A stretch of DNA of 64,000 nucleotides, taken from the NCBI GenBank assembly GCA_050733215.1, contig JBOHSN010000006.1, positions 4,708 to 68,707 on the forward strand, in the 5' to 3' direction. The notes beneath the pieces were generated by a model that searched no databases, was not told the DNA's origin, and was given only the letters and a program-made list of their open reading frames with translations. Shown one piece after another: positions 1 through 64,000 of this stretch. The DNA is from Gemmatimonadales bacterium (lineage in GTDB: Bacteria; Gemmatimonadota; Gemmatimonadetes; Gemmatimonadales; GWC2-71-9). The position numbers were made by a program, and so were the translations under genes. Positions within the stretch are counted from its first letter, which is position 1. Every line of letters begins with the position of its first letter.

Positions 1-118
1 GGCCGTGCTTCATGGTCATCACGCGGCGTCCCCGGCGCACCAGCTCCGCGGAGAGCGCCACCGTGAGCGTGGTCTTGCCCGCGTTCTTGCGGCCGATCAC
101 CGAGATGATGCGTGCCAC
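1..118 (-). CDS. mobB: MobB (molybdopterin-guanine dinucleotide biosynthesis adapter), N-terminal fragment running off the left edge
   Basis: Reverse translation from GTG at 118 reads VARIISVIGRKNAGKTTLTVALSAELVRRGRRVMTMKHG. The P-loop GxxxxGKT sits at the extreme N-terminus as in MobB. It lies immediately downstream of mobA. It is truncated and therefore absent from the ORF track. Confidence 0.6.
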   Translation of the reverse strand, partial: MARIISVIGRKNAGKTTLTVALSAELVRRGRRVMTMKHG

Positions 119-711
119 AGCGCCTCGGCCCGCGCCAGCTCATCCGCGGTGTTGACGTTGAAGAAGAGTCGCGCGGGGTCGCCGAGCCGGCGCACCTCGT
201 CGAGCGGCAGCACGCCCACTCGGATGCGCGAGTGGAATCCGATGGCGCGCAGGTCGCCCGCCTCGGCGCTGGCGGCGATCGCCTCGCCGGCGGCGGGCCC
301 GTACGCGGCGCACAGCGGCTCGACGCCGCGGCGGCCGTCGCTCTCGGGAAGGAACGCGTCGTGCTCGGCGAGTCCGGCGGCGAGCGCGGCGAGCAGCTCG
401 GCGGTCACGAACGGCATGTCCCACGCGACGCACACGACCGGCGCGGGCGCCTCGAGGACGGCGGTATAGATCCCGCCGAGCGAGCCAAGCCCGGGACGGG
501 TGTCGGGCACGACGCGGAGATCCGGCCGCCACGCGTGTGCGTCAGGCGCATTGGCCACCAGAAGTGGTGTGGCGCCGAAGGCGCGGTCGCACTCGGCCAC
601 GAGCCGGTCGAGGATCCGCTCGCCGCCGACGAATTCCAGTCCCTTGGGCCGGCCGGCGAAGCGGGTCGCGCCGCCGCCGGCGAGGATCGCACTGCGGACG
701 AGCCTGCTCAT
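97..711 (-). CDS. mobA: Molybdenum cofactor guanylyltransferase MobA
   Basis: C-terminal 204 aa of ORF 97..1350 (MSRLVRSAILAGGGATRFAGRPKGL...), with the LAGGxxxRxG nucleotide-binding motif. The ATG at 711 overlaps the fdhD stop (ATGA). The upstream part of the ORF is a shadow of fdhD. Confidence 0.85.
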   Translation of the reverse strand: MSRLVRSAILAGGGATRFAGRPKGLEFVGGERILDRLVAECDRAFGATPLLVANAPDAHAWRPDLRVVPDTRPGLGSLGGIYTAVLEAPAPVVCVAWDMPFVTAELLAALAAGLAEHDAFLPESDGRRGVEPLCAAYGPAAGEAIAASAEAGDLRAIGFHSRIRVGVLPLDEVRRLGDPARLFFNVNTADELARAEALWHASSR

Positions 712-1475
712 CGGCTCATCCAATATTGGGGAGCTCCGCTGACAGCACGCCCCACGAGGGTGACCCCGCTCCGCCGCGCGATCTCGACCGCGAGCGTGCT
801 CGGCACCGACGGGGTGGCCACCCAGGCGATCCCCGCCCGCACCGCCTTGAACGCGAGCTCCGCCGAGATGCGGCCCGTGACCAGGAGGCCGAGGCCGGCC
901 ACCGGCCGCCGGGCGATCAGCGCCCCGCCGATCGACTTGTCCACCGCGTTGTGGCGACCGATGTCCTCGGCGTGCGCCAGCAGCTCCGCGCCATCGGTGA
1001 GCGCCGCCGCATGGATGCCACCGGTGTCCTTGTAGCGTGTGCCCCGGCCGAACAGCGCCTTGAACAGCGCGCGCAGTCGTTCCTGCTCCGGTGCCGGGCC
1101 CCGCGGCGGCGCGGTCTCCACCGTGGCGGGATCGGCCAGATAGGTCGCGACCGCGCCGCAGCCCGAGGCGAGTACGGGCCGGCGCCGCTCGGCGACCACC
1201 GCGTCCGCCCGCGCCGGCGGCACGTCGGCCCAGAAGCCGAGGTCCGTGGCGCAGGGCCGGAGCGTCACTTCGTCCACGTGGTCGATGTACCCCTCGCCGT
1301 GCAGCCAGCCGACGGCGAGCTCCTCCAGCAGATCGGGGGTGCACATCCACGTGACCGCGGGACGCCCGTTCACCTCGAGCCAGACCGGCGTTTCCTCGAC
1401 GGCCGCCCGGTCCGCCATGTTGCCGCCGCGCTTCGCCGCGCGGGAGAGCTCAGGCCGGTCCGGTGCAGTCGGCAT
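708..1475 (-). CDS. fdhD: Formate dehydrogenase accessory sulfurtransferase FdhD
   Basis: 255-aa ORF with the FdhD signature EDIGRHNAVDK and a C-terminal LVTGRISAE...VGRA pattern. The start could instead be the internal ATG at 1418. Confidence 0.85.
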   Translation of the reverse strand: MPTAPDRPELSRAAKRGGNMADRAAVEETPVWLEVNGRPAVTWMCTPDLLEELAVGWLHGEGYIDHVDEVTLRPCATDLGFWADVPPARADAVVAERRRPVLASGCGAVATYLADPATVETAPPRGPAPEQERLRALFKALFGRGTRYKDTGGIHAAALTDGAELLAHAEDIGRHNAVDKSIGGALIARRPVAGLGLLVTGRISAELAFKAVRAGIAWVATPSVPSTLAVEIARRSGVTLVGRAVSGAPQYWMSR

Positions 1476-1866
1476 GGAGGGTCGGATCCTCGCTCACGCG
1501 CACACGCTCGAGCCGCACGTCCGCCGGAAGGCGCTCGGCGATGCGAGCGAACAAGTGCGCTGCCATCGCTTCGCAGGTGGGAAGCGTCCGCGCGAAGGCG
1601 GCCACATCGCGATTGAGGTAGCGGCCCTGGAGGGGCGCGACCACCTCATCCTGGAGGACGGCGTCGAGCTGGGCCAGATCTACCAGCAGGTCGGGAGGCG
1701 CGTCGGGGCCGCCGCTCACGGTGACGGCGCAGCGGTAGTCGTGCCCATGCGGCGGCTCCTCGGACAGGGCGCCGAACGCGTCGCGGTTGTGCTCGGCGCT
1801 CCACTCCGGCCGGTAGAGCCGGTGCAGCGCGTAAAAGGTGACCGTTCGGGTGAGCGTGATGGGCAT
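1450..1866 (-). CDS. queD: 6-carboxy-5,6,7,8-tetrahydropterin synthase / 6-pyruvoyl-tetrahydropterin synthase family (QueD-like)
   Basis: MPITLTRTVTFYALHRLY...GHDYRCAVTVSG...PTCEAMAAHLF matches the PTPS/QueD fold pattern (HRL, GHxY, catalytic region). The ATG at 1866 is preferred over the GTG at 1887. Confidence 0.75.
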   Translation of the reverse strand: MPITLTRTVTFYALHRLYRPEWSAEHNRDAFGALSEEPPHGHDYRCAVTVSGGPDAPPDLLVDLAQLDAVLQDEVVAPLQGRYLNRDVAAFARTLPTCEAMAAHLFARIAERLPADVRLERVRVSEDPTLHADCTGPA

Positions 1867-1893
1867 CCGCGTTATCCGGACCAGCACATCAGA

Positions 1894-2989
1894 CTACTTC
1901 CAGGCAACCGCATTGTTGGCATCCGCGATACGATCCGTGGCCGTCAGCTTCGTCAGGCCGGTCCCGTCGGGATTCACAAGGAACAGTTGATCGCCCGAAG
2001 GGAAAAGTATCCGGCTGCCGTCTGGTGACCACGTCGGCATCAGATCGAGATCATCCGGGCGCGTCAGCAGTCGCGTCTGTGCGCTGGCGTCGGCATTCAT
2101 TACGAAGATCTCCCATTCCTGATACCGCCAGGACGCAACGACGATCCGCGCGCCGTCGGGCGCCCAGGAGGGATACCCGTCGGCTTCGACCGCGATCGTT
2201 CCGGCCGGACCCATAGATCAGGCCGTTACCATCCGGTGCCCACGACGGCCTGTCCCCGGAAATCGAGGGGGTCAGGGCAGCCGCGCCGGTGCCATCGGGG
2301 TTCACGAGGCTGATCGCACCACCAGAAGAGATATAGGCAATGCGGCGCCCGTCTGGAGACCATTGTGCACGATAGTCGTTTAGACCGGTGGTCAACGTGC
2401 TCGTCGTTCCGCTGCCCGGATCCAGGATGCGAATGCCGGTGAAGTTCGAGGAGTTGTGAACGAGATGCCCGCCATCGGGAGACCACGAGACATCCGAATC
2501 ACATCTGACGAAGGCGGGCAGCTCGAGGCGGGCTGTTCCGTCCGCGCGCATGACGATGATGCGACATCCGAACTGCTGCTGAGCCACAAAGGCGATGCGA
2601 TGACAGGCCGGTGACAGGTCCGCCGTCGTGGTCGCTTCCGCGGAGAGAGAGACGTTGAGCGCCGGCAGCACGAAGCAGCTCGCCCCGGTGCCGGCGACGG
2701 TCACTGTCACCGACCCCGCCGGCAATCCCTCTATTCGATAGTTACCCTGCGCGTCGGTGGTTGCGGTTCGCGTGGTGTCGCCGCGCGTCGCCGTCACCAC
2801 CGCGTTCGCGAGCGGGCCGAACCCCGGCGACGAAGAGCTCACCCGGCCCGTCAGGATCGCCGTCCCGCCGGGACCGCCGGTGTCGCCGCACCCGCCCAGG
2901 CGCAGGAGCCATAAGAGGCTGGATTGCCCGGCCACACGGACAATCCACGCGGGAAAAGCGAGGAGCGTACCGGAGCGTTCGGAGATCAT
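1894..2989 (-). pseudogene. Lipoprotein with a carboxypeptidase-regulatory-like domain plus TolB-type PD40 beta-propeller repeats, split by a 1-nt frameshift near 2205-2216
   Basis: ORF 2051..2989 carries a lipobox (LGGC), a CarboxypepD_reg-like stretch (TDAQGNYRIEGLPAGSVTVTV) and repeated WSPDG/WAPDG motifs, then degenerates after ...APDGNGLIYGS. ORF 1894..2214, in another frame, continues with GYPSWAPDGARIV...WSPDGSRILF...NPDGTG. Confidence 0.6.
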
Positions 2990-3058
2990 GAACGGAAGCT
3001 ACCCCGGAACGCTCACCGGATAGACGGGCCGGACTCACGGACGACCGATGACGCTTGA

Positions 3059-3721
3059 CTACAGCGTGTAGCCGATCCCGAACAGAACCCACGGCGACAA
3101 GTCCCATTCCGAGTCCTGCCCCGTGATGATGACTGGATCGGGCGGCTCGAGGAAGCTAGGCGGATAGGTGAGCTTCCAGAAGTTGGCGCGAAACTCGGCA
3201 CGGAGGTGCACCCGGTCGCCCAAGAACACGCGGGTGCCAGCCGTCGGGGCGAAGAAGAACTTCGTGCCGAAGTCGTACCCGCTGGTGTCGGCGGGCACCT
3301 TGCTCCCGAAGCCGAAGCCACCGGCCAGCCCGACGAACGGCGCGAACCCGTTCCAGGTCTTGCCGCCGGTCAGATTGAGTGTGACTAGGGCCTCCGCGAA
3401 CACGACCGACTGGTCCACCGGTCCCGTCACCTCATCGACGAACGGGTCCACGATGAGCCGTTCGAGCTGGCCATACGAGACGCCGAGTCCGAGCGCAAGC
3501 GCCCGGCCGGAACGGAAGTCGAAGCGGCCGCCGAAGGTCCAGCCGCCGTGGGGGCCCACGCCGACGTCGCCGCCGTTGCCGAGGAAACGGCCGCCGTGGA
3601 TCGTGATGCTGCTGCCCTGCTTGATGTCGCGGTAGGGGCTCTTCCGGGGGGCGTGCCCCACCTGCGCCGCGGCGATCGTGGGGGCGAGTGCGAGTGCGAG
3701 TGCGAGGCGGATCGGGCGCAT
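3059..3721 (-). CDS. Secreted outer-membrane beta-barrel-like hypothetical protein
   Basis: Starts at MRPIRLALALALAPTIAAAQ (signal peptide, AxA site), has an alternating beta-strand pattern and ends in an aromatic residue pattern (GIGYTL). The ATG at 3721 sits 3 nt after the gpmI stop. Confidence 0.6.
   Translation of the reverse strand: MRPIRLALALALAPTIAAAQVGHAPRKSPYRDIKQGSSITIHGGRFLGNGGDVGVGPHGGWTFGGRFDFRSGRALALGLGVSYGQLERLIVDPFVDEVTGPVDQSVVFAEALVTLNLTGGKTWNGFAPFVGLAGGFGFGSKVPADTSGYDFGTKFFFAPTAGTRVFLGDRVHLRAEFRANFWKLTYPPSFLEPPDPVIITGQDSEWDLSPWVLFGIGYTL
3684..3707. repeat. Hexamer tandem repeat GCGAGT x3.9, encoding (Leu-Ala)n of a signal peptide
   Basis: The plus strand reads gcgagtgcgagtgcgagtgcgagg and the minus strand encodes RLALALALAP. 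It is the reverse complement of the hexamer array at 19041..19064. Confidence 0.8.
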
Positions 3722-3723
3722 GG

Positions 3724-5277
3724 TCACGTGAGGCGGAGGTCGCGGCCAGTCATCTCGGCGGGCTGGTCCACGCCGAGGAGCCCCAGCACGGTGGGGGCGA
3801 TGTCGCAGAGCGCGCCGCCCTGCCGGAGACCGGCACAATCGGCCCGCACGGTCACGAGCGGGACGGGATTGGTGGTGTGGGCGGTGTGCACGCCGCCGGT
3901 CGTGGGATCGATCATCGTCTCGCAGTTGCCATGGTCGGCGGTGATGAGGACGCTCGCGCCGGCTTTCTCCGCACTCGCGAGCAGTCGCTGGAGAGAGTGG
4001 TCCACGGTCTCGACGGCCCGGATGACCGCGTCCATGACGCCGGTGTGGCCGACCATGTCCGCGTTGGCGTAGTTGCAGAGCACGAAGTCGTGCCGGCGCG
4101 CCTCCACGGTGCGGCAGAGCGTGTCGGTGACGCCCGCCGCGCTCATCTCCGGCGCCAGATCGTAGGTCGCCACCTTCTGCGACGGGATCAGGCAGCGCTC
4201 CTCGCCGCGGTATGGTGGCTCGTAGCCGCCGTTGAAGAAGTACGTCACGTGCGGGTACTTCTCGGTTTCCGCGGTACGGAACTGCGTCAGCCCGCGTTCG
4301 GCGAGCGTCTCGGCGAGGATCCGCGCGAGGGTGAATGGAGGAAACGCGGGTGGAATCGGAAACGTCTGGTCGTACTGCGTCATGGTCACCGCCCGCACGG
4401 CGGGCCGGTCCGCGATGTCGAACCCCTCGAACTCGTCCAGCGCCAGCGCGGCGACGATCTGGCGCATCCGGTCACTGCGGTAGTTGAAGAAGATGATGCC
4501 GTCGCCTTCGCGGAACTCTGCCACCGGCCGCCCGTCGCGGTAGTGGATGAGCGGCTTCACGAATTCATCGGTCTCGCCGCGCTGGTAGGCCGCCTGCACC
4601 GCGAGCACCGGATGCGTGATCGCCGCGCCGACCCCGTGCACGATGGCGTCGTAGGCCACCTTGGTCCGTTCCCACCGGCGGTCGCGATCCATCGCGAAAT
4701 AGCGCCCGCAGAGCGTGGCCACGTCCACCCGGCTGCCCCCGACGCGCCGCATGTCGAGCAGCAGCGTGCGCACGACCTCCGCGCCGAGCGTGGGTGATGC
4801 GTCCCGGCCGTCGAGGAAGCCGTGGATGGCGATGTGGGGGACCTTCTGCCGGACACCGAGCTCGATGCAGGCGAGCAGATGCCGGTCGAGGGCGTGCACG
4901 CCACCGGGGCCGAGGAGGCCGACCAGGTGCAGCGTACCGCCGGTCTGCCGCAGGTACGCGCCGAGCTCCACCAGCGGCTCGAGCCGGTAAAACGCGCCGG
5001 ACTGGATGCTCTGCGAGATGCGCACGAGATCCTGCGGCACCACCCGCCCGGCGCCGAGGTTCAGATGGCCGACCTCGCTGTTGCCCATCTGGCCTTCGGG
5101 GAGGCCCACGACGAGGCCGCTGGCCTGGAGCAGCGTGCGGGGCGCGGAGCCCCACAGCCCGTGCCACACCGGGGTGCGGGCGAGCTCGATCGCGTTGCCC
5201 TCTCGCTCCGGGCGGTACCCCCAACCGTCAAGCACGACCAGCACCACCTGACGGTCGCGAGTACTCCCTTTCGACAT
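3724..5277 (-). CDS. gpmI: 2,3-bisphosphoglycerate-independent phosphoglycerate mutase
   Basis: 517-aa ORF with VVLVVLDGWG..., SEVGHLNLGAGR and ITADHGN motifs, colinear with iPGM over its full length. Confidence 0.95.
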   Translation of the reverse strand: MSKGSTRDRQVVLVVLDGWGYRPEREGNAIELARTPVWHGLWGSAPRTLLQASGLVVGLPEGQMGNSEVGHLNLGAGRVVPQDLVRISQSIQSGAFYRLEPLVELGAYLRQTGGTLHLVGLLGPGGVHALDRHLLACIELGVRQKVPHIAIHGFLDGRDASPTLGAEVVRTLLLDMRRVGGSRVDVATLCGRYFAMDRDRRWERTKVAYDAIVHGVGAAITHPVLAVQAAYQRGETDEFVKPLIHYRDGRPVAEFREGDGIIFFNYRSDRMRQIVAALALDEFEGFDIADRPAVRAVTMTQYDQTFPIPPAFPPFTLARILAETLAERGLTQFRTAETEKYPHVTYFFNGGYEPPYRGEERCLIPSQKVATYDLAPEMSAAGVTDTLCRTVEARRHDFVLCNYANADMVGHTGVMDAVIRAVETVDHSLQRLLASAEKAGASVLITADHGNCETMIDPTTGGVHTAHTTNPVPLVTVRADCAGLRQGGALCDIAPTVLGLLGVDQPAEMTGRDLRLT

Positions 5278-5313
5278 GGCTCTCCGCGTGGCCCGCTATT
5301 AGAATCCGCGACG

Positions 5314-6444
5314 GTGACTCAAGCGCCCCAATCTAGTCCTGCCCTCCGCCGGCTACCAGCCTGTGCGCTCGTGTGTTCGCTCGCGCTCGCGACACCGTTC
5401 GCGCGCGTGCTCGAGGCGCAGGACGACGCCCGCGCGACCCGTGACGCGCCGTTCGCGCGCGCCGCCGCCGGCACCGTGCTCGGCACGATGCGGAGCGGCG
5501 CGGAGGTGTCGGCCGGCCGCACGCGCGCCGGCTGGACCGAGGTGACGCTCGAGGGCTGGATCTACGAGCCGTCCGTGGGACGCGACCGGCGCGAGGGGTT
5601 CCAGATCGGCGTAGCGGCGCGGGGAGGGGAGAACCTGCGCGCGGAGCCGAACGGCCGTGTGCTCGCGCGGCTCCGCTATGGCGCGCTGCTCGAGCGCACC
5701 GGCGCCCGCGGCAACTGGGTGCGGGTGCGCCGCAAGGGTTGGGTTCCACGATCGGCCGTGGAGCGGGCGGTGGAGACGGCGGTGGCGCCTGCGGCGCGGC
5801 GGGAGAGGGCGGCAGAGGGCGGGAGAGGACCGGAAAGTGCGGCTGCTGCGACGGCCAGGCGCGACTCCACTCCGCCGGACACGTCCCGCCCTCTCCCGCC
5901 GTCTCCCGCCCCCTCCCGCCCTCCGGAGGAGTCCCGCATTCAGGTCACCCGATCGACCGCGCTCCACGCCGCTCCCGATGCCGCCGGGCTCGGCACCCTC
6001 CAGCCGGGGGTCGATGGCCGCGTGCTGGCGCGCGCGGGCGAGTGGGTGCGCGTGCAGCTCGAGGGCTGGGTGCGCGCAGCGGACGTCGGCCCGCCCGCCG
6101 ACGGCGCGATGGTGGGTGTCTCGGCGGCGGAGCTCCGGGCCGAGCCCGCGCGGTACGTCGGCCAGCTGGTCGAGTGGCGGCTCCAGTTCATTGCCGTTCA
6201 GGAGGCGGACGAGCTCCGGAGCGAACTCCCCGCCGGACAGCCCTTTCTGCTCACGCGGGGGCCACTGCCGGAGCCGGGCTTCGTCTATGTGATCCTGCCC
6301 CGCAACCAGGCGGAGCAGTTCCGCGCTCTTTCGGGGCTCCAGGAGCTGGTGGTCCACGTCAGGATCAGGGCGCCGCGCACGAAGTACCTGACCACCCCAG
6401 TGGTCGAGCTGAGCTCGGTGGTGAGTGGCCTGCCGGGGAAGTAG
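5314..6444 (+). CDS. Secreted hypothetical protein with two SH3-like (SH3_3) modules separated by a repeat-encoded linker
   Basis: An in-frame GTG at 5314 gives a signal-like N-terminus (LPACALVCSLALATPFARVLEAQ). GWTEVTLEGWI and GEWVRVQLEGWV are SH3b-like. The part of ORF 4822..6444 upstream of 5314 is antisense to gpmI. Confidence 0.6.
   Translation: MTQAPQSSPALRRLPACALVCSLALATPFARVLEAQDDARATRDAPFARAAAGTVLGTMRSGAEVSAGRTRAGWTEVTLEGWIYEPSVGRDRREGFQIGVAARGGENLRAEPNGRVLARLRYGALLERTGARGNWVRVRRKGWVPRSAVERAVETAVAPAARRERAAEGGRGPESAAAATARRDSTPPDTSRPLPPSPAPSRPPEESRIQVTRSTALHAAPDAAGLGTLQPGVDGRVLARAGEWVRVQLEGWVRAADVGPPADGAMVGVSAAELRAEPARYVGQLVEWRLQFIAVQEADELRSELPAGQPFLLTRGPLPEPGFVYVILPRNQAEQFRALSGLQELVVHVRIRAPRTKYLTTPVVELSSVVSGLPGK
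5799..5926. repeat. Inverted pair of decamer arrays (GCGGGAGAGG x3 / CCTCTCCCGC-like x3, 52-nt spacer) lying in frame inside a CDS
   Basis: 5799-5828 reads gcgggagagg gcggcagagg gcgggagagg. 5890-5919 reads cctctcccgc cgtctcccgc cccctcccgc. The same family occurs at 45621 and 53668. Confidence 0.85.
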
Positions 6445-6604
6445 GCTATCCGCTATCCGCTAACCGCTATCCGCTAACCGCTAACCGCTATCCGCTATCC
6501 GCTATCCGCTAACCGCTATCCGCTGTACCTTCCAACGAGTTACTGCGCGCGATGCCATCAACGCCCTGCGGATAGCGGATAGCCGATAGCGGATAGCGGA
6601 TAGC
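6445..6604. repeat. Inverted heptamer arrays: GCTAWCC x11 (6445-6521) and GGATAGC x5 (6570-6604), 43-48 nt spacer
   Basis: Direct reading. The arrays start 1 nt after the TAG stop at 6442-6444 and end 6 nt before the ATG at 6611. Confidence 0.95.
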
Positions 6605-6610
6605 CCCCAA

Positions 6611-6955
6611 ATGAACGACCTCCTCAGGCAACGCATTCTTCGCGCCCTGGACCGGCTCGATGACGAGCGGGCCTATCAGGCGTTGGACTACGTCGAGTTT
6701 CTCTCGAGCAGGTACGCGGCTCGCGCGCGGCCCTCCGGTCTGCTCGCGCAGCTCACCGAGGCCGTCGAAGATACGATGCGCGCAGGCAAGCTTCCGATCC
6801 AGGCGATCAGCGGCACCATGGGCGTGGTGGACAGCGCCGCCAAGGTCATGCGCGGCCTCGCCGCGGCGGGCCAGGCGGTGGTGGAGGAAGCGGTGAAGGC
6901 TGCGGCGCCGCCGCCACCGCCGCCACGCGCGCCGAGGGCCGATACGGCGAGCTGA
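6611..6955 (+). CDS. Hypothetical small protein (helical, with a Pro-rich tail)
   Basis: 114-aa ORF MNDLLRQRILRALDRLDDERAYQALDYVEFL... with a plausible amphipathic composition. I recognise no family and there is no obvious SD sequence. Confidence 0.45.
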   Translation: MNDLLRQRILRALDRLDDERAYQALDYVEFLSSRYAARARPSGLLAQLTEAVEDTMRAGKLPIQAISGTMGVVDSAAKVMRGLAAAGQAVVEEAVKAAAPPPPPPRAPRADTAS

Positions 6956-6966
6956 TCTCGTAGGGT

Positions 6967-6987
6967 CACTCGACACTCGACACTCAT
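6967..6987. repeat. Heptamer tandem repeat CACTCGA x3 (single arm)
   Basis: cactcga cactcga cactcat, in the 47-nt gap before the permease gene. Confidence 0.8.
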
Positions 6988-7002
6988 CAAGCGAGACTGA
7001 CT

Positions 7003-8487
7003 ATGGCCGCGCCCGCCCGGTCGGTGCCTCCGACTGCCCCCACCGCCTCCGATGAGTCGCAGTTCGTCCGCGGCATCGGACCACTGGCCGCCATCTCGCT
7101 GGTGGTCGGCTCGATGATCGGCTCCGGCATCTTCATCGTCGCCGCCGACATCAGCCGCCAGGTGGATGCGCTCGGCCCGGCGGGGCTCCTGCTCGTGTGG
7201 GCCGCCACCGCGGTCATCACGCTCGTGGGCGCGCTCACCTACGCCGAGCTCGCGGCGATGATGCCCAACGTGGGCGGGCAGTACGTGTTCCTGCGCGAGG
7301 GCCTGTCGCCCTCCATGGGCTTCCTCTACGGCTGGACGCTCTTCACCGTCATCCAGAGCGGGACCATCGCCGCGGTGGCCGTGGCCTTCGGCCGTTTCCT
7401 CGGGGTGGTGGTTCCCTCGATCACACCCGACGTCTTCCTCGACCTCGGCTCGTTCGCGATGCCGGGCGGCCGAATCCAGCTCGGCCTGTCCCCCCAGCGC
7501 GTTGTTGCGGTGGTGATGGTGGCGGTGCTCACCGCGGTGAACATCCGCGGCGTCCGGCTCGGCGCCGCCATCCAGACCAGCTTCACCGTCGCCAAGGTGG
7601 GCGCGCTGGCGGCCCTCGTCCTGCTCGGCCTCACCGTGTTCCGCCGGCCCGAGATCGCCGCTGCCAACTTCGGCGCGTTCTGGGGCACGGGGGACTGGGG
7701 GCTGGCCGTGCTGCCGGTGATCGGCGCCGCGATGGTGGGGTCGCTCTTTTCGAGCGATGCCTGGAACAACGTCACCTTCGCGGCGGCCGAGGTGCGCGAT
7801 CCGAAGCGGAACCTTCCGCTCGCGTTGGCCGTCGGGACCGGGTTTGTCGGCCTGGTCTACGTGATCACGAACGTCGCCTACCTCCACGTGCTGCCGTTTC
7901 AGGGCGTAGAGGGCGGCGCGGACGTGATCGCGCGCGGCATCCAGCACGCCACGCAGGACCGGGTCGGCACCGCGGCGATGGAGTCCATGGTCGGCCCGGT
8001 GGGTGCGACGCTGATGGCGATCGCGATCCTCGTGTCCACCTTCGGCTGCAACAACGGCCTGATCCTCGCCGGCGCGCGGGTCTATTACGCCATGGCGCGC
8101 GACGCGCTGTTCTTCCGGCGGGCCGGCACGCTGCACCCGGAGTTCCGCACGCCCGTTTTCGCGCTGGTCACCCAGGCAGTCTGGACGATGGTGCTCTGTG
8201 TGAGCGGCACCTACGGCGAGCTGCTCAACTACGTGGTGTTCGCGGCCCTCCTTTTCTATGCGCTCACCGCGGTCGCGCTGTTCCGCCTCCGCCGCACCCG
8301 GCCCGACGCGCCCCGGCCGGTGAAGGCGTTCGGCTACCCCGTGCTCCCGGCGCTCTACATCGTCGCGACCGCGTCCATCCTCGTGGTGCTGCTGGTGGAC
8401 CCGCAGCAGCGGCTCTACTCCGGACTCGGGCTGCTGCTGGTGCTGCTTGGTGTGCCGGTTTACTGGCTCTGGCGCAAGACGGCCTGA
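7003..8487 (+). CDS. APC-superfamily amino acid permease (LAT/APA-like)
   Basis: 494 aa with about 12 hydrophobic segments. N-terminal motif ISLVVGSMIGSGIF and AELAAMMPNVGGQYVF, typical of APC transporters. Confidence 0.9.
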   Translation: MAAPARSVPPTAPTASDESQFVRGIGPLAAISLVVGSMIGSGIFIVAADISRQVDALGPAGLLLVWAATAVITLVGALTYAELAAMMPNVGGQYVFLREGLSPSMGFLYGWTLFTVIQSGTIAAVAVAFGRFLGVVVPSITPDVFLDLGSFAMPGGRIQLGLSPQRVVAVVMVAVLTAVNIRGVRLGAAIQTSFTVAKVGALAALVLLGLTVFRRPEIAAANFGAFWGTGDWGLAVLPVIGAAMVGSLFSSDAWNNVTFAAAEVRDPKRNLPLALAVGTGFVGLVYVITNVAYLHVLPFQGVEGGADVIARGIQHATQDRVGTAAMESMVGPVGATLMAIAILVSTFGCNNGLILAGARVYYAMARDALFFRRAGTLHPEFRTPVFALVTQAVWTMVLCVSGTYGELLNYVVFAALLFYALTAVALFRLRRTRPDAPRPVKAFGYPVLPALYIVATASILVVLLVDPQQRLYSGLGLLLVLLGVPVYWLWRKTA

Positions 8488-8503
8488 CAACTGCAGCCGC
8501 GAA

Positions 8504-8570
8504 GGAACGCCAATGCACGCGAATGAGAGTCCATTCGCGCTCATTCGCGCAAATTCGCGGCTTCGGTTCC
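8504..8570. repeat. Hairpin of decamer repeats (CGCGAATGAG-type left arm; NNCATTCGCG x3 right arm)
   Basis: ggaacgccaatgcacgcgaatgagag / tccattcgcg ctcattcgcg caaattcgcg gcttcggttcc. The outer GGAAC...GTTCC ends also pair. Confidence 0.75.
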
Positions 8571-8643
8571 TGACAAGAAACCTGCCGAGCGCCGGCCCGT
8601 AGTGAGCCCGGCCCGATAGCTCCCACTCGAACCCCGGATACGC

Positions 8644-10437
8644 ATGTCCGTCCCCCTCATCCGGCGCGCGCTTTACGTCCTCGCGCCGACCGTCGCCGCC
8701 CTGACCGCCGCCTGTAGTCGCCCCGACGCCCAAGCCCGTACAACTACGAAGGATCCCGCCGCCGCCGTCACCGCGTTGGCGGACGAGTACTTCGCCGGGC
8801 TGATCGAGCGAATGCCCGAGATCGCGACCTTCTGGGGCCTGACCGACGCCCGCCATGACGGCATCTCGGACGCTTCGCCGGAGGCGCTCGCGCGCTGGGA
8901 GACACGGCAGGACGCATGGCTCGCGCGGGCGGCCGCACTCGACCAGGCCGCGCTCGACGGCACGCCGCAGGCCGTAACCTACGCCATCCTTCGCGAGTCG
9001 CTCGAGTCGGCCAAGCGCACCCGTGTGTGCCGTCCGCAGCTATGGGGCGTGAGCCAGCTCTTCGGGTGGCAGGTCGGGTATCCCCGGCTGGGCAGCCTCC
9101 AGCCGCTTGGCGACTCCGCCGGTCGGGCCCAGGCGCTCGACCGCTGGCGCGGGATCCCGGGGTTCGTGGACCAAAGCGTGGCCAACCTGCGGGAAGGTGT
9201 GCGGCTGGGCTATACCGCGCCGCGCGGGAATGTCGAGGCGGTGCTCGAGCAGGTGGACGCGCTCCTCGCCGCCGAGCCCGAGGCATCGCCGTTCGCGCTC
9301 ATGATTCGCCGCGACTCCACGCCGGCGTTCCGGGAGGCGCTCACGGCCATCGTGCGCGACGAGATCAATCCGGCGCTTCGGCGCTACCGCGCATACCTGG
9401 CCGACGAGTATCGTACGAAGGCACGTACCGACCCCGCGGTCGCCGCGCTGCCGAACGGCGGGGAGTGCTATCGCGCCGCTATCCGGAACTTCACCACTCT
9501 CGATCTGGCCCCGAAGGCGGTGCACGAGCTCGGCCTCCGGGAGATGGTGCGCATCGAGTCCGAGATGCGTGCCATCGGCGAGCGGAGCTTCGGCACGTCG
9601 GACGTGAAGCCGCTGCTGGAGCGGCTCCGCACCGATCCGAAATACACCTTCCGCTCGCGGGAGGAGATCATCCGTGTGGCCGAGGAAGCCACTGCGCGCG
9701 CCAAGGCCGCCGCGCCGAAGGTCTTCAACCGGATGCCCAAGGCCGACATGATCGTGGATCCCTGCCAGCCGTTCGAGGAGAAGTCCGGCTGCCCCGCGTC
9801 ATACAGCCAGGCGTCGGAGGACGGCACGCGCCCGGGCCGCTATCGCATCAACGCGGGAAGCCCCCGCACCACGCCCCGCGCCTCGGCCGAGGCCACGGCG
9901 TTCCACGAGGGGATCCCGGGCCACCATTTCCAGGTCGCGCTCGCGGCCGAGCGGCCGGGCGCGCATCCGCTGACCCGGTACCTGTTCAACAGCGGCTTCG
10001 GCGAGGGATGGGCGCTGTACGCCGAGCAGGTCGCCAACGAGCTGGGCTTGTATTCGTCCGACCTCGACCAACTGGGCCGTCTCTCCAGCGACGCGCTGCG
10101 GGCCTCACGCCTCGTCGTGGACGCGGGCATTCACGCGCTCGGCTGGAGCCGGCAGCAGGCGATCGATTACATGGTCGCGCACACGGCGGAGTCGAAGGCG
10201 TTCATCGAGTCGGAGGTGGATCGCTACATCATCCTCCCCGGCCAGGCCACGGCCTACATGGTGGGTCGGCTCGAGATCGAGCGGCTCCGCAAGGAAGCGG
10301 AGAAGCGGATGGGTGATCGCTTCGACATCCGCGCCTTCCACGACCGCGTGCTGGAGGACGGGAGCGTGCCGCTGTCGCTGCTCCGGCGGAAAATCGAGCG
10401 CTGGGCTGCCGAGGGGACGACGGCGCCGACGTCTTGA
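8644..10437 (+). CDS. DUF885 family lipoprotein (putative metallopeptidase-like)
   Basis: Lipobox LTAACS. The conserved DUF885 motif AFHEGIPGHHFQ is present and the 597-aa length is typical. Confidence 0.85.
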   Translation: MSVPLIRRALYVLAPTVAALTAACSRPDAQARTTTKDPAAAVTALADEYFAGLIERMPEIATFWGLTDARHDGISDASPEALARWETRQDAWLARAAALDQAALDGTPQAVTYAILRESLESAKRTRVCRPQLWGVSQLFGWQVGYPRLGSLQPLGDSAGRAQALDRWRGIPGFVDQSVANLREGVRLGYTAPRGNVEAVLEQVDALLAAEPEASPFALMIRRDSTPAFREALTAIVRDEINPALRRYRAYLADEYRTKARTDPAVAALPNGGECYRAAIRNFTTLDLAPKAVHELGLREMVRIESEMRAIGERSFGTSDVKPLLERLRTDPKYTFRSREEIIRVAEEATARAKAAAPKVFNRMPKADMIVDPCQPFEEKSGCPASYSQASEDGTRPGRYRINAGSPRTTPRASAEATAFHEGIPGHHFQVALAAERPGAHPLTRYLFNSGFGEGWALYAEQVANELGLYSSDLDQLGRLSSDALRASRLVVDAGIHALGWSRQQAIDYMVAHTAESKAFIESEVDRYIILPGQATAYMVGRLEIERLRKEAEKRMGDRFDIRAFHDRVLEDGSVPLSLLRRKIERWAAEGTTAPTS

Positions 10438-10493
10438 CGGCACCTTGACCGGAGCGGGGCAGCTTCCTCTCGTCTCCAGCGGGCGAGGGAATC

Positions 10494-10988
10494 ATGAGGT
10501 ACGCCGCGATGGGCGTGTGGTTCGTGCTGTGGGCGCCGGTGCTCGCCGCCCAGTCGGATGCACCGGGGCCGCGGGGCGTGACCGTGCTCACGGGGGTCGG
10601 GAACTCGTTGGGATGGTTCGGCGCTCAGGGCGAGCGGTACTTCGCCGGCGACCGGATATCCCTGTTCGCCGGACTGGGCTACACGCCCAATGTGGATGAG
10701 AATCCGTCAGGCGTCACGGTGGCGTCGGGGCTGCGCGGGTTCACCCGGGGAGACAAGCACCGGGGCTTCCTCGAGCTGTCAATCTCGCAGATCGCGATCC
10801 AGTCGGGAATCGAGCGCCGGTTGTATGGACCGGGGCTTCAGGCCGGCTGGCAATTCGTATCGCGCGGGGGGTTCACCGTCATGACCTCGGCGGGCCTGGG
10901 GTACATTCCGGCCGCGGACGTGAGCGAGCCGGTGCAATTGTTGATCGGGCTGGGACTCGGCTACACCTGGCGGCGCCCGCCGCCTTGA
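10494..10988 (+). CDS. Small secreted beta-barrel-like hypothetical protein
   Basis: Signal peptide [21 protein letters not shown], Gly/aromatic-rich alternating strands, and a GAGGGA SD-like sequence upstream. Confidence 0.5.
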
Positions 10989-11098
10989 TTTCGCCCAGAC
11001 CGGCCCGTAACTTCCGAGATGGCACCCACGACACTCGGCCCGCCAGGCGCCCCGCCGGGGCACCTGCGGGCCGTCGCGCATCCGTCACACGTTCCAGC

Positions 11099-12559
11099 AT
11101 GAGCCGAATCCGCCAGGCCGTCGGGCTCACCTTCGACGACGTACTCCTCGTGCCGCGGCATTCGACCGTGCATCCGCGCGAGGTTTCCACCCTGAGCCGG
11201 CTCACCCGCTCCATCCCGCTCAACATCCCGCTCATCTCCGCCGCCATGGACACCGTCACCGAAGCCGAAATGGCCATCGCCATGGCGCGCGCCGGAGGCA
11301 TCGGGGTGATCCACAAGAACATGACGATCGACCGCCAGGCGGCCGAAGTCGATCGGGTGAAGCGCAGCGAGAGCGGGATGATCCTCAACCCGATCACGCT
11401 GGGGCCCGAGCGTCCGGTGCGCGAGGCCTACGCGCTGATGCGGCGGTTCAAGATCTCGGGTGTCCCCATCGTGGACGGCGAGGGCCGCCTCATCGGGATC
11501 ATCACCAACCGCGATCTCCAGTTCGAGCGGAATCTCGACCAGCCGATTCGCGACGCGATGACGAAGGAAAAGCTCGTGACCGCGCCGGTCGGCACCGATC
11601 TCGACGAGGCCGAGCGGATCCTCGCGCGCCACCGTATCGAGAAGCTGCCGGTGGTGGACGCCAGGGGCGTGCTCAAGGGCCTGATCACGGTCAAGGACAT
11701 CTTCAAGCGCCGCGAGCATCCTGACGCCAACAAGGACCAGCACGGCCGTCTCCGGGTCGCTGCCGCCGTGGGTGGCGCGCCCGATGCCGTCACCCGCGCG
11801 CGCGCCCTGGTCGGCGCCGGCGTGGATGTGCTCTGCGTGGACTCGGCACACGGGCACAGCGAAGCCGTGCTCCAGGCGCTCGACGCCATCAAGGAGAGCT
11901 TCCCCGACGTCGAAGTCATCGCGGGCAACGTCGCCACCGAGGCGGGAGCGCGCGAGCTGGTCCGGCGCGGGGCCGACGCCGTCAAGGTGGGCATCGGTCC
12001 GGGCAGCATCTGCACCACCCGCGTGGTCACCGGCGTGGGTGTTCCGCAGGTCACCGCCATCCAGGACGCCGGGCGCGGCGCGGGCGACGTGCCGATCATC
12101 GCCGACGGCGGCATCAAGTACTCCGGCGACGTCGTCAAGGCGATCGCCGCCGGGGCGTCCGCCGCGATGATGGGATCGATGCTCGCTGGCACCGAGGAGA
12201 GCCCCGGCGAGGCGGTGCTGGCCGAGGGCCGGCGCTTCAAGATGATCCGCGGCATGGGCAGCCTGTCGGCCATGCAGGACGGCAGCGCCGACCGGTACTT
12301 CCAGGAAGGCGAGATGACGCCCACCAAGATGGTGCCCGAGGGCATCGAGGGCCGCGTCCCCTACAAGGGCCCGGTGGCCGACGTGCTCTTCCAGATGGTG
12401 GGCGGGCTCCGGAGCGGGATGGGGTACTGCGGCGTCGCCAACCTCGCGGCGCTCCAGTGCGACGTCGAGATGATCCGCGTAACCGCGGCGGGCCTGCGCG
12501 AGTCACACCCGCACGACGTCACGATTACGCGCGAAGCACCGAACTACAGTAAGCAGTGA
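11099..12559 (+). CDS. guaB: IMP dehydrogenase
   Basis: [22 protein letters not shown]..., a CBS pair, the catalytic [11 protein letters not shown] loop and GGIKYSGD. The ATG at 11099 lies inside ORF 10985..12559. Confidence 0.95.
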
Positions 12560-12683
12560 GCAGTAAGCAGTAAGCTGGGGATTCCGGTGCCCGGGCAGAT
12601 CCCGTACGCCCCCGCTCACCGCTTACCGCTCACCGTTTACTGCTCACCGTTTACTGCTCACTGCTCACTGCTCACTGCTCACC
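12548..12683. repeat. Inverted heptamer arrays: AGTRAGC x4 (12548-12575) and GCTYACY/GTTTACT x10 (12614-12683), 38-nt spacer
   Basis: Direct reading. The left arm contains the guaB stop codon (TGA 12557-12559). The right arm ends 17 nt before the permease ATG. Confidence 0.95.
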
Positions 12684-12700
12684 CCAACCAGAGGATCCCC

Positions 12701-14137
12701 ATGGATCTCTTCCGGCGGAAGAGCGTCACCGATCTCCAGGCCGAAGCCACGAGCGAGGGTGGCCTCAAGCGCTCGCTGGGCGCGTTCAATCTGGTGATGC
12801 TGGGCATCGGCGCCATCATCGGCACCGGCATCTTCGTGCTGACCGGCACGGTGGCCGCGCAGAACGCCGGCCCGGCGGTGGTGCTGTCGTTCGTGCTGGC
12901 CGGACTGGCGTCGATCTTCGCCGCGCTTTGTTACGCCGAGTTCGCCTCCGTCGTGCCGATCGCCGGCAGCGCGTACACCTACGGCTACGCCACGCTCGGC
13001 GAGTTCTTCGCCTGGATCATCGGCTGGGATCTGATCCTCGAGTACGCGCTGGGCGCGGTGACCGTCGCCATCGGCTGGTCGGGATACGTCGTGTCGTTTC
13101 TCAGGGACTTCGGCATCGTCATCCCGCCCCAGCTGACCGCCGCGCGGGGGAGCGTGGTGACGCTCGCCGACGGGTCCACAGTCACGGCGCTGTTCAACCT
13201 GCCGGCCGTGCTCATCGTCGCGCTGGTGACGGCGCTGCTGGTCGTCGGCATCCGCGAATCGGCCAACGTCAATAACGTGATCGTGGTGATCAAGGTGACG
13301 GTGGTGCTGCTGTTCATCGGTCTGGCGGCGCCGCACATCGTCCCGGAGAACTGGGTGCCATTCATCCCGCCAAACACCGGCGTCCGGGAGCACTTCGGCT
13401 GGACCGGCGTCGTGGCGGGCGCCGGCGTCGTGTTCTTCGCTTATATCGGCTTCGACGCCGTGAGTACCGCGGCCCAGGAAGCGAAGAACCCCCAGCGCGA
13501 CATGCCGATCGGCATCATCGGGTCGCTGATCGTGTGCACGATCCTCTACATCGTCGTGTCGGGCATCGCGGCGGGCGTGGTGCCCTACCGGGAACTCGAC
13601 GTGCCCGATCCGATCGCGCTCGTCGCGGATCGCGCTGGGCTCGGCTGGTTCGCGACGCTGATCAAGGTCGGCGCGATCGCGGGCCTGAGCTCGGTGATCC
13701 TGGTGATGCTCCTCGGCCAGGCCCGCGTCTTCTACTCGATGTCGAACGACGGGCTGCTTCCGCCGTTCGTGAACAAGATCCACCCCCGCTTCCGCACGCC
13801 CTGGCTCACCCAGATCCTCACCGGGATTGCGGTGGTCATACCCGCCGCGCTGCTGACGGTCCGCGAGGCGGGCTCGCTGGTGTCCATCGGCACGCTGCTG
13901 GCATTCGTCATCGTTTCCATCGGCATCATCGCGCTGCGCATCCGTGAGCCCAACCTGCCGCGGCCGTTCAAGACGCCGGCCGTCTGGGTCGTCGCGCCGC
14001 TCGGAGCGCTGACCTCGTTCTACCTGATGTATTTCCTTCCGTGGCGAACCTGGGAGCGGCTGCTCATCTGGCTCGCGATCGGGCTGGTGATCTATTTCGC
14101 GTACGGCAGGACGCACTCGAAGCTGGCAAAGCGGTGA
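12701..14137 (+). CDS. APC-superfamily amino acid permease (cationic amino acid transporter-like)
   Basis: Starts at MDLFRRKSVTDLQAE, with a GAGGA SD at 12691. Contains the motif YAEFASVVPIAGSAYTY. The 38 codons of ORF 12587 upstream of this start are a translation of the repeat array. Confidence 0.9.
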   Translation: MDLFRRKSVTDLQAEATSEGGLKRSLGAFNLVMLGIGAIIGTGIFVLTGTVAAQNAGPAVVLSFVLAGLASIFAALCYAEFASVVPIAGSAYTYGYATLGEFFAWIIGWDLILEYALGAVTVAIGWSGYVVSFLRDFGIVIPPQLTAARGSVVTLADGSTVTALFNLPAVLIVALVTALLVVGIRESANVNNVIVVIKVTVVLLFIGLAAPHIVPENWVPFIPPNTGVREHFGWTGVVAGAGVVFFAYIGFDAVSTAAQEAKNPQRDMPIGIIGSLIVCTILYIVVSGIAAGVVPYRELDVPDPIALVADRAGLGWFATLIKVGAIAGLSSVILVMLLGQARVFYSMSNDGLLPPFVNKIHPRFRTPWLTQILTGIAVVIPAALLTVREAGSLVSIGTLLAFVIVSIGIIALRIREPNLPRPFKTPAVWVVAPLGALTSFYLMYFLPWRTWERLLIWLAIGLVIYFAYGRTHSKLAKR

Positions 14138-14164
14138 GACCCAGGGTGAGCTTACTATTCCCCC

Positions 14165-15184
14165 ATGCCGACGCTGACTGCCGAGGAGCTGGCCGCCGCC
14201 GAGGCGCTCGCCGCCGTCTTCCAATGCGGCCAGCGCGTCTGCCTCACCACCCACGTCAACCCGGATGGCGACGGCCTCGGCAGCGAAGCCGCGCTGGCGC
14301 ATCTCCTCCGCGCCCGCGGCCTCGAGGTGAGCGTCACCAACCCCACGCCGACTCCCGCCCGCTTCCGGTTCCTCTTCGAGGAGCTTCCCGGCGTGGACCG
14401 CACCGGCGAGGCAGTGAAGGAGATCCGCCGAGCCGATGTCATCGTCGTGCTCGACATCTCCGAGCTCGGCCGGCTCGGCATGCTCGCGGAGCCGGTGCGG
14501 GAACGCGGGGTGCCGGTCGCCTGTATCGACCATCACGTAAGCCCGGGGATCCTCCCGCCGGGTCCGCGGTACCTGGACCCCACCGCCTCGGCCACCGGCG
14601 AGCTGGTGTTCGAGGTGGCGAAGGCCAACGGCTGGCGGCTCGAACAGCCGGCGGCCCGCGGCCTGTACGTCGCCCTGCTCACCGACACCGGCGGCTTCCG
14701 CTTCAGCAACACGCATCCACGCACGCTGCGCATCGCCGCGGAGCTGCTCGAGACCGGGCTCGACCCCGAGGGCATCTATCTCGATGTCTACGCGCGGGCG
14801 CCCGAAGGCCGGCCCAGACTTCTCGCCGAAGCGCTCCAGACGCTGGTGGTCGAGCCCGAAGTCGGTCTCGCCTGGGTGACGGTGCCGCCCGGTGCGGTGG
14901 AACGGTTCGGCCTCACCTCGGATGATCTGGATGGAGTGGTCGAGTACCCCAGGTCGGTGGATGGCGTGCGCATGGCCCTGCTGTTCCGTGAGGTGTCGGC
15001 GGGGCGGGTAAAGGTGTCGCTGCGCTCGGTCGGGAGCGTGGATGTCGCCGCGTTTGCGCGGCAGTTCGGCGGGGGCGGGCACACCAAGGCCGCCGGCCTG
15101 GCCGTGGTCGGCTCGCTGGGGGAGGTCCAGGCGACGGTGCTCAGCGCTGCCCGGACGTACCTGGCGGGAAATGGACGCCCATGA
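14165..15184 (+). CDS. nrnA: DHH/DHHA1 phosphoesterase (NrnA-like oligoribonuclease / pAp phosphatase)
   Basis: Motifs HVNPDGDGLGS, IDHH and GGGGH (DHHA1). Confidence 0.8.
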   Translation: MPTLTAEELAAAEALAAVFQCGQRVCLTTHVNPDGDGLGSEAALAHLLRARGLEVSVTNPTPTPARFRFLFEELPGVDRTGEAVKEIRRADVIVVLDISELGRLGMLAEPVRERGVPVACIDHHVSPGILPPGPRYLDPTASATGELVFEVAKANGWRLEQPAARGLYVALLTDTGGFRFSNTHPRTLRIAAELLETGLDPEGIYLDVYARAPEGRPRLLAEALQTLVVEPEVGLAWVTVPPGAVERFGLTSDDLDGVVEYPRSVDGVRMALLFREVSAGRVKVSLRSVGSVDVAAFARQFGGGGHTKAAGLAVVGSLGEVQATVLSAARTYLAGNGRP

Positions 15185-15235
15185 CCTCCGGGGCGGCATA
15201 TTGCCGACAACGGCGCTAGGAATTAGCCTCAGATC

Positions 15236-15466
15236 ATGGAGATCATCGACCGCATCGAGCGCACCCTCGATCTGCTTCGTCCCTACATCGCCTCCCACCG
15301 CGGCAATGTGGAGGTGGTGGATTTCGACGAGGGGGAGGGCCGGCTGCTGCTCCGCCTGGGCGGCACCTGCCATGGGTGCAGCGCGTCGACTGTCACCCTG
15401 AAGCAGGGGATCGAGCTCCGGCTCCGCGAGCTGGTACCGGAAGTGAAGACCGTCGACGCCGTCTGA
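15236..15466 (+). CDS. NifU C-terminal-domain Fe-S assembly protein
   Basis: 76 aa with CHGC (GTCHGCSAS), typical of the Nfu/NifU C-terminal domain. Confidence 0.8.
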   Translation: MEIIDRIERTLDLLRPYIASHRGNVEVVDFDEGEGRLLLRLGGTCHGCSASTVTLKQGIELRLRELVPEVKTVDAV

Positions 15467-15473
15467 GCCTCCC

Positions 15474-16580
15474 GTGACCGAGTCCCTCCAGGCGCGGGTC
15501 ATCGCCGCGCTTTCCCGCATCCAGAACCCCCGTCTCGACGCCGACCTGCTCTCCGCCGGCATGGTGCGGGACCTTGTGGTCACGCCCGAGGGCGCGGTGT
15601 CATTCACGTTCCTGCTCTCGCGCGAGGACCCAGCGACACTGGTACGCGAGGCCCGGAACGCGGTGAGCGGGGTGGAAGGCGTTCGGCGCGAGGACGTGAA
15701 GATCTCGGTGGCCGATCCGGCCGGCCCCGCTCGCGCTACCCACGCGCCACCCGGCGCGGTGCCGGCCAATATTGCCCCGCCCCCGCCGCCGGAGCAGCCG
15801 AACCTCGGCCGGATCATCGCGGTCTCCTCGGGCAAGGGTGGTGTGGGCAAGTCCACCGTGGCCGCGAACCTCGCGGTGGCGCTGGCAGAGGCGGGGCACG
15901 CAGTCGGAATCATGGACGCCGACATCTACGGGCCCAACATCCCGCGCATGTTCGGCGTGTTCGACAAGCCGCCGGTGTTCGGCGGGCGGATTCAACCGCT
16001 CGCCGCCCACGGGGTCAAGCTGATGTCGCTGGGGTTCCTGGTTGAGCGTGACGCCCCCGCCATCTGGCGCGGTCCGATCATCATGAAGGTCGTGCAGCAG
16101 TTCCTGCGCGACGTGGACTGGGGCCGCCTGGATTATTTCCTGGTGGATCTTCCGCCGGGCACGGGCGACGCGCAGCTCTCACTGGTGCAGTCCACCCACG
16201 TCTCCGGCGCGCTGATCGTGACGACACCGCAGGAGGTGGCCGTGGGCGACGCCCTCAGAGGCGCCCGGATGTTCGAGCGCGTGGGGGTCCCGGTGCTGGG
16301 CGTGGTCGAGAACATGAGCGGCTATACCGATCCGGAGACCGGCCGCCGCGTCGAGTTCTTCGGGTCGGGCGGCGGGCGCCGGCTGGCGGAGGAGATCGGC
16401 GCGCCCCTCCTCGGCGAAGTGCCGCTCCAGCCTCGTCTGGCCCTGCATGCCGACGAGGGTCGGCCGGTCCTCGTGGCCGAGCCCGAGAGCCCCGCCGCCC
16501 TCACCCTCCGCGCGATCGCGGACGCGCTCGTCAAGGAGGCCGGCGGTCGGGTGGTCGAGCTGCCGATTCTCCGGGGCTAG
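15474..16580 (+). CDS. apbC: Mrp/NBP35 (ApbC) Fe-S cluster carrier ATPase
   Basis: N-terminal DUF59-like segment, a deviant Walker A SGKGGVGKST, and the overall Mrp pattern (DLPPGTGD, ENMS). Confidence 0.9.
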   Translation: MTESLQARVIAALSRIQNPRLDADLLSAGMVRDLVVTPEGAVSFTFLLSREDPATLVREARNAVSGVEGVRREDVKISVADPAGPARATHAPPGAVPANIAPPPPPEQPNLGRIIAVSSGKGGVGKSTVAANLAVALAEAGHAVGIMDADIYGPNIPRMFGVFDKPPVFGGRIQPLAAHGVKLMSLGFLVERDAPAIWRGPIIMKVVQQFLRDVDWGRLDYFLVDLPPGTGDAQLSLVQSTHVSGALIVTTPQEVAVGDALRGARMFERVGVPVLGVVENMSGYTDPETGRRVEFFGSGGGRRLAEEIGAPLLGEVPLQPRLALHADEGRPVLVAEPESPAALTLRAIADALVKEAGGRVVELPILRG

Positions 16581-16605
16581 TCGGCTCCTCACGATCCAGC
16601 CGGCG

Positions 16606-16743
16606 TTTTTCACCGCAGAGACGCAGAGGCGCAGAGATATCGCAGAGTATTCGTTGTGGTCTCATGTCAGGAGATCCGAATGCTTGGCGTGAGGCCACAA
16701 CAATTCAGCAGTTCTCTGCGTCTCCGCGCCTCTGCGTGAAAAA
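16606..16743. repeat. About 138-nt imperfect hairpin built from octamer repeats (CGCAGAGR x3-4 / YCTCYGCG x3) with an inner inverted repeat TTGTGGTCTCA...TGAGGCCACAA
   Basis: Left arm tttttcaccgcagagacgcagaggcgcagaga. Right arm ttctctgcgtctccgcgcctctgcgtgaaaaa. Inner arms at 16654-16664 and 16690-16700. Confidence 0.85.
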
Positions 16744-16760
16744 TCCGGCGAACAAGTCCG

Positions 16761-17525
16761 ATGCCAATCATCACGCTGCTGACCGACTTCGGCACCCGTG
16801 ACGCCTACGTCGGCGAGCTGCGCGGTGTGCTCCTTACGCGGGCGCCCGGCGCGGTCCTCGCCGACATCACCCACGACATCGCGCCGGGCGACGTGCGGGC
16901 CGCCGCGTACGTGCTTGGCCGCACGTGGCCGAAATTCCCGGCCGGGACCGTGCACCTGGCCGTTGTCGATCCCGGCGTTGGCGGCGCGCGCGCGGCGCTC
17001 GCGATCCGGTCTGCCGGACATCATTTTGTCGGGCCCGACAACGGACTGTTGACTTCGGCGCTCACCGGCGCGCACGACGTCGTCGAGCTGCCGATTCCTC
17101 CCTCGGCGTCGGCCACGTTTCACGGACGCGACGTATTCGCGCCCGCCGCCGCTGCGCTGGCCGGCGGCACGCCCATGACCACGCTGGGCTCACCCCCTCT
17201 CAGGGTTCCGGTGCGGCTTCCGCCCGCCCTGCCGCGCAGTGAGGGGGACAGCCTGGTTGGCGAGGTGGTCTACGTGGACCGCTACGGCACGCTGGTGACG
17301 AACCTCGCGCCTGATGCCGGCGGCTTCGTGGAAATCGGCGGCTCGCGTCTGCCGCTCCGGCGCACGTTCAGCGACATCGCGCCGGGTGAGCTGGTGGCGT
17401 TCGTGGGTTCCGGCGGAGTGATCGAGATCGCGGTGCGGGACGGGTCGGCCGCGGAGCGGCTCGGTGCAGCGGTTGGAGCTTCGGCGCGCCTGGTACGGCC
17501 CCCAGGGAACGTCAGCCGCGAATGA
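16761..17525 (+). CDS. SAM hydrolase / SAM-dependent halogenase family protein (DUF62)
   Basis: MPIITLLTDFGTRDAYVGELRGV... and VVDPGVG are hallmark N-terminal motifs of this family. Confidence 0.8.
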   Translation: MPIITLLTDFGTRDAYVGELRGVLLTRAPGAVLADITHDIAPGDVRAAAYVLGRTWPKFPAGTVHLAVVDPGVGGARAALAIRSAGHHFVGPDNGLLTSALTGAHDVVELPIPPSASATFHGRDVFAPAAAALAGGTPMTTLGSPPLRVPVRLPPALPRSEGDSLVGEVVYVDRYGTLVTNLAPDAGGFVEIGGSRLPLRRTFSDIAPGELVAFVGSGGVIEIAVRDGSAAERLGAAVGASARLVRPPGNVSRE

Positions 17526-17565
17526 ACCCGAATCGACGCGACAACTGCAGCGGAGCGCCGCGGCT

Positions 17566-18189
17566 CTAACCCGAGCTCGTTCCGGTACCGCCCGCCTCCG
17601 CCAGCGGTTCGCCGCGTATTCTCCCCACTACGCGCTTGAAGAATCCGACCAGCTTCCACATTAGAAGCACGCAGAGGATCACGAGCACCACGACGATGGC
17701 GCCGGTGAGCACCGGATGCTCTGCGGCGAGCCACGCCAGCCCGATGGCCAGCATGTCCTCGACCGCGCTCAGGATCCAGTTGCTGAACGGCTCCGGGCTC
17801 GTGTTGGCCGCCGCGCGGGTAGTCGCCTTCGCGCCGTGCGAGGTGAGCGCGACACCACCCGCGAGGAGCGCCGCGCTCAGCTTCCAGCCCTCGGGCACGT
17901 CGCCGAACGCGCCGTATGCGAGGAGGGCGGCCGCGGGCGGCCGGATGAACGTGTGGATGGTGTCCCACGCGCTGTCCACGACCGGGATCTTGTCGGCGAC
18001 GAACTCGACCACGAAGAGCCCCAGGGCGATTCCCCAGACGATCGGCTGCGCGAGAACCTGGAGGGCAGGGGGAAGCTGGAAGACGCCGAAATGCTGGAGC
18101 AGCCCCGCGGCGGCGACAGTGGCGTAGAGGTTCAGCCCTGAGGCGAAGGAGGTGCCGAGCGTCCACCCCAGCGTTTCGAGCGGCGACAT
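17566..18189 (-). CDS. DUF4126 membrane protein
   Basis: 207 aa and multi-pass. The N-terminus ...FASGLNLYATVAAAGLL... and FVADKIPVVDS resemble DUF4126. Confidence 0.65.
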   Translation of the reverse strand: MSPLETLGWTLGTSFASGLNLYATVAAAGLLQHFGVFQLPPALQVLAQPIVWGIALGLFVVEFVADKIPVVDSAWDTIHTFIRPPAAALLAYGAFGDVPEGWKLSAALLAGGVALTSHGAKATTRAAANTSPEPFSNWILSAVEDMLAIGLAWLAAEHPVLTGAIVVVLVILCVLLMWKLVGFFKRVVGRIRGEPLAEAGGTGTSSG

Positions 18190-18193
18190 GCCA

Positions 18194-19072
18194 TCAATTT
18201 ACCCACTCGACCCGGACCGCACCGACGCTGCACTTGAGCGCGATGTCGAGGTGCGGCTCGGCGGGGTCGAAGTCACGCGTGATCCACGAGCCGCCGCGCT
18301 GGACCAGCCCCTCCGAATCGAAGCTGGACAGGAACTTGTCCATCGTGATCCGCACGGGGGCCCGCTTCGGGAGCCGGAGGCGAAGTTCGCCCATCGACAG
18401 CGTGAGCTCGACCGTCTGGGTCGCGGTCCACACGCCGCCGAAATCAAGCGTGAGCTTCCCGACGCCGCCCTCGACCTTCACCTTCTCGCAGCGGCTGTTG
18501 CCCAATCGGTAGATCGCGAGGTCCGCCGCGCCTGCGGCGAAGATGGCGGAGTGGCAGCGGGTCCGGTTGGGGGCGGAGAAGCGGACGCTGGCCCGGCTCG
18601 CGCCGGTCTCGAGGCGCACGCTCGCGATGCGGAGCCCGCCGAGGTCCAGGTCGGCCTCGCCGGCGCCGAGGTTGAGGTCGAGCGCGAGATCGGCCCTGGG
18701 TGAGAGCTCCACGACGGCCTTCTGCCGGAGCTGATTCTTGGAAACCACGCGGAGCCCCGCGCGTCCGGCCGACTCCACGCCGAGCCGCACCGTGGCAGCG
18801 GGCGCCGCATAGTGGCTCAGCGGGACGAAGCGGTCGGCATCGTAGGAGAGGTGCATCCGGTAGAGCTCGCCGTCCCGGCCAGGCACCACCTTGAGCAGCC
18901 CCGCGGCGAACTCGAGCTGGGCATCGAGCTTGGTTTCACCGTGGAGCTGCCGGAACGTGGAATACGGGCGCCAGCTCTGCGCCGACGCCGCGCCCGTCCA
19001 GCCGAGCAGCGCGCCCGCCGCGGCAACGCCGGTCGCCCATACTCGCACTCGCACTCGCACTCGCACCGGCAC
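18194..19072 (-). CDS. Secreted beta-rich protein, DUF4097/toastrack-like (putative adhesin fold)
   Basis: Signal-like WATGVAAAGALLGWTGAASAQS, then repeated LxLxxGxGxxxLDLGG strands. The start is ambiguous: five in-frame GTGs (19072-19048) lie inside a hexamer repeat. Confidence 0.45.
   Translation of the reverse strand: MPVRVRVRVRVWATGVAAAGALLGWTGAASAQSWRPYSTFRQLHGETKLDAQLEFAAGLLKVVPGRDGELYRMHLSYDADRFVPLSHYAAPAATVRLGVESAGRAGLRVVSKNQLRQKAVVELSPRADLALDLNLGAGEADLDLGGLRIASVRLETGASRASVRFSAPNRTRCHSAIFAAGAADLAIYRLGNSRCEKVKVEGGVGKLTLDFGGVWTATQTVELTLSMGELRLRLPKRAPVRITMDKFLSSFDSEGLVQRGGSWITRDFDPAEPHLDIALKCSVGAVRVEWVN
19041..19064. repeat. Hexamer tandem repeat ACTCGC x4 (minus strand GTGCGA x4, encoding VRVRVRVR)
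   Basis: Direct reading. It is the reverse complement of the array at 3684..3707 and lies at the 5' end of the CDS 18194..19072. Confidence 0.8.
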
Positions 19073-19077
19073 CAGCT

Positions 19078-20331
19078 CTACTGCCGCGGCTCGGGCGAAC
19101 GACCGCCGGGCCGGCGCACAGCCGGAACGCCGACCTGCGGAGTGGCCCAGAGGTACTCGTCCGTGAGCGCCTCCGGCGGGATGAGCCGTCCGGCGAAGCC
19201 TTCGCGGAGTCCCGCCCGGCTGAGGAGCGCCGCGCCGAATCCGGCCGTGGCGAGCAGCCACGTGACGAGGACCGCCGCTCCGCGGACCAACTGTCCCGCC
19301 ACCGGCACCCACCCGAAGAGCGCCCAGGCGAACCACAGCGCGAACAGTCCGGCGAGCCCGACGCCGAGGTAGCGGTAGCTGTTGGGCGAGCCGAGCATCG
19401 CGCCCCTCGCGAGGCGCCGGCGGGTCCACGTTTCTCCAATGGCGTGCGCGACGGCGAGGTAGCCGCCCACCACGCCGAGCAGCACCAGCAGCGCGTAGAC
19501 CGTGACGGCGAACGGCAGGAGCAGGATGCCGGCGACGCTGAGGATCAGGCCCACCACCAGCATGCCGAACGTGGGCAGGACGAGAATCTGGCCGATGAGC
19601 CCCGTGACGAACGCCCGGCCGAACGAATGCGTGACCGTGTCGGAAACGATCTCGAGGTTGGGCCGTGCGAAGAGCACGAGCCCGAACCCGAGCGCGAGCG
19701 CGGTGACGAATACGCCGAACACCCCTGCCAGACCGAGCCCCACGCGTACCACGGGCGAAAGCGGGGTGTCCCAGGCTGCGCCAGCGGGTGGGGGCGGGGG
19801 GGCGGTGAGCTCGCTGGCCTCGCCGCCGATCTCGCCGCCGCGCGACGAGACCTCGCCGTTGAGCGCGAGGATGTCACCCTGCACCACGCCGCCCGGATGC
19901 ACGACGACGTCGCCATTCAGCGTGACCAGGTTGCCGAGCAGCCGTCCGTGCACGTTGGCGTCGCCCTGGAGCACCAGAAGGTGGCCGGTGATCGTCTGGT
20001 CGGAGCCGATGGTGAAGTCGCCGAGGCGGGCCTGGCCGTTCGGAACCGTGACCCGGGTATCGGGCCCGGGCCGGGGGGCCGCACGCCGGACCGCACGCTC
20101 GACGCGCTCTGGCTGGCTCAGGTCGGAGAGATCGACGGAGGGGCCGGCGGGATCCGCGGCCTGGATGGCCTGCGGACGTGGCTTCGGTTCCTGCCCGATC
20201 TGCTGGATGTAGCCGCGGACCGCTTCGACGATCTCGTCGGCCATTCCCCCGCCACCCGCGGCGTGAACCGGCGGGGCAATGACGGCGGCGAGTGCGAGCG
20301 CGATGGCGGCGGAGCGGTTACCAGTTCGCAT
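19078..20331 (-). CDS. Membrane protein with a periplasmic bactofilin-like (polymer-forming cytoskeletal) repeat domain and a polytopic C-terminal half
   Basis: Signal peptide AIALALAAVIAPPVHAA, beta-helix-like repeats (GHLLVLQGDANVHGRLLGNLVTLNGDVVVHPGGVVQGDILALNGEV), then about 6 TM segments. Confidence 0.55.
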   Translation of the reverse strand: MRTGNRSAAIALALAAVIAPPVHAAGGGGMADEIVEAVRGYIQQIGQEPKPRPQAIQAADPAGPSVDLSDLSQPERVERAVRRAAPRPGPDTRVTVPNGQARLGDFTIGSDQTITGHLLVLQGDANVHGRLLGNLVTLNGDVVVHPGGVVQGDILALNGEVSSRGGEIGGEASELTAPPPPPAGAAWDTPLSPVVRVGLGLAGVFGVFVTALALGFGLVLFARPNLEIVSDTVTHSFGRAFVTGLIGQILVLPTFGMLVVGLILSVAGILLLPFAVTVYALLVLLGVVGGYLAVAHAIGETWTRRRLARGAMLGSPNSYRYLGVGLAGLFALWFAWALFGWVPVAGQLVRGAAVLVTWLLATAGFGAALLSRAGLREGFAGRLIPPEALTDEYLWATPQVGVPAVRRPGGRSPEPRQ

Positions 20332-20848
20332 GGGCCACCCGCTGCGGCGGCGCCGGCACCGTGAGGAGCCGGCGGAGGGCCAGCACTCCCGTCACGTACA
20401 CCAGCGTGCCAAAGGCCGAGGCGAGGGCAAGGCGGCCAGGGGCGTCGAGCAGCCCGCGGAATCCGGCGAACCACGGCTGCTCCATCAGGGTGAGCGCCGT
20501 CCCGCGCAGCCCGACCCATGCCCATTGTACGGCCTCGGTGGCCAGCCAGCCGCCGAACGTGAGCATAGTGTCGCGGTTGGCGAGCGTCCACGCCACGCTG
20601 GCCGCCATGGAGCCGACCACGAGCAGGGCAAGCGACGCGGCGATGGCCACCGACTTGGGGGTGGCGAACAGACGGCGACGCGCGGAGCGGATCGAGCGGA
20701 TGGCGAAGGGGTCGGGCACCCGGACCGAGGCCATCACCCGGTCGCTGAAATCGGCGCGCGGCGCCAACAACGGCAGCGCCGCGAGCCGCTCGTCGAGCCA
20801 GCGATCGAGCTCGTCGGAAGGCAGAGGCGAGTCGGACGAACCGGTCAT
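20318..20848 (-). CDS. Putative membrane anti-sigma factor
   Basis: Immediately downstream of the ECF sigma gene. 176 aa with a cytoplasmic N-terminus and several TM segments. No zf-HC2 motif seen. Confidence 0.45.
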   Translation of the reverse strand: MTGSSDSPLPSDELDRWLDERLAALPLLAPRADFSDRVMASVRVPDPFAIRSIRSARRRLFATPKSVAIAASLALLVVGSMAASVAWTLANRDTMLTFGGWLATEAVQWAWVGLRGTALTLMEQPWFAGFRGLLDAPGRLALASAFGTLVYVTGVLALRRLLTVPAPPQRVAHANW

Positions 20849-20885
20849 AAGTGAGCCCCTTTACGATGGCGGTGATGGGAAGGTT

Positions 20886-21485
20886 TCATGGCCGGAGGTG
20901 CGCCAGCTCACGCCGCAACTCGTTGCGTGCGCGGTGGATGTAGGTCTTGACGGTGCCGAGCGGAAGGCCCAGGATCTCAGCGATCTCCTCGTACGCACGA
21001 CCCTCGACGTGGCGGAGCAGAATGCAGGAGCGATACTCCGAGCGCAGCCTCGCGATCGCCGCCTCGATCTCGCCGCCCAACTCGCGCGCTTCCACTTCGT
21101 CGAGCGGGGACGCCTGGCGGTCGCCGATCTGGAGCGCCGTCGCCTCGATCGCCTCGGGTGTCTCCGCGTGCGGAGATCCCTCGAGCGAGAGCGTATCCAG
21201 CTCCCGCCGGCGGAGATGATCGATCGCGGCGTTGTTCGCGATCTTGAAGATCCAGGACGAGAATTTGTACTCCGGCCGGTACGAGTCGATCGCGTTCAGC
21301 GCCTTGACGAAGGTCTCCTGGGCCAGATCCTCGGCGAGCTCGCGGTCGCGCACCATCCGATAGAGCAGCGAGAAGAGCGGGCGCTCGTAGCGGCGGACGA
21401 GCTCCCGATACGCCACTTCCTCGCCGCCTCGCGCAAGGGCGACGATCTCCTGATCGGTCCGCGCGGCCAGCTCGGGCCTACGCAC
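20886..21485 (-). CDS. ECF-type RNA polymerase sigma-70 factor
   Basis: Region 2 (LAEDLAQETFVKAL...FSSWIFKIANN) and region 4 (YRSCILLRHVEGRAYEEIAEILGLPLGTVKTYIHRAR). Confidence 0.9.
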   Translation of the reverse strand: MRRPELAARTDQEIVALARGGEEVAYRELVRRYERPLFSLLYRMVRDRELAEDLAQETFVKALNAIDSYRPEYKFSSWIFKIANNAAIDHLRRRELDTLSLEGSPHAETPEAIEATALQIGDRQASPLDEVEARELGGEIEAAIARLRSEYRSCILLRHVEGRAYEEIAEILGLPLGTVKTYIHRARNELRRELAHLRP

Positions 21486-21538
21486 TGCGGCTCCCCGCGC
21501 TTGCGGAGCGGTCCGAGCGGGCGGTACATTGAGCGCCT

Positions 21539-22270
21539 ATGTTAGCCTCGGATCAGAAGTTACCTGTTTCCGGAGGGGCGGCGAAGCGCGCCTACGTCCG
21601 GGCGATGTTCGCGGCGATCGCCCCGACGTACGATCGGTTGAATCGGATTCTCAGTCTCCGGCTCGACCTCCGCTGGCGCAGACAGGCGGTCGCGCAGCTT
21701 GGCTGGGAGCGCGCGCCGGAGGGAATCTACCTCGACCTCTGCGCGGGAACGCTGGACTTCGCGGCGGCGCTGGCCGGCCGGCCCGGCTTCCGTGGGCGTG
21801 TCGTCGGCGCCGACTTCGTGCGCCCCATGCTGGAGCTAGGCCGGGCCAAGACGCCACGGCTCGAGCCGGTGACGGCCGATGCGCTGGAACTTCCGTTCGA
21901 GAGCGCAGTCTTTGACGGGGCGATGATCGGCTGGGGGCTGCGTAACCTCGCGGATCTGGATGCCGGGCTCGTCGAGCTGGCCCGGGTGATGAAGCCGGGC
22001 GCCCGGCTCGTCGTCCTCGACATGGCCACGCCGCCGAGGCAGCCGCTGCGTGGGTTGTATCTCCTCTATTTCGAGCGCGTGCTGCCGCTGGTCGGCCGGC
22101 TGATCTCCAAACATGCGAGCGCCTACGAGTGGCTTCCAGAGTCCACCCGGGTGTTCCCGGCGCCGCCCGATCTCGCGCGCCGGATCGAGGCGGCAGGGTT
22201 CGAGGATGTGCGCTACATGCTCCTCATGGGCGGGGTCACGGCGATGCACGTCGGCGTTCGATCGCGTTGA
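21539..22270 (+). CDS. ubiE: Demethylmenaquinone/ubiquinone C-methyltransferase (UbiE/MenG)
   Basis: VRAMFAAIAPTYDRLNRILSL (UbiE N-terminal signature) and the SAM motif LDLCAGT. Confidence 0.85.
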   Translation: MLASDQKLPVSGGAAKRAYVRAMFAAIAPTYDRLNRILSLRLDLRWRRQAVAQLGWERAPEGIYLDLCAGTLDFAAALAGRPGFRGRVVGADFVRPMLELGRAKTPRLEPVTADALELPFESAVFDGAMIGWGLRNLADLDAGLVELARVMKPGARLVVLDMATPPRQPLRGLYLLYFERVLPLVGRLISKHASAYEWLPESTRVFPAPPDLARRIEAAGFEDVRYMLLMGGVTAMHVGVRSR

Positions 22271-22280
22271 ACGTTCGTTG

Positions 22281-22406
22281 AACCACAGAGGACACAGAAA
22301 ACACCGAGAACCGGATTATCCGGCGGTCTCGGGCCGAGATACACGACCCTGAACGCGAGACCACAAACAAGATCGGTTCTCTGTGTTCTCTGTGTCCTCT
22401 GTGGTT
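22281..22406. repeat. 126-nt hairpin element: 33-nt arms (31/33 complementary) built from CACAGAGG-type octamers, with an inner inverted repeat GGTCTCG...CGAGACC
   Basis: Left arm aaccacagaggacacagaaaacaccgagaaccg (22281-22313). Right arm cggttctctgtgttctctgtgtcctctgtggtt (22374-22406). Confidence 0.9.
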
Positions 22407-22438
22407 GATGCAGTTCCTACGCCGGTAGCGGAGCCCAA

Positions 22439-23935
22439 ATGGCGATTGACAGCCTGAGCGAGTTCATCCGCGAGATCGAGAAGATCGGCGAGCTGGTACG
22501 GGTGACGCACCCGGCGAAGGCTCGCCTGGAGATTGCGGAGATTGCCGACCGGTGCATGAAGAGCGCCGGCGGCGGGCCGGCGCTCTTCTTCGAGCACGTG
22601 CTCCTCGACGATGGGCGGCGGAGCGCGTACCCTGTCGCCATCAACCTCTACGGCTCGATGCGGCGCATGTGTCTGGCGCTGGGGGTGAACGCGCTGGATG
22701 AGATCGGCGGGCGCATCAGCGAGCTGCTCGAGCTCAAGGTGCCGGAAGGACTCTTCGGCAAGCTCTCGATGCTCCCGCGTCTGGCCGAAGTCGCCAGGTT
22801 TCCGCCGCGGACCCGGAGCGGCAAGCCGCCGTGCCAGCACACGGTCACGCGGGGGGACAACGTGGATCTCTCCGTTATTCCGTTTCTCACGACCTGGCCC
22901 AAGGACGGCGGACCCTATATCACGCTGCCGATGGTGATCACAACCGATCCTGTGCGCGGCATCCGGAACGTCGGGATGTACCGCGTCCAGGTGCTCGGCC
23001 GGAATACGCTCGCGATGCACTGGCAACGCCACAAGGTGGGCGCGGCGCACTGGCGCGAGATGGCGGCGCGCGGCGAGAAGATGCCGGTGCTCATCGCGCT
23101 CGGCGGTGACCCCGCGAGCATCTACTCCGCCTCGGCGCCGCTCCCACCGACCATCGACGAGTTCATCTTCGCGGGCTTTCTCCGGCGCTCGCCGGTGGAG
23201 CTGGCGAAGGCGGTCACCTGCGACCTGGACGTGCCGGCCGAGGCGGACATCGTCCTCGAGGGATACATCGAGCCGGCCGAGCCGCTCGCGCTCGAGGGGC
23301 CGTTCGGCGACCACACGGGGTTCTACTCGCTCGCGGACTACTACCCCACGGTGCACGTCACGGCCGTCACGATGCGGCGGGATCCGGTGTACCCGGCCAC
23401 GCTGGTGGGCCGCCCGCCGATGGAGGACTACTACCTCGGTCACGCCACCGAGCGGATCTTTCTGCCGCTGCTCCGGCTCACCCTGCCCGAGATCGTTGAT
23501 TACCATATGCCCGCGCCCGGCATCTTCCACAATCTGGTGTTCGTCAGCATCGACAAGCAGTATCCCGGGCAGGCGTGGAAGGTGATGAACGCGCTGTGGG
23601 GCCAGGGGCTGATGTCGCTGGCCAAGGTGATCGTCGTCGTGGACAAGCAGGTGAACGTGCGCGATGCCGACGAGGCGTGGTGGGTGGCGCTCAACAACAT
23701 CGACCCCGAGCGCGATGTCCGCTTTACCATGGGCCCGATGGACGTGCTCGACCACTCGAGCCGGGCCTTCACCTATGGCAGCAAGATGGGGATCGACGCG
23801 ACGCGAAAGTGGAAGGAGGAGGGGTTCGACCGGGAGTGGCCGGAGGTGATCGCGATGGACGAGGCGACCAAGCGGCGCGTAGACGAGATCTGGCCACAGC
23901 TTGGGATCCGGTTGGAGGTGAGAGGTGAGAGGTGA
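22439..23935 (+). CDS. ubiD: UbiD-family (prenyl-FMN-dependent) decarboxylase
   Basis: 498 aa, colinear with UbiD/MqnL-type decarboxylases (...GGPYITLPMVITTDP..., ...FGDHTGFYS...). A ubiX gene is nearby. Confidence 0.9.
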   Translation: MAIDSLSEFIREIEKIGELVRVTHPAKARLEIAEIADRCMKSAGGGPALFFEHVLLDDGRRSAYPVAINLYGSMRRMCLALGVNALDEIGGRISELLELKVPEGLFGKLSMLPRLAEVARFPPRTRSGKPPCQHTVTRGDNVDLSVIPFLTTWPKDGGPYITLPMVITTDPVRGIRNVGMYRVQVLGRNTLAMHWQRHKVGAAHWREMAARGEKMPVLIALGGDPASIYSASAPLPPTIDEFIFAGFLRRSPVELAKAVTCDLDVPAEADIVLEGYIEPAEPLALEGPFGDHTGFYSLADYYPTVHVTAVTMRRDPVYPATLVGRPPMEDYYLGHATERIFLPLLRLTLPEIVDYHMPAPGIFHNLVFVSIDKQYPGQAWKVMNALWGQGLMSLAKVIVVVDKQVNVRDADEAWWVALNNIDPERDVRFTMGPMDVLDHSSRAFTYGSKMGIDATRKWKEEGFDREWPEVIAMDEATKRRVDEIWPQLGIRLEVRGER

Positions 23936-24014
23936 GAGGGAGTACCGAGGCGAGCTCACGAGCCCGACGCCTGCGCCGGAGCCCCCGCTCACGTCTCACC
24001 GCTCACGTCTCACC
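23917..24014. repeat. Inverted heptamer arrays: GGTGAGA x3 (23917-23937) and GCTCACG/TCTCACC x4 (23987-24014)
   Basis: Direct reading. The ubiD stop (TGA 23933) and the only in-frame start of ubiA (GTG 23925) both lie in the left arm. Confidence 0.95.
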
Positions 24015-24902
24015 GCCCGCGAAGGCCAGACGTTTGCCGGCGAGTCCCTCCTCGTCCGCTACGCCAACTTCGTCAAGCTGCCCCATACCCTCTTCGCCCT
24101 GCCGTTCGCGCTGCTCGGCCTGGTGGCGGCCTCGATGGAGGTGCCCGTAACGTGGCGCACCGTGCTCCTGGTGGTTCTCGCGTTCTCGGCGGCGCGCTGG
24201 GTGGCCATGGGCTTCAACCGGATCGCCGACCGGGAGTACGACGCGCGGAACCCGCGCACCCGGAATCGCGAGCTCCCGCGCGGCGCGCTCTCCCTGCCGC
24301 AGGCGTGGGCATCGATCATCCTGGCGGCGGCGCTGTTCGTGCTCGCGGCCGCGCTGCTCAACCGGCTCTGTCTGGCGCTGAGCCCGCTGGCGCTCGCCTG
24401 GGTGATGACCTACAGCTTCGCGAAGCGATTCACCTGGTGGCCGCATCTCTGGTTGGGCCTGAGCCTGGCCATCGCGCCGGTGGGCGGGTGGCTGGCCGTG
24501 ACCGGCGCCTGGAGCGAGCCGTGGTGGCTGCTGGCACCGATCACGGTGGCGGTGGCCACGTGGGTGGCCGGCTTCGACATCTTCTACGCCCTGCCCGACG
24601 AGGCGTTCGACCGGAGCGAGGGACTCCGGAGCGCCGTGGTGCGGCTCGGCGAGAGGCGCGGCATCCTCCTGGCGAAGGTGCTGCACGGGATCACGATCCC
24701 GGCTCTGGGGCTGTTCGGCTGGGCCGCCGGGTTCGGCCGGCTGTACTTCGCCGGCCTCCTCGTCGCGGCGGGCATTCTGATCTACGAGCACCGCCTGGTC
24801 CGGCCTGGTAACCTGACGCGCCTCGATGCGGCGTTCTTCACCATGAACGGTGTGATGAGCGTGACGGTCTTTCTGTTCGCGCTGGGGGATCGGCTGCTGT
24901 GA
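23925..24902 (+). CDS. ubiA: UbiA-family aromatic prenyltransferase (4-hydroxybenzoate polyprenyltransferase-like)
   Basis: Multi-TM protein with NRIADREYDARNPRTRNR (the NxxxDxxxD region). The first about 33 codons are repeat-derived. There is no other ATG/GTG/TTG before the conserved N-terminus (VRYANFVKLPHT). Confidence 0.8.
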   Translation: MRGEREYRGELTSPTPAPEPPLTSHRSRLTAREGQTFAGESLLVRYANFVKLPHTLFALPFALLGLVAASMEVPVTWRTVLLVVLAFSAARWVAMGFNRIADREYDARNPRTRNRELPRGALSLPQAWASIILAAALFVLAAALLNRLCLALSPLALAWVMTYSFAKRFTWWPHLWLGLSLAIAPVGGWLAVTGAWSEPWWLLAPITVAVATWVAGFDIFYALPDEAFDRSEGLRSAVVRLGERRGILLAKVLHGITIPALGLFGWAAGFGRLYFAGLLVAAGILIYEHRLVRPGNLTRLDAAFFTMNGVMSVTVFLFALGDRLL

Positions 24903-25068
24903 GGGAAGAGCGGGCGGCACCGGCCGGAAGCCGACGCCGGGGAACGCGGCCCGCGCGGCCGGCGCGCGATGGTCGGCCGCTTCCGCCCGCTCCCACCCGG
25001 CCCCGACCGCTGCCGCCGGTCCCGACCAAGCATCCGCACCGCTCGCCCACACCGAATCGGAGAGGCCG

Positions 25069-25653
25069 ATGAGCCGGCTCCCGATCGTGCTGGCTATCAC
25101 CGGGGCATCGGGGGCACCGTATGGGGTTCGACTTCTTGACGTGCTTGCCCGGAACAGTGTGCCGGTGTGGCTGATCGTGACCAGCCACGGCGGGCGACTC
25201 CTCAAGGCCGAGTGCGACATCGGCTCCATCGACGACCTCCGCGCCGCGACCGGCGGCGACTGGGCCAGCGTGCGCCAGTTTCCTGACGGCGATCGCGGCG
25301 CGCTCCCGGCGTCAGGCTCGCAACGCACCGCCGGCATGGTCGTATGCCCGTGCTCCATGGGCACCGTCGCGGCCATTGCCGGCGGCACGAGCCGCTCGCT
25401 GGTGGAGCGCGCTGCGGACGTGACGCTCAAGGAGCGCCGCCGACTCGTCCTGGTCCCGCGGGAGACGCCCTTCTCGCTCGTGCATCTCCGGAACCTGGTA
25501 GCCGCCACGGAGGCAGGGGCGGTGGTGCTGCCCGCGGCGCCGGGCTTCTACCATCGCCCCACCGCGGTGGGACAACTGGTGGACTTCGTGGTGCAGCGCG
25601 TGTTCGACCTGTTGGAGCTCGACCTCACGATCGCTCCACGGTGGGAGGGATGA
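25069..25653 (+). CDS. ubiX: Flavin prenyltransferase UbiX
   Basis: IVLAITGASGAPYGVRLL..., CPCSMGTVAAIA and RETPFS motifs. Confidence 0.9.
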   Translation: MSRLPIVLAITGASGAPYGVRLLDVLARNSVPVWLIVTSHGGRLLKAECDIGSIDDLRAATGGDWASVRQFPDGDRGALPASGSQRTAGMVVCPCSMGTVAAIAGGTSRSLVERAADVTLKERRRLVLVPRETPFSLVHLRNLVAATEAGAVVLPAAPGFYHRPTAVGQLVDFVVQRVFDLLELDLTIAPRWEG

Positions 25654-26126
25654 GGCTCGGCATCATCGCGGACACGCACGGATTGCTGCGCCCCGCGGTG
25701 TTCGACGTCTTCGCCGGGGTCGATCACATCCTGCACGGCGGCGACCTCGGCCCGCTCGAGCTGCTCGCCGAGCTCGAGGCGATCGCGCCGGTGACGGTCG
25801 TGTACGGCAACGCCGACGGGCTCGACGTCCGGGCCCGCCTGCCGCAGGTCGCTCGGATTCAGCTCGACGGATTCCGCATCGTCGTGACGCACGGCGACCA
25901 ATTCGGCTCCCCCACGCCCGACAAGCTGAACGCCGCGTTCCCCGACGCGGAGATCCTCGTCTTCGGCCACACCCACCGGCCGCTCCTGACCATCGTGGAT
26001 CAGGTGGTGACCGTCATGAATCCCGGTGGTGCCGGGCACCGGCGCTTTGATCTGCCGCCCTCCGTGGGGATCATGGAGCTGGAGCCCGGCATCCCGCCGC
26101 GGGCCCGGCTGGTGCCGCTGGAGTGA
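25650..26126 (+). CDS. YfcE/MJ0936-type metallophosphoesterase
   Basis: MRLGIIADTHG, GDL, GNAD, THGD and GHTH motifs. The ATG overlaps the ubiX stop (ATGA). Confidence 0.8.
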   Translation: MRLGIIADTHGLLRPAVFDVFAGVDHILHGGDLGPLELLAELEAIAPVTVVYGNADGLDVRARLPQVARIQLDGFRIVVTHGDQFGSPTPDKLNAAFPDAEILVFGHTHRPLLTIVDQVVTVMNPGGAGHRRFDLPPSVGIMELEPGIPPRARLVPLE

Positions 26127-26190
26127 GCGAACTTGAGCCTCACTTGACGCGCCTCGGCGACCCTTCGCGATCATCGATTCGGAGGGCTGC

Positions 26191-26667
26191 ATGCCCGCTT
26201 CACGCACCCTTGCGACATTTCTTGTGCTTATGACGACGCTCGCCGCGGCCAATGCGGCCGCGCAACAGGTCGAGTCAGGGGCGCGGGTCCGCGGTCGCGC
26301 TGCCGCCGGGCCGTTCGATGGCCGGGTGGCATGGGCCAGCACCGACTCGCTGGCCGTCACCCAGCAGGGCGACACACGCGCGTATTCCAGGGCCGACATT
26401 CGACGGCTGGATGTCGCAACCGGCTCCAGGCGCAACCTGCTCAAAGGAACCGCGATTGGCGCCGGCGTGGGTGCGGCGGCCGGTATCGCCATCATCATCG
26501 CCGCGGATGACGATCAGGACTCCGAGCTGGAAGGTCTCGAAGTCGCTGTCGCCGGCGCCATGTTCCTCGGCAGCACCGCGCTTGGCGGGATCGTGGGCGC
26601 GCTCATCAAGAGCCCCCGCTGGACCAGAGTGCACCCCACCGGCCTCGGCGTGAGCATCAGCTTCTGA
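26191..26667 (+). CDS. Hypothetical secreted/membrane protein with glycine-zipper segments
   Basis: Signal peptide TLATFLVLMTTLAAANAAAQQ. The C-terminal part has GAGVGAAAGIAI-type segments. Confidence 0.45.
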   Translation: MPASRTLATFLVLMTTLAAANAAAQQVESGARVRGRAAAGPFDGRVAWASTDSLAVTQQGDTRAYSRADIRRLDVATGSRRNLLKGTAIGAGVGAAAGIAIIIAADDDQDSELEGLEVAVAGAMFLGSTALGGIVGALIKSPRWTRVHPTGLGVSISF

Positions 26668-26690
26668 CGGCCGCCATTGTCGCGCTCGCG

Positions 26691-27353
26691 TTGGCAGTGA
26701 TCGCCAGGGCGGACACCGTCGCCGTGCGCGCGGTCGGGCGTGCGCCCGCCGCCGACCGCCTCGCCGACAGCACCGGCTGGGGGCTGCCGCAGATCAGCCT
26801 GAAGACCGGGCAGGGCACGGCCTCGATATGGCTGCTCCGGGCTGGGGACAGCGTCTACCTGGTCGCTGCGATTCCCGACTCGACGTTCTACTGGGGCGAC
26901 GACCTGGTCGTGAGTCTCGACACCGAGGGCGACCGGGCCGAGACGCCGCAGCACGATGACTTCCAGTGGTATTTCCGCCGGGTGCTCGACAGCAGCGTGG
27001 TGTATCGTGGACGCGCCGGGCAGTGGGGCGAGCCGCAGGGTGATCCCGACTGGCGCCTGGGCCAGGGGCGATCCGGGGCCGGCTGGGACGTGCGGGCGTC
27101 CGAGCGGAGCGGGGGAAGGGGATGGACGGTCGTGCTCCGGCTCGATGCCGGCTGGTTCGGGCTCGGGCGAGGCACGACGCCGGGTCTGGCCATCCGGATC
27201 TACGACGACGCGCCCGGGGGATGGCATGCCTGGCCAGAGCCTCCCCCCGGTACCCCTCCCGCACGGGTGGAACGCCGGCCGGCCCTTTGGAGCTCGGTCA
27301 GACCCAGTGCGTCAGCGGCGTCGTCCGGCGCAGCGCCTCCGGGTGGGCCCTGA
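26691..27353 (+). CDS. Hypothetical protein (CBM9/DOMON-like beta-sandwich suspected); the true start is probably upstream (CTG 26664)
   Basis: This is the ORF-track start (TTG). The in-frame upstream codons read LTAAIVALALAVIARA, a signal peptide with no canonical start codon. The 3' end overlaps the convergent gene by 56 nt. Confidence 0.5.
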   Translation: MAVIARADTVAVRAVGRAPAADRLADSTGWGLPQISLKTGQGTASIWLLRAGDSVYLVAAIPDSTFYWGDDLVVSLDTEGDRAETPQHDDFQWYFRRVLDSSVVYRGRAGQWGEPQGDPDWRLGQGRSGAGWDVRASERSGGRGWTVVLRLDAGWFGLGRGTTPGLAIRIYDDAPGGWHAWPEPPPGTPPARVERRPALWSSVRPSASAASSGAAPPGGP

Positions 27354-28395
27354 ACCACGCCATGATCAGCAGGATTTCGTCAACCGAGTCGAGCGGAAGC
27401 GGCCCCGGCGCCGCGTCCGGCTGCGCCAGCTCGTCCCGCACCACCGCGCGGAACGCCTCGTGCTCGATCGGCGTGTCGGGCCAGGGGAACGACGCCTTCA
27501 CCACGCCCCGCCGGATCAGGTAGACCCGCTCGTCCCCGAACGCACCCGGATCCCGGTACACGAAGGTGAGCAGGTCCACCGCCGTACGGGCCCGGCTAAT
27601 CGCCCCGAAGAGCCATTCCAGGTTCTCGAACCGCTCCCGCCACTTCGCGGCTGCCTCGAACTCCGCCCGCCCCGCCGCGGCCTGCATGGACGCCACCACC
27701 CGGTCGATCGGCTGGATCGTGCGCCCCTCGAGGAACGCCATCGCCGTCTCCACCCGCAGCCGGTAGTCCCACTCCGCCACGAAGCCCGCGCAGGGGCCGC
27801 TGCAGAACCCGAACTCGTGCCGCATGCAGGCCGCGCGTCGCGTTGCATCGAACAGGTCACCCTGTCCCGCGAAAACGATCGGCATGCTGGCCGCGCAATC
27901 CCGGATGCCGAGCAGGTCGCTCAGGGTTCGCACGGCCTCGCCGGTGCGCCCGAGCGAGCGGAAGGGCCCGTAGCAGCGCGCGTCGTCCGCGGCGATGGTG
28001 GTGCCGCAGGTGATGCGGGGCGCCGGCCCGCGCGAGACCTTCACGAACACCGCCCGGCGGGTGCGATTCAGGGCGAGGTTGAAGTGGGGACGGTAGCGGC
28101 GGATCTGGCGGAGCTCGGTAAGGTAGGCGGCGAATTCGCTGGGGACGTAGTCCCACTGGATGTCGTGTGCCGCGTAAAGTATCCGGGCGGCCTTGTCGTC
28201 GGGGTAGCGCGCGCGGAAGTACGTGAGCAGCCGGGCTCGGAGCCGTTTCGCCTTGCCGACGTAGAGAATCTTCCCCGTCGGGTCCACCATCCGGTACACC
28301 GCAGGACGATGCTCCGCCATTCCGCCGACGCGGGTCCGGAGGGCCGCGAGGTCGGCGGCCGGCAACGCGAACTTCATCGCGCGGGAGCGTCTCAT
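27298..28395 (-). CDS. GIY-YIG nuclease with a UVR-like segment (homologue of the N-terminal half of UvrC)
   Basis: AVYRMVDPTGKILYVGKAKRLRARLLTYF (GIY-YIG) and EFEAAAKWRERFENLEWL (UVR-like). There is no C-terminal RNaseH/HhH part. The ATG at 28395 overlaps the mutM stop (ATGA). Confidence 0.7.
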   Translation of the reverse strand: MRRSRAMKFALPAADLAALRTRVGGMAEHRPAVYRMVDPTGKILYVGKAKRLRARLLTYFRARYPDDKAARILYAAHDIQWDYVPSEFAAYLTELRQIRRYRPHFNLALNRTRRAVFVKVSRGPAPRITCGTTIAADDARCYGPFRSLGRTGEAVRTLSDLLGIRDCAASMPIVFAGQGDLFDATRRAACMRHEFGFCSGPCAGFVAEWDYRLRVETAMAFLEGRTIQPIDRVVASMQAAAGRAEFEAAAKWRERFENLEWLFGAISRARTAVDLLTFVYRDPGAFGDERVYLIRRGVVKASFPWPDTPIEHEAFRAVVRDELAQPDAAPGPLPLDSVDEILLIMAWFRAHPEALRRTTPLTHWV

Positions 28396-29216
28396 CGCTG
28401 ACAGCGGTGGCAGAAGACGGTGATGCGCGCGTCGATGGCGTGGGTGCCGGCGAGCCGGGTGCCACAGCGGCGGCACGGCTCACCCTCCCGCCCGTACACG
28501 AGCAGCGCGAGCTGGAAGTTGCCGGGCTCGCCCGTGCCGGTCCGGTAGTCGCGGAACGTCGTTCCCTGCGACGCGATCGCGGCGTCCAGGATGCGCCGCA
28601 CCTCGGCATACACCCGCGTGGTCTCGACGCCATTGAGCGAGCGGGCAGCGCGCGACGGGTCCACTCCGGCCGCAAAGAGCGCCTCGTTCGCGTAGATGTT
28701 GCCCACGCCGGCGAGGTGCCGCTGGTCCATCAGCACCTTCTTCACGGCCTGGCGTGACCGGGCGAAGATCCGCCCGAGCTGCTCGGCGGTGAACGACGGA
28801 TCGAGCGGCTCCGGCCCGATCGCCCGGTCGTAGGCGCGCCAAGCCGCGTCGTCCAGGAGCAGCAGGGTGCCCAGGCGGCGGACATCGCTGTAAATGAGGC
28901 GCCGCGTGTCGTCGAGCTCGGCGGTGAGCACGGCATACCGCTTCTCGCCCGGAGTAAGGGGCCGGTCGTGCACCTGCAGCGATCCCGTCATTCCGGGCTG
29001 GACTACGAGGCGACGGCTTCCCAGATCGAAGACCGCGTGCTTGGCCCGGCGGGCGAGCCCGCGGACGGTCGCGCCGCGAAGCCCACCCAGCAGCCGTCGC
29101 CGGGTGGTCCCGCGGAGCACGTCGTCGTGACTGAGCGATACCGCGCCGAAGGTGCGCCCGACGACGCGCGGACGGAGATCCCTGACGATGGTCTCGACTT
29201 CGGGAAGCTCGGGCAT
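28392..29216 (-). CDS. mutM: Formamidopyrimidine-DNA glycosylase
   Basis: MPELPEVETI N-terminus, H2TH region and a C-terminal zinc finger CRRCGT...CHRCQ. Confidence 0.95.
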   Translation of the reverse strand: MPELPEVETIVRDLRPRVVGRTFGAVSLSHDDVLRGTTRRRLLGGLRGATVRGLARRAKHAVFDLGSRRLVVQPGMTGSLQVHDRPLTPGEKRYAVLTAELDDTRRLIYSDVRRLGTLLLLDDAAWRAYDRAIGPEPLDPSFTAEQLGRIFARSRQAVKKVLMDQRHLAGVGNIYANEALFAAGVDPSRAARSLNGVETTRVYAEVRRILDAAIASQGTTFRDYRTGTGEPGNFQLALLVYGREGEPCRRCGTRLAGTHAIDARITVFCHRCQR

Positions 29217-29268
29217 TGCGGCCCGAAAGCTATCCGAAGCCCGCGTCCGTGTCAGCCCGGATCAGCGC

Positions 29269-29718
29269 TCACGGGTTGACGGTGATCGTGCCAACCATGT
29301 TGGGATGGATGTCGCAGTGATACCCGTACGCACCCGGAGCGGACAGCGTGATCGAATACGTCGCGTTTCCGCCGAGGGAGCCGGACGGCGTGAAGTCGCC
29401 GGCATTGTCGGGCGCGATGTTGTGGGCAGTCGCCGTTCCGGCTACGTAGTCGCCGCCCGTGATGTCGCCGTTGACCCAGCGAATCGCGACCGTGGGGTTC
29501 CCGCCCAGGCTCACGACCTTGGGGTTGGGGCTGAAGGCCGTCGTCGTCTGGGTCGATGCGCCCTCGACGATGCCGATGTCGGTGGTGGTATTCCCCGGCG
29601 GCGGCTGAGGGTTGTTGGGGTTCGGACCGGCGCCGTCGTTGCCGCCGCAGGCTGCGGCGAGCAGCGCCGCGACCAGAACGGCCCGGCTGCCAGCGCGTGA
29701 CGATACGAGAATGGACAT
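29269..29718 (-). CDS. Cupredoxin (type-1 copper, plastocyanin/pseudoazurin-like) lipoprotein
   Basis: Lipobox LLAAACG. The C-terminal ligand set is YHCDIHPNM plus an upstream His (TAHNIAPD). The ATG at 29718 lies within ORF 29269..29883. Confidence 0.75.
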   Translation of the reverse strand: MSILVSSRAGSRAVLVAALLAAACGGNDGAGPNPNNPQPPPGNTTTDIGIVEGASTQTTTAFSPNPKVVSLGGNPTVAIRWVNGDITGGDYVAGTATAHNIAPDNAGDFTPSGSLGGNATYSITLSAPGAYGYHCDIHPNMVGTITVNP

Positions 29719-29889
29719 AGGGGACCCTCGGAACCTCGGGAGAGCGGGACGCAGCGGGACAACCGTCGCCGCGGGGCGAGCCCGTTCATCAGGGGGGCAC
29801 GCATCGCGCCGTGGCGCGGCCGGGCGAGATCCCCTCATTAGTACGACGTTTCGGGCTTCAACGTCCGCACAAGCAACCGGCAACCCGTC

Positions 29890-31263
29890 TCAGAACCGAT
29901 AGCTGATCCAGCTCAGGAAATATCGGACGTCGGCGCCCGGAGGCGTATCGCGGAGGTAGGGGCCCACCGCGCAATGGGTGAGCGTGAGCTGGTAGACGAC
30001 ATTCGGGCTCGGCGTCCAGTCCACCTCGAGCGCAAGCTGCCGCCCGACGGAGCGCGCCCGGCTCGGCCCCCCCGGCCGCTGGGGATTCACGGCGATGCCG
30101 TAGAGCCCGTCGCGCCGGCTGGTCCGCCAGAACAGCGTAAGGCCGCCAACGACCGACAGCCGGGAGCTGACGAAGGCACGAACCGACGGCTGGAGATCGA
30201 TCGAGTTGGCGGGGCCGACGAGGCCCGAGAGGCCGGAGTAGGCGGTGTTGGGGAACAGCGGATTGAAGGTGCCGAGGTCGGCGTCGTCCGGGTCGCGGTC
30301 GCCGCTCGTGACGTCTATCCGCAGGCCCAGCCGGGGGCGGAGCGGCACGCGACGGAGGCGCACGCCGTTGTCGGCCGCCGCATCCCAGGCCCGGATCCGG
30401 CCCGTGCCGAAGCGGCCGAACTGGCCATTGGCCTCGAGGTTGTAGTCCCACGCACCGCGCGCCCCGTTCGCCCGCACGCCCACAGTGTGGCGGAGCTCGT
30501 CCGCGGTGCCCTGGTCGAAGCGCGCGCCGCGCCGATCGAGGCCGATGTAATACGCCGTCAGCGTTCCACCCAGCCCGAGCATATCGCGCCGGATCCACGA
30601 TGCACCCCAGAGGAGACGGGTCGAATCGGCCGAATCGTCGAAGACGCCCCGTTCGACGAGCACCGGGCGCAGTACCCAGAGGGTGCCCCTCGACCGCGAG
30701 GGTCCGAGCAGAACCCGGAGCCCGTCGAAGGTCTGCCGTACGTTCACCATCTCGCGCGCGGACACCAGCCGGGACGAACCGACGTCCAGCTCCTGCCGCC
30801 CGATCCGCACGGCGATCAGGCGATCACTCCCCAGCGACAGTTCACCGAAGGCCTGGTGGAGGTCGAGTCCGTTCTCGTCGAAGGCGCGGGGGCCGCCCGT
30901 CCGGCCGGACGCGAGCGCAGCCTGAAGCTGGACGAACACGCGAAGCCGCTGGCCGACGTGCAGGTCGGCGTGGACCAGATAGCGATGGAGGAGATAGCCG
31001 CCGGCGTCGGGAGGATCGCCGCCAAAGAGCGGGTTGCGGAACTGCTCGTACCGAAGCCGGGTCTCACCGCCAAGGCTTGCCCAGATGCGCCCCGCGCCGT
31101 CGAGCGGCAGATACTTGAGGCGGTCGAGCCGGCCGGTATGGAGGCGCGGATCGCGGAGCGCGCTCCAGTCCTCTTCGTACCTCAGCGCCTGGAATACCGG
31201 CCTCGCGGCGGGCGTCGTATCCTGCCCGGCGGCCGGGGCCGCGGGGAGCATGGCGGCCAGCAC
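29890..31263 (-). CDS. Alginate-export (AlgE-like) family outer-membrane porin
   Basis: 457 aa, beta-barrel pattern, C-terminal ...FLSWISYRF. An RYEEDWS...LKY...RLRYE N-terminal region typical of the family. The N-terminus is uncertain (see findings). Confidence 0.7.
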   Translation of the reverse strand: MLAAMLPAAPAAGQDTTPAARPVFQALRYEEDWSALRDPRLHTGRLDRLKYLPLDGAGRIWASLGGETRLRYEQFRNPLFGGDPPDAGGYLLHRYLVHADLHVGQRLRVFVQLQAALASGRTGGPRAFDENGLDLHQAFGELSLGSDRLIAVRIGRQELDVGSSRLVSAREMVNVRQTFDGLRVLLGPSRSRGTLWVLRPVLVERGVFDDSADSTRLLWGASWIRRDMLGLGGTLTAYYIGLDRRGARFDQGTADELRHTVGVRANGARGAWDYNLEANGQFGRFGTGRIRAWDAAADNGVRLRRVPLRPRLGLRIDVTSGDRDPDDADLGTFNPLFPNTAYSGLSGLVGPANSIDLQPSVRAFVSSRLSVVGGLTLFWRTSRRDGLYGIAVNPQRPGGPSRARSVGRQLALEVDWTPSPNVVYQLTLTHCAVGPYLRDTPPGADVRYFLSWISYRF

Positions 31264-31424
31264 GCCCGCGGCGGTTATGGAGGCGCGGCGGCGCTCGTGC
31301 GTGACGAGTCGCTTGATGACGATTCGGAGTGTGAGGACGGCGGCGAGCGTGGCAATCTGCGGCCAGATATGCGGCCATGACCAGCGCGCCGGCGAGCTGG
31401 ACTGCGCTCGCGAGCTCCGCGGCG

Positions 31425-31790
31425 TCAGGCGGCCTCACGCCGCACCCGAGGCGTGAGATGCGGGCCGCCCGCCAGCTCGCGTCCGAGGAAGTAGTTCAGC
31501 ACGGTCCGGATGGCCATGATGGCCGCGAGCTTGCCCAGATCGTCCCAGGTCGGCGCGAGGGCGGTCCGGATGATGTCGGAGGCCAGCGCCAACTCGAGGG
31601 CGAGCGCGAGCCACTCGCCCAGGCGGCGCCGGACCGCGTCGCGGTCGGCGCCGCGGCCGAGCAGGTCAGCGATGGAATGCCGGGCAACGCGAGCCAGCGC
31701 TTCGGCCACCGCGAAGGCGACCACGAGTCCGGTCGCCAAGTCGACGGCCATGGCGAGCCACCCAAGTACCGTTCCGACGATCGCGAGCAT
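31425..31790 (-). CDS. DUF1622 membrane protein
   Basis: 121 aa with two to three TM segments and a pattern (...ELALASDIIRT...AAIMAIRTVLNYFL) resembling DUF1622. Confidence 0.6.
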   Translation of the reverse strand: MLAIVGTVLGWLAMAVDLATGLVVAFAVAEALARVARHSIADLLGRGADRDAVRRRLGEWLALALELALASDIIRTALAPTWDDLGKLAAIMAIRTVLNYFLGRELAGGPHLTPRVRREAA

Positions 31791-31814
31791 CGGCTGCGTC
31801 TCTCCGGCACGCGC

Positions 31815-32456
31815 TCAGCCGCTGGTGGCGAAGCCGGGGTAAAGCGTCATGCCGCCATCTACGTAAAGGCTGACCCCGTTGACGTAGTCGGACTCGTCGG
31901 ACGCCATCCATACGACCGCCCGGCAGGGGATGACCTCGTGCACCGAGCTCACGCACACGATCTTGCCGGCCGCGCAGGACACCTCCGGCCGCACGCCGCG
32001 CCGCTTGAATTCCCGTACCGCCTCACGGGCGCAAAGAAACTGGCCGGTCAGGTTGACGCCGATGACGAGGCTCCACTGCTCGAGAGTCATCTGGTCCACC
32101 GGCGCATCCTGCTGCAGGCCGGCGTTGTTGACCATGACGTCGATCGTGCCGAGCTCGTCGAGCATGCGGCGGAACATGGCCTGCACCTGGTCCTCGCGTG
32201 ACACGTCGGCCTGGTGGGCGTAGGCCTGGACGCCACCCGCCCGTATGTGATCGACAACCTCTGCGGCCGCCTCCTCGCCGCGGACGTAGTTCACGACAAC
32301 GTCCGCCCCGGCCTCGCCCAGGGCGAGCGCGACCGCCTTGCCGATTCCGGAGTTTGCTCCGGTGACCAGGGCCTTCTGTCCCTTCAATATTTGGCGGACC
32401 TTGCAGGTGGGCATGACGACATCGGGCAGGGCGTCGTCGCGTACGATGGTTGCCAT
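31815..32456 (-). CDS. SDR-family oxidoreductase (glucose 1-dehydrogenase-like) carrying an internal in-frame deletion of the YxxxK region; possibly non-functional
   Basis: TGANSGIGKA, NNAG and SSVHEVIP are present, but the sequence then jumps to ...CRAVVWMASDESDYVNG...DGGMTLYPGF. It is 213 aa versus about 260 for the family. Confidence 0.7.
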   Translation of the reverse strand: MATIVRDDALPDVVMPTCKVRQILKGQKALVTGANSGIGKAVALALGEAGADVVVNYVRGEEAAAEVVDHIRAGGVQAYAHQADVSREDQVQAMFRRMLDELGTIDVMVNNAGLQQDAPVDQMTLEQWSLVIGVNLTGQFLCAREAVREFKRRGVRPEVSCAAGKIVCVSSVHEVIPCRAVVWMASDESDYVNGVSLYVDGGMTLYPGFATSG

Positions 32457-32581
32457 CGGGGTCTCACGGTCGGTGGATAGGGGCGTAATGCCGCTGCCTC
32501 CCGGCCGGTTCCGCCGTCCGAACGTCGCGGCCGGGGACGCGGGTCCCGGCACGGAGCCATGTTGTTGGTGGCGAGGCCGAA

Positions 32582-33166
32582 TCAGATGGCGGCGCGGAGT
32601 CCGAGGTCGCGGGCGGTGGCGGCGAGGCGCTTCCAGAGGAGCCTGCGCCCGCGGTGCAGCCGCGACCGCACCGTGCCCACCGGACACCCGATCGTCTCCG
32701 CGATCTGTTCGTAGGAGAGATCGTCCACGAAGTAGAGCACTGCGACCGTGCGGTACTCGAGGGGAAGCGACGCAAGCGCCGCCTGCACCGCCTGGAGGTC
32801 CATCGTGCCGAGGACGGCAGTGGCCGCGTCCGACCCGTCGGCGGCCCAGCGGGCGTCGGCCGCGGTGCGGTCCCCGCTCTCGCCGTCCTCCGCGACCAGC
32901 GGCACCGTGATTCCGCGCCGCCGCTCGGCGCGACAGCGGGTGAGAAACACGTTGACCACGATGCGCTGGAACCAGGCCCGGAAGTTGGTGCCCGGCTCGA
33001 AACTCTCGAAGCTGCGCCAGGCGAGCAGCGACGCCTCCTGCACGATGTCTTCCGCGTCCGCCGTGTTGCGCGCGAGGTGGTACGCCGCGCGGTATGCCGG
33101 CTCGAGCACCGGCTGGAGCAGCCGCTCGAAGGTGCTGGTTCGGGTTTCCTCAGCGGGGGGCGTCAT
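32582..33166 (-). CDS. ECF-type sigma-70 factor
   Basis: Last 194 aa of ORF 32582..33922. Region 2 DAEDIVQEASLLAWRSF...FRAWFQRIVVN and region 4 LPLEYRTVAVLYFVDDLSYEQIAETIGCPVGTVRSRLHRGR. The ATG at 33166 overlaps the STAS stop (ATGA). Confidence 0.85.
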   Translation of the reverse strand: MTPPAEETRTSTFERLLQPVLEPAYRAAYHLARNTADAEDIVQEASLLAWRSFESFEPGTNFRAWFQRIVVNVFLTRCRAERRRGITVPLVAEDGESGDRTAADARWAADGSDAATAVLGTMDLQAVQAALASLPLEYRTVAVLYFVDDLSYEQIAETIGCPVGTVRSRLHRGRRLLWKRLAATARDLGLRAAI

Positions 33167-33429
33167 GCGAGCTCCTTGCTCAGCAACTCCCGGATGAGCG
33201 GGGTGCAGTCCACGATCTCGATACGGTCCTGCGGCAGATGGCGAAGCAGCTCCAGCCCGGCGGCGTCCAGGTATACCACGTCGCGGAAGTCCAGTTGGAT
33301 CCGGGCGCCCTCGTCGAGCACCCGGCGCAGCTCCTGGCCCAGCACGGGCAGCGTGGTCTGGGTGATGACCCCCTCGACTTTGAGGCGGATCAGCTCGGGC
33401 TCGGTCGTGACGTTCGTGAGTCTCAGCAT
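33163..33429 (-). CDS. STAS-domain protein (anti-sigma-factor-antagonist fold) lacking the phosphorylatable serine
   Basis: 88 aa. LDFRDVVYLDAAGLELL aligns with the SpoIIAA/RsbV motif D(S/T)(S/T)GL, but with Ala-Ala. Confidence 0.7.
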   Translation of the reverse strand: MLRLTNVTTEPELIRLKVEGVITQTTLPVLGQELRRVLDEGARIQLDFRDVVYLDAAGLELLRHLPQDRIEIVDCTPLIRELLSKELA

Positions 33430-33459
33430 GTTTGGTCCGTGGGTTCGCCCACGAGTAAA

Positions 33460-33475
33460 AGCACCCCGCGTGCCA
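33460..33475 (-). promoter_or_regulatory. Candidate sigma54 (-24/-12) promoter for the STAS-ECF sigma operon
   Basis: The minus strand reads TTGGCACGCGGGGTGCT, against the consensus YTGGCACGrNNNTTGCW. GG and GC have canonical spacing. The GC is 32 nt upstream of the ATG at 33429 and the site is about 150 nt downstream of the stop of a sigma54-activator gene. Confidence 0.55.
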
Positions 33476-33627
33476 AGCGGACGACCCGCCGGGTACAGCG
33501 TGACAACATGTTGAAGGGATTTGGCTTAGGTGACGTATCCGAGCGACGGCCGCTCGCCAAACGCACTCGGGGTCCCAAAAAGTTGGGAATCTCCCACGTC
33601 GATCTCCGGGGGAATTTGGGAGGCGAC

Positions 33628-36600
33628 CTAGCCCGGCCGACGGACGCCCAGCTTCTTCATTCGCGCTTCGAGGGTCGTGGGCTTGAGACCCAGAAGCACC
33701 GCTGCACCTCTGGGTCCGCTCACCCGCCACCCGGTCTGTTCCAGTACCTCCGCGATGTGTCTCCGCTCCATCTCCTCCAGGGTCGGCTGCCCGGCTCCCC
33801 GGCTGCTCGGAGCCGCTCCACTGTCGGAAGGCAGCAGCCCGTCCAGCTCCAGCGCGGAACCACGGCTCAGAATGACCGATCGCTCGATGACGTTGGCCAG
33901 CTCGCGGATGTTGCCGGGCCACGGGTAAGCGGTCAGCCCCTCAAGCACGCCCCGGGGCACCGCCTCGATGCGCTTTCCGAGCTTCGCGGCGTACTTGAGG
34001 ACGAAGTACCGGACCAGCTCCGCGATGTCTTCGGCCCGCTCCCGTAGCGCCGGGTTCCGGATGGGGAACACGTTGAGCCGGTAGAAGAGGTCGGCCCGGA
34101 AGCGGCCGTCGCGGACCCGTGCCTCGAGGTCGCGATGCGTTGCCGCGATCACCCGCACATCCACGTTGATCGGGCGAAGGCCGCCCACCCGCTCGATCTC
34201 ACCTTCCTGGAGGACCCGGAGCAGCTTCACCTGTGAGTCGAGCGGCAGATCCCCGATCTCGTCGAGAAAGAGCGTGCCCCCGTCGGCGACTTCGAACCGT
34301 CCGATTCGCCGGCTCACGGCTCCAGTGAAGGCGCCCTTCTCGTGGCCGAACAGCTCGCTCTCGACCAGCCCCGGGGAGATCGCGCCGCAATTGACCGTGA
34401 TGAGCGCGCGGTCGCGCCGGGGGCTCAGCTTGTGAATCGCCCGGGCGAGCAACTCCTTCCCGGTGCCGGTTTCCCCGGTGATCAGGACGGTGGTGTCGCC
34501 CGGCGCCACCTGCTCGACCTCCGTGAGCACCCGGCGAAGCGCCGGGCTTCGCCCGACGATCTCCTCGAATCCGTGCTCGGTCTCGATCTGCTCCTGGAGG
34601 TAGACGTTCTCGGTCTCCAGCCGGTCCTTGAGCCGCCGCACCTCGGCGAGCGCGGCCCGAAGCGACTCTTCCGCCCGCTTGCTGTCGTCGATGTCGGTTG
34701 CCACGCCGAACCAGCGGGTGGTCGCTTCCTCCGGGCTGCGCATCGGGATCGCGCGGGCGCGGAACCAGCGGTGCTGGCCGTCCGCCCTCCGAAGCCGATA
34801 CTCGGTCTCGAACGCCTCGCCGGTCCGCACCGATTGCTCCCAGGCCGCGGTCGTGCGCTCGCGGTCGCCGGTATGGACGGCGGCAAGCCAGCCCTGGCCG
34901 AGGCAGCGCGCGAGCGGGAGCCCCGTGTATTCCGAGAACCGGCGGCTCACGTAGTCGCATCCACCGTCGGTGCCGGCGGTGAACAGGACTTCGGGCACCG
35001 TCTCCGCCATGGTGCTGTAGCGAAGCTGGCTCTCGCGCAGCGCGTCGCCAGTGCGCTTGCGCTCCAACTCCGCGCCGGCGCGGGCGGCGAAGATACGCAG
35101 GATCGCGAGGTCGTCCGGGGTCGGTGTGATCGGGGCGGTGTGGAGCACCGCGAGATGGCCGAGCAGGTCGCCGGTGGCTCCGCGAAGGGGGATGCCCAGA
35201 TAACTCTCCGCACCGAGGGTCTGGAGCTCGGTATCGGCCGGGAAGAGCGCCTGGATGTCGCGGGTATGCAGGCACATGTCGCCCCCGAGCACCTGCTGGC
35301 AGGGTGTTCCACTGACCGCATACTCCACGTTCTCCGCGAAGTCCGACCCGCTCCAGAACGCGAGCGTGCGGACGCGGGTGCGCTCGGCGTCGGTGCATTC
35401 CGCCGCGAACGCGTAGCGGGCCTGGAGCGCGTCGGCCAGATGCTGGACCAGGGGGCGGAAGAAGTCACCCGCCGTCACGGCGGCCGTGCCCTCCGCCAAG
35501 GCCCGGAGCTTCGCCTCGGCGCGCGTACGCTCGGTCACTTCCTGGCGCGTCCGCTCGTACAGGCGCGCGTTTTCGATGGCGATGGCGGCCTGAGCGGAGA
35601 TCAGCTGCATCACCCGGACGCGCTCGGGAGTGAAGGCGTGTGGGGTGAGCCGGTTCTCGACGTAGAGCGTGCCGACGAGGGTGCCCTGATTGAGGACCGC
35701 GGTGCAGAGTACGGAGCGGGGCCGCTCGCGCACGATGTACGGATCCTCCGCGCAGCGCTCGTCCACCGGCGCGTCGGCCACCACGACGTTCTCGCGGGTC
35801 CGGCGCACGTAGTGGATCAGACTGACCGGCAGATCGACACTCTCGGCCAGCGGCACGGTCGGTCCGCCGAGCACCTCGATCCGATCGTGCGAGCCGGTGA
35901 CGCGCACGACGGGCCCGGCTTCCCCCTCGAGCACGAGGGAGCCCCGCTCGGCACCGGCGTTCTCGAGCGCGACGCGCATGAGTCGGTCCAGTAGCCGCTC
36001 GAGATCGATCTCCTGGCCGATCGCCTGGGCGGCCTTGATCGCGGCCGCTGCATCGATCGAAATGTCGAGCGTCTCGCTGGACACGAGCACCGACGAGCCG
36101 CTCGGCCGCGCAGATCCATCCGGGGCCAACCCCTGCCGCAGCAGTTCGGGATACCGGCGGTCCAGGTCCGCCACCTTGGCGGTTGCGCCCCACTGCGCGT
36201 ACCCGAAGCGGGCCTCGGCCAGGAACACCGCCGCGACCTTGGGCTGTCCGCGCTGGAGCCAGAACCGGCCGTACAGCTCGTTGATGAGCGCCCGGTGTCG
36301 AGGCGATTCCTGAGCGGCGACCGCCTCGAGGGCGGCGTCATATAGCGTGACCGCGTCCCCCGGTCGCTGCCGCACCCGCGCGATCTCCGCCGAAGCGAGG
36401 AGGTGGAGATGCCCGAAGTTCTCGGGAGCGCTCTCCGCCCAGCGGGCGAGCCGCGCCTCGAGCCGATCAAGCTTGGTCTCCGCGGGCGGCCGCTCGCCGG
36501 CCGGGGCGTCCGGCAGCCAAGCGCAGATGGCGAGCACGTGGCGGAAGGTGAACATCGCGGGCCAGATCGAGCCGACGAACACGTCGGCGGCCGCCTCTTC

Positions 36601-39600
36601 GGTCGCTGCGTAGCGCCGAGCCGCCTCGACCTGCCCGAAGGTGTGGAGGAGCTCGAGCTTCACCGTGGCATGCAGGGCGCGGAAGATACCGCTGCCCCCG
36701 AGCAGCTTGAGGTAACGCTCCTCGTCGAAATCCGAGCCCGACAGACTGATCGGCGTCTCTGTGCGGCCACGCAGCGCCTCGCTCCACTGCAGCATGACGC
36801 GCTGCATCTCGACGTAGGTGTGGAGCTGTAGCCGGGCGAGCAGGTCCGCCGTGGGTCCGTGACGATCGGCGAACGTCTCGAGGTCGCGCTCGATCTGCAT
36901 CCCGTACCACGCCTGCTGGAACTGTGCGTAGCCCGCCACCGCGAGGTTCCCGGACTCGAAAGCCGCGCGGACCGCCTCCCGGGCGTGGACGATGCAGTTC
37001 GCGAACGGCTGCCGCCACGCATTGACCAACGCCGCAAACCGGTGATGCACGATCGCGCGAAGTCGCAGATCCGCGAAGCGCTCATTGACCGCCAGCGCGA
37101 GCTCGCCGAACTCCGCGCCACGCTCGTACTCGCCGAACACGGAGCCCACGGTCATCGCGTGGTGCAGGAAGCCGAAGGCCGACGGCTCGCTGACGCCGTG
37201 CTCGAGCGACAGACGCACGAGGCGGGCTGCGACGAGGTCGCCGAGGCGGGTCTGTCCGCTGATGTACGCCGGCGCCCAAGCCGCCTGGAGCAGCCGCATC
37301 GCCTGACGCATGCCGGGATCCTGCACCGGCGGGAGCTCCACCAGGCTCGCGATGGGCCGCGTCCCGATCGCCCGCCGAATCGCATCGAGCTCGGCGGCGA
37401 GGTCCGGTTCCCAGGCAGCCGGATCGGCGCTCACGGCGACGTCGAGCCGGCGGAGCCCGTCGAGGCCGGCCGCAATCGCGTCCGCGTAGCGCGACATTGT
37501 CTCGTACTCGACCATCAGCAGGGCGTAGACGTCGGCGACATCGAGCGGTGACCGGCACCGTTCGAGCAGCGCGAGGAAGCTCCTTTCCGCCTCGTCCAGG
37601 CGGGCGCAGAGATACTCGGCTTCCGCCCGCTCGAGGTGCAGCGCGAAGGCGAGCTCGTAATGCTCGGACCAGGCGGTGTCGGGAAGCAGCTCCGTTCCGA
37701 CCGTGAAATGGCTCAGGGCGCTCGGGTACGCGGCCGATGCTTTGGCCTTGCGCCCGGCGTCAAGGTTCAGCTGGGCCAGACGCCGGCGCTCGCCGGCATC
37801 GGCGATGAGCGAACGACCGTAGTTCAGGTGGTTGGCCACCTCGAACAGGCTGTCCGCGCGGGCGTCGCCGCCGCGCTCGAGCAGCAACCGCCCGACGGTG
37901 AGATGCGCCTGCCGCCGGCCCTCCTCGGGAATCAGCGCGTACGCGGCCTGCTGCACCCGGTCGTGGAGGAAGCGGTAGCCGATCTCGGCGGGTTCGATGC
38001 CGGTGGAGAGGTCCGGCGCGAATCCGTACGACTTGTCCAGCGAAAGCACGAGTCCTTGCTCGACCGCCTCCCACAGATCCGCGGCGGCCTCGGCCGGCTC
38101 CGCCTGGCTGATGATGGCAAGCGTCCGGAGATCGAACCGGTCACCCACGCACGCCGCGAGGCGAAGCGCCCGCTGGGTGCGGGAACCGAGGCGGGAGATC
38201 TTGGCCGCCATCAACGCGAGGACGTTGTCGGCGAGCTCCACCCGAGCCGTCCGGTCCAGATCGACCCGCCATCCGCCCGTGGCCTCGTCGAACGTGATGA
38301 GCCCGTCGGCGTGGAGCGACTGTAGCAGCTGCTTGACGAAGAAAGGATTGCCGCCCGTCTTGGTGAGAACGAGGTCCGCGGCAGCGGATGCGTGTCCCGC
38401 GTCGGTCCGAAGCGCGTCCGCGACCAGCTCCCGCAGCTGGCCGGCGTCGAGCGGCGGGAGCGCGATCTCCTCGATCCGCACCCGCGCGGCGAGTTCGCCG
38501 ACGGTCAGCCGCAGGGGATGGGTGGGGGACACCTCGTTGTCACGATACGCGCCGATAACGAGGAGCCCACGGATGTCCGGGTCGGTCAGCAGGAAGGGCA
38601 GCAGGGCGAGCGTCGCCGCGTCCGCCCACTGGAGGTCGTCCAGGAACAGAACCAGGGGGTGGTCGGCACGAGCGAACGCGGCCACGAACTTCTGGAAGAC
38701 CAGATTGAACCGGTTCTGCGCCTCGGTCGGCCCGAGCACCGGGGCCGGGGGCTGGGGGCCGAGGATGCGCTCGAGCTCGGGGATGACGTCGATCACGACC
38801 TGGGCATTGGCGCCGAGCGCGGCGCCCAGCCGCGCCGCCCAGGTGCGGACCTCCTCGTCGCTTGCCGCGAGCGTCTGGCGCACCAGCGCCTGGAATGCCT
38901 GGGCGAGCGCCCGATAGGGAACGTCCCGCGCCAGCTGGTCGAACTTCCCCGCGATCAGGTGGGCCTGTCCCCGGGTCATCGACTTGTAGACCTCCTGGAT
39001 GAGCGAGGTCTTCCCGATGCCGGAGTAACCGGTCACCAGCACGAGCTCGGTCGCGCCGGCCGCGACCCGCTCAAATGCCGCCCGCACGGCGGCGCCTTCC
39101 GCGGCCCGCCCGTACAGCCGCTGAGGAACCACGAACCGGGTCGAGCTGTCCTCGGTGCCCAGCGGGTGCTCGCCCACCGTTCCCGATGCCTCCAGCTCGG
39201 CAGCGAACCGCGCCAGATCCGCGCGCAGCCCCTGCGCGCTCTGGTAACGCGCCTCGGGCATCTTCTCGAGCAGGCGCGTGACCGCCCGGCAGACGACCTC
39301 GGGCAGCTCGGGCCGCCGGAGCGCCGGCGAGTCCGGCAGCCGTGCGATATGGCCGTGGATCAGCTCCAGCGGATCCGACGAATCGAAGGGCAGCCGCCCG
39401 GTCAGCATCTCGTACAGGGTCACGCCCAGCGAGTACAGATCCGTGTGGTAATCCACATCCCGGTTCATCCGCCCGGTCTGTTCGGGCGACATGTAGGCGA
39501 TCGTGCCCTCGAGCAGATGCGGGTGGCTCGGCGGCTGCGGCTCGCTCGTCAGGCGGGAGGCGATGCCGAAGTCGGTCAGCGTGACGCGCGAGGTGGCGGC

Positions 39601-40008
39601 GTCAACCAGGATGTTGTTGGGATTGACGTCTTTGTGGATGATGCCGCGACGGTGGAGCTCGCCGAGGACGGTCGCGAGCTGCACGCCGATGCTCAGCACC
39701 TGGCGGAGGGGAAGCGGGCTGCTCGCGATCAGCGTCTTGAGCGGCACTCCGCCGGCGTCCTCGAGCACGAGGGCGACGCGGTCGCGATGCGTCACCAGCT
39801 CCAGCGGCCGGGCCACGCCGGCAATCGAGAGGGACGACAGGATCTGGTACTCACGCCGCAACGCGGTCAACTGCGCGGGCGCGGGAAACTCATCCGCCGG
39901 GGTCTTGATCACGGCCGGGAGGCCGTCGCGCCGGCGGGTTGCCCGGAAGACGACGCGGCGGCGACCCCGGTAGATCTCCTGCTGGATGTCGTAGCCGGGA
40001 ATGCTCAT
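33628..40008 (-). CDS. 2126-aa multidomain regulator: Ser/Thr protein kinase - AAA_16/STAND NTPase - helical repeats - GAF - GAF - PAS - sigma54-interaction AAA+ - Fis-type HTH
   Basis: Kinase aa 6-268 (39205-39993): PAVIK, IIHKDVNPNNIL, DFG, SPE. AAA_16 aa 296-500: GYSGIGKTS, LVLFLDDLQWAD. GAF about 1315-1485 and 1505-1650. PAS about 1660-1780. Sigma54 AAA+ aa 1814-2055 (33844-34569): GETGTGKE, GAFTGA, TLFLDEIG. HTH aa 2078-2120. Confidence 0.9.
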   Translation of the reverse strand: MSIPGYDIQQEIYRGRRRVVFRATRRRDGLPAVIKTPADEFPAPAQLTALRREYQILSSLSIAGVARPLELVTHRDRVALVLEDAGGVPLKTLIASSPLPLRQVLSIGVQLATVLGELHRRGIIHKDVNPNNILVDAATSRVTLTDFGIASRLTSEPQPPSHPHLLEGTIAYMSPEQTGRMNRDVDYHTDLYSLGVTLYEMLTGRLPFDSSDPLELIHGHIARLPDSPALRRPELPEVVCRAVTRLLEKMPEARYQSAQGLRADLARFAAELEASGTVGEHPLGTEDSSTRFVVPQRLYGRAAEGAAVRAAFERVAAGATELVLVTGYSGIGKTSLIQEVYKSMTRGQAHLIAGKFDQLARDVPYRALAQAFQALVRQTLAASDEEVRTWAARLGAALGANAQVVIDVIPELERILGPQPPAPVLGPTEAQNRFNLVFQKFVAAFARADHPLVLFLDDLQWADAATLALLPFLLTDPDIRGLLVIGAYRDNEVSPTHPLRLTVGELAARVRIEEIALPPLDAGQLRELVADALRTDAGHASAAADLVLTKTGGNPFFVKQLLQSLHADGLITFDEATGGWRVDLDRTARVELADNVLALMAAKISRLGSRTQRALRLAACVGDRFDLRTLAIISQAEPAEAAADLWEAVEQGLVLSLDKSYGFAPDLSTGIEPAEIGYRFLHDRVQQAAYALIPEEGRRQAHLTVGRLLLERGGDARADSLFEVANHLNYGRSLIADAGERRRLAQLNLDAGRKAKASAAYPSALSHFTVGTELLPDTAWSEHYELAFALHLERAEAEYLCARLDEAERSFLALLERCRSPLDVADVYALLMVEYETMSRYADAIAAGLDGLRRLDVAVSADPAAWEPDLAAELDAIRRAIGTRPIASLVELPPVQDPGMRQAMRLLQAAWAPAYISGQTRLGDLVAARLVRLSLEHGVSEPSAFGFLHHAMTVGSVFGEYERGAEFGELALAVNERFADLRLRAIVHHRFAALVNAWRQPFANCIVHAREAVRAAFESGNLAVAGYAQFQQAWYGMQIERDLETFADRHGPTADLLARLQLHTYVEMQRVMLQWSEALRGRTETPISLSGSDFDEERYLKLLGGSGIFRALHATVKLELLHTFGQVEAARRYAATEEAAADVFVGSIWPAMFTFRHVLAICAWLPDAPAGERPPAETKLDRLEARLARWAESAPENFGHLHLLASAEIARVRQRPGDAVTLYDAALEAVAAQESPRHRALINELYGRFWLQRGQPKVAAVFLAEARFGYAQWGATAKVADLDRRYPELLRQGLAPDGSARPSGSSVLVSSETLDISIDAAAAIKAAQAIGQEIDLERLLDRLMRVALENAGAERGSLVLEGEAGPVVRVTGSHDRIEVLGGPTVPLAESVDLPVSLIHYVRRTRENVVVADAPVDERCAEDPYIVRERPRSVLCTAVLNQGTLVGTLYVENRLTPHAFTPERVRVMQLISAQAAIAIENARLYERTRQEVTERTRAEAKLRALAEGTAAVTAGDFFRPLVQHLADALQARYAFAAECTDAERTRVRTLAFWSGSDFAENVEYAVSGTPCQQVLGGDMCLHTRDIQALFPADTELQTLGAESYLGIPLRGATGDLLGHLAVLHTAPITPTPDDLAILRIFAARAGAELERKRTGDALRESQLRYSTMAETVPEVLFTAGTDGGCDYVSRRFSEYTGLPLARCLGQGWLAAVHTGDRERTTAAWEQSVRTGEAFETEYRLRRADGQHRWFRARAIPMRSPEEATTRWFGVATDIDDSKRAEESLRAALAEVRRLKDRLETENVYLQEQIETEHGFEEIVGRSPALRRVLTEVEQVAPGDTTVLITGETGTGKELLARAIHKLSPRRDRALITVNCGAISPGLVESELFGHEKGAFTGAVSRRIGRFEVADGGTLFLDEIGDLPLDSQVKLLRVLQEGEIERVGGLRPINVDVRVIAATHRDLEARVRDGRFRADLFYRLNVFPIRNPALRERAEDIAELVRYFVLKYAAKLGKRIEAVPRGVLEGLTAYPWPGNIRELANVIERSVILSRGSALELDGLLPSDSGAAPSSRGAGQPTLEEMERRHIAEVLEQTGWRVSGPRGAAVLLGLKPTTLEARMKKLGVRRPG

Positions 40009-40030
40009 GGCCCTTCGATATACCGGCCGG

Positions 40031-41326
40031 TCAGCCGGCGCGCCAGCCGGCTTCCTGACGGCGGCTCCGCTCCCTCCAGCCGATGTCCTGGCGGAACTGC
40101 TTGCCGGCGAAGTCGATGCGGGTGGCGGCCTCGGAGCTCAGCCGCTGCGCGTCGGCGAACGTCCCGGCCGTGCCCGTTACCGTCAGCACCCGTCCGCCGG
40201 CTACCCGGAGCACGCCATCCGGGTCCACGGCCGTGCCGGCGTGAAAGACGATCACCCCATCGGCAAGGTCCTGCGGAATCCGGATAGCAGCGCCCTGCTC
40301 GGGCTGATCGGGGTAGCCGCGTGCCGCGAGCACGGTGGTGACGGCCGCACCTCCACCAATGCGAAGGCCGGAAGGAGCGTCGCCCCGAGCGACCCGCCAG
40401 AATGCGTCGGTGAGCCCCGCCTCGACCAGCGGCAGCACCACCTGCGCTTCGGGGTCCCCCAGGCGGCAGTTGAACTCCACGACCGCGAGATCGCCGGCGG
40501 GGCCCACCATCAGGCCGGCGTAGAGCACGCCGGAGAACGGAGTGCCACGCCGGCGAAGCTCCTCGAGCACCGGCAGGCACACCTCGCGCTCCGCCCGGTC
40601 CAGCAGCCCTGATGTCGCCAGCGCGACCGGGCTGTACGCGCCCATGCCGCCGGTGTTCGGTCCGCGGTCGCCCTCGAGCAGCCGCTTGTGGTCCTGCGCG
40701 GCCGGGAAGAGCTCGACCTGCGCGCCGTTCGTGAGCGCGAGCACCGAGAGCTCCTCGCCCTCGAGGAACGCCTCGATCACCACGACCCGGCCGGCGGCGC
40801 CGAACTTCCCCTCGCCAAGCATGGCGCGCACTGCGCCGGCGGCGTCGGCGCGGGTGGCGCAGACGATCGCGCCCTTGCCAGCCGCGAGGCCAGAGGCTTT
40901 CACCACCAGCGGCTCGGCGTGAGCGTCGACATACGCCAGCGCGGCGCGCAGGTCGGTGAACGTGGCGCTCGCCGCCGTCGGGACCCCGGCCGCCTCCATG
41001 ATCTCCTTGGCGAACGCCTTCGACGCTTCGAGCTGCGCCGCAGCCGCGCTCGGCCCGACCACCGCGCGTCCCTCCGCCCTCAGCCGATCGGCCAGGCCGG
41101 CGGCCAGCGGCGCCTCGGGCCCGATCACGACCATGTCGATGCCGAGCATGTCGGCCGCATCGGCGACCCGGTCGATGTCGTCGGGGGAGATGAGAAGGTT
41201 TTCGGCGAGCGTGGCTGTGCCCGGATTGCCCGGCGCGCAGTGGAGCGCGGCGCCGGGATTCTCGCGGCGAAGGGCGTGGCAGAGCGCGTGCTCCCGCCCC
41301 CCGCTGCCGACGACCAGAATCCTCAC
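40031..41326 (-). CDS. purD: Phosphoribosylamine--glycine ligase
   Basis: MRILVVGSGGREHAL... is colinear with PurD. The GTG start overlaps the upstream stop (GTGA). Confidence 0.95.
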   Translation of the reverse strand: MRILVVGSGGREHALCHALRRENPGAALHCAPGNPGTATLAENLLISPDDIDRVADAADMLGIDMVVIGPEAPLAAGLADRLRAEGRAVVGPSAAAAQLEASKAFAKEIMEAAGVPTAASATFTDLRAALAYVDAHAEPLVVKASGLAAGKGAIVCATRADAAGAVRAMLGEGKFGAAGRVVVIEAFLEGEELSVLALTNGAQVELFPAAQDHKRLLEGDRGPNTGGMGAYSPVALATSGLLDRAEREVCLPVLEELRRRGTPFSGVLYAGLMVGPAGDLAVVEFNCRLGDPEAQVVLPLVEAGLTDAFWRVARGDAPSGLRIGGGAAVTTVLAARGYPDQPEQGAAIRIPQDLADGVIVFHAGTAVDPDGVLRVAGGRVLTVTGTAGTFADAQRLSSEAATRIDFAGKQFRQDIGWRERSRRQEAGWRAG

Positions 41327-42333
41327 CGACGCTGGGCGGAGCGGAACGCCTCGGCGGCGCGCTCGGCCGCCCGCTTCGCGGCGTCGGCCACGGCGGAGAC
41401 GAATTCCCGTGCTTCGCTCGCGTAGTACGATCCCGCGGCGGCCATGTCGTCACCCAGCGGACGGGCCTGCTCCTCCGCGCCCCTGCGGGTGTACTCGCCG
41501 CGGAGAATCCGGTCGTAGTCGCCGCCCGCCACCCACTGCTGAAGCTCGGCCGCTCGGATCGTGTTCATCGGGTGGGTGAGCGCGAGCGTGTTGAGAATCT
41601 TGTAGATCGCGTCGAATCCTTCGCGCGAGCCGAGGTACTCGTTGGCCTGCGACATGAACGCGTCGAGGCTCATCTCCCCCCGGTTGATCTGCCCCCGGGT
41701 GCCGCCGGCCATCTTCATGAACACCCGCTGTGCTGCGAGCACGTCCTGCGAGCCGATGAGCCCGGCGCGGTCGGAGGAGAGCTCGGCTTTGCGCGCCCAC
41801 TCGAGGATCGCGAGGCGGATGGGGAAGAGCGCGATCCCCGCGAGGATCGGCAATGCCGAAAGGCCCACGCTGAGCAGAATCTCCGCGATGGTGCGGTACA
41901 GCGAGTGGCCGCTCACGACGTGCCCCATCTCGTGGGCAAGCAGCACGCGGAGCTCGTCGTCGTCGAGCATCTCGAGCGCGGCGGAGTGCACCACGATGAA
42001 CGGATCGTCCACGCCGTAGGCGCCGGCGTTGAACACCGGCGTCTGCGAGACGTAGAGCTCCGGCACCTTCGGCCAGTCGAACGTGTGGGCGACTTCCGTC
42101 TGGAGGGTCCACAGCTTGGGGAACTGGGCGGCGCCGGCCCGGACGGCATTGCCCTGAAAGAGAAGGCGGATCCCGCGCTCGCCGCCGAGGAAGGCGATCA
42201 CCTTGCGCACGACCTCATCGAAGCCCGGCAGGACCCGGAGCGACTGGAGTGCGGCGCGGTCAGCCGGGTGCTCCCACGAGACCGCGGCGATCTCCGGGAA
42301 GCGCTGACGGGGCCGGGTGGCGGGGACGGTCAT
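41323..42333 (-). CDS. M48-family zinc metallopeptidase
   Basis: HEMGHVVSGH (HExxH) with a downstream E...D region; 336 aa. Confidence 0.85.
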   Translation of the reverse strand: MTVPATRPRQRFPEIAAVSWEHPADRAALQSLRVLPGFDEVVRKVIAFLGGERGIRLLFQGNAVRAGAAQFPKLWTLQTEVAHTFDWPKVPELYVSQTPVFNAGAYGVDDPFIVVHSAALEMLDDDELRVLLAHEMGHVVSGHSLYRTIAEILLSVGLSALPILAGIALFPIRLAILEWARKAELSSDRAGLIGSQDVLAAQRVFMKMAGGTRGQINRGEMSLDAFMSQANEYLGSREGFDAIYKILNTLALTHPMNTIRAAELQQWVAGGDYDRILRGEYTRRGAEEQARPLGDDMAAAGSYYASEAREFVSAVADAAKRAAERAAEAFRSAQRR

Positions 42334-42400
42334 GGGCGGCTCACGGTTCGGGTATGCCCGGCTCTACGGGCCGGCATTGAGGCATGTTTCAGATTGAACG

Positions 42401-42422
42401 GTCGTCGGTCGTCGGTCGTCGG
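42401..42422. repeat. Heptamer tandem repeat GTCGTCG x3 (single arm, no stop codon in the unit)
   Basis: gtcgtcg gtcgtcg gtcgtcg g, in the 99-nt intergenic gap. Confidence 0.8.
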
Positions 42423-42432
42423 CCCCAAGTAG

Positions 42433-43614
42433 TTACGCAATCCGACTGGTGTCGAACGCCTGATCGAGATCCGCAATCAGGTCCTCCGGATCCTCGCACC
42501 CGCAGGAGAGCCGGACCAGGCTGTCGGTGAGCCCGGTGGCGTCGCGGAGCGCCTGCGGGACCGAGCCGTGCGTCATCGACACCGGATGGCCGATCAGGCT
42601 CTCGACGCCGCCCAGGGACTCGGCGAGCGCGAAGATCGTCGTTGCCTCGACGAAGCGCTTGGCCCGTGCGGAGTCACCGAGGTCGATCGAGATCATCCCG
42701 CCGAAGCCGCTCATCTGGCGGCAGGCGAGGTCGTGCTGCGGATGGCTCGGAAGCCCAGGATAATACAGCTTCCGCACCTCCGACCGGTGGCTCAGCCACT
42801 GTGCCACCCGGCGCCCGTTGAGATCGTGTTGTCGCATCCGGAGCGGCAGCGTCTTGATGCCGCGGAGCGCGAGCCAGCAGTCCATCGGGCCAGGCACGCC
42901 ACCGGCGGCGTTCTGGAGAAAGCCGAACCGCTCGGCGAGGTCGTCGCGGCTGGTCACGAGCAGGCCACCGACCATGTCGCTGTGGCCGTTCAGGTACTTG
43001 GTAGTGGAGTGAAGCACGACGTCGCAGCCGAGCGCGAGGGGCCGCTGGAAGAACGGCGTGGCGAAAGTGTTGTCTACGACGGTGACGAGGCCCCGCGCCT
43101 GCGCCAGGTCGGCCACGGCTGCCAGGTCGGTGAGGAACATCATCGGGTTCGTCGGCGTCTCGCAGTAGATCACCCTGGTGGCCGGCGTGATGGCGCGCTC
43201 CACCGCGTTCACGTCGCGCATGTCGGCGAACGTGAACCCGAGCCCCAGATCGGCGTACACGCGGCTCATCAGCCGCTGGGATCCGCCGTAGAGATTGTCG
43301 CCCGCCACCACGTGGTCGCCGGCCTTGAGCAGCTTCAGGATCGTGTCGAGCGCGGCCAGCCCCGACCCGAAGGCGAACCCGAACGTGCCGCCCTCGAGCA
43401 CCGCGACGTTGCGCTCCAGCGCCTCGCGGGTCGGATTCTGGGTCCGGGCGTACTCGTAGCCGTTGTGCGGCCGGCCGAGCCCGTCCTGCACATAGGTGGA
43501 CGTCTGGTAGATCGGCTGCATGACCGCCCCGGCGGCCGGGTCGGGTGCCTGGCCGGCGTGGATCGCCTGGGTCGCGAAGCGATGGGATGGGTGCTCGGGA
43601 CGAACGCGCGTCAT
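42433..43614 (-). CDS. PLP-dependent trans-sulfuration enzyme (cystathionine gamma-synthase/gamma-lyase family)
   Basis: 393 aa with the Cys/Met-metabolism PLP motif STTKYLNGHSD. Substrate specificity cannot be resolved from the sequence. Confidence 0.9.
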   Translation of the reverse strand: MTRVRPEHPSHRFATQAIHAGQAPDPAAGAVMQPIYQTSTYVQDGLGRPHNGYEYARTQNPTREALERNVAVLEGGTFGFAFGSGLAALDTILKLLKAGDHVVAGDNLYGGSQRLMSRVYADLGLGFTFADMRDVNAVERAITPATRVIYCETPTNPMMFLTDLAAVADLAQARGLVTVVDNTFATPFFQRPLALGCDVVLHSTTKYLNGHSDMVGGLLVTSRDDLAERFGFLQNAAGGVPGPMDCWLALRGIKTLPLRMRQHDLNGRRVAQWLSHRSEVRKLYYPGLPSHPQHDLACRQMSGFGGMISIDLGDSARAKRFVEATTIFALAESLGGVESLIGHPVSMTHGSVPQALRDATGLTDSLVRLSCGCEDPEDLIADLDQAFDTSRIA

Positions 43615-43730
43615 GGGCCCTGCCGAGGGCGGGTCTCCGGGGGCGGGAAAGTCGCGGAAGCGTAACGGCGTTCGACACTTCCGGGCAAGCCTCGGTTGAA
43701 GATTGCCGTGGCCCCGGGTAGCTTCGCGGA

Positions 43731-44780
43731 GTGATTGCCCCTTCCATCCGCGCGGCGGCCGGCACGCGGTGCCTGGTCGTGGACGACGACGCGCAGGTGC
43801 GCGGCGCGCTGGCCCGCGTCGTCGAGGCGCAGGGACTCGCCTGCGTGGAGGCCGCGTCCGGCGCCGAGGCGCTCGCGCTCCTGCGCGCCGGGGGCGAGAT
43901 CCCGGTCTGCATCTCGGACATCCACATGCCCGAGATGGATGGGGTAACGTTCCTCCGCGAAGCGCTGCGGCTCTATCCCGACATGGCCATCATCATGCTC
44001 ACCGGTGTGGCCGAAGTGAGCACGGCGGTGGAGTGCCTCCAGCTCGGCGCGCTCGATTACATCTCGAAGCCGATGCTGATCGACGAGGTGCGCGCCCGGT
44101 TGCAGAAGGCGATCGAGAAGCGGGATCTGATCCTGCAGAACCGATTCTACCAGCAGCATCTCGAGAGCCGCGTCCGCGAGCTCGACCGCCGCAACAAGCA
44201 GTCGCTCATCAACGGCGTGCAGATGCTGGTGCACGCGCTCGAAGCCAAGGACGCGTACACCAGCGGGCACTCCGCCCGGGTCAGCCGGTACGCGGTACGG
44301 ACCGCGGTGCAGCTTGGCTTCACCGGCGAGCGGCTGGAGGAGATCCGGCTCGGCGGCGAGCTGCACGACATCGGGAAGATCGGCACCCGCGAAGCGATCC
44401 TGAACAAGCCGGGTCCGCTCTCGGGCGAGGAGTTCGAGCACATCAAGGTGCACACCACGCTGGGTGAGCGGATCCTGGCGCCGTTCCTGGGCGAGTCCCC
44501 CCCGGTGCTCCGCATCGTACGCTCGCATCACGAGCGGATCGACGGCACCGGCTTTCCCGACCGGCTCAGGGGCAGCGAGATCCCGATCGAGGCGCGCATC
44601 GTCGCCGTAGTGGACGCGTTCGACGCGATGACCACGAATCGGGCGTACCGGCCGTCCCGCACGCCGGTCGAGGCGGTGGTCGAGCTGCGTCGCTGCGCCC
44701 GGACCCACTTCGACGAATCGGTGGTGACGGCATTTCTCAGCGCGTATCCGGAACCCTCGCTGTTGCCGCTCCAGGTCTGA
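43731..44780 (+). CDS. Response regulator with an HD-GYP phosphodiesterase output domain
   Basis: REC: LVVDDD...ISDIHMPEMDG...SKP. HD-GYP: GHSARV...ELHDIGKIG...HHERIDGTGFP. GTG start. Confidence 0.85.
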   Translation: MIAPSIRAAAGTRCLVVDDDAQVRGALARVVEAQGLACVEAASGAEALALLRAGGEIPVCISDIHMPEMDGVTFLREALRLYPDMAIIMLTGVAEVSTAVECLQLGALDYISKPMLIDEVRARLQKAIEKRDLILQNRFYQQHLESRVRELDRRNKQSLINGVQMLVHALEAKDAYTSGHSARVSRYAVRTAVQLGFTGERLEEIRLGGELHDIGKIGTREAILNKPGPLSGEEFEHIKVHTTLGERILAPFLGESPPVLRIVRSHHERIDGTGFPDRLRGSEIPIEARIVAVVDAFDAMTTNRAYRPSRTPVEAVVELRRCARTHFDESVVTAFLSAYPEPSLLPLQV

Positions 44781-44785
44781 CCTCG

Positions 44786-46180
44786 ATGTCCGGTACCCTG
44801 ATGATCAGCGTGTCGGGCATGCGTGGTCACGTCGGCACGGACCTCACGCCCGAGGTCGTCGCGCGCCACGCCGCGGCGCTCGGGGCGTGGGCGCGCATGC
44901 AGGGCCGTCCCCTGGTGGTGCTCGGCCGGGACGCCCGCACCAGCGGCCCGATGTTCGCGCACGCGGCGGCCGCCGGTCTCATGTCCGTCGGTGCCGACGT
45001 GATCGACCTGGGCATCGTCCCCACGCCGACCACGCAGCTCGCCGTAGAGCACCATCACGCCGGCGCCGGCCTCATCCTCACGGCCAGCCACAATCCGATC
45101 GAGTGGAACGCCCTCAAGCTCGTGGGCCCGGACGGCATCTTCCTCGACGCGGCGGCGGGCGCCGCGGTCCGGGCACTGGCCGATGCGGGCCCGGTACGAG
45201 CCGGCTGGGACGGCATCGGCCGGGTGCATGAAGATCCGGACGCGGTGGCCCGACATCTCGCCGCCATTCTCGCGCTGCCTGTGATCGACGTCGCAGCGAT
45301 CCGCGCGCGAGGCTTTCATGTGGCGCTCGACTGCGTGCGGGGGGCCGGAGGTGTCGCACTTCCGCCACTCCTCGAGCGACTCGGTGTCCGCGTGAGCGGC
45401 ATCCATCTGGAGGCCGACGGTCGCTTTCCCCATCCCCCCGAACCGGTCCCCGAGAATCTCGGCGACCTGGAACGGCTGGTGCGGGAGAGCGGGGCCGACC
45501 TGGGGCTCGCCGTGGACCCGGATGTGGACCGGCTCGCGCTGGTGGACGAAACCGGTACGGCCGTGGGCGAGGACTATACCCTGGCGCTCGCGGTGCGAGC
45601 GGTGCTTGGGCAGGGAAGCCGAGGGCGGGAGCGGGCGGGAGAGAGCGGGACAGGTGACGCTGCTCCCGCTGTCGTGGTCAATCTTTCTACCAGCCTGGTC
45701 GTGGAGGACGCGGCGCGGGACCACAACGCGCGCTTCGTGCGTGCGCCCGTCGGGGAGGCGAACGTCGCGCGGGCGATCCGGGACGAGGCCGCGCTTATCG
45801 GCGGGGAAGGCAACGGGGGGGTGATTCTCCCGGCGCTGCACATCGGCCGCGATGCACCCCTCGGCGTGGCCTTGATTTTGCACTATTTGGCCAAGGTTGG
45901 GGCATCGCTTTCGAGCGTCGTCGCTGCGTCGCCGCGCTACGTGATTCTGAAGGCGAAAGGGCCGCGCGGGCCCGAGCTGGGACCGCTGTACGATCGGCTC
46001 CGGCGGCGCTTCCCCGAAGCGGACGCGGACGCGCGGGACGGGTTGCGGCTGGCCTGGCGGGACCGATGGCTGCACGTGCGGCCCTCCGGCACCGAGCCGA
46101 TCGTCCGGCTGATCGCGGAAGCCCCGACGGCCGCCGAGGCGGAGGCCCTGGTCTCCGCCGCGCGCGAACCGCTGACCTGA
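44786..46180 (+). CDS. Phosphohexomutase (phosphoglucosamine/phosphomannomutase family)
   Basis: VSGMRG and the active-site TASHNP. Four-domain length. It lies immediately upstream of glmS, which suggests a GlmM-like role. Contains an apparent repeat-derived insertion at 45621-45673. Confidence 0.85.
   Translation: MSGTLMISVSGMRGHVGTDLTPEVVARHAAALGAWARMQGRPLVVLGRDARTSGPMFAHAAAAGLMSVGADVIDLGIVPTPTTQLAVEHHHAGAGLILTASHNPIEWNALKLVGPDGIFLDAAAGAAVRALADAGPVRAGWDGIGRVHEDPDAVARHLAAILALPVIDVAAIRARGFHVALDCVRGAGGVALPPLLERLGVRVSGIHLEADGRFPHPPEPVPENLGDLERLVRESGADLGLAVDPDVDRLALVDETGTAVGEDYTLALAVRAVLGQGSRGRERAGESGTGDAAPAVVVNLSTSLVVEDAARDHNARFVRAPVGEANVARAIRDEAALIGGEGNGGVILPALHIGRDAPLGVALILHYLAKVGASLSSVVAASPRYVILKAKGPRGPELGPLYDRLRRRFPEADADARDGLRLAWRDRWLHVRPSGTEPIVRLIAEAPTAAEAEALVSAAREPLT
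45621..45673. repeat. Short member of the GCGGGAG decamer family inside the phosphohexomutase CDS
   Basis: GCGGGAG at 45625, 45635 and 45645 (10-nt period), then the inverted unit CTCCCGC at 45663. It encodes ...SRGRERAGESGTGDAAP... Confidence 0.7.
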
Positions 46181-46194
46181 GAGGACCACGCCGA

Positions 46195-48024
46195 ATGTGT
46201 GGCATTGTCGGATACATCGGTCCGCGCCCCGCGGCCCACCTGCTCATCGACGGGCTCCGACGTCTCGAGTATCGCGGGTATGACTCCGCCGGAATCGCCG
46301 TGGTGAACGGCACCGGCCTCAAGATCCACAAGGCCGCCGGCAAGCTGTCCACGCTCGAGCAGCAGCTCGACGGCAATCTCCCTCTCGGCACGCTTGGCAT
46401 AGGGCATACGCGCTGGGCCACTCACGGTGCCCCCACCACGCCGAATGCGCATCCGCACACCGACCAGTCGGGCCGGATCGCCGTGATCCACAACGGGATC
46501 ATCGAGAATGCGTCCGCGATCCGGAAGGCGCTGGTCCAGCGGGGCCACACCTTCCGCTCGGAAACGGATACCGAGGTCCTCGCCCACCTGGTGGGCGAGT
46601 TCTACCGCGGCAACCTCGAGGAGGCGGTGGCGAACGCGCTCCGCGACGTCGAAGGGGCGTACGGCTTGGCGTTCATCTCGGCTGACGAGCCGAACGTGCT
46701 CGTGGCGGCGCGGAAGGGATCGCCGCTGCTCCTGGGGGTGGGGGAGAACGAGTGGTTCGTCGCGTCCGATGCCTCACCGCTGCTCCAGTACACCCGCTCG
46801 GTGATCTACCTCGACGACGGCGAGCTGGCGGTGCTGACCCGTGAGGGATACCGCGTGCGCACGCTGGACACCGCCCGGATCAGCAAGCCGATCGCCCAGA
46901 TCGACTGGGATCTGGCGACGATCGAGCGGGGCGGGTACCCGCACTTCATGCTGAAGGAGATCTTCGAGCAGCCGGAAAGCCTCCGCAACACGCTACGCGG
47001 CCACCTGCTGGAAGACGAGGGCACCGCGCGGGTCTCCGGCCTCAATCTGTCCGACGAGCAGCTCGCGAAAGTACAACGCATCGTCATCACGGCGTGCGGC
47101 ACCTCGTGGCACTCCGGGCTCATCGGCGAGTACATGCTCGAGGAGATGGCCCGGATCCCGGTGGAGGTCGAGTACGCGTCGGAGTTCCGCTACCGGAACC
47201 CGGTCGTGGACGAGCACACGCTGGTGATCGGCGTCTCGCAGTCGGGCGAGACCGCCGACACGCTGGCCGCCATCCGCGAGGCCAAGCAGCGTGGCGCGCG
47301 CACCATCGGCGTGGTGAACGTCGTCGGCTCGACCATCGCGCGCGAGGTGGATGGGGGCATCTACCTGCACGCCGGTCCGGAGGTGGGCGTCGCCAGCACC
47401 AAGGCGTTCACCAGCCAGGTCGCGGCGCTGTCGCTGGTCGCGTTGCGGATCGCGCGGCTCCGCAGCCTGAGCGTTCTTCACGGCCGGCAGATCATTCAGG
47501 CGCTCGACCGCCTGCCCGATCAGATGGCGGCGATTCTCCAGCGGTCGGAGGAGATCGAGCGGCTCGCCGAGCGCTTCCTGGCCACCACGCACAACGCGCT
47601 CTACCTGGGCCGGGGGGTCAATTTCCCGGTGGCGCTCGAGGGCGCGCTGAAGCTGAAGGAGATCTCCTACATCCACGCGGAGGGCTACCCCGCGGCGGAG
47701 ATGAAGCACGGTCCCATCGCCCTGATCGACGAGAACATGCCCGTGGTGTTCATCGCGCCCCGGGACGCGGTACACCCCAAGATCGTGTCGAACATCGAGG
47801 AGGTGAAGGCGCGCGGTGGCAAGGTTATTGCTCTCGTCAATGCCGGCGATGCGGAGATCGAGCGCTTGGCGGACGCGACCTTCGAAATTCCGGAGACGCT
47901 GGACCTCCTGACCCCGATTCTCACCAGTATCCCGCTGCAACTGCTGGCGTATTTTGTGGCGGTGCGGCGCGGATGCAACGTGGACCAGCCGCGAAATCTG
48001 GCCAAGTCGGTGACGGTGGAGTAG
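46195..48024 (+). CDS. glmS: Glutamine--fructose-6-phosphate aminotransferase
   Basis: MCGIVGY N-terminal nucleophile, two SIS domains and the C-terminal ...NLAKSVTVE. Confidence 0.95.
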   Translation: MCGIVGYIGPRPAAHLLIDGLRRLEYRGYDSAGIAVVNGTGLKIHKAAGKLSTLEQQLDGNLPLGTLGIGHTRWATHGAPTTPNAHPHTDQSGRIAVIHNGIIENASAIRKALVQRGHTFRSETDTEVLAHLVGEFYRGNLEEAVANALRDVEGAYGLAFISADEPNVLVAARKGSPLLLGVGENEWFVASDASPLLQYTRSVIYLDDGELAVLTREGYRVRTLDTARISKPIAQIDWDLATIERGGYPHFMLKEIFEQPESLRNTLRGHLLEDEGTARVSGLNLSDEQLAKVQRIVITACGTSWHSGLIGEYMLEEMARIPVEVEYASEFRYRNPVVDEHTLVIGVSQSGETADTLAAIREAKQRGARTIGVVNVVGSTIAREVDGGIYLHAGPEVGVASTKAFTSQVAALSLVALRIARLRSLSVLHGRQIIQALDRLPDQMAAILQRSEEIERLAERFLATTHNALYLGRGVNFPVALEGALKLKEISYIHAEGYPAAEMKHGPIALIDENMPVVFIAPRDAVHPKIVSNIEEVKARGGKVIALVNAGDAEIERLADATFEIPETLDLLTPILTSIPLQLLAYFVAVRRGCNVDQPRNLAKSVTVE

Positions 48025-48073
48025 CGGACGACTCGATAACGTCCCCCCGCCGATCATCGCTTGGTCAAACAAG

Positions 48074-48103
48074 ACGCCCCCGGGTCTTCCCGGGGGCGTT
48101 TTT
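48074..48103 (+). terminator. Rho-independent terminator of glmS
   Basis: Perfect 11-bp stem ACGCCCCCGGG / CCCGGGGGCGT, a 4-nt loop TCTT, and a following T run (TTTTT). Confidence 0.75.
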
Positions 48104-48121
48104 GCATCCCACCCGCGCCTC

Positions 48122-48508
48122 TCAGGGCAGGAGTCGAAAGCCTGGGGTGTGCCGGGGGCGGAGCATGCCGAAGTGGCGGCGGTCCGTGGTCACGATGCTA
48201 TCGGTCTCGAGCCGTTCGGCCGTTGCCGCGACGCTTCCATCCACGAATCCGAGCGGCGCGTCTGCGTAGGCCTGCATGAGCTCGGCAGCACGCCGGGCAT
48301 CCTCGTCCAGCAGCGGCTCGACGGCAAACTCGGCCGCCACGACGGCATCCACGAACGCCAGCTCGGCGCGCGGCCCGATGCGACGAGCCAACAGGTAGCA
48401 GACTTCCGGGACGACGCAAACCGGCAGCAGCACATCGGCTCCGCTCCGCTCCCACCAGTCGCGCACCCGGAGGTGCCAGGCGTCGTCGCGGTCGATCAGG
48501 GCGTACAC
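48122..48508 (-). CDS. vapC: PIN-domain ribonuclease toxin (VapC-like); the real start is probably upstream (CTG 48535)
   Basis: PIN acidic residues are present at PEVCY, FVDGS and TTDRRHF. The first conserved Asp (VVADTGAVYAL) lies upstream of the ORF-track GTG start. Confidence 0.7.
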   Translation of the reverse strand: MYALIDRDDAWHLRVRDWWERSGADVLLPVCVVPEVCYLLARRIGPRAELAFVDAVVAAEFAVEPLLDEDARRAAELMQAYADAPLGFVDGSVAATAERLETDSIVTTDRRHFGMLRPRHTPGFRLLP

Positions 48509-48531
48509 CGCGCCGGTGTCGGCGACGACCG

Positions 48532-48765
48532 TCAGGGGTGGGGCTCCGACCAGAGCAGCTCGTCCACCCGCTCCGACGTGTCCGCCCGGCCGCTCGCGAA
48601 GCGGCCGGTGAGCGCCGGCAGCGCGGTCCTGGAGGGACGCGGGGCGGCGATGTAGGCAGCGAGCGCCTCACGGACCACGGCGGCGAAGCTCAAGCCGTGC
48701 CGGCGTGCGAAGCCGCGGGCCCGGCGCAGGAGGGGGTCGTCAAGGAACACAGTGGTCCGGCGCAT
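48532..48765 (-). CDS. vapB: Ribbon-helix-helix antitoxin (VapB-like)
   Basis: MRRTTVFLDDPLLRRARGFARRHGLSFAAVVREALAAY is an RHH pattern. It lies directly upstream of the PIN gene. The ATG at 48765 is preferred over the TTG at 48801. Confidence 0.65.
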   Translation of the reverse strand: MRRTTVFLDDPLLRRARGFARRHGLSFAAVVREALAAYIAAPRPSRTALPALTGRFASGRADTSERVDELLWSEPHP

Positions 48766-48791
48766 GACATACATATTACATATGGTATATG
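48766..48791 (-). promoter_or_regulatory. AT-rich promoter/operator candidate of vapBC
   Basis: The minus strand reads GCATATACCATATGTAATATGTATGTC-ATG, an AT island in a 70% GC context with reiterated CATATR motifs. TAATAT sits 7 nt before the ATG. Confidence 0.35.
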
Positions 48792-48825
48792 CCAGGCGCA
48801 ACGGTCCCTCGCGTCGGCGAGCGCG

Positions 48826-49971
48826 TCACGCCGCCGCGACGCGACCAGCGCGGATCGCACGCTCGTACTCCGCGACCAGCGCGTCATGCACCGCGCTCCA
48901 GCTCCGTGCTTCCGCCGTGGCCCGGGCCGCGCGGGCGAGGCGTCGGCGTTGGGACCCGTCCGCGAGCAGCGTCCGGAGCGCGTCGGCGAGCGCGGGCGGA
49001 TCGTGCGGGCGCACCAGCCAGCCGTTCCAGCCGTGATCCACGAAGTCCATCGGGCCACCCGCCGCCGCCGCGATGCAGGGAAGTCCGGACGCCATCGCTT
49101 CGAGCAGGACGTTGCCGAACGTCTCGGTGGCGGACGGCAGGACGAACAGGTCAGCCGATGCGTAGGCGGCGCTCAGCTCGCCGTCCCGACGGAACCCGGC
49201 CACGCTGACGCCCGGCAGGCCGCGGCGCGCGATCTCGGCCTCCATCAGTCCGCTCCCAACGAAGACCAGCCGGGTACGATCGTGCAGGTCGCCCAGGAGC
49301 CCCCACCCATCCAGCAGCACGTCGATGCCCTTCTCCGGTGCGACCCGGCCCACGTAGGTCACCAGCAGGTCGTCTGGTCCGAGTCCCAGGCTCCGCCGCC
49401 ACGCCTCCGAGCGGTGCCGGGGATGAAACCGTTCGGCATCCACCCCGCGGCTCCAGATGGCGGTGTGGCGAATCCCCCGCGCGTGCAGGTGCGCCTGATG
49501 GGCGACCGATGGGCAGAGCACCCGCGAGGCGTGGCCGTAGAACCACCGCAGGTAGCGCCATCCGGGCTTGACCGCCCAGTTCAGGCCGTAGAGGGCGGCG
49601 TAGCGCTCGTAATCCGTGTGACTGGAGGCGACGATCGGAAGCCCGAGCTCGCGCGCGGAGCGGAGTCCGGCGAGGCCGATGGGGAACTCGGTTGCAAGGT
49701 GGACCAGATCGGGCTGGAAACGCGTCAGGTCGGCGCGGATCCCGTCACGCCGAGGGAACGCCCACTGCACCTCGGGCGAGATGAACAGCGCTCGGCTGCG
49801 TGATCGGTGCACTTCGGGCCGGTCGGCCTCGCCGGGGGGCAGCTCGTAGCTGGCGCTGTAGACCCGGACGGCATGCCCTCTCTCACGGAGCCCCTCGACC
49901 GCCCGCTGCATGGTGAGCGAGACCCCACTCACCATCGGCCAGTACACCTCCGAAAACAACGCCACCCGCAT
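48826..49971 (-). CDS. GT4-family glycosyltransferase
   Basis: MRVALFSEVYWPMVSGVS N-terminus and the C-terminal E-x7-E region (SATETFGNVLLEAMASGLP). Confidence 0.85.
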   Translation of the reverse strand: MRVALFSEVYWPMVSGVSLTMQRAVEGLRERGHAVRVYSASYELPPGEADRPEVHRSRSRALFISPEVQWAFPRRDGIRADLTRFQPDLVHLATEFPIGLAGLRSARELGLPIVASSHTDYERYAALYGLNWAVKPGWRYLRWFYGHASRVLCPSVAHQAHLHARGIRHTAIWSRGVDAERFHPRHRSEAWRRSLGLGPDDLLVTYVGRVAPEKGIDVLLDGWGLLGDLHDRTRLVFVGSGLMEAEIARRGLPGVSVAGFRRDGELSAAYASADLFVLPSATETFGNVLLEAMASGLPCIAAAAGGPMDFVDHGWNGWLVRPHDPPALADALRTLLADGSQRRRLARAARATAEARSWSAVHDALVAEYERAIRAGRVAAA

Positions 49972-50052
49972 GAACGGCCTCCGCCAGTGATCCTTGCCGG
50001 GAAGCTCTCCGGGACGCGTCAAGACGGAGTCAGGCCGATTGTCACATCGGGG

Positions 50053-50949
50053 TCACGCCGGGAGGGTGAACGTCTGGCCGACCTCCGTGAGGGCAACGCG
50101 GTGCGCATCGGAGCCCGCCGCGGCGAGGAGCCGCTCGATGGGCTCGCTCATCGGCTCCCGGCTGAGACGGAAGGTGGAGTGATGGATCGGGAGCACGTGC
50201 CCGGCGCCAAGGTCCTGCGCCATGCGCCAGGCCTGCTCCGGAGAGGCGTGGTTGGCGATCCACGGGTCGTAGGCGCCGATGGGAAGCAGCGCCAGATCGA
50301 CCCGGCCACGCTGGCCGATCGGCGTCAGGGTGTGGGTGTAGGCGGTGTCCCCGGCGAACAGGATGGTCCGGCCCTGGCGGCGGAGCACATACCCGCCGTA
50401 GCCGCGGTGCCGGTCGGTAACCATGCGCGCGCCCCAGTGGCGGACCTCGACCGACTCGATCTCGATGCCCGCGATCTCGGCGCGCTCTCCCCACGCCAGC
50501 TCGCTCACCCGCCGGAATCGCCGGACGAGATCGCGGTTGCCGGGCTGGACGACCACGTGCACGTCCCGGGGCAGGGAGGCCAACGTGCCGAGATCGGTGT
50601 GGTCCATATGCGCGTGGGAAAGCAGCAGCAGGTCGAGGCGCGGCAGCTCGCGGGCCTCGAGCGCCGGCGCGATGAGCCGCCGGGGGCCGAACTTGGCGAG
50701 CCCCCGGCCAATCCCGATACGGGTTTCCAGGGCTGGGTCGGTGAGGAACCAGGCGCCGAAGAAGTTCGTGAGCACCGTGGCGTGGCCCAGCCAGGCCACC
50801 GAGGTCCGGTCGTCGGACCAGCGCGACGGGTCGGGCCGGTGGGGCGCGGGCAGCACCGGTGCGCAGGCCTCTCGGCGCCGCTCATCGGCGGCGTCACGCA
50901 CGTAGCAGCGGGCGAAGTTGAGGCGGGTCCGGAATGGGCTTTGAGCCAT
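50053..50949 (-). CDS. MBL-fold metallo-hydrolase
   Basis: WLGHATVL..., the HxHxDH motif (SHAHMDH) and a downstream His/Asp pattern. Confidence 0.8.
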
Positions 50950-50961
50950 GCTGGACGATAA

Positions 50962-51056
50962 AACCACAAAGGCAGGAAGGACACAAAGGCCTCATATTCA
51001 TCCCCGCGACGCCGAGGTCTCCGGGCAGCCTTCGGGCCCTTCGTGCCTTTGTGGTT
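50962..51056. repeat. 95-nt hairpin element with perfect 13-bp outer arms AACCACAAAGGCA / TGCCTTTGTGGTT (same family as 22281)
   Basis: Direct reading. It lies in the divergent promoter region between the MBL hydrolase and dtd. Internal GGACACAAAGG resembles the octamers of 22281. Confidence 0.8.
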
Positions 51057-51080
51057 CAACCCCCTTGTCCGAGGATCTGG

Positions 51081-51524
51081 ATGCGCGTCGTGCTCCAGCG
51101 GGTCTCGCGGGCTTCCGTCACCATCGATGGCCACATCGCCGGCGCCATCGAACGCGGTTTCTGCCTGCTGGTCGGCTTCACCCACACCGACACGACGGCG
51201 GAGGGCGACTGGATGGCGGAGAAGATCGCGGGACTTCGCCTCTTCCCCGACGCCGCGGGCAAAATGAACGTCGGGTTGGCCGACGCCGGCGGAGCGCTGC
51301 TCGTGGTCTCGCAGTTCACGCTGTATGGCGACGCGGCCAAGGGACGGCGCCCTTCATTCATCGACGCCGCGCGTCCCGAAGTGGCGATTCCGCTCTACGA
51401 GCGCTTCATCGGCGCGCTTCGCGCGCGAGGCCTGAAGGTCGAAACCGGCGAGTTCGGAGCGATGATGGACGTGGCGCTCGTCAACGAAGGGCCGGTGACG
51501 CTCATTCTCGAGCGGAACGCGTGA
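51081..51524 (+). CDS. dtd: D-aminoacyl-tRNA deacylase
   Basis: MRVVLQRV..., SQFTLYGD and the GPVT C-terminal motif. GAGGA SD at 51071. Confidence 0.9.
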
Positions 51525-52165
51525 GCGCCACCCGGCTGGTGCTGGCGTCGTCGTCCCCCCGGCGGCGGCAGCTGCTCGAGATGCTGGGGATTCCCGTCGA
51601 CGTGCGGCCCCCGCACATCAACGAAGTGCGCGCAGCGGAGGAGACGCCGCGGGAGTACGTGGAGCGGCTCGCGGTCGAGAAAGCGGGTGCCGTGCCGGGC
51701 GAGCTCGTTCTGGCGGCGGACACTACCGTGGTCGTGGACGCGGAGGTGCTCGAGAAACCGGTGGATGAGGCCGACGCGTTGCGAATGCTCGAGCGCCTGG
51801 CGGGGCGCACGCACGAGGTCATCACCGCCATTGCGCTCCGCGCGCCCGGCGGGACCCGTCAGGCCACCGACGTCACGCGGGTGACGTTCCGTGCGGCCGA
51901 CCGGAGGCTGCTTCGCGCCTACGTCGCCACCGGCGAGCCGATGGACAAGGCGGGCGCGTATGGTATCCAGGGCTATGGCGCGGCGCTGGTCGAGCGGATC
52001 GAGGGCGACTTCTTCGGCGTGATGGGGCTGCCGGTGCGGCTGGTGCTCGAGCTCCTGGAGCAGGCGGGGCATCCGTACCGCTTCGGGATGAGCGGATGGC
52101 CCGATGGTCCATCGATCGTCACCACCGAACCCGGAACACCTCCACCGTCTGCGTCTTTCCCCTGA
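51521..52165 (+). CDS. maf: Maf-family nucleoside triphosphate pyrophosphatase
   Basis: [14 protein letters not shown]..., [10 protein letters not shown]. The GTG overlaps the dtd stop (GTGA). The C-terminal tail overlaps the convergent cyclase gene by 47 nt. Confidence 0.85.
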
Positions 52166-53654
52166 GGCCCGTGCCCGGCAGGTGCTCGGCGTCGACCGGC
52201 GTCGTCATGGCCCGACGGAAATCCTCACTCACCAGGATATCGCCGGGCCCGGCTTCGCCGCAGAGCCGTTGCGCCACGTTCACGGCGTCGCCGATGACGG
52301 TGTACTCGAGGCGGCGATGGCTCCCGATGTTGCCCACGAAGACCTCGCCGTGGTTGATGCCGATGCCGACCGCGATGGTGGGGCGGCCGGCGGCGCGCCA
52401 CCGCTGGTTCAGGCCCTCGACGGTCTGCTGCATCGCCACTGCCGCCTGATAGGCGCGATGGGGATCGTCGGGGTGCGCCACCGGCGCGCCCCAGAGCGCC
52501 ATCAGCGCATCGCCGATGAACTTGTCCAGCGTGCCGCCGTGCTCGAAGATCACGTCGACCATCTCGGTGAAGTAGTCGGTGAGCAGTGCGGCGATGGCGT
52601 CCGGCTCCATCCGCTCCGCCATGGCGGTGAAGTTCCGGATGTCCGCGAAGAGCACCGTCATCGGCCGCCGCTCGCCGCCCAGGAGAATGGCCTGCTGATG
52701 ACGCGCGATCTCCGCGGCGACGTTGGGCGCGAAGTACCGCTCGAAGTTGGCGCGGACGTTTTCTTCGCGGCGCAGCCGCTCGGCGTACCTGCTGGTCCGG
52801 ATCGCCACCGCCGCAAGCCCGCTGAACGCCACCAGGAACTGGAGGTCCTCGTCGCCGAAGGAGTTCGCGATGGCGAGGTTGTCCACGTACAGCACGCCGA
52901 GCACTTCGTCGCCTTCGGCCATCAGCGGAGAGCACATCGCGCTCCGGACGCTCTGCTGGAGGATGGACTTGCCCTTGAAGCGGGTATCGGTGGCGGCGTT
53001 CTGGGTCAGTACCGCGAGCCGCTCGTCCATCACCTTCTGCACGATCGAGCGCGGCACGTGCTGGAACTCCGCGTCACCCACCCGCGTCCGCGAGATGCGG
53101 GGCACCAGCTCGCCGGTGCTTTCGTTCAGGAGCAGGATGGAGATGCGGTCCACCTGCATCACCTCGAAGGTGACCGAGACCACCGTGTCGAGCAGCCGGT
53201 CGATGTCGAGCTCGCCCGAGAGCTTCTGGGCCACGCCGAGCAGCAGGTTGAGCTTGTGCGCGGCGGCGTCGGACGGCGTTTCGGCGTTCCGCACGCGCAC
53301 CTGGCGCACGATGGTTCCGCCCGCCGGCGCGCCGGTGGGCGGCGGCACCGCCGCATCGCCGGGCCCGCGCACCGCCTGGAGCTGGTAGACCAGCTTGCCG
53401 AAGGAGACCGAGTCGTTGGGTCCCAGGCGGCCGGCGGCGACCCGGCGGCCGTTGATGCAGGTGCCGTTGGATGAGCCGAGGTCCTTGACGTGGACGCCGT
53501 CGGCCGCGACGGTGAGCTCGGCGTGGCGTCGCGAGACGGTGGGGTCGTAGATCGCGATGTCGCTCGCGACGCCGCGGCCCAGGATCACCGGCCGGCCGGC
53601 CGGGAGCTCGAAGGTCTGGGTGCCTGAGGTACTGACCAGGCGGTAGAGGGGCAT
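52119..53654 (-). CDS. FHA - GAF - class III adenylate/guanylate cyclase
   Basis: FHA: ILGRG...DPTVSRRHAEL...DLGSSNGT. A central GAF-like region. Cyclase: TVLFADIRNFT...FIGDALMALWG...GINHGEVFVGNIG. Confidence 0.85.
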   Translation of the reverse strand: MPLYRLVSTSGTQTFELPAGRPVILGRGVASDIAIYDPTVSRRHAELTVAADGVHVKDLGSSNGTCINGRRVAAGRLGPNDSVSFGKLVYQLQAVRGPGDAAVPPPTGAPAGGTIVRQVRVRNAETPSDAAAHKLNLLLGVAQKLSGELDIDRLLDTVVSVTFEVMQVDRISILLLNESTGELVPRISRTRVGDAEFQHVPRSIVQKVMDERLAVLTQNAATDTRFKGKSILQQSVRSAMCSPLMAEGDEVLGVLYVDNLAIANSFGDEDLQFLVAFSGLAAVAIRTSRYAERLRREENVRANFERYFAPNVAAEIARHQQAILLGGERRPMTVLFADIRNFTAMAERMEPDAIAALLTDYFTEMVDVIFEHGGTLDKFIGDALMALWGAPVAHPDDPHRAYQAAVAMQQTVEGLNQRWRAAGRPTIAVGIGINHGEVFVGNIGSHRRLEYTVIGDAVNVAQRLCGEAGPGDILVSEDFRRAMTTPVDAEHLPGTGLRGKTQTVEVFRVRW

Positions 53655-53667
53655 AGGGGAAAAGTAG

Positions 53668-53792
53668 GCGGGAGAGGGCGGGAGGGGGCGGGAGGGGGAG
53701 GGAGAGGGAGCCGGATCGGGCGGCTCCGCTGTTCACGCCGGGGGCGTTCCTGCCTCTCCCGCCCTCTCCCGCCCTCTTTCGCCCTCTCCCGC
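53668..53792. repeat. Inverted decamer arrays GCGGGAGRGG x4 (53668-53707) and CCTCTYYCGC x4 (53753-53792), 42-45 nt spacer
   Basis: Direct reading. The right arm encodes the last about 19 codons of trpE. The left arm ends 14 nt upstream of the cyclase start codon. Confidence 0.95.
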
Positions 53793-55268
53793 CGCAAGCG
53801 CCAGTGCAAGCAACACCGCCCGCGCCTTCGCCTCGGTCTCGCGGAGCTCGGCCGCCGGGTCGGAGTCGGCCACGATGCCGGCGCCGGCCTGCACCCAGGC
53901 CCGTCCGTTCCGCATGACGCAGGTGCGCAGCGCGATCGCGGTATCGAGTACCTGCGCCCCCCAGCCGACGTATCCCACGGCGCCCGCGTACGGTCCACGG
54001 CGCACCGGCTCGAGCTCGTCGATGATCTCCATCGCGCGGACCTTGGGCGCGCCGCTCACCGTGCCGGCGGGGAAGCAGGCCGCGAGCGCGGCCACGGCGT
54101 CGAGCTCCGGCCGCAGCCGGCCGCGCACCTCGCTGACGAGGTGCATGACGTGCGAGTACCGTTCGATCGTCATGAACTCCGTGAGGTGCACCGAGCCGAA
54201 CTCGGCGACCCGGCCCACGTCGTTCCGCCCCAGGTCCACCAGCATCAGATGCTCGGCCCGCTCCTTCGGGTCGGCTTCCAGCTCCGCGGCGAGCGCAGCG
54301 TCGCGCTCGGGCGTGTCGCCCCGCAGCCGGGTGCCGGCGATCGGCCGGAGCGTGACCTCCCGGTCCTCCACCCGCACGAGAATCTCGGGCGAGCTGCCGA
54401 CGATATGGACGTCGTCGAAGTGCAGGCAGTAGAGATACGGCGCCGGGTTGAGCGCGCGGAGGTAACGGTATGTCAGAAACGGATCGGGGGCGGGGAGATC
54501 CAGCCGGCGGGAGAGCACCGTCTGAAAGGTGTCGCCCGCGGCAATGTACTCCTTGATCCGGCGTACGTCGCGCTCGAAACGGGTGTCGGTGTAGGGCGAC
54601 GTTACGGACGGGACAGCGGCCGGCTCCATCGGCAGCGGCCGCAGTATGGCGGGACCGGCGAGACGCGCCAGCCAATCGTCGATGCGGGCTTCGGCAGTTT
54701 CGTGCAGCCGGGCCAGCGTCGCCTCGTCCGCGCCGTCCGGCACATCGACGTTCGCGATCACGGTCGCGCGATTGTACAGATTGTCGAGCACGAGGAGCGT
54801 GTCGGCCACCATGAGGAGCGCGTCCGGCAGATCGCGGTCGTCCGGCGGGGGTGACGGCAACGACTCGAGGGTGCGCACGATGTCGTACCCGAGGTAGCCC
54901 ACGGCGCCGCCGGTGAAGCGCGGCAGCCCGGGCACCTCCACCGGGGCGTAGCGCCGCATCGCGCGGCCGAGGTGCTCGAGCGGGGCGATGTCCTCGGCCT
55001 CGAGCTGCCAGCCCGCCGCCGCGGTCCACCGCTCGCAGCGTCGCCCGCGGTAGCGGAACACCTCGCGCGGATCGGTGGCCAGAAACGTGTAGCGGGCCCA
55101 TCGCTCGCCCCCCTCGAGCGACTCGAGCAGGAAGCCGAAGGGGCCCCGGTGCAGTTTCGCGAATGCCGCGACCGGCGTATCACCGTCGAGCAGCACCTGA
55201 CGGGTGACCGGCACGATGGCGCCGCCCGCCCGGGCGCCGGCCCTGATCGCCTCCAGGCCGACGCTCAC
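53733..55268 (-). CDS. trpE: Anthranilate synthase component I
   Basis: 511 aa and colinear with TrpE (...LESLEGGERWARY..., ...GAPKVRAMEII..., GAGIVADS). The C-terminal tail AAGEGERGRERAGEAGTPPA is repeat-derived. Confidence 0.9.
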   Translation of the reverse strand: MSVGLEAIRAGARAGGAIVPVTRQVLLDGDTPVAAFAKLHRGPFGFLLESLEGGERWARYTFLATDPREVFRYRGRRCERWTAAAGWQLEAEDIAPLEHLGRAMRRYAPVEVPGLPRFTGGAVGYLGYDIVRTLESLPSPPPDDRDLPDALLMVADTLLVLDNLYNRATVIANVDVPDGADEATLARLHETAEARIDDWLARLAGPAILRPLPMEPAAVPSVTSPYTDTRFERDVRRIKEYIAAGDTFQTVLSRRLDLPAPDPFLTYRYLRALNPAPYLYCLHFDDVHIVGSSPEILVRVEDREVTLRPIAGTRLRGDTPERDAALAAELEADPKERAEHLMLVDLGRNDVGRVAEFGSVHLTEFMTIERYSHVMHLVSEVRGRLRPELDAVAALAACFPAGTVSGAPKVRAMEIIDELEPVRRGPYAGAVGYVGWGAQVLDTAIALRTCVMRNGRAWVQAGAGIVADSDPAAELRETEAKARAVLLALALAAGEGERGRERAGEAGTPPA

Positions 55269-55846
55269 CGCGGCGCCCCGACCACGAAACTGCCGGGCCC
55301 GGGCAGCGCCGCGCGAAGGTTGTCCGACGCCGGCCGGGTGGAGACGAGAAACCGGATGCCGCCGTCGGGCAGCAGCTGCCCGACGGCCAACACCGCCTCG
55401 AACGCGGCATCGCTGCCGTACTTCCGCGTGGCCTCGATGGGAGCCGAGAAGTGGACCGGGTACTTGAAGGTCACGGTGGCGCCCGCGATGGGCGTGGCGC
55501 TGCTCTCCACATCCACGCCGTAGACGCCGGGCCGGGGGCGGATGGCCAGGCGCACCGAGTCGGATGTGGGCGCCGCGCTGTCGAACGCTTCCGCCGGCAG
55601 CGTCACTTCGGCAAAGATGAGGTTGTCGGGCGGACCATGGCGGAGCACAACGACCCGCCGGGCGCCCCGCGACACGCGCAGCGTGGTATCGTCCGGGGGC
55701 ACGCCAGCGACCTCGAGCAGGTAGACCTGGTCGAGGGTGTACCTGAGCGCCGGGTTGCCGGTGGTGTTGGAGGGCCTCGGGCCCGGCGCGGCGGGGTTGG
55801 GGGAAGCGCAGGCGGCGATTGCGAGCAGGGCGAGGACCGGGGACAT
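55265..55846 (-). CDS. Hypothetical lipoprotein
   Basis: MSPVLALLAIAACAS lipobox. The 21 upstream codons of the ORF (..SPLTAHHLPLTAH..) are a repeat translation. Its stop overlaps the trpE GTG (GTGA). Confidence 0.5.
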   Translation of the reverse strand: MSPVLALLAIAACASPNPAAPGPRPSNTTGNPALRYTLDQVYLLEVAGVPPDDTTLRVSRGARRVVVLRHGPPDNLIFAEVTLPAEAFDSAAPTSDSVRLAIRPRPGVYGVDVESSATPIAGATVTFKYPVHFSAPIEATRKYGSDAAFEAVLAVGQLLPDGGIRFLVSTRPASDNLRAALPGPGSFVVGAPR

Positions 55847-55861
55847 TCCAAACCAGTGCGC

Positions 55862-56008
55862 GGTGAGAGGCAAATGGTGAGCGGTGAGCGGTGAGCGGAT
55901 CGGAGGCATGATGACTCAGTGCGTTGTCCGGGGGTTGGCAGTCTGGACCGTCCCGCTTCTCGTGTACTGCTTACCGCTCACCGCTCACCGCTCACCGCTT
56001 ACCGCCCA
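55862..56008. repeat. Inverted heptamer arrays: GGTGAGM x4 (55862-55868, 55876-55896) and CCGCTYA-type x5-6 (55967-56008), flanking the start codon of the plus-strand gene
   Basis: Direct reading. The SD (GGAGG 55902) and ATGATG (55908-55913) lie in the loop. The right arm is translated as LPLTAHRSPLTAQ. Confidence 0.95.
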
Positions 56009-57983
56009 GTCCTGGAGCTCCCCGCCGGCTCTGGCCCTTGCCGGACGGGCGGTCGAGCGGCGGCAGGAGGCCCAAGCCGATTCCGCGCTCCGGAGCTGGC
56101 GGACGCGCGCGCACGGCTTCGTCTTCTTCCTGGCGCAGATCGGGGAGGGGCTCACCGGACCGCCGCGCCTCGTGAAGGCGGACGAACTGGACGTGGAAGT
56201 GTATTGGCAGGTGCCGGGGCGGAGCAAGCAAATCATCCTCGGCTGGCGCGACGGCCGCTTCCTTCCCACCGACATCGACTACCACCGGGACCATCTCGGC
56301 ATCGTCACCAACGACTTCGGTGACGTGATCCGCATCGGTGAGGGCGACGAGGTGCGCGACGTGCCGCACCCGCTTTCGCCCGCCGGCCTCGAGGCCTACC
56401 AGTTCGCGCTGGGTGACTCGCTCTCGATCCGGAGCGCCACCGGCGAGATCCGCGTGCGCGAGCTCCGGGTGCGCCCGCGGGACTTCGGCGCTCCGCTGGT
56501 GGTCGGCTCGCTGTATCTGGATGCCGCCTCCGCTCGGGTGGTGCGGTTCCGGTTCAGCTTCACGCCGGCTGCGTACCTCGATCGCCAGCTCGAGGACATC
56601 AGCGTCGTGCTGGAGAATTCACTGGTCGAAGGCCGCTTCTGGCTCCCGTACCGCCAGGAGATCGAGATCCGGCGCCGGACCAGCTGGCTCGACTTTCCGG
56701 CCCGCGGCATCATCCGTGGGCGCTGGGAGATCGGTGACTACGACCTCGGGCTTGCGATCCCGCCGGCGGTGTTCGCGGGCGGCGACATCGGCGGGCTCGT
56801 CAGGCCGGACCCGAACGACCCACGCTGGACCGTTCCACTCCGCGAGGCCATCGCCGGCGCCGCTCCCCCGCTCGACCGGCGCGACATCCAGGCTCTCCGC
56901 GTCCAGGCGGAGCGCATTGCCGGTAGGCGCGCGCTGAGCGGACTCCCCGGCAGCCGGCTCGCCATCGGCTCCATCAGCGACCTGGTCCGGGTGAATCGGG
57001 TGCAGGGACTCACGTTGGGGCTCGGGAGCTCGTTGCGCCTCGGCGAGAGCCGGCTGCGGCTCCGACCGAGGCTCGGTTTCGGCACGGCGGACGAGCGGCT
57101 GACCGGCGGGCTCGCGGTGGACGTCGGCATCGGGGCGGCGGAGCTCACCGGCTATGTTGGGCGGCGGGTGACCGACGTCAGCGACCAGCGCGTGATCTCC
57201 GGCCTGCTCAACTCGTTTCTCGCGCAGGAGAGCGGGGACGACTACGGTGATTACGTATCGCTCGACGCCGTCGGCGCAGGCCTCCGGCAGCCGCTCGGCG
57301 GCCTGACCGCGCTCACGCTCGAGCTCGCGTTGGAGCGAAGCCGCTCGCTCGAGGTGCGCGCCACACCGGCTCACGGGAGCTATCGTCCCAACCCGGCGCT
57401 GGGCGCCGGGACGTACCGGCATGCGCGTCTCCGGCTGGAGCGGGCCGGCGCCGCCCCGCCGAGCAGCGGACTCGCGGGCCACCTCGCGGTGGAGGTGGGC
57501 GAAGGCCCGACCGACTACCTGCGGGTGGCAGGCGGGGGCGCGTGGCTACTGCCGGTCGGCGGCAGCCAGCTCCTGCTCAAGGCCGATGCAGGAACGGGGA
57601 CCGTGGGTCTTCCGGCATATCGGAGCTTCGTGCTCGGCGGGCGGGGCACGCTGGTCGGCGAGCCGTTCCGCGCCTGGGGCGGACGCGATTTCGTGCTCGC
57701 ACGGGTCGAGTGGCGGCTCGATGCGCCGGTCCCGGCGATTTCGCTTGGGTCGTTTGCCTCCACCGGCCGCACGATGATCGTGGCCCCGTTCGCGGCGGCC
57801 GGCTGGACCGGCCGGCCGATCGCCGGGCTGCCGTGGGCCGGCACCGACGGGGTCCGGCCGGTGGCCGGTATCGCCGTCGAGTGGCTGATGCGGCTGATCC
57901 GGGTGGAGGCTGGGGTGGGACTCCGGGACGGCGACTTCGGGGTCACGGTGGACATTCACCCGGAATGGTGGGGGATTCTGTAG
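55908..57983 (+). CDS. Large hypothetical outer-membrane protein (Omp85/surface-antigen-like C-terminal barrel suspected)
   Basis: 692-aa reading from ATG 55908 with a GGAGG SD. Signal-like N-terminus and a Gly/aromatic beta-strand-rich C-terminal half. No firm family call. Confidence 0.5.
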   Translation: MMTQCVVRGLAVWTVPLLVYCLPLTAHRSPLTAQSWSSPPALALAGRAVERRQEAQADSALRSWRTRAHGFVFFLAQIGEGLTGPPRLVKADELDVEVYWQVPGRSKQIILGWRDGRFLPTDIDYHRDHLGIVTNDFGDVIRIGEGDEVRDVPHPLSPAGLEAYQFALGDSLSIRSATGEIRVRELRVRPRDFGAPLVVGSLYLDAASARVVRFRFSFTPAAYLDRQLEDISVVLENSLVEGRFWLPYRQEIEIRRRTSWLDFPARGIIRGRWEIGDYDLGLAIPPAVFAGGDIGGLVRPDPNDPRWTVPLREAIAGAAPPLDRRDIQALRVQAERIAGRRALSGLPGSRLAIGSISDLVRVNRVQGLTLGLGSSLRLGESRLRLRPRLGFGTADERLTGGLAVDVGIGAAELTGYVGRRVTDVSDQRVISGLLNSFLAQESGDDYGDYVSLDAVGAGLRQPLGGLTALTLELALERSRSLEVRATPAHGSYRPNPALGAGTYRHARLRLERAGAAPPSSGLAGHLAVEVGEGPTDYLRVAGGGAWLLPVGGSQLLLKADAGTGTVGLPAYRSFVLGGRGTLVGEPFRAWGGRDFVLARVEWRLDAPVPAISLGSFASTGRTMIVAPFAAAGWTGRPIAGLPWAGTDGVRPVAGIAVEWLMRLIRVEAGVGLRDGDFGVTVDIHPEWWGIL

Positions 57984-57994
57984 CCGGTCCGCCG

Positions 57995-58018
57995 CTGCCC
58001 GCCTGCGCGCCTGCCCGT
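57995..58018. repeat. Octamer tandem repeat CTGCSCGY x3 (single arm)
   Basis: ctgcccgc ctgcgcgc ctgcccgt, 12 nt after the TAG stop at 57981-57983. Confidence 0.6.
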
Positions 58019-58064
58019 TACTTTTCAGCGTTCCCTCTGACTTCCCAATTCCCTCGAGCGGCGA

Positions 58065-60323
58065 ATGCAGTTCACCGATGAATGGCTCGTGCCCACCGTT
58101 GAGACGCTCGTTCCCGGCGACGTGCTCGCGGGCCTCCGTCTCGCCGACGGGCCACCCTCCTCGCTCTGGGAAACGCTGGTTCAGCGCAAGCTCGCCACGG
58201 ATGCGCAGATCCTGAATGCGGTGGCGACGCGCTTCCGCTTCGGGGTGGCGGAGCTGGCCGGGGTCGATCCCGACGTGAAGGATGCGGTGCCCGAGCAGCT
58301 GGTCCGCAAGTACAACGTCGTGCCTATCCGGGTGACCGAGTCGCTGCTGGAGATCGGAACCGCCAATCCGTTCGATCTTGACGCCGAGAAGGCGCTCGCG
58401 TTCGCGACCGGCCGCGAGGTCCGCCTGCTGCTCGCCGCGCCCGCGCGAATCCGCGAGAAGCTGGACGAGCTCTACCGCGGCGAGGATGCGATCAACCGCT
58501 TCCTCGACAGCATGGGCGGCGACTTCGAGGTCAAGGAGGTCAAGGAGGAGGACGACGCGGCCGTCACCGCGGAGGAGGCGAGCCAGCGGCCCATCATCCG
58601 CCTCGTCGACACGATGCTCGCCGACGGGGTGACGAGCCGGGCGAGCGACATCCACGTGGAGCCGGCCGAGGGCGCCGTGGTGGTGCGCTACCGTATCGAC
58701 GGCGTGCTCCGCCAGGTCATGAAGATCCCGCGCTCCGCGGGACTGCCGCTCATCTCGCGCATCAAGATCATGTCCGGCCTCGACATCGCCGATCGCCTGC
58801 GCCCGCAGGATGGCCGCGCCCGCGTGTCGGTGAACGGCGATCCGATCGACCTGCGCATCTCCACGCTCCCGGCCTCGCTGGGCGAGAAGGTCGTCATCCG
58901 GATCCTGAGCCAGAAAGCGACGGTGCTGTCGCTGGACGGTCTGGGGCTCAATCCGCAGGAGGCCGAGTCCATCGCGCGCCTGCTGCGGCACAAGGAGGGC
59001 ATCATCCTGGTGACGGGCCCCACCGGCTCGGGCAAGACGACGACGCTCTACTCCGCGCTCCGGCTGATTCAGAGCGAGGGCGTCAACATCGTCACGGTCG
59101 AAGACCCCGTCGAGTACCGGCTGGGCCAGAACATCGTGCAGGTGCAGGTGCACGAGAAGGCCGGCCTCACCTTCGCGTCCGCGCTCCGCTCGATCCTCCG
59201 GCAGGATCCCGACGTGGTGCTCATCGGCGAGGTGCGCGACCAGGAGACCGCGCAGATCGCGCTGCAGGCCTCGCTCACCGGCCACCTGGTCCTGTCCACG
59301 CTGCACACCAACGACGCACCGAACTCGGTCACCCGTCTGCTCGACATGGGCATGGAGGCGTACAAGATCGCCTCGGCGCTGCGCGGCATCGTGGCACAGC
59401 GGCTGATGCGGCGGCTCTGCGTCCATTGCAAGGAGCCCGGCGGCGACGGGACGCCGGAGCGTGTCGCCCGCCTGCTGCCCGCGGGGACCAAGCTCTTCCG
59501 GGCGGTCGGCTGTCCGGAATGCGCGCAGACCGGCTATCGCGGCCGTTTCAGCATCGTGGAGGTGCTCACGATGACGCCCGCGATCGAGCGGGCGATCGGG
59601 GCCGGTGCCACGGCCGACGTGCTCGCCGAGATGGCCCGGGACCAGGGCATGCGCTCGCTCTGGGAGAGCGGCCTCCAGCACCTGGTGGCCGGCGACACGA
59701 CCGTGGAAGAATTGCTCCGCGTCACCGACGTTCCCGCCGAGGTCGTGCCGGAGCGGGCGAGCGCGCCACGGCGTCCGGCGCCGGAGCCGAAGCGCGGTGG
59801 GAGGGCCGCCGCCGCGCCGCCTGCGACCCCGGCTCCGGCCAGCACACCGCCTCAGCCCGCGTCGGCGCCGTCGGTCGATTTCTCCATGGAGATGGACCTG
59901 CTCGACGACGCGCCGCCCGGCTCGGCCGCCGGCGCTGAGCGGAGGCGCGGCATCGTCGTGTTGCTGGTGGACGACGAGGACGATCTCCGGCGGGTCATGC
60001 GCGACCTGCTGGAGCGCGAAGGCTACTCGGTCCAGGAGGCGCGCGACGGCGTGCAGGCGCTCGACCAGGTGGACCGGCACGCGCCGGACGTCATTGTGCT
60101 CGACCTCAACCTGCCGGGGCTCGACGGCTACGGCGTCCTGTCCCAGCTCCGCTCCCGGAATGCCACCCGCAACATTCCGGTCATCGTACTCACCGCGAAG
60201 GGCGACGAGGAAAACGAGGTGCGTGTCTTCGAGCTGGGCGCGGACGACTTCCTGAGCAAGCCGTTCCGCGCCCGCGCGCTGCCCGCGCGCCTCGAAGCGG
60301 TGCTCGGCCGCCGCGCCCGATGA
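58065..60323 (+). CDS. GspE/PilB-family secretion ATPase with an N-terminal T2SSE_N domain and a C-terminal CheY-like receiver domain
   Basis: T2SSE_N-like aa 1-150. Walker A GPTGSGKTTT, Asp/His boxes, and the tetracysteine motif CVHC...CPEC. REC aa 629-752 (59949-60320): LLVDDEDD, VIVLDLNLPGLDG, VLTAKG, SKPF. Confidence 0.85.
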   Translation: MQFTDEWLVPTVETLVPGDVLAGLRLADGPPSSLWETLVQRKLATDAQILNAVATRFRFGVAELAGVDPDVKDAVPEQLVRKYNVVPIRVTESLLEIGTANPFDLDAEKALAFATGREVRLLLAAPARIREKLDELYRGEDAINRFLDSMGGDFEVKEVKEEDDAAVTAEEASQRPIIRLVDTMLADGVTSRASDIHVEPAEGAVVVRYRIDGVLRQVMKIPRSAGLPLISRIKIMSGLDIADRLRPQDGRARVSVNGDPIDLRISTLPASLGEKVVIRILSQKATVLSLDGLGLNPQEAESIARLLRHKEGIILVTGPTGSGKTTTLYSALRLIQSEGVNIVTVEDPVEYRLGQNIVQVQVHEKAGLTFASALRSILRQDPDVVLIGEVRDQETAQIALQASLTGHLVLSTLHTNDAPNSVTRLLDMGMEAYKIASALRGIVAQRLMRRLCVHCKEPGGDGTPERVARLLPAGTKLFRAVGCPECAQTGYRGRFSIVEVLTMTPAIERAIGAGATADVLAEMARDQGMRSLWESGLQHLVAGDTTVEELLRVTDVPAEVVPERASAPRRPAPEPKRGGRAAAAPPATPAPASTPPQPASAPSVDFSMEMDLLDDAPPGSAAGAERRRGIVVLLVDDEDDLRRVMRDLLEREGYSVQEARDGVQALDQVDRHAPDVIVLDLNLPGLDGYGVLSQLRSRNATRNIPVIVLTAKGDEENEVRVFELGADDFLSKPFRARALPARLEAVLGRRAR

Positions 60324-61423
60324 CCGAATCGCTCGCGGACGCGAGCCCGGCCATCGAGCTGGTGAAGCCCGCGGTCCGGGGACAGCCGGCGTACACGCTC
60401 GTTCCGCGCCCGTCCCGCCGCAAACTGAATCAGAACGAGAGTCCGTGGGACGTGCCGGAGGCGCTCAAGCGCGAGATCATCGAGCGCGCGATGGCGCTGC
60501 CGTGGAACCGCTACCCGGAGTTCGTTCCGTCCGAGCTGCTCCAGCGGCTCGCGGCGGCGCACGCGTGGCACCCCGACGGGATCCTGGTCGGCAACGGCTC
60601 CAACGAGCTGATCCAGGCGGTGCTCGCCACCACGCTCTCGCCCGGCGAAGCCGTCGTGGCGCCGTCGCCGACGTTCTCGCTCTACCGCCTGCTGACCAAC
60701 GTGTTCGACGGCCGCTACGTGCCGGTGGCGCTGGGCGGGGATTTCCGGTACGACGTTGATTCGCTGATCAAGGCGGCCGTGCGGGAGCGCGCCCGGGTCG
60801 TGGTGCTCAACTCGCCGAACAACCCCACCGGTAGCACGCTGCCGCCCGACGGCGTGGAGCGTGTGCTCGAGGCGACCGACGCGCTGGTGCTGTGCGACGA
60901 GGCGTATCAGGACTTCGGTGGCCCCACCGCCGTGCCGCTGCTGCCGTCGTCCCCGCGAGTCGTGGTCCTCCGCACGTTCTCCAAGGCGTTCGGTCTCGCG
61001 GGGCTCCGCTTCGGCTACGCGCTGGCGCATCCTTCGCTGGCGCGGGAGATCGCCAAGGGCAAGCTGCCGTACAACGTGAACGCCATCACGCTCGCGGCCG
61101 CGGCGATGCTGATGGAGCACGCGGAGCTCCGCACCGAACGGATCCGCTCCCTCGTCGCGACGCGGGATCGCACGGTGGATCGCCTCCGCGCGCTCCGGGG
61201 CATCAGGGTGTACCCGACCGCCGCCAACTTTGTGCTCCTCCGCTGCCAGGGCGTGCCGGCGCGCGATGTCTTCCGGCGGCTGCTGGACGAGCACGGCATT
61301 CTCGTGCGCGATGTGTCCAGCGGGAGCGAGCTCCAGGAGTGCCTGCGGATCTCCATCGGCACGGAGGAGGACATGGACGCGGTCGCCGCGGCGCTGGAGC
61401 AGATCGTCGGCGGTGAGCGGTGA
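60320..61423 (+). CDS. hisC: Histidinol-phosphate aminotransferase
   Basis: LNQNESP, NPNNPTG and the PLP lysine region FSKAFGLAGLRFGY. The ATG overlaps the upstream stop (ATGA). The stop lies inside a heptamer array. Confidence 0.9.
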   Translation: MTESLADASPAIELVKPAVRGQPAYTLVPRPSRRKLNQNESPWDVPEALKREIIERAMALPWNRYPEFVPSELLQRLAAAHAWHPDGILVGNGSNELIQAVLATTLSPGEAVVAPSPTFSLYRLLTNVFDGRYVPVALGGDFRYDVDSLIKAAVRERARVVVLNSPNNPTGSTLPPDGVERVLEATDALVLCDEAYQDFGGPTAVPLLPSSPRVVVLRTFSKAFGLAGLRFGYALAHPSLAREIAKGKLPYNVNAITLAAAAMLMEHAELRTERIRSLVATRDRTVDRLRALRGIRVYPTAANFVLLRCQGVPARDVFRRLLDEHGILVRDVSSGSELQECLRISIGTEEDMDAVAAALEQIVGGER

Positions 61424-61434
61424 GCGGTGAGCGG
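61412..61434. repeat. Heptamer tandem repeat GGTGAGC x3 (single arm) containing the hisC stop
   Basis: ggtgagc ggtgagc ggtgagc gg. TGA occurs at 61414, 61421 and 61428, so in all three frames. Confidence 0.95.
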
Positions 61435-61442
61435 GAGGTCCC

Positions 61443-62033
61443 GTGGCAAGGGTAGGCGACGTCACCCGTACCACCAAGGAAACCGAGCTGCGCGTCCGGG
61501 TCGATTTGGACGGCCGGGGCGAGGCGAGCATCCGCACCGGCATCGGCTTCTTCGACCACATGCTCGAGGCGCTGGCGCGCCACGCGCTACTCGATCTCGA
61601 GATCCAGGCGGCAGGCGACCTCCACGTGGACGGCCATCACACGGTCGAGGACACCGGAATCGCGCTCGGCCAGGCCATCGCGGAGGCGCTGGGCGACCGC
61701 GCGGGCATCCGCCGCTACGCCGATGCGGCGGTGCCGCTCGACGAAGCGCTGGTGCGCGTCGTACTCGATGTGTCCGGCCGCCCGTTCCTGGCGTACCAGG
61801 TGGACATCCCGAAGTGGCAGATGCTCGGCGACTACGACGTGTTCCTCACGCCGGAGTTCTTTCGCGCGCTGGTGACTCACGCGGGCGTCACCGCCCACAT
61901 CGACCTGATGCGGGGCGATAACCCGCACCACATCGTCGAGGCGGCGTTCAAGGCGTTCGCCAAGGCACTCGACGCCGCGACCGCGCTCGACCCCCGGGTG
62001 CACGGCGTGCCCTCGACCAAGGGCGTGCTGTGA
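61443..62033 (+). CDS. hisB: Imidazoleglycerol-phosphate dehydratase
   Basis: RTTKETELRV...GIGFFDHML...DGHHTVED motifs. GTG start preceded by GGGAGG. Confidence 0.95.
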   Translation: MARVGDVTRTTKETELRVRVDLDGRGEASIRTGIGFFDHMLEALARHALLDLEIQAAGDLHVDGHHTVEDTGIALGQAIAEALGDRAGIRRYADAAVPLDEALVRVVLDVSGRPFLAYQVDIPKWQMLGDYDVFLTPEFFRALVTHAGVTAHIDLMRGDNPHHIVEAAFKAFAKALDAATALDPRVHGVPSTKGVL

Positions 62034-62644
62034 TCGCAGTGGTGGATTACGGGGTGAACAACGTAAAGAGCGTCGTCCGCGCGCTCCTCGCGGGCGGCCA
62101 CGCTGCCGAGCTCACCGCCGAGCCCGGTGTGGTCCGCCGGGCCGACCGCGTGCTCCTGCCCGGCGTCGGCAACTTCGGGCAGGGCACGACGAATCTCGCG
62201 CGAACCGGCCTGGGCGATGCCGTGCGCGACGCGGCCGCCGCCGGCCGGCCCGTCATGGGCATCTGCCTCGGGCTCCAGCTCTGCCTCGAGCGGAGCGACG
62301 AAGCGCCGGACGCGCGAGGGCTCGGCCTGCTGCCGGGACGGGTGCGCCGCCTCGACGTGACCTTGCCGGTGCCCCACGTCGGCTGGGCCGAGGTGCGCCC
62401 GACCCCGGCGGGCCGTGCGCACCCCATGCTCCGCGCGCTGAACGGCGGCGAGTTCTTCTACCACGTGCACAGCTACCATCCGGCGGCCCTGCCCGACGAC
62501 GCGGTGCTCGCCACGGCGGATTACGGCTACGCCTTTGCCACGATCGTGGGGCAGGGGAACGTCGTCGGCGCCCAGTTCCACCCCGAGAAGTCGCAGCGCG
62601 CGGGGATCGAGCTGCTCTCGGCGTTCGCGAGGTGGGCGCCCTGA
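62030..62644 (+). CDS. hisH: Imidazole glycerol phosphate synthase, glutaminase subunit
   Basis: IAVVDYGVNNVKSV, the catalytic GICLG, and a C-terminal FHPEKS. Confidence 0.9.
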   Translation: MIAVVDYGVNNVKSVVRALLAGGHAAELTAEPGVVRRADRVLLPGVGNFGQGTTNLARTGLGDAVRDAAAAGRPVMGICLGLQLCLERSDEAPDARGLGLLPGRVRRLDVTLPVPHVGWAEVRPTPAGRAHPMLRALNGGEFFYHVHSYHPAALPDDAVLATADYGYAFATIVGQGNVVGAQFHPEKSQRAGIELLSAFARWAP

Positions 62645-63108
62645 CCACCGTCACCGTCTCACTGGTGGATGTGTACGTGCTGCGCGGCGCGGGGCCGAGA
62701 CTCGAATGCCTGGCGCTCCGGCGCGCGCCGGGTGGCCGCTGCCCCGGCTCGTGGGAGACCGTGCACGGGCACATCGAGCCGGGTGAGACACCGGCCGCGG
62801 CGGCACAGCGGGAGCTCCGGGAGGAAACCGGGCTGGCGCCGCTTCGCCTCTACAACCTCAGCCGGGTCGAGCTCTTCTATCAGCACCGCCCTGACGAAGT
62901 GGCGATGGTGCCGGTCTTCGCCGCGTTCGTGGACCCTGCAGCCGCCATGCGGATGAGTGGAGAGCACGACCGGTTCGAGTGGCTCAGTCCGGACGCGGCC
63001 CGCGGCCGCTTCGCCTGGCCGAGGGAACGGCGCGCGGTGGACGACCTCATCACGCTGGTGGGGAGTGGAGACGCCGGCGCCGTGGACGACGTGCTGCGCG
63101 TATGCTAG
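62632..63108 (+). CDS. NUDIX hydrolase
   Basis: Nudix box [23 protein letters not shown]. Confidence 0.75.
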
Positions 63109-63860
63109 CGCGGCGCATCATCCCCTGCCTCGACGTCGCCGGCGGGAGGGTGGTCAAGGGGGTCCACTTCGAGTCGCTCCGCGACGCGGGCGATCCGGTC
63201 GAGCAGGCCGCACGGTACGACGCGGAGGGCGCGGACGAGCTCGTCTTCCTGGACATCTCAGCCACGACCGACGACCGCCGTACCACGCTCGACATGGTGA
63301 GCCGCGTGGCCGACACGGTGTTCATCCCGTTCACGGTGGGCGGCGGCATCCGGACGGTGGACGATGCGGGACTGGCGCTCCGTGCGGGCGCGGACAAGGT
63401 ATCGGTCAACACCGCGGCGGTCCGCGATCCGTCGCTGGTGGAGCGGCTCGCCGGGAGCTTCGGGTCGCAGTGCGTGGTGGCGGCGGTGGACGTGAAGCGC
63501 ATCGGCGGCCGGTGGGCCGTGATGGTGTCGGCCGGGCGGGAGGGGACGCCGCTCGAGGCAATCGAGTGGGTGCGGCGGCTCGAGCAGCTCGGCGCGGGGG
63601 AGATCCTGCTGACCAGCATGGACCGCGACGGCACGCAGTCAGGCTATGACCTCGAGCTGCTCCGGTCGGCGTCGGCCGCGGTGCGGATTCCGGTGATCGC
63701 GTCGGGCGGGGCGGGGAAGCTGGAGCACCTCGCGGAAGCGCTCGAAGCGGGCGCGCACGGGGTGCTCGCGGCGTCGATCTTTCACTTTCGGGGATCTACC
63801 ATTCCGGAGGCGCGGGAGTTCCTGCGGGCCAAAGGCTTCACAGTTCGGGTTACCCGATGA
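63102..63860 (+). CDS. hisF: Imidazole glycerol phosphate synthase, cyclase subunit
   Basis: [12 protein letters not shown]..., DELVFLDI and SGGAG motifs. The ATG at 63102 lies within ORF 62979..63860. Confidence 0.95.
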
Positions 63861-64000
63861 GGGGGAGTGGCGCCGCCCACCCGGTTGTCGCCCCCGCGTC
63901 GGCGCCGCTGCGCGCTTGTCAGTCCGGGCCTGGCAGCGTTCGGTGGCCCGCCACCGCTTGAGCGACGAGGCCGGCCACCAGGACGTACGCCTGCGGTTCC

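What the first reader, a model, noticed from the sequence alone, without database searches (positions are those of the whole stretch)
33628..40008. Single 2126-aa polypeptide fusing a Ser/Thr kinase, a STAND/AAA_16 NTPase, two GAF domains, a PAS domain and a complete sigma54 enhancer-binding module
Seen in the sequence: kinase motifs PAVIK (aa 31-35), IIHKDVNPNNIL (123-134), DFG (146-148) and SPE (174-176); P-loop GYSGIGKTS (327-335) and LVLFLDDLQWAD (452-463); about 800 aa of helical repeats; GAF, GAF and PAS; then a sigma54 AAA+ core (aa 1814-2055) with GETGTGKE, an intact GAFTGA loop and TLFLDEIG, followed by a Fis-type HTH. Established knowledge: kinase-AAA_16-GAF proteins normally end in histidine-kinase outputs, and bacterial enhancer-binding proteins normally carry REC, GAF, PAS or V4R inputs. 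Inference: three ATP-using switches sit in one chain, so kinase or STAND state could gate hexamerisation of the sigma54 activator directly, without a two-component partner. The glycine-rich loop is degenerate (YRGRRRVVF), so the kinase may act as a pseudokinase scaffold.
Basis: partly seen in the sequence, partly recalled or inferred. Interest (0 to 1): 0.8.

Follow-up and report, generated by a model that had tools for sequence, protein, structure and literature searches.

The report
Kinase-STAND sigma54 activator driving ECF sigma
This 2126-residue protein is a real, recurrent but unstudied type of sigma54 transcription activator: its sensory half is the kinase-like/STAND/GAF cassette otherwise found on histidine kinases, and it most likely switches on the small STAS-like gene and ECF sigma factor gene lying just downstream.

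Summary
An uninterrupted 2126-aa ORF on the minus strand (33628-40008) carries Pkinase, AAA_16, two GAF, PAS, Sigma54_activat, AAA lid and HTH_8. Every motif sits at the stated residue.

It is not an assembly chimera. More than 200 distinct 90%-identity clusters share the collinear architecture. They come from independent assemblies of Gemmatimonadota, Acidobacteriota, Nitrospirota, KSB1, Methylomirabilis and others. All are MAG or metagenome proteins with generic or wrong names. I found no paper describing the fusion.

The first ~1480 aa are the cassette of cyanobacterial "dual kinases" and fungal group X histidine kinases. Here the output is a FhlA-like sigma54 module.

New finding: 13 of 14 homologous loci have an ECF sigma gene downstream on the same strand, usually after an 88-98 aa STAS-like gene. 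In the window this operon follows the best non-coding sigma54 -24/-12 match in 64 kb (TGGCACGCGGGGTGCT). A palindrome unique in the window (TTCCCA-N6-TGGGA) lies about 105 bp upstream of it.

The glycine-rich loop is degenerate family-wide. The catalytic Asp is kept here but lost in an acidobacterial clade, and the kinase domain is missing in some relatives. Phosphotransfer is therefore not the conserved function.

Verdict: a new variant of a known kind, moderately interesting.

The parts
33628..40008 (-). Gene for the 2126-aa kinase-like / STAND / GAF-GAF-PAS / sigma54 enhancer-binding protein
   Evidence: The ORF is uninterrupted. Domains come from Pfam and NCBIfam. An identical protein is in NCBI from a Gemmatimonadales MAG.
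39232..39993 (-). Hanks-type protein-kinase-like domain (aa 6-259). It is non-RD (HKD), has a degenerate Gly-rich loop, and keeps K35, E53, D127, N132 and D146.
   Evidence: Pkinase 3e-34. The closest solved relatives are PknB and PknA. Motif conservation was scored across 119 homologues.
38554..39120 (-). STAND nucleotide-binding domain (AAA_16, aa 297-485) with Walker A GYSGIGKT and Walker B LVLFLDD
   Evidence: AAA_16 1e-43. Walker A is present in 119/119 homologues. The best PDB match of the AF2 model is the STAND-TPR protein 6mfv.
36049..38553 (-). Winged-helix plus long all-helical, TPR-like sensor arm of the STAND module (aa 486-1320)
   Evidence: No Pfam hit. The AF2 model has pLDDT mostly above 90 and is all-helical. 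Foldseek hits are 6mfv, TPR and superhelical proteins.
35575..36006 (-). GAF domain 1 (aa 1335-1478), the last domain of the shared input cassette
   Evidence: Pfam GAF. It sits at the same position in the cyanobacterial HisKA relatives.
35065..35466 (-). GAF domain 2 (aa ~1515-1648)
   Evidence: Pfam GAF 2.5e-10 on the isolated segment. It is absent from the ~1820-aa subfamily.
34678..35022 (-). PAS domain (aa 1663-1777)
   Evidence: PAS_3 2e-18, plus PAS_4 and PAS.
34561..34677 (-). Helical linker with the ENVYLQEQI motif, joining the sensory domains to the AAA+ core
   Evidence: The NCBIfam FhlA model aligns from here to the C-terminus. The linker is conserved in the family alignment.
33823..34560 (-). 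Sigma54-interaction AAA+ core plus lid (aa 1817-2062) with GETGTGKE, GAFTGA and TLFLDEIG
   Evidence: Sigma54_activat 1e-75 and AAA_lid_14 4e-21. GAFTGA is present in 118/119 homologues.
33649..33783 (-). Fis-type HTH_8 DNA-binding domain (aa 2076-2120)
   Evidence: HTH_8 1e-7. Variation in the recognition helix tracks the motif class in part.
33572..33589 (.). Candidate enhancer (UAS): palindrome TTCCCAACTTTTTGGGA, with further TCCCA/TGGGA half-sites up to 33621
   Evidence: It is the only occurrence in 64 kb. Inverted repeats I2, I13 and I14 support it. Equivalent palindromes sit at the same place in L002, L003, L082, L083, L084 and L086.
33460..33475 (-). Sigma54-type -24/-12 promoter TGGCACGCGGGGTGCT, 31 nt upstream of the STAS-like ATG
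   Evidence: It is the top-scoring GG-N10-GC site of the window; the only equal hit lies inside the glmS coding sequence. It is conserved in 10 homologous loci, and in 7 of them it is stronger than in at least 98% of same-size windows.
33163..33429 (-). 88-aa truncated STAS-like protein, first gene of the putative target operon
   Evidence: STAS_2 31.4 bits against a cut-off of 29.2. It is conserved downstream in 11 of 14 loci. The canonical phospho-Ser is not conserved.
32582..33166 (-). ECF-type sigma-70 factor (194 aa); its start overlaps the STAS-like stop
   Evidence: Sigma70_r2 and r4_2. The TIGR02937 ECF superfamily model scores above its cut-off. The DAED motif is present. It shares 40-87% identity with ECFs of loci from other Gemmatimonadota and from Acidobacteria.
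32485..32512 (-). ECF-type promoter-like motif GGAACC-N16-CATTAC upstream of the SDR / DUF1622 / alginate-export-porin genes; possible output of the cascade
   Evidence: Single match in the window. It is conserved in L082 and L083. The assignment to this sigma factor is inference.

Best explanation
The gene encodes a cytoplasmic, single-chain (one-component) sigma54 enhancer-binding protein.

Its C-terminal third is an ordinary FhlA/NifA-like activator: helical linker, AAA+ core with an intact GAFTGA loop, and a Fis-type HTH. I infer that the HTH binds the TTCCCA-N6-TGGGA palindrome just past the gene's own stop codon. From there the AAA+ ring would use ATP to open the sigma54 promoter about 105 bp further on. 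That promoter would transcribe the adjacent operon for a truncated STAS-like protein and an ECF sigma factor. The ECF sigma factor in turn probably drives the GGAAC-type promoter in front of the next genes (SDR, DUF1622, alginate-export-type porin).

The N-terminal two-thirds are a pre-assembled sensory cassette: kinase-like domain, STAND NTPase with a long helical arm, and GAF. The same cassette is wired to histidine-kinase, GGDEF, SpoIIE or other outputs in other lineages. A second GAF and a PAS domain follow it here. Most likely the STAND module, through nucleotide exchange and ligand-dependent opening or oligomerisation, together with the GAF/PAS ligand state, holds the AAA+ domain off until a signal arrives. 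It then permits hexamer assembly.

The kinase-like domain most likely acts as a nucleotide-binding or regulatory element rather than as an obligatory phosphotransferase.

Shown: the domains, the motifs, recurrence of the family, and the conserved downstream promoter, palindrome and STAS/ECF genes. Inferred: DNA binding at the palindrome, control of the operon by this protein, gating by the STAND/GAF/PAS domains, and the ECF regulon.
For: Domain identity and intact catalytic motifs of the sigma54 module come. STAND identity comes from the profile, Walker motifs in 119/119 homologues, and a pLDDT 86.9 model whose best PDB match is the STAND-TPR protein 6mfv.

Cassette modularity: aa 1-1500 align at 36-39% identity to cyanobacterial proteins that end in HisKA/HATPase, and to relatives that end in GGDEF, AAA_35 or SpoIIE.

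Target assignment. The strongest non-coding -24/-12 match of the window lies 31 nt before the STAS-like ATG. An ECF sigma gene lies downstream on the same strand in 13 of 14 loci, spanning 42-90% identity and several phyla. Ten of the loci have a GG-N10-GC site in that short spacer, and in seven of them it beats at least 98% of same-size windows. Each locus has palindromes directly after the activator's stop codon. The palindrome class changes together with the HTH recognition helix in the most divergent clade. The window palindrome is unique in 64 kb.

Precedent for a sigma54-to-ECF cascade: hrpL transcription depends on sigma54 and HrpRS (PMC5263251).

Kinase catalysis is dispensable at family level. 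The catalytic Asp is replaced in a ~2015-aa acidobacterial clade that keeps the STAS/ECF neighbourhood. The kinase domain is partial or absent in some STAND-GAF-sigma54 relatives.
Against: No experiment exists for any member. rpoN is not in the window, so its presence in this genome is unverified. Binding of the HTH to the palindrome is inferred from position and conservation only.

The TCCCA-type and TTTCGTGA-type motif classes accompany nearly identical recognition helices, so the covariation is imperfect. Three low-GC loci have GG-N10-GT instead of GC at -12. One locus (L006) has neither an ECF gene nor a promoter downstream.

This protein retains every catalytic kinase residue except the Gly-rich loop, so real kinase activity cannot be dismissed. 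How a STAND oligomer would be geometrically compatible with an AAA+ hexamer is unknown.
Confidence: 0.6

Rival explanations
1. The kinase domain is catalytically active and provides a second, post-translational arm. The same polypeptide transcribes the STAS-like/ECF operon and also phosphorylates the STAS-like protein, the ECF sigma factor or itself. This would form a feed-forward switch.
For: K35, E53, HKD-D127, N132, DFG and SPE are all present and conserved throughout the Gemmatimonadota clades. Several ECF groups are genomically linked to Ser/Thr kinases and lack anti-sigma factors (PMC7826278), and no anti-sigma gene is seen next to the ECF gene here. [quoted passage not shown]
Against: The Gly-rich loop lacks GxGxxG in all members. 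At the canonical STAS phospho-Ser position the homologues read A/G/G/R/S/H/Q/A. The ECF sigma factor carries the DAED motif; from my own knowledge of the ECF43 work (Iyer et al. 2020, not read here), phosphorylation-dependent ECFs lack it. An acidobacterial clade with the same STAS/ECF neighbourhood has lost the catalytic Asp. Some relatives lack the kinase domain.
Confidence: 0.2
2. The protein is a sigma54 activator, but the adjacent STAS-like/ECF operon is not its target. It acts at distant promoters, and the downstream -24/-12 site is served by another activator or is non-functional.
For: Enhancer-binding proteins can act at unlinked promoters. L005 carries a second GAF-PAS-sigma54 activator next to the ECF gene. 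L006 lacks the arrangement.
Against: Linkage is seen in 13 of 14 loci across phyla. The promoter and palindromes always occupy the spacer between the two genes. The palindrome and the strong non-coding -24/-12 site are each unique in the window.
Confidence: 0.12
3. The long ORF is an artefact: a chimeric assembly, or a frameshift-fused pair of genes.
For: None beyond the unusual length.
Against: There is no internal stop. GC content is uniform across the gene. Full-length collinear homologues exist in more than 200 clusters from independent assemblies and sources, some on contigs above 1 Mb. Domain boundaries are conserved.
Confidence: 0.01
4. It is an anti-phage STAND (Avs-like) or kinase-based defence protein.
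For: STAND NTPases and kinases occur in defence systems, and PADLOC gives domain-level hits.
Against: The PADLOC hits are generic: the RtcR AAA+ core and PD-T4-6 kinase domains. There is no effector domain, the neighbourhood is housekeeping genes plus a sigma factor operon, and there is an intact GAFTGA/HTH output.
Confidence: 0.02

Closest known systems
GAF-regulated bacterial enhancer-binding proteins (FhlA, NifA, NorR type)
   Same: The helical linker, the sigma54 AAA+ core with GAFTGA, the lid and the Fis-type HTH are shared. FhlA is the best NCBIfam hit, aligned over model positions 349-687. GAF and PAS domains lie directly upstream of the AAA+ core. The target promoter is adjacent with an upstream palindrome.
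   Different: About 1300 extra N-terminal residues (kinase-like domain plus STAND NTPase plus helical arm) precede the GAF domains. All equivalog scores fall far below their cut-offs, so it is not an orthologue of any named activator. Some database entries name relatives 'NorR' or 'NifA'; those names are unsupported.
Cyanobacterial family III 'dual protein kinases' (HstK, Pkn40/Pkn41) and fungal group X hybrid histidine kinases
   Same: The same N-terminal cassette is present: Ser/Thr-kinase-like domain with a degenerate Gly loop, AAA_16 at about residues 297-485, a long helical arm, and GAF at about 1335-1480. Identity is 36-39% over 1500 residues (PMC2176072, PMC6324907).
   Different: Their output is HisKA/HATPase (with or without REC), acting through phosphorelay. 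Here the output is a DNA-binding sigma54 ATPase, so no partner response regulator is needed. A 2011 survey found no sigma54 or sigma54 activators in the 29 sequenced cyanobacterial strains it examined (PMC3162934).
STAND transcription activators of sigma70 promoters (MalT/LAL family, AfsR; M. tuberculosis PknK as a kinase-MalT-like fusion)
   Same: A P-loop STAND module with a helical repeat arm is fused to a transcription output. PknK-type proteins also carry an N-terminal Hanks kinase (PMC1262709 notes the M. tuberculosis kinase with a MalT-like C-terminal region). The MalT mechanism and AfsR are taken from my own knowledge.
   Different: Their output domain is a LuxR- or SARP-type HTH that recruits sigma70 RNA polymerase. 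Here it is a second, AAA+ ATPase that remodels sigma54 holoenzyme, and GAF/PAS domains sit between the two.
HrpR/HrpS -> hrpL cascade of Pseudomonas syringae
   Same: A sigma54 enhancer-binding protein activates transcription of an ECF sigma factor gene (PMC5263251).
   Different: HrpR/S lack sensory domains (PMC3162934 lists HrpR among the type Ic activators without a separate signal-recognition domain). Here a very large sensory region is fused to the activator, and a STAS-like gene precedes the ECF gene. The ECF sigma factor here is nearest to SigH/SigE/SigW-type models, not to HrpL.

Membership tests
Bacterial enhancer-binding proteins (sigma54 activators) | Sigma54-interaction AAA+ domain above the curated profile threshold | tested here: met
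   PF00158 scores 253 bits against a cut-off of 20.2, over aa 1817-1983.
Bacterial enhancer-binding proteins (sigma54 activators) | Intact GAFTGA loop plus Walker A and Walker B | tested here: met
   GAFTGA 1892-1897, GETGTGKE 1845-1852 and TLFLDEIG 1912-1919. GAFTGA is present in 118/119 homologues.
Bacterial enhancer-binding proteins (sigma54 activators) | C-terminal DNA-binding HTH and a nearby enhancer plus -24/-12 promoter | tested here: met
   HTH_8 at 2076-2120. Promoter at 33460-33475 and palindrome at 33572-33589, both conserved in homologous loci. Binding itself is not shown.
Bacterial enhancer-binding proteins (sigma54 activators) | Sigma54 (rpoN) encoded in the same genome | not testable with these tools
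   There is no RpoN-box ORF in the 64-kb window, and the rest of the genome was not available.
Hanks-type Ser/Thr protein kinases | Protein-kinase fold profile, the VAIK Lys / alphaC Glu pair, catalytic-loop Asp and Asn, DFG and APE | tested here: met
   Pkinase scores 118.9 bits against a cut-off of 31.7. K35, E53, H125-K126-D127, N132, D146-F-G and S174-P-E are present. PknB is the best PDB relative.
Hanks-type Ser/Thr protein kinases | Glycine-rich ATP-phosphate loop GxGxxG | tested here: not met
   The loop reads YRGRRRVVF at 13-21. No member of the family has the motif, and neither do the cyanobacterial relatives.
Hanks-type Ser/Thr protein kinases | Phosphotransfer activity | not testable with these tools
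   This needs biochemistry. Loss of the catalytic Asp in one clade and loss of the domain in some relatives argue that activity is not universally required.
STAND NTPases (AAA_16 / MalT-like) | P-loop NTPase with Walker A and Walker B, followed by helical and winged-helix domains and a repeat arm | tested here: met
   AAA_16 scores 149.9 bits. Walker A is present in 119/119 homologues. In the AF2 model of aa 280-1330 the best PDB match is 6mfv (a STAND protein with TPR, E 2.6e-10, 855 columns), followed by ORC/Cdc6 and CED-4.
STAND NTPases (AAA_16 / MalT-like) | Ligand-triggered nucleotide exchange and oligomerisation | not testable with these tools
   Needs biochemistry.
Dual Ser/Thr-histidine kinases (cbSTKIII / fungal group X HK) | N-terminal kinase-like domain plus GAF, with AAA_16 between them | tested here: met
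   36-39% identity over aa 1-1500, with identical domain positions.
Dual Ser/Thr-histidine kinases (cbSTKIII / fungal group X HK) | C-terminal HisKA plus HATPase_c transmitter | tested here: not met
   There is no HisKA or HATPase_c hit, and the C-terminus is Sigma54_activat plus HTH_8. It is therefore not a member, although it shares the input cassette.
Partner-switching anti-sigma antagonists (SpoIIAA/RsbV), for the downstream 88-aa protein | STAS fold | tested here: inconclusive
   STAS_2 scores 31.4 bits against a cut-off of 29.2 but covers only profile positions 1-51 of 80. TIGR00377 scores 17 bits against 53. It looks like a truncated STAS.
Partner-switching anti-sigma antagonists (SpoIIAA/RsbV), for the downstream 88-aa protein | Conserved phosphorylatable Ser (SpoIIAA S58) and a cognate HATPase-type anti-sigma kinase nearby | tested here: not met
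   The position reads A in the window and G/G/R/S/H/Q/A in homologues. No SpoIIAB/RsbW-like gene is in any of the loci.
ECF sigma factors (downstream 194-aa protein) | Sigma70 regions 2 and 4 only, with the ECF superfamily profile | tested here: met
   Sigma70_r2 scores 56.5 bits and r4_2 scores 62.3 bits. TIGR02937 scores 87.8 bits against a cut-off of 42.9.
Kinase-activated ECF sigma factors (ECF43-like) | Absence of the acidic DAED motif in region 2.2 (feature recalled from Iyer et al. 2020, not read here) | tested here: not met
   The sequence reads NTADAEDIVQEA.

The most novel reading that the evidence does not exclude
A previously undescribed and widely distributed regulatory module exists in which a STAND NTPase (with an attached pseudokinase or atypical kinase) directly licenses assembly of a sigma54 AAA+ activator within one polypeptide. 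The activator is dedicated to transcribing a truncated-STAS/ECF sigma pair. This would be a new input class for enhancer-binding proteins. It would also be a new, transcription-level mode of ECF control shared by Gemmatimonadota, Acidobacteriota, Nitrospirota, KSB1 and Methylomirabilota. The STAS-like protein would act as a non-phosphorylatable partner of the sigma factor or of the activator.
Probability: 0.35. Interest if true: 0.7.

Novelty: new variant of a known kind. Interest (0 to 1): 0.55.

Why it matters
Enhancer-binding proteins are usually described with REC, GAF, PAS, V4R or PRD-type inputs, or with none. An input made of a STAND NTPase and a kinase-like domain would add a new control principle: one oligomerising ATPase gating another.

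The finding also shows that the little-understood kinase-STAND-GAF cassette of cyanobacterial and fungal histidine kinases is a portable sensor with exchangeable outputs. In the sigma54 version the readout is a single adjacent promoter. That makes the cassette's unknown signal much easier to assay genetically than through a phosphorelay.

The conserved link to an ECF sigma operon predicts a sigma54-to-ECF cascade in abundant but poorly studied soil phyla.

Practically, database names such as NorR or NifA for these proteins are misleading.

Tried and rejected
1. Ten full-text literature searches, plus targeted reading of kinase-architecture, sigma54-census and ECF-classification papers, found no description of a kinase/STAND-sigma54 fusion. 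Perez et al. 2008 (myxobacterial kinome) and Bush & Dixon 2012 are not held. An earlier mention there cannot be excluded.

2. Canonical partner switching (kinase phosphorylates STAS) is rejected as the conserved mechanism, because the phospho-Ser position is not conserved.

3. ECF43-like direct sigma phosphorylation is rejected, because DAED is present.

4. The second top-scoring -24/-12 hit at 47817 lies inside the glmS coding sequence and is treated as chance.

5. A defence-system reading is rejected.

6. The genome-contig scan used query-specific peptides. It returned only five Gemmatimonadota loci plus 75 relatives that match only the N-terminal cassette (~aa 1-1500 to 1-1820), nearly all cyanobacterial. 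This was useful for the cassette but not for a census of cultured hosts.

7. The 50%-identity representative search was limited to 1200 aa and has no annotation. It gave only a rough count: about 16 long (>=1700 aa) representatives among the best 150, out of 103,493 hits at E<=1e-30. Five were checked by Pfam.

8. Pfam found nothing in the helical arm.

9. My first guess of the L002 STAS reading frame was wrong and was corrected.

Full report
OBSERVATION

The ORF at 33628-40008 is real, but it lies on the minus strand. The plus-strand translation is full of stops. The minus strand gives an uninterrupted 2126-aa protein from ATG to TAG. GC content is a uniform ~70% across the gene and its surroundings.

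Pfam supports all domains above curated thresholds:
- Pkinase 6-259
- AAA_16 297-485
- GAF 1335-1478
- a second GAF at about 1515-1648
- PAS 1663-1777
- Sigma54_activat 1817-1983
- AAA_lid_14 1989-2062
- HTH_8 2076-2120

NCBIfam aligns the C-terminal ~340 residues best to FhlA, NifA and NorR. All scores are far below the equivalog cut-offs. The output is therefore a generic GAF-type sigma54 activator module and not an orthologue of a named regulator.

NOT A CHIMERA, AND NOT RARE

The identical protein is deposited from a Gemmatimonadales MAG as 'sigma 54-interacting transcriptional regulator'.

All 120 best hits of a search of 5.8 billion proteins carry Pkinase, AAA_16, GAF and Sigma54_activat, usually with HTH_8. 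Identities run from 90% down to 42%. Lengths fall into classes of about 2120 aa (two GAF plus PAS), about 2015 aa and about 1820 aa (one GAF, no PAS).

A second search seeded with the most distant hit added about 90 more fused clusters. The names given by sources cover Gemmatimonadota, Candidatus Eisenbacteria, Acidobacteriia, Blastocatellia, Pyrinomonadaceae, Nitrospirota, candidate division KSB1, Candidatus Methylomirabilis and a Cyclobacteriaceae MAG. All are MAG or metagenome proteins. Some are misnamed NorR or Nif-specific regulator.

Independent assemblies from NCBI, JGI, ENA and Logan, some on contigs above 1 Mb, rule out a mis-assembly.

In the 50%-identity library, about 16 long (>=1700 aa) representatives appear among the best 150 hits, out of 103,493 hits at E<=1e-30. 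The fusion is thus a small but well-established branch of activator diversity.

THE N-TERMINAL TWO-THIRDS ARE A KNOWN, PORTABLE SENSORY CASSETTE

A scan of one genome per species returned 75 loci, nearly all cyanobacterial (Nostoc, Microcoleus and others). They match residues 1 to about 1500 at 35-39% identity.

Their domain positions are almost superimposable on the query: AAA_16 at 297-485 and GAF at about 1335-1478. Their C-termini differ:
- HisKA/HATPase, with or without REC, in cyanobacteria
- GGDEF in a Smithella MAG
- AAA_35 in an actinobacterial MAG

HisKA- and SpoIIE-ended relatives also turned up at 47-60% identity to the distant fused member P0120 (the query), from KSB1, Chloroflexota, Myxococcales and Burkholderiales.

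These HisKA-ended proteins are the 'family III dual protein kinases' of cyanobacteria (HstK, Pkn40/41; PMC2176072). The cassette also corresponds to the Ser/Thr-kinase-related plus GAF N-terminus of fungal group X histidine kinases (PMC6324907). The Pfam model TPR_CHK1 hits several family members.

A 2011 survey found no sigma54 or sigma54 activators in the sequenced cyanobacteria it examined (PMC3162934). This fits the use of different outputs in different phyla.

One HisKA-REC sibling from KSB1 lies 2 kb from a REC-GAF-sigma54 activator. This hints that the fused form may be a collapsed two-component pathway. It is a single locus and therefore only an anecdote.

THE STAND MODULE

No Pfam family matches residues 480-1330. 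An AlphaFold2 model of residues 280-1330, built on 41 family sequences, is confident (mean pLDDT 86.9). It shows an alpha/beta nucleotide-binding domain followed by a long all-helical arm.

Its best PDB match is 6mfv, a STAND protein with tetratricopeptide repeats (E 2.6e-10 over 855 columns). ORC/Cdc6, CED-4 and a plant resistosome follow. The Walker A motif is present in 119 of 119 homologues.

THE KINASE-LIKE DOMAIN

Its closest solved relatives are PknB and PknA. Conservation across 119 homologues:
- K35: 118
- E53: 119
- H125: 117
- D146: 115
- SPE: essentially invariant
- the loop that should read GxGxxG is instead an Arg-rich YRGRRRVVY in all members
- the cyanobacterial relatives are similarly non-canonical at this loop

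The catalytic Asp (HKD, a non-RD kinase) is kept in 91 sequences, including all Gemmatimonadota. It is N, H, S or another residue in the ~2015-aa acidobacterial clade. That clade nevertheless keeps the same gene neighbourhood.

Among five long 50%-identity representatives, all have AAA_16, GAF and Sigma54_activat. The kinase domain is complete in one, weak or partial in two, and undetected in two.

So the conserved core is STAND-GAF-sigma54. The kinase-like domain is an accessory whose catalysis is not universally needed. The window protein itself could still be active.

The gene follows purD by 22 nt. After its stop codon comes a 198-nt spacer. Next comes an 88-aa gene with a STAS_2 hit. Its stop overlaps the start of a 194-aa ECF sigma factor gene.

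A weighted scan of the whole window for GG-N10-GC sites puts TGGCACGCGGGGTGCT (33475-33460, minus strand) at the top. It lies 31 nt before the STAS-like ATG. The only equal-scoring hit lies inside the glmS coding sequence.

About 105 bp upstream of the -24 element is the palindrome TTCCCAACTTTTTGGGA. It is the only match to TTCCCA-N6-TGGGA in 64 kb, and further TCCCA/TGGGA half-sites flank it.

I examined 14 loci encoding homologues with downstream sequence. They span 89% down to 42% identity and include Gemmatimonadota, Acidobacteria, Nitrospirota, KSB1 and unassigned lineages.
- 13 have an ECF-type sigma gene downstream on the same strand.
- 11 have a STAS-like small gene in front of it. In L089 this gene is uncalled.
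- Ten spacers contain a GG-N10-GC site, with consensus yTGGCAyG-N4-cTGCyTT, 31-68 nt before the next start codon (148 nt in L084).
- In seven loci the site is stronger than in at least 98% of same-size windows of the locus. In three more it falls in the top 8-9%.
- Three low-GC loci share TGGCAT-N6-xGT, that is GT instead of GC at -12.
- One locus (L006) lacks the arrangement.

Each spacer begins with palindromes. They are TCCCA-type in the window's clade, TTTCGTGA/CCACGAA-type in the 1820-aa and acidobacterial clades, and TGTCAAAATAnTGACA-type in the low-GC clade. That last clade also has a distinct HTH recognition helix (NRTTLL instead of KPTTLE).

The layout is the textbook one for an enhancer-binding protein and its adjacent target: enhancer, about 100 bp of spacer, -24/-12 promoter, then the gene.

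A sigma54-to-ECF cascade has a precedent in HrpRS and hrpL (PMC5263251).

WHAT THE TARGET GENES SAY ABOUT THE KINASE

In the STAS-like proteins the position of the SpoIIAA phospho-serine reads A/G/G/R/S/H/Q/A. No SpoIIAB-type kinase is nearby. Canonical partner switching is therefore unlikely.

The ECF sigma factor has the acidic DAED motif. It scores best against SigH, SigE and SigW-type models. By my own recollection of the ECF43 work, it does not resemble the phosphorylation-dependent ECFs.

ECF groups linked to Ser/Thr kinases are known (PMC7826278). The main text of that classification mentions neither sigma54 nor STAS, and its supplements were not available.

The ECF proteins of the Gemmatimonadota and acidobacterial loci are 40-87% identical to the window's. 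Those of L089 and L090 are only 22-25% identical.

Between the ECF stop codon and the next gene lies GGAACC-N16-CATTAC. It is conserved in two orthologous loci and unique in the window. It is a plausible ECF-dependent promoter for the SDR, DUF1622 and alginate-export-porin genes.

MECHANISM

The best-supported reading is a one-component sigma54 activator. Its AAA+ ring assembly is held in check by the GAF/PAS domains, as in NorR and NifA. It would also be held in check by a STAND switch whose nucleotide state and helical arm respond to an unknown ligand or partner.

On activation it would bind the palindrome and fire the STAS-like/ECF operon. The ECF sigma factor would then extend the response.

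Steps shown here:
- domain composition and intact motifs
- recurrence and modularity of the cassette
- conserved synteny, promoter and palindromes

Steps inferred:
- DNA binding at the palindrome
- dependence of the operon on this protein
- gating by the STAND, GAF and PAS domains
- the role of the STAS-like protein
- the ECF regulon

The signal is unknown. Fungal group X kinases are linked to oxidant adaptation (PMC6324907). Several loci carry redox or detoxification genes nearby, such as PMSR, glyoxalases and DoxX. This is only a hint.

NOVELTY AND VERDICT

All component domains and the input cassette are known, and the protein is already in public databases under a generic name. Within the searchable literature I found no description, and no functional work, of a STAND/kinase-like input on an enhancer-binding protein. 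The same holds for the conserved link to a STAS-like/ECF operon. Two relevant papers could not be read.

I classify it as a new variant of a known kind and of moderate interest. It is less exceptional than implied because the family is widespread.

Noticed in passing
window 32485-32512 (-): An ECF-type promoter-like motif, GGAACC-N16-CATTAC, lies between the ECF sigma stop codon and the SDR/DUF1622/alginate-export-porin genes. It is conserved as GGAAC-N17-C(A/G)TTA in L082 and L083 and is unique in the window.
   Followed up: partly
window 47817-47832 (+): A second top-scoring sigma54 -24/-12 match (TGGCAAGGTTATTGCT) lies inside the glmS coding sequence (...EEVKARGGKVIALV...). It is most likely a chance match.
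   Followed up: yes
L089 ~10640-10660, L090 ~13370-13390, L092 7750-7765: Three low-GC homologous loci (Nitrospirota, unassigned, KSB1) share TGGCAT-N6-xGT upstream of the STAS-like gene, that is GG-N10-GT instead of the canonical GC at -12. They also share TGTCAAAATAnTGACA palindromes. This may be a variant -12 element or a different promoter type.
   Followed up: partly
L091 13864-15864 (+): A KSB1 sibling whose cassette ends in HisKA-HATPase-REC has no ECF gene nearby. It lies 2 kb from a REC-GAF-sigma54 activator. This may be a two-component counterpart of the fused protein.
   Followed up: no
L005 7741-9987 (-): In a locus of the 1821-aa subfamily, a second and much shorter GAF-PAS-sigma54 activator (748 aa) is encoded convergently, right after the ECF sigma gene. 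That locus has no STAS-like gene.
   Followed up: no
proteins P0228, P0250, P0225, P0218: Some STAND-GAF-sigma54 relatives have a partial, weak or undetectable kinase domain, with AAA_16 starting at residue 84-199. This may be true domain loss or an N-terminally truncated gene call.
   Followed up: partly
L085 10655-12385 (+): In one Gemmatimonadota locus the downstream cluster is expanded: a sigma-like protein with region 4 only, a STAS-like protein, a full ECF sigma factor and a zf-HC2 anti-sigma factor.
   Followed up: no
window 48122-48774 (-): A small 80-aa gene is followed by a PIN-domain gene, a VapBC-like toxin-antitoxin pair. It lies between glmS and a glycosyltransferase gene.
   Followed up: no
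window 43731-44780 (+): A response regulator with an HD_5/HD (HD-GYP-like) output domain lies in the conserved neighbourhood upstream of the M48 peptidase-purD-activator block. The arrangement is syntenic in L082, L083 and L084.
   Followed up: no

What the first reader, a model, noticed from the sequence alone, without database searches (positions are those of the whole stretch)
55862..56008. Heptamer hairpin whose loop contains the SD and start codon of a large outer-membrane protein gene and whose right arm is translated
The left arm GGTGAGC x3 (55876-55896), plus GGTGAGA at 55862, lies in a 61-nt divergent intergenic region. The right arm, CCGCTCA x3 followed by CCGCTTA and CCGCCCA (55974-56008), lies inside the plus-strand CDS and encodes LPLTAHRSPLTAQ of the presumed signal peptide. 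GGAGG (55902) and ATGATG (55908-55913) sit between the arms. About 21 nt of perfect complementarity could sequester or present the initiation region. On the DNA, plus-strand stops precede the plus gene and minus-strand stops precede the minus gene (start 55846).
Basis: partly seen in the sequence, partly recalled or inferred. Interest (0 to 1): 0.6.

Follow-up and report, generated by a model that had tools for sequence, protein, structure and literature searches.

The report
Mirror-repeat hairpin coding two signal peptides
The hairpin is real, but it is not intergenic: it spans the shared start (CATG) of two back-to-back genes of a soil Gemmatimonadales bacterium, each arm is read on its own strand as part of that gene's export signal, and its 7-base unit follows whichever unit is commonest in each genome.

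Summary
Observation confirmed: GGTGAGC x3 (55876-55896) faces GCTCACC x3 (55976-55996). The RNA folds at -87 kcal/mol, z -5.5.

- **Right arm.** It is translated as the end of a cleavable signal peptide of a conserved Omp85-like barrel protein. The peptide ends at a conserved A-Q|x-W-N junction.
- **Left arm.** It is probably not intergenic. In 20 hairpin-type orthologues with an in-frame start, the divergent lipoprotein ORF starts at the minus ATG of the same CATG. It then reads the left arm's complement in frame.
- **Promoters.** Conserved promoter-like motifs, kept by rare codons inside each other's coding sequence, put both arms in both mRNAs.
- **Family.** This is one of about 279 repeat-armed hairpins in the genome.
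- **Unit type.** Across 18 congeneric genomes the unit at this locus matches the genome's dominant unit.
- **Decay.** The locus hairpin has decayed in at least four lineages that lost GTGAG arrays.

I conclude that a genome-wide repeat process maintains it, and that it survives here because the stop-free strand faces outward into both genes. Damping of translation is predicted but untested. Phase variation rests on one relative whose right arm is one unit short.

The parts
55857..56008 (.). Whole repeat-armed palindrome: two arms plus a roughly 72-nt loop
   Evidence: 40-nt arms, 80% complementary; 23-nt core 96%. The + RNA folds at -87.2 kcal/mol and the - RNA at -81.7 kcal/mol, both z about -5.5.
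55876..55898 (+). Left arm, GGTGAGC x3, with an outer GGTGAGA unit at 55862-55868. It forms the 5' leader of the + mRNA. On the - strand it is read as codons 5-16 of the lipoprotein precursor (RSPLTAHHLPLT).
   Evidence: frame conservation.
55969..56008 (+). Right arm, GCTTACC GCTCACC x3 GCTTACC GCCCAG. It covers + codons 21-34 (CLPLTAHRSPLTAQ) of the Omp85-like protein's signal peptide.
55907..55910 (.). CATG palindrome that supplies both start codons: + ATG 55908-55910 and - ATG 55909-55907
   Evidence: CATG is present in all 14 same-genus orthologues aligned. The minus ATG opens a 202-215 aa lipoprotein ORF in 19 of the 20 hairpin-type loci with an in-frame + ATG; the twentieth is 163 aa.
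55902..55906 (+). SD-like GGAGG, 1 nt before ATG1 and 4 nt before ATG2 (55911). It is also codons Pro2-Pro3 of the minus gene.
   Evidence: P(unpaired) is about 0.2 in the full-length leader.
55908..57983 (+). Gene for a 691-aa exported protein. The C-terminal half is an Omp85 (TamA/BamA-like) 16-strand barrel. There is a weak DUF5686 match.
   Evidence: AlphaFold2 pLDDT 74.6; Foldseek TamA/BamA E 7.5e-11; orthologue found in 61 of 61 Gemmatimonadales genomes.
55908..56006 (+). Predicted Sec signal peptide (33 aa). Cleavage is inferred at LTA|Q.
   Evidence: Conserved AQ-x-WN junction; pLDDT below 50 for residues 1-33.
55265..55909 (-). Divergent lipoprotein gene (214 aa, no family match). Its stop overlaps the start of trpE by 4 nt.
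55808..55909 (-). Lipoprotein signal peptide, MPPIRSPLTAHHLPLTAHWFGMSPVLALLAIAA|C, with the lipobox Cys at residue 34
55819..55847 (+). Promoter-like TTGCGA-N17-GACATT for the + gene, lying inside the lipoprotein's signal-peptide codons. The predicted TSS is about 55854.
   Evidence: In relatives the box is kept as the rare codons CGA ATA; ATA is 1.4% of Ile codons.
56198..56227 (-). Promoter-like TTGCTC-N18-TACACT for the - gene, lying inside the + gene's codons DVEVYW..SKQ. The predicted TSS is about 56191, giving a leader of about 280 nt that contains the right arm's complement.
   Evidence: Found at the same position in 30 of 31 orthologues. The Glu codon that supplies the -10 T is GAA in 53 of 53 loci although GAA is 16% of Glu codons.

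Best explanation
This is one copy of a genome-wide class of 'mirror-repeat' hairpins: two inverted arrays of a short tandem repeat around a locus-specific loop. This copy has become fixed across the head-to-head junction of a conserved gene pair, a lipoprotein on the minus strand and an Omp85-like barrel protein on the plus strand. The two start codons share one CATG. The array is stop-free in all three frames only as (GCTCACC)n, and an inverted pair between divergent genes shows that strand to both genes. Each arm is therefore read as sense and became part of a cleavable signal peptide. The right arm forms the h/c region of the barrel protein's signal peptide. The left arm forms an N-terminal extension of the lipoprotein's signal peptide. 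The ancestral layout was arm-free. The plus gene was leaderless, with its ATG 7-9 nt after the -10 box. The lipoprotein started 2-3 codons before the 'ISR' codons that are that -10 box read on the other strand. Each gene's promoter lies inside the other gene, so both mRNAs should carry both arms and can fold into a stem of about -65 kcal/mol that encloses the start codon. The sequence of the arms is set mainly by a genome-wide, DNA-level homogenising or copying process for the repeat family, not by selection at this locus. Selection at the locus only filters orientation and reading frame. The expected side effect is a strongly structured 5' end on both mRNAs. That would favour co-transcriptional initiation, dampen re-initiation and protect the 5' end. 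Shown: the anatomy, the conservation, the frame maintenance and the unit concordance. Inferred: the transcription starts, the signal-peptide cleavage, the effect on expression and the nature of the homogenising process.
For: The hairpin is real. The same-genus orthologues L002, L003, L005, L007, L008, L011 and L012 carry a GTGAG-type hairpin at the same place. Arm complementarity has p<=0.003 in seven orthologues including the window's own copy (L002 0.04, L006 0.16) and p 0.27-0.97 in L015, L016 and other genera. The right arm ends at the conserved AQ|xWN junction. The minus ORF starting at the CATG is intact in all 20 hairpin-type loci with an in-frame + ATG, with eight different distances to the lipobox Cys across the genus, all in frame. 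L004 has no other start codon and L002 and L003 only ones that leave 10-12-aa uncharged signal peptides. Embedded promoters: TTGnnn-N17-GATATT in 47 of 71 orthologues, with the ATG at +7 to +9 in repeat-free genera and at +45 to +63 with the array in between. The minus-strand TTGCTC-N18-TACACT occurs in 30 of 31 orthologues, with GAA in 53 of 53 loci against 16% genomic usage. Family membership: 279 hairpin loci against 5 and 56 in controls, depleted in divergent gaps. Counts of GGTGAGC / GGTGAGA / AGTGAGC / AGTGAGA triplets per genome are G000 119/38/33/2, G005 13/205/32/19, G012 9/0/137/32 and G015 0/10/0/53. In each of these genomes the locus carries the dominant unit in both arms. Genomes with 0-2 such arrays (G010, G013, G016, G004, G017) are nested among hairpin-bearing genomes in the gene tree and keep only decayed arms at this locus.
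Against: The consensus sigma-70 scan did not flag the plus promoter. The minus-strand motif lies in an invariant protein motif, so only one synonymous site argues for DNA-level selection. Decayed arms in GTGAG-free genomes still show weak complementarity (p 0.01-0.03). That could mean selection for pairing rather than slow decay. Genomes without GTGAG arrays still hold other unit families such as GTGAAC, so 'loss of the process' is too strong a phrase. The gene tree is a single-gene proxy for the species tree. The homogenising mechanism itself was not identified, and a Y1 transposase gene does not correlate with the family.
Confidence: 0.6

Rival explanations
1. This is a dedicated, selected cis-regulatory RNA hairpin. 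The stem is kept because it gates translation initiation or stabilises the mRNA of the Omp85-like gene, and by symmetry of the lipoprotein gene, so that the pair is expressed together.
For: The hairpin is retained across many species-level lineages, with unit changes matched in both arms. Weak complementarity persists after the repeats have decayed. Opening the TIR costs 15-28 kcal/mol against 7 without the left arm. The predicted TSS lies at the foot of the stem. The same stem can form on both mRNAs.
Against: The unit type equals each genome's dominant unit, and the hairpin decays in at least four lineages that lost the family. L015, L016 and all other genera manage without it. About 279 copies sit in unrelated contexts, mostly at 3' ends. 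No ligand- or protein-binding feature and no known RNA family were found.
Confidence: 0.2
2. This is a phase-variation switch. Gain or loss of one 7-nt unit in the right arm shifts the frame of the barrel gene, and in the left arm that of the lipoprotein gene. The surface or envelope protein would be switched on and off, as with the opa genes of Neisseria.
For: The unit length is not a multiple of 3 and lies between the ATG and the mature protein, so a change of one unit breaks the window's ORF. In the closest relative (G005, L002) the only signal-peptide-like ATG frame is out of frame with the mature protein. Adding exactly one unit (3 to 4, matching the 4 left units) restores MAWRRSVAGMGFVLFPLTSHLSPLTAQ|WESP.
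Against: There are only 3-5 units. Every other orthologue with a readable start, and all lipoprotein ORFs, are in frame, and the lipoprotein's distance to its lipobox Cys is exactly 34 residues in 12 of the 20 loci. The gene is present in 61 of 61 genomes, which is unlike a contingency locus. G005 is a fragmented MAG with 8% contamination, so an assembly error is possible. A second suspected case (C11:53921-55774) turned out to use a conserved GTG start.
Confidence: 0.08
3. The lipoprotein starts at ATG 55846, and the left arm is untranslated intergenic or leader DNA.
For: An ATG exists at 55846-55844 and is followed by a hydrophobic stretch and a lipobox (MSPVLALLAIAAC). A 34-aa lipoprotein signal peptide is unusually long.
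Against: That ATG is specific to the GACATT variant of the -10 box. L004 has no start at that position, and L002 and L003 have only starts that give 10-12-aa uncharged signal peptides. The CATG ATG is in frame in all 20 loci, with eight different lengths across the genus. The positive charges (RISR, ARRR) lie upstream of the short start.
Confidence: 0.12

Closest known systems
Convergent (inverted) pairs of heptamer tandem repeats, (GGGAATC)n, in Xanthomonas campestris and X. axonopodis (Rehm et al. 2015, PMC4692102)
   Same: Both have heptamer arrays on opposite strands close together that can form stem-loops. There are tens of pairs per genome, they lie mostly between co-oriented or convergent genes, and they are rare between divergent genes and inside genes.
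   Different: The Xanthomonas units are G-tract, quadruplex-forming sequences. No copy there is reported to straddle a start codon or to be translated. Here the unit lacks a GGG tract, both arms are coding, and the unit variant differs between congeneric genomes.
Rickettsia palindromic elements (RPE) and other intragenic palindromic repeats (my own knowledge; Ogata et al. 2000)
   Same: Both are dispersed hairpin-forming repeats that survive inside ORFs because they are read in frame in tolerant parts of proteins.
   Different: An RPE is a fixed element of about 100-150 bp inserted whole into one gene. Here only the arms are repeated and the loop is locus-specific. The two arms are read by two different genes on opposite strands.
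REP/REPIN elements with RAYT transposases (Bertels & Rainey 2011, my own knowledge; PMC3733652 surfaced, title and abstract only)
   Same: Both are genome-specific palindromic repeat populations. Their sequence differs between related genomes and they decay when maintenance stops.
   Different: The arms here are tandem microsatellites, not a fixed palindrome with a GTAG or CGTC tag, and the loop is not part of the repeat. A single-copy Y1_Tnp gene is present in 17 of 18 genomes whether or not GTGAG arrays are present.
Neisseria opa genes: CTCTT repeats in the signal-peptide coding region (my own knowledge; Stern et al. 1986)
   Same: Both have a tandem repeat, not a multiple of 3, inside the leader-peptide codons of an outer-membrane protein gene, so copy number sets the frame.
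   Different: The opa genes carry many units and show documented high-frequency switching, with no inverted partner. Here there are 3-5 units and copy number is stable in nearly all relatives.
5'-terminal stem-loops that stabilise mRNA, such as the ompA 5' UTR (my own knowledge; Emory, Bouvet & Belasco 1992)
   Same: A stable stem is predicted to begin within a few nt of the inferred 5' end of an outer-membrane protein mRNA.
   Different: The ompA stem is short and lies wholly in the UTR. Here the 3' strand of the stem is coding sequence, so each translating ribosome must open it.

Membership tests
Convergent heptamer SSR pairs (Rehm et al. 2015) | Two tandem heptamer arrays on opposite strands within about 100 nt | tested here: met
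   3.3 copies at 55876-55898 and 5.3 copies at 55969-56005, 72 nt apart.
Convergent heptamer SSR pairs (Rehm et al. 2015) | G-tract unit able to form a G-quadruplex (GGG per unit, at least 4 units) | tested here: not met
   The unit GGTGAGC has no GGG run.
Convergent heptamer SSR pairs (Rehm et al. 2015) | Dispersed family, mainly intergenic, rare between divergent genes | tested here: met
   There are 279 loci: 164 in tandem gaps, 56 in convergent gaps and 17 in divergent gaps. Density is 0.65, 1.0 and 0.16 per kb of gap respectively. This copy is an exception to that pattern.
REP/REPIN-RAYT | The whole element, arms and loop, is the repeated unit | tested here: not met
   The loops hold locus-specific start codons and N-terminal codons that are homologous to those of hairpin-free relatives.
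REP/REPIN-RAYT | Presence of a cognate RAYT (Y1 transposase) correlates with the repeat family | tested here: not met
   PF01797 is single-copy in 17 of 18 genomes, including those with no GTGAG arrays. It is absent from G012, which has 137 arrays.
Phase-variable coding SSR (opa type) | The repeat unit is not a multiple of 3 and lies between the start codon and the mature protein | tested here: met
   a change of one unit shifts the frame.
Phase-variable coding SSR (opa type) | Copy-number polymorphism within populations or between strains that toggles the frame | tested here: inconclusive
   One relative (L002) is one unit short and all others are in frame. No read data were available.
Phase-variable coding SSR (opa type) | A long array that gives high slippage rates | tested here: not met
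   There are 3 perfect units and 5 in all.
Translational operator hairpin (RBS sequestration) | The SD and/or AUG are base-paired in the stable structure | tested here: inconclusive
   They lie in the loop but within a predicted inner helix. P(unpaired) is about 0.2 and the opening cost is 15 kcal/mol against 7. This is prediction only.
5'-terminal stabiliser stem-loop (ompA type) | The stem starts within about 0-4 nt of the mRNA 5' end | not testable with these tools
   The TSS is inferred only from a conserved -35/-10 motif, and the array starts 1-9 nt after the -10 box in relatives.
Omp85 superfamily (for the + gene product) | C-terminal 16-strand barrel of the BamA/TamA type | tested here: met
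   AlphaFold2 model. Foldseek best hits are TamA and BamA, E 7.5e-11, target TM 0.73 for the barrel alone.
Omp85 superfamily (for the + gene product) | N-terminal POTRA domains and a sequence-family match | tested here: not met
   There is no Omp85 or POTRA Pfam or NCBIfam hit, only DUF5686 just under its cut-off. The N-terminal half is a different beta-rich domain.

The most novel reading that the evidence does not exclude
The heptamer arrays are propagated and kept uniform by an active, unit-specific process, either a self-copying microsatellite or a trans-acting factor. That process rewrites more than 100 loci per genome, including both strands of the coding junction of a conserved envelope gene pair. 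The resulting two-fold symmetric hairpin, present on two antisense mRNAs that share one CATG, couples the translation of the two proteins.
Probability: 0.22. Interest if true: 0.85.

Novelty: new variant of a known kind. Interest (0 to 1): 0.6.

Why it matters
The locus shows that a fast-turning-over repeat family can overwrite the start region of two conserved genes at once, and what rules allow this. The stop-free strand must face outward, and the copy number must keep both frames. It also records an apparent change from a leaderless to a structured, leadered start in one genus. The Omp85-like gene is kept in all 61 genomes searched. The signal-peptide sequences of both proteins are dictated by a DNA repeat unit: PLTAHRS, LLTAHCS, PLTSHLS or LLTSHFS, depending on the genome. 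The concordance between the unit at one locus and the genome-wide dominant unit, together with decay after loss of the family, turns the question of what keeps these hairpins uniform into something testable by comparative genomics. For annotation, it warns that gene callers and readers will misplace starts at such junctions.

Tried and rejected
- **Sigma-70 and terminator scan of 55600-56100.** Nothing was found. The promoter inference therefore rests on conservation only.
- **Rfam, E-value mode.** Only sub-threshold matches to miRNA-precursor hairpins appeared, 24-31 bits against gathering scores of 90-168.
- **RAYT / Y1 transposase as determinant.** There is no correlation.
- **Exact-protein look-up for other assemblies.** Nothing was on record.
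- **A second 'one unit out of frame' gene in the own genome (C11:53921-55774).** Rejected. Its orthologues start at a conserved GTG in the last left-arm unit ('AVSG...'), so it is in frame.
- **GTG 55884 as the plus start.** Judged less likely than the ATG. The CATG and a 7-8-residue n-region ending in Arg are conserved, whereas L006 has no in-frame GTG.
- **Site-specific invertible segment.** Rejected. Loop orientation is constant in all orthologues.
- **Other double-coded divergent hairpins in this genome.** Four candidates did not hold up on inspection.
- **PDB and NCBIfam sequence searches for both proteins.** These gave nothing useful.

Full report
**1. The observation**

- GGTGAGA lies at 55862-55868 and GGTGAGC x3 at 55876-55896.
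- GGAGG lies at 55902-55906 and ATGATG at 55908-55913.
- The complementary array lies at 55969-56008.

The RNA 55855-56015 folds into one long hairpin of -87.2 kcal/mol. Shuffles give -64.4 +/- 4.2, so z is -5.5 and 0 of 200 shuffles fold as well. The two arms alone form a duplex of -67 kcal/mol. The 14-mer GGTGAGCGGTGAGC occurs 23 times in the window against 1.8 expected. The feature is real and is not chance.

**2. It belongs to a large family**

Tandem-repeat and inverted-repeat scans of the window show about ten hairpins of the same build with different 7- to 10-base units.

In the whole assembly (3.97 Mb) I found 279 loci where a tandem array (period 5-12) has an inverted partner within 200 nt. 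Reversed and complemented control patterns gave 5 and 56 loci. Of the 279 loci, 130 have heptamer units.

A home-made gene caller (3557 genes) gave these placements:
- 152 are intergenic, 72 overlap a stop codon, 31 lie inside genes and 23 touch a 5' end.
- By gap type, 164 lie in tandem gaps, 56 in convergent gaps and 17 in divergent gaps. That is 0.65, 1.0 and 0.16 per kb of gap.

The copy under study therefore sits in the rarest context. Sixty-five loci have a GTGAG/CTCAC core. Earlier notes of this scan describe the same class in this genome. I treated those notes as leads and redid the census.

**3. The plus gene and its start**

The ORF 55908-57983 has an orthologue in 61 of 61 Gemmatimonadales genomes searched.

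An AlphaFold2 model built on 28 orthologues has mean pLDDT 74.6. It shows a beta-rich N-terminal domain and a C-terminal barrel. The best PDB matches for the barrel are TamA and BamA, with E 7.5e-11 and target-normalised TM 0.73. Pfam gives only DUF5686, just below its cut-off. 'Large outer-membrane protein' is therefore supported as an Omp85-like barrel, but not as a sequence-family member.

Alignment of the start regions shows a conserved A-Q|x-W-N junction immediately after the right arm. All N-termini have a 7-8-residue n-region ending in Arg. Residues 1-33 are disordered in the model. So the right arm is translated as the end of a cleavable signal peptide, and the PLTAH segment should not be in the mature protein. 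That last step is inferred.

**4. The minus gene: the left arm is coding too**

In the lipoprotein's frame, the minus strand is open from a stop at 55916-55918 through an ATG at 55909-55907. It reads MPPIRSPLTAHHLPLTAHWFGMSPVLALLAIAAC. That ATG is the complement of the CAT in the CATG that also holds the plus ATG.

Evidence that this upstream ATG is the real start:
- CATG is present in all 14 same-genus orthologues aligned. In the 20 hairpin-type orthologues with an in-frame plus ATG (genomes and metagenome contigs), the plus ATG is preceded by C.
- The minus ATG opens a 202-215 aa ORF in 19 of those 20 loci. The twentieth, L087, stops after 163 aa.
- Across the genus the lipobox Cys lies at residue 27, 30, 31, 32, 34, 35 or 39. 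These are different lengths, and all are in frame.
- L004 has no start codon at the 'short' position. L002 and L003 have only ones that leave 10-12-aa uncharged signal peptides.
- In most relatives the positive charges (RISR, ARRR) lie upstream of the short start.
- Incidental CATGs in hairpin-free relatives open only 12-45 codons.

So each arm is read as sense (GCTCACC)n by the gene it lies in. The plus gene reads LPLTAHRSPLTAQ and the minus gene reads RSPLTAHHLPLTAH. The reason is simple. (GGTGAGC)n hits TGA in every frame within three units, whereas (GCTCACC)n is open in all frames. An inverted pair between divergent genes shows the open strand to both genes.

The lipoprotein/Omp85-like divergent pair is conserved across the family. 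No other clear double-coded hairpin exists in this genome.

**5. Promoters and the ancestral state**

*Plus-strand motif.* TTGnnn-N17-[GA]A[TC]ATT lies upstream of the plus gene in 47 of 71 orthologues, always with a 17-nt spacer. In this window it is TTGCGA 55819-55824 and GACATT 55842-55847.
- In repeat-free genera the ATG follows the box by 7-9 nt, which is a leaderless layout.
- In most hairpin-bearing orthologues the array begins 1-9 nt after the box, and the ATG follows at +45 to +63.
- In this window GGTGAGA starts about 15 nt and the main array 29 nt after the box.
- In most same-genus relatives the box is encoded as CGA ATA (Arg-Ile) in the lipoprotein. ATA is 1.4% of Ile codons in this genome. 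That argues for a DNA-level constraint.

*Minus-strand motif.* TTGCTC-N18-TACACT sits at the same place inside the plus gene in 30 of 31 orthologues. In this window it spans 56227-56198, in the codons DVEVYW..SKQ.
- The Glu codon whose third base supplies the key T of the -10 box is GAA in 53 of 53 loci, although GAA is 16% of Glu codons.
- The neighbouring Tyr codon varies: TAT 37, TAC 16.

If these motifs are promoters, the TSSs are near 55854 (+) and 56191 (-). The two mRNAs would then overlap head to head by about 340 nt, and each would carry both arms. The minus RNA folds as well as the plus RNA, at -81.7 kcal/mol and z -5.5.

Hairpin-free relatives start the lipoprotein 2-3 codons before 'ISR' (for example MSRAISRR in L015). 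The left arm therefore looks like an insertion of about 14-17 codons into the lipoprotein's n-region. The same insertion gave the plus gene a leader of about 50 nt. All of this is inference from conservation. The consensus promoter scan found nothing.

**6. Conservation and unit turnover**

GTGAG-type hairpins occupy this site in the same-genus orthologues L002, L003, L005, L006, L007, L008, L011 and L012, and in several metagenome orthologues.

Complementarity between leader and signal peptide:
- It is significant (p<=0.003) in seven orthologues including the window's own copy (L001, L003, L005, L007, L008, L011, L012). L002 gives 0.04 and L006 0.16.
- It is weak in the five decayed copies (p 0.01-0.03).
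- It is absent in L015, L016 and other genera (p 0.27-0.97).

The unit differs between species, and the difference appears in both arms: GGTGAGC (window), GGTGAGA (L002), AGTGAGC (L005) and AGTGAGA (L006, L072).

Counting triplets of these four units in the 18 genomes of the genus gave:

| Genome | GGTGAGC | GGTGAGA | AGTGAGC | AGTGAGA |
|---|---|---|---|---|
| G000 (own) | 119 | 38 | 33 | 2 |
| G005 | 13 | 205 | 32 | 19 |
| G012 | 9 | 0 | 137 | 32 |
| G015 | 0 | 10 | 0 | 53 |
| G009 | 0 | 114 | 0 | 31 |

G001, G002, G010, G011, G013, G016, G004 and G017 have 0-2 such arrays. In every genome with a homogeneous hairpin at this locus, the unit there is the genome's dominant unit.

A maximum-likelihood tree of the protein places the GTGAG-free genomes inside clades of hairpin-bearing genomes. 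These are G010, the pair G013+G016, G004 and G017. That implies at least four losses, and each coincides with decayed arms at this locus.

Those genomes still have other unit families, such as GTGAAC at another gene's hairpin. What is lost is the family, not hairpins in general. This is why I attribute the matched arm changes mainly to a genome-wide homogenising or copying process rather than to compensatory selection on this RNA. The mechanism is unknown, and a single-copy Y1 transposase gene does not track the family.

One protein-level cost is visible. The GGTGAGC unit puts an Arg into the signal peptide (PLTAHRS). The window's gene alone has an extra 21-nt hydrophobic insertion (TVPLLVY) upstream of the arm.

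**7. Likely consequences**

In the full-length leader the arms are paired with probability about 1.
- GGAGG and AUG have P(unpaired) of about 0.2.
- Opening -12..+13 costs 15 kcal/mol, against 7 without the left arm.
- Opening a 35-nt footprint costs 28 kcal/mol.

I therefore expect initiation mainly before the right arm is transcribed, a closed state once the stem forms, and a protected 5' end. This is prediction only.

**8. Phase variation**

One unit more or less breaks the frame. In G005, the closest relative, the signal-peptide frame and the mature frame are offset. Adding exactly one unit to the three-unit right arm restores a perfect precursor; the left arm has four units. The lipoprotein there is intact.

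Against phase variation:
- Every other orthologue with a readable start is in frame.
- Arm lengths are very stable.
- The gene is universal in the order.
- G005 is a fragmented MAG with 8% contamination.
- A second suspected case dissolved on comparison with its orthologues.
- Reads could not be examined.

**9. Comparison with the literature**

Convergent heptamer pairs are reported for Xanthomonas (PMC4692102). They are intergenic and G-quadruplex-prone. Searches for Gemmatimonadetes with repeat or leaderless terms found nothing relevant. RPE, REP/REPIN, the opa repeats and the ompA 5' stem are analogies drawn from my own knowledge. The defining features that I could test are mostly not met (see the membership table).

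**Verdict**

This is a real and unusual copy of a poorly described repeat class. The new points are:
- the two-strand coding use of the arms around a shared CATG;
- the embedded promoters;
- the concordance between the locus unit and the genome-wide dominant unit.

Noticed in passing
window 5798-5923; 6445-6604; 8498-8559; 12547-12683; 22281-22406; 23915-24016; 50962-51056; 53667-53793: Eight further repeat-armed hairpins with other units: the GGCGGGAGAG decamer, GCTATCC with 11 units against 5, CAGTAAG/GCTCACT and others. The one at 53667-53793 lies across the 3' end of trpE.
   Followed up: partly
window 61410-61434: A lone GGTGAGC x3.6 array with no inverted partner. It supplies the TGA stop of the gene ending at 61423 and a GGGAGG just before the next gene's GTG at 61443.
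   Followed up: no
window 53733-55268 (-) and 55265-55909 (-): The lipoprotein gene's stop overlaps by 4 nt the start of an anthranilate synthase component I (trpE) gene (TIGR00564, 518 bits). The long leader and hairpin may therefore head a lipoprotein-trpE operon.
   Followed up: no
window 58065-60323 (+): A type II/IV secretion ATPase (T2SSE, MshEN) is fused to a C-terminal response-regulator receiver domain, directly downstream of the Omp85-like gene.
   Followed up: no
L002 (G005:C473), gene-orientation start region: The orthologue in the closest relative is exactly one CCTCTCA unit short in the right arm, so its signal-peptide frame and mature frame do not join. The divergent lipoprotein there is intact.
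   Followed up: yes
own genome C14:49801-51186 (-): A MurF-like ligase has a GCTCACC array translated as an N-terminal insertion (PPLTAHRSPLT). Its start codon lies in the hairpin loop. A cytoplasmic enzyme can therefore carry such an arm too.
   Followed up: no
own genome C8:49526-51187 (-); C74:12967-13062 (+); C37:15416-15518 (-): Three further genes have SD, start and n-region in the loop, and the downstream arm encodes the signal peptide (MRTIRGLAWGVLLPLTSHLSPLNAQ; MRFPLPAPPALSLLL...; MNCRAVTIIRSSALLLFGSSLFGC).
   Followed up: partly
loci L112-L122 (orthologues of own-genome gene C11:53921-55774): A second outer-membrane barrel gene keeps a hairpin at its start in the genus, with genome-specific units: GTGAGC, GTGAACG, GTGAACA and AAAAGTG. 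It appears to start at a GTG inside the last left-arm unit, right after the upstream gene's TGA in the same array.
   Followed up: partly
18 genomes of the genus: A single-copy Y1_Tnp (IS200/RAYT-like) gene is present in 17 of 18 genomes. That is typical of a domesticated RAYT, but it shows no correlation with the GTGAG family.
   Followed up: partly
window 55876-55896: The unit GGTGAGC differs by one base from GGTGATC, the 3' part of the extended Shine-Dalgarno sequence (AAGGAGGTGATC). The right-arm unit GCTCACC likewise resembles the GATCACC of the 16S rRNA 3' end. This may be coincidence, since other unit families show no such likeness.
   Followed up: no
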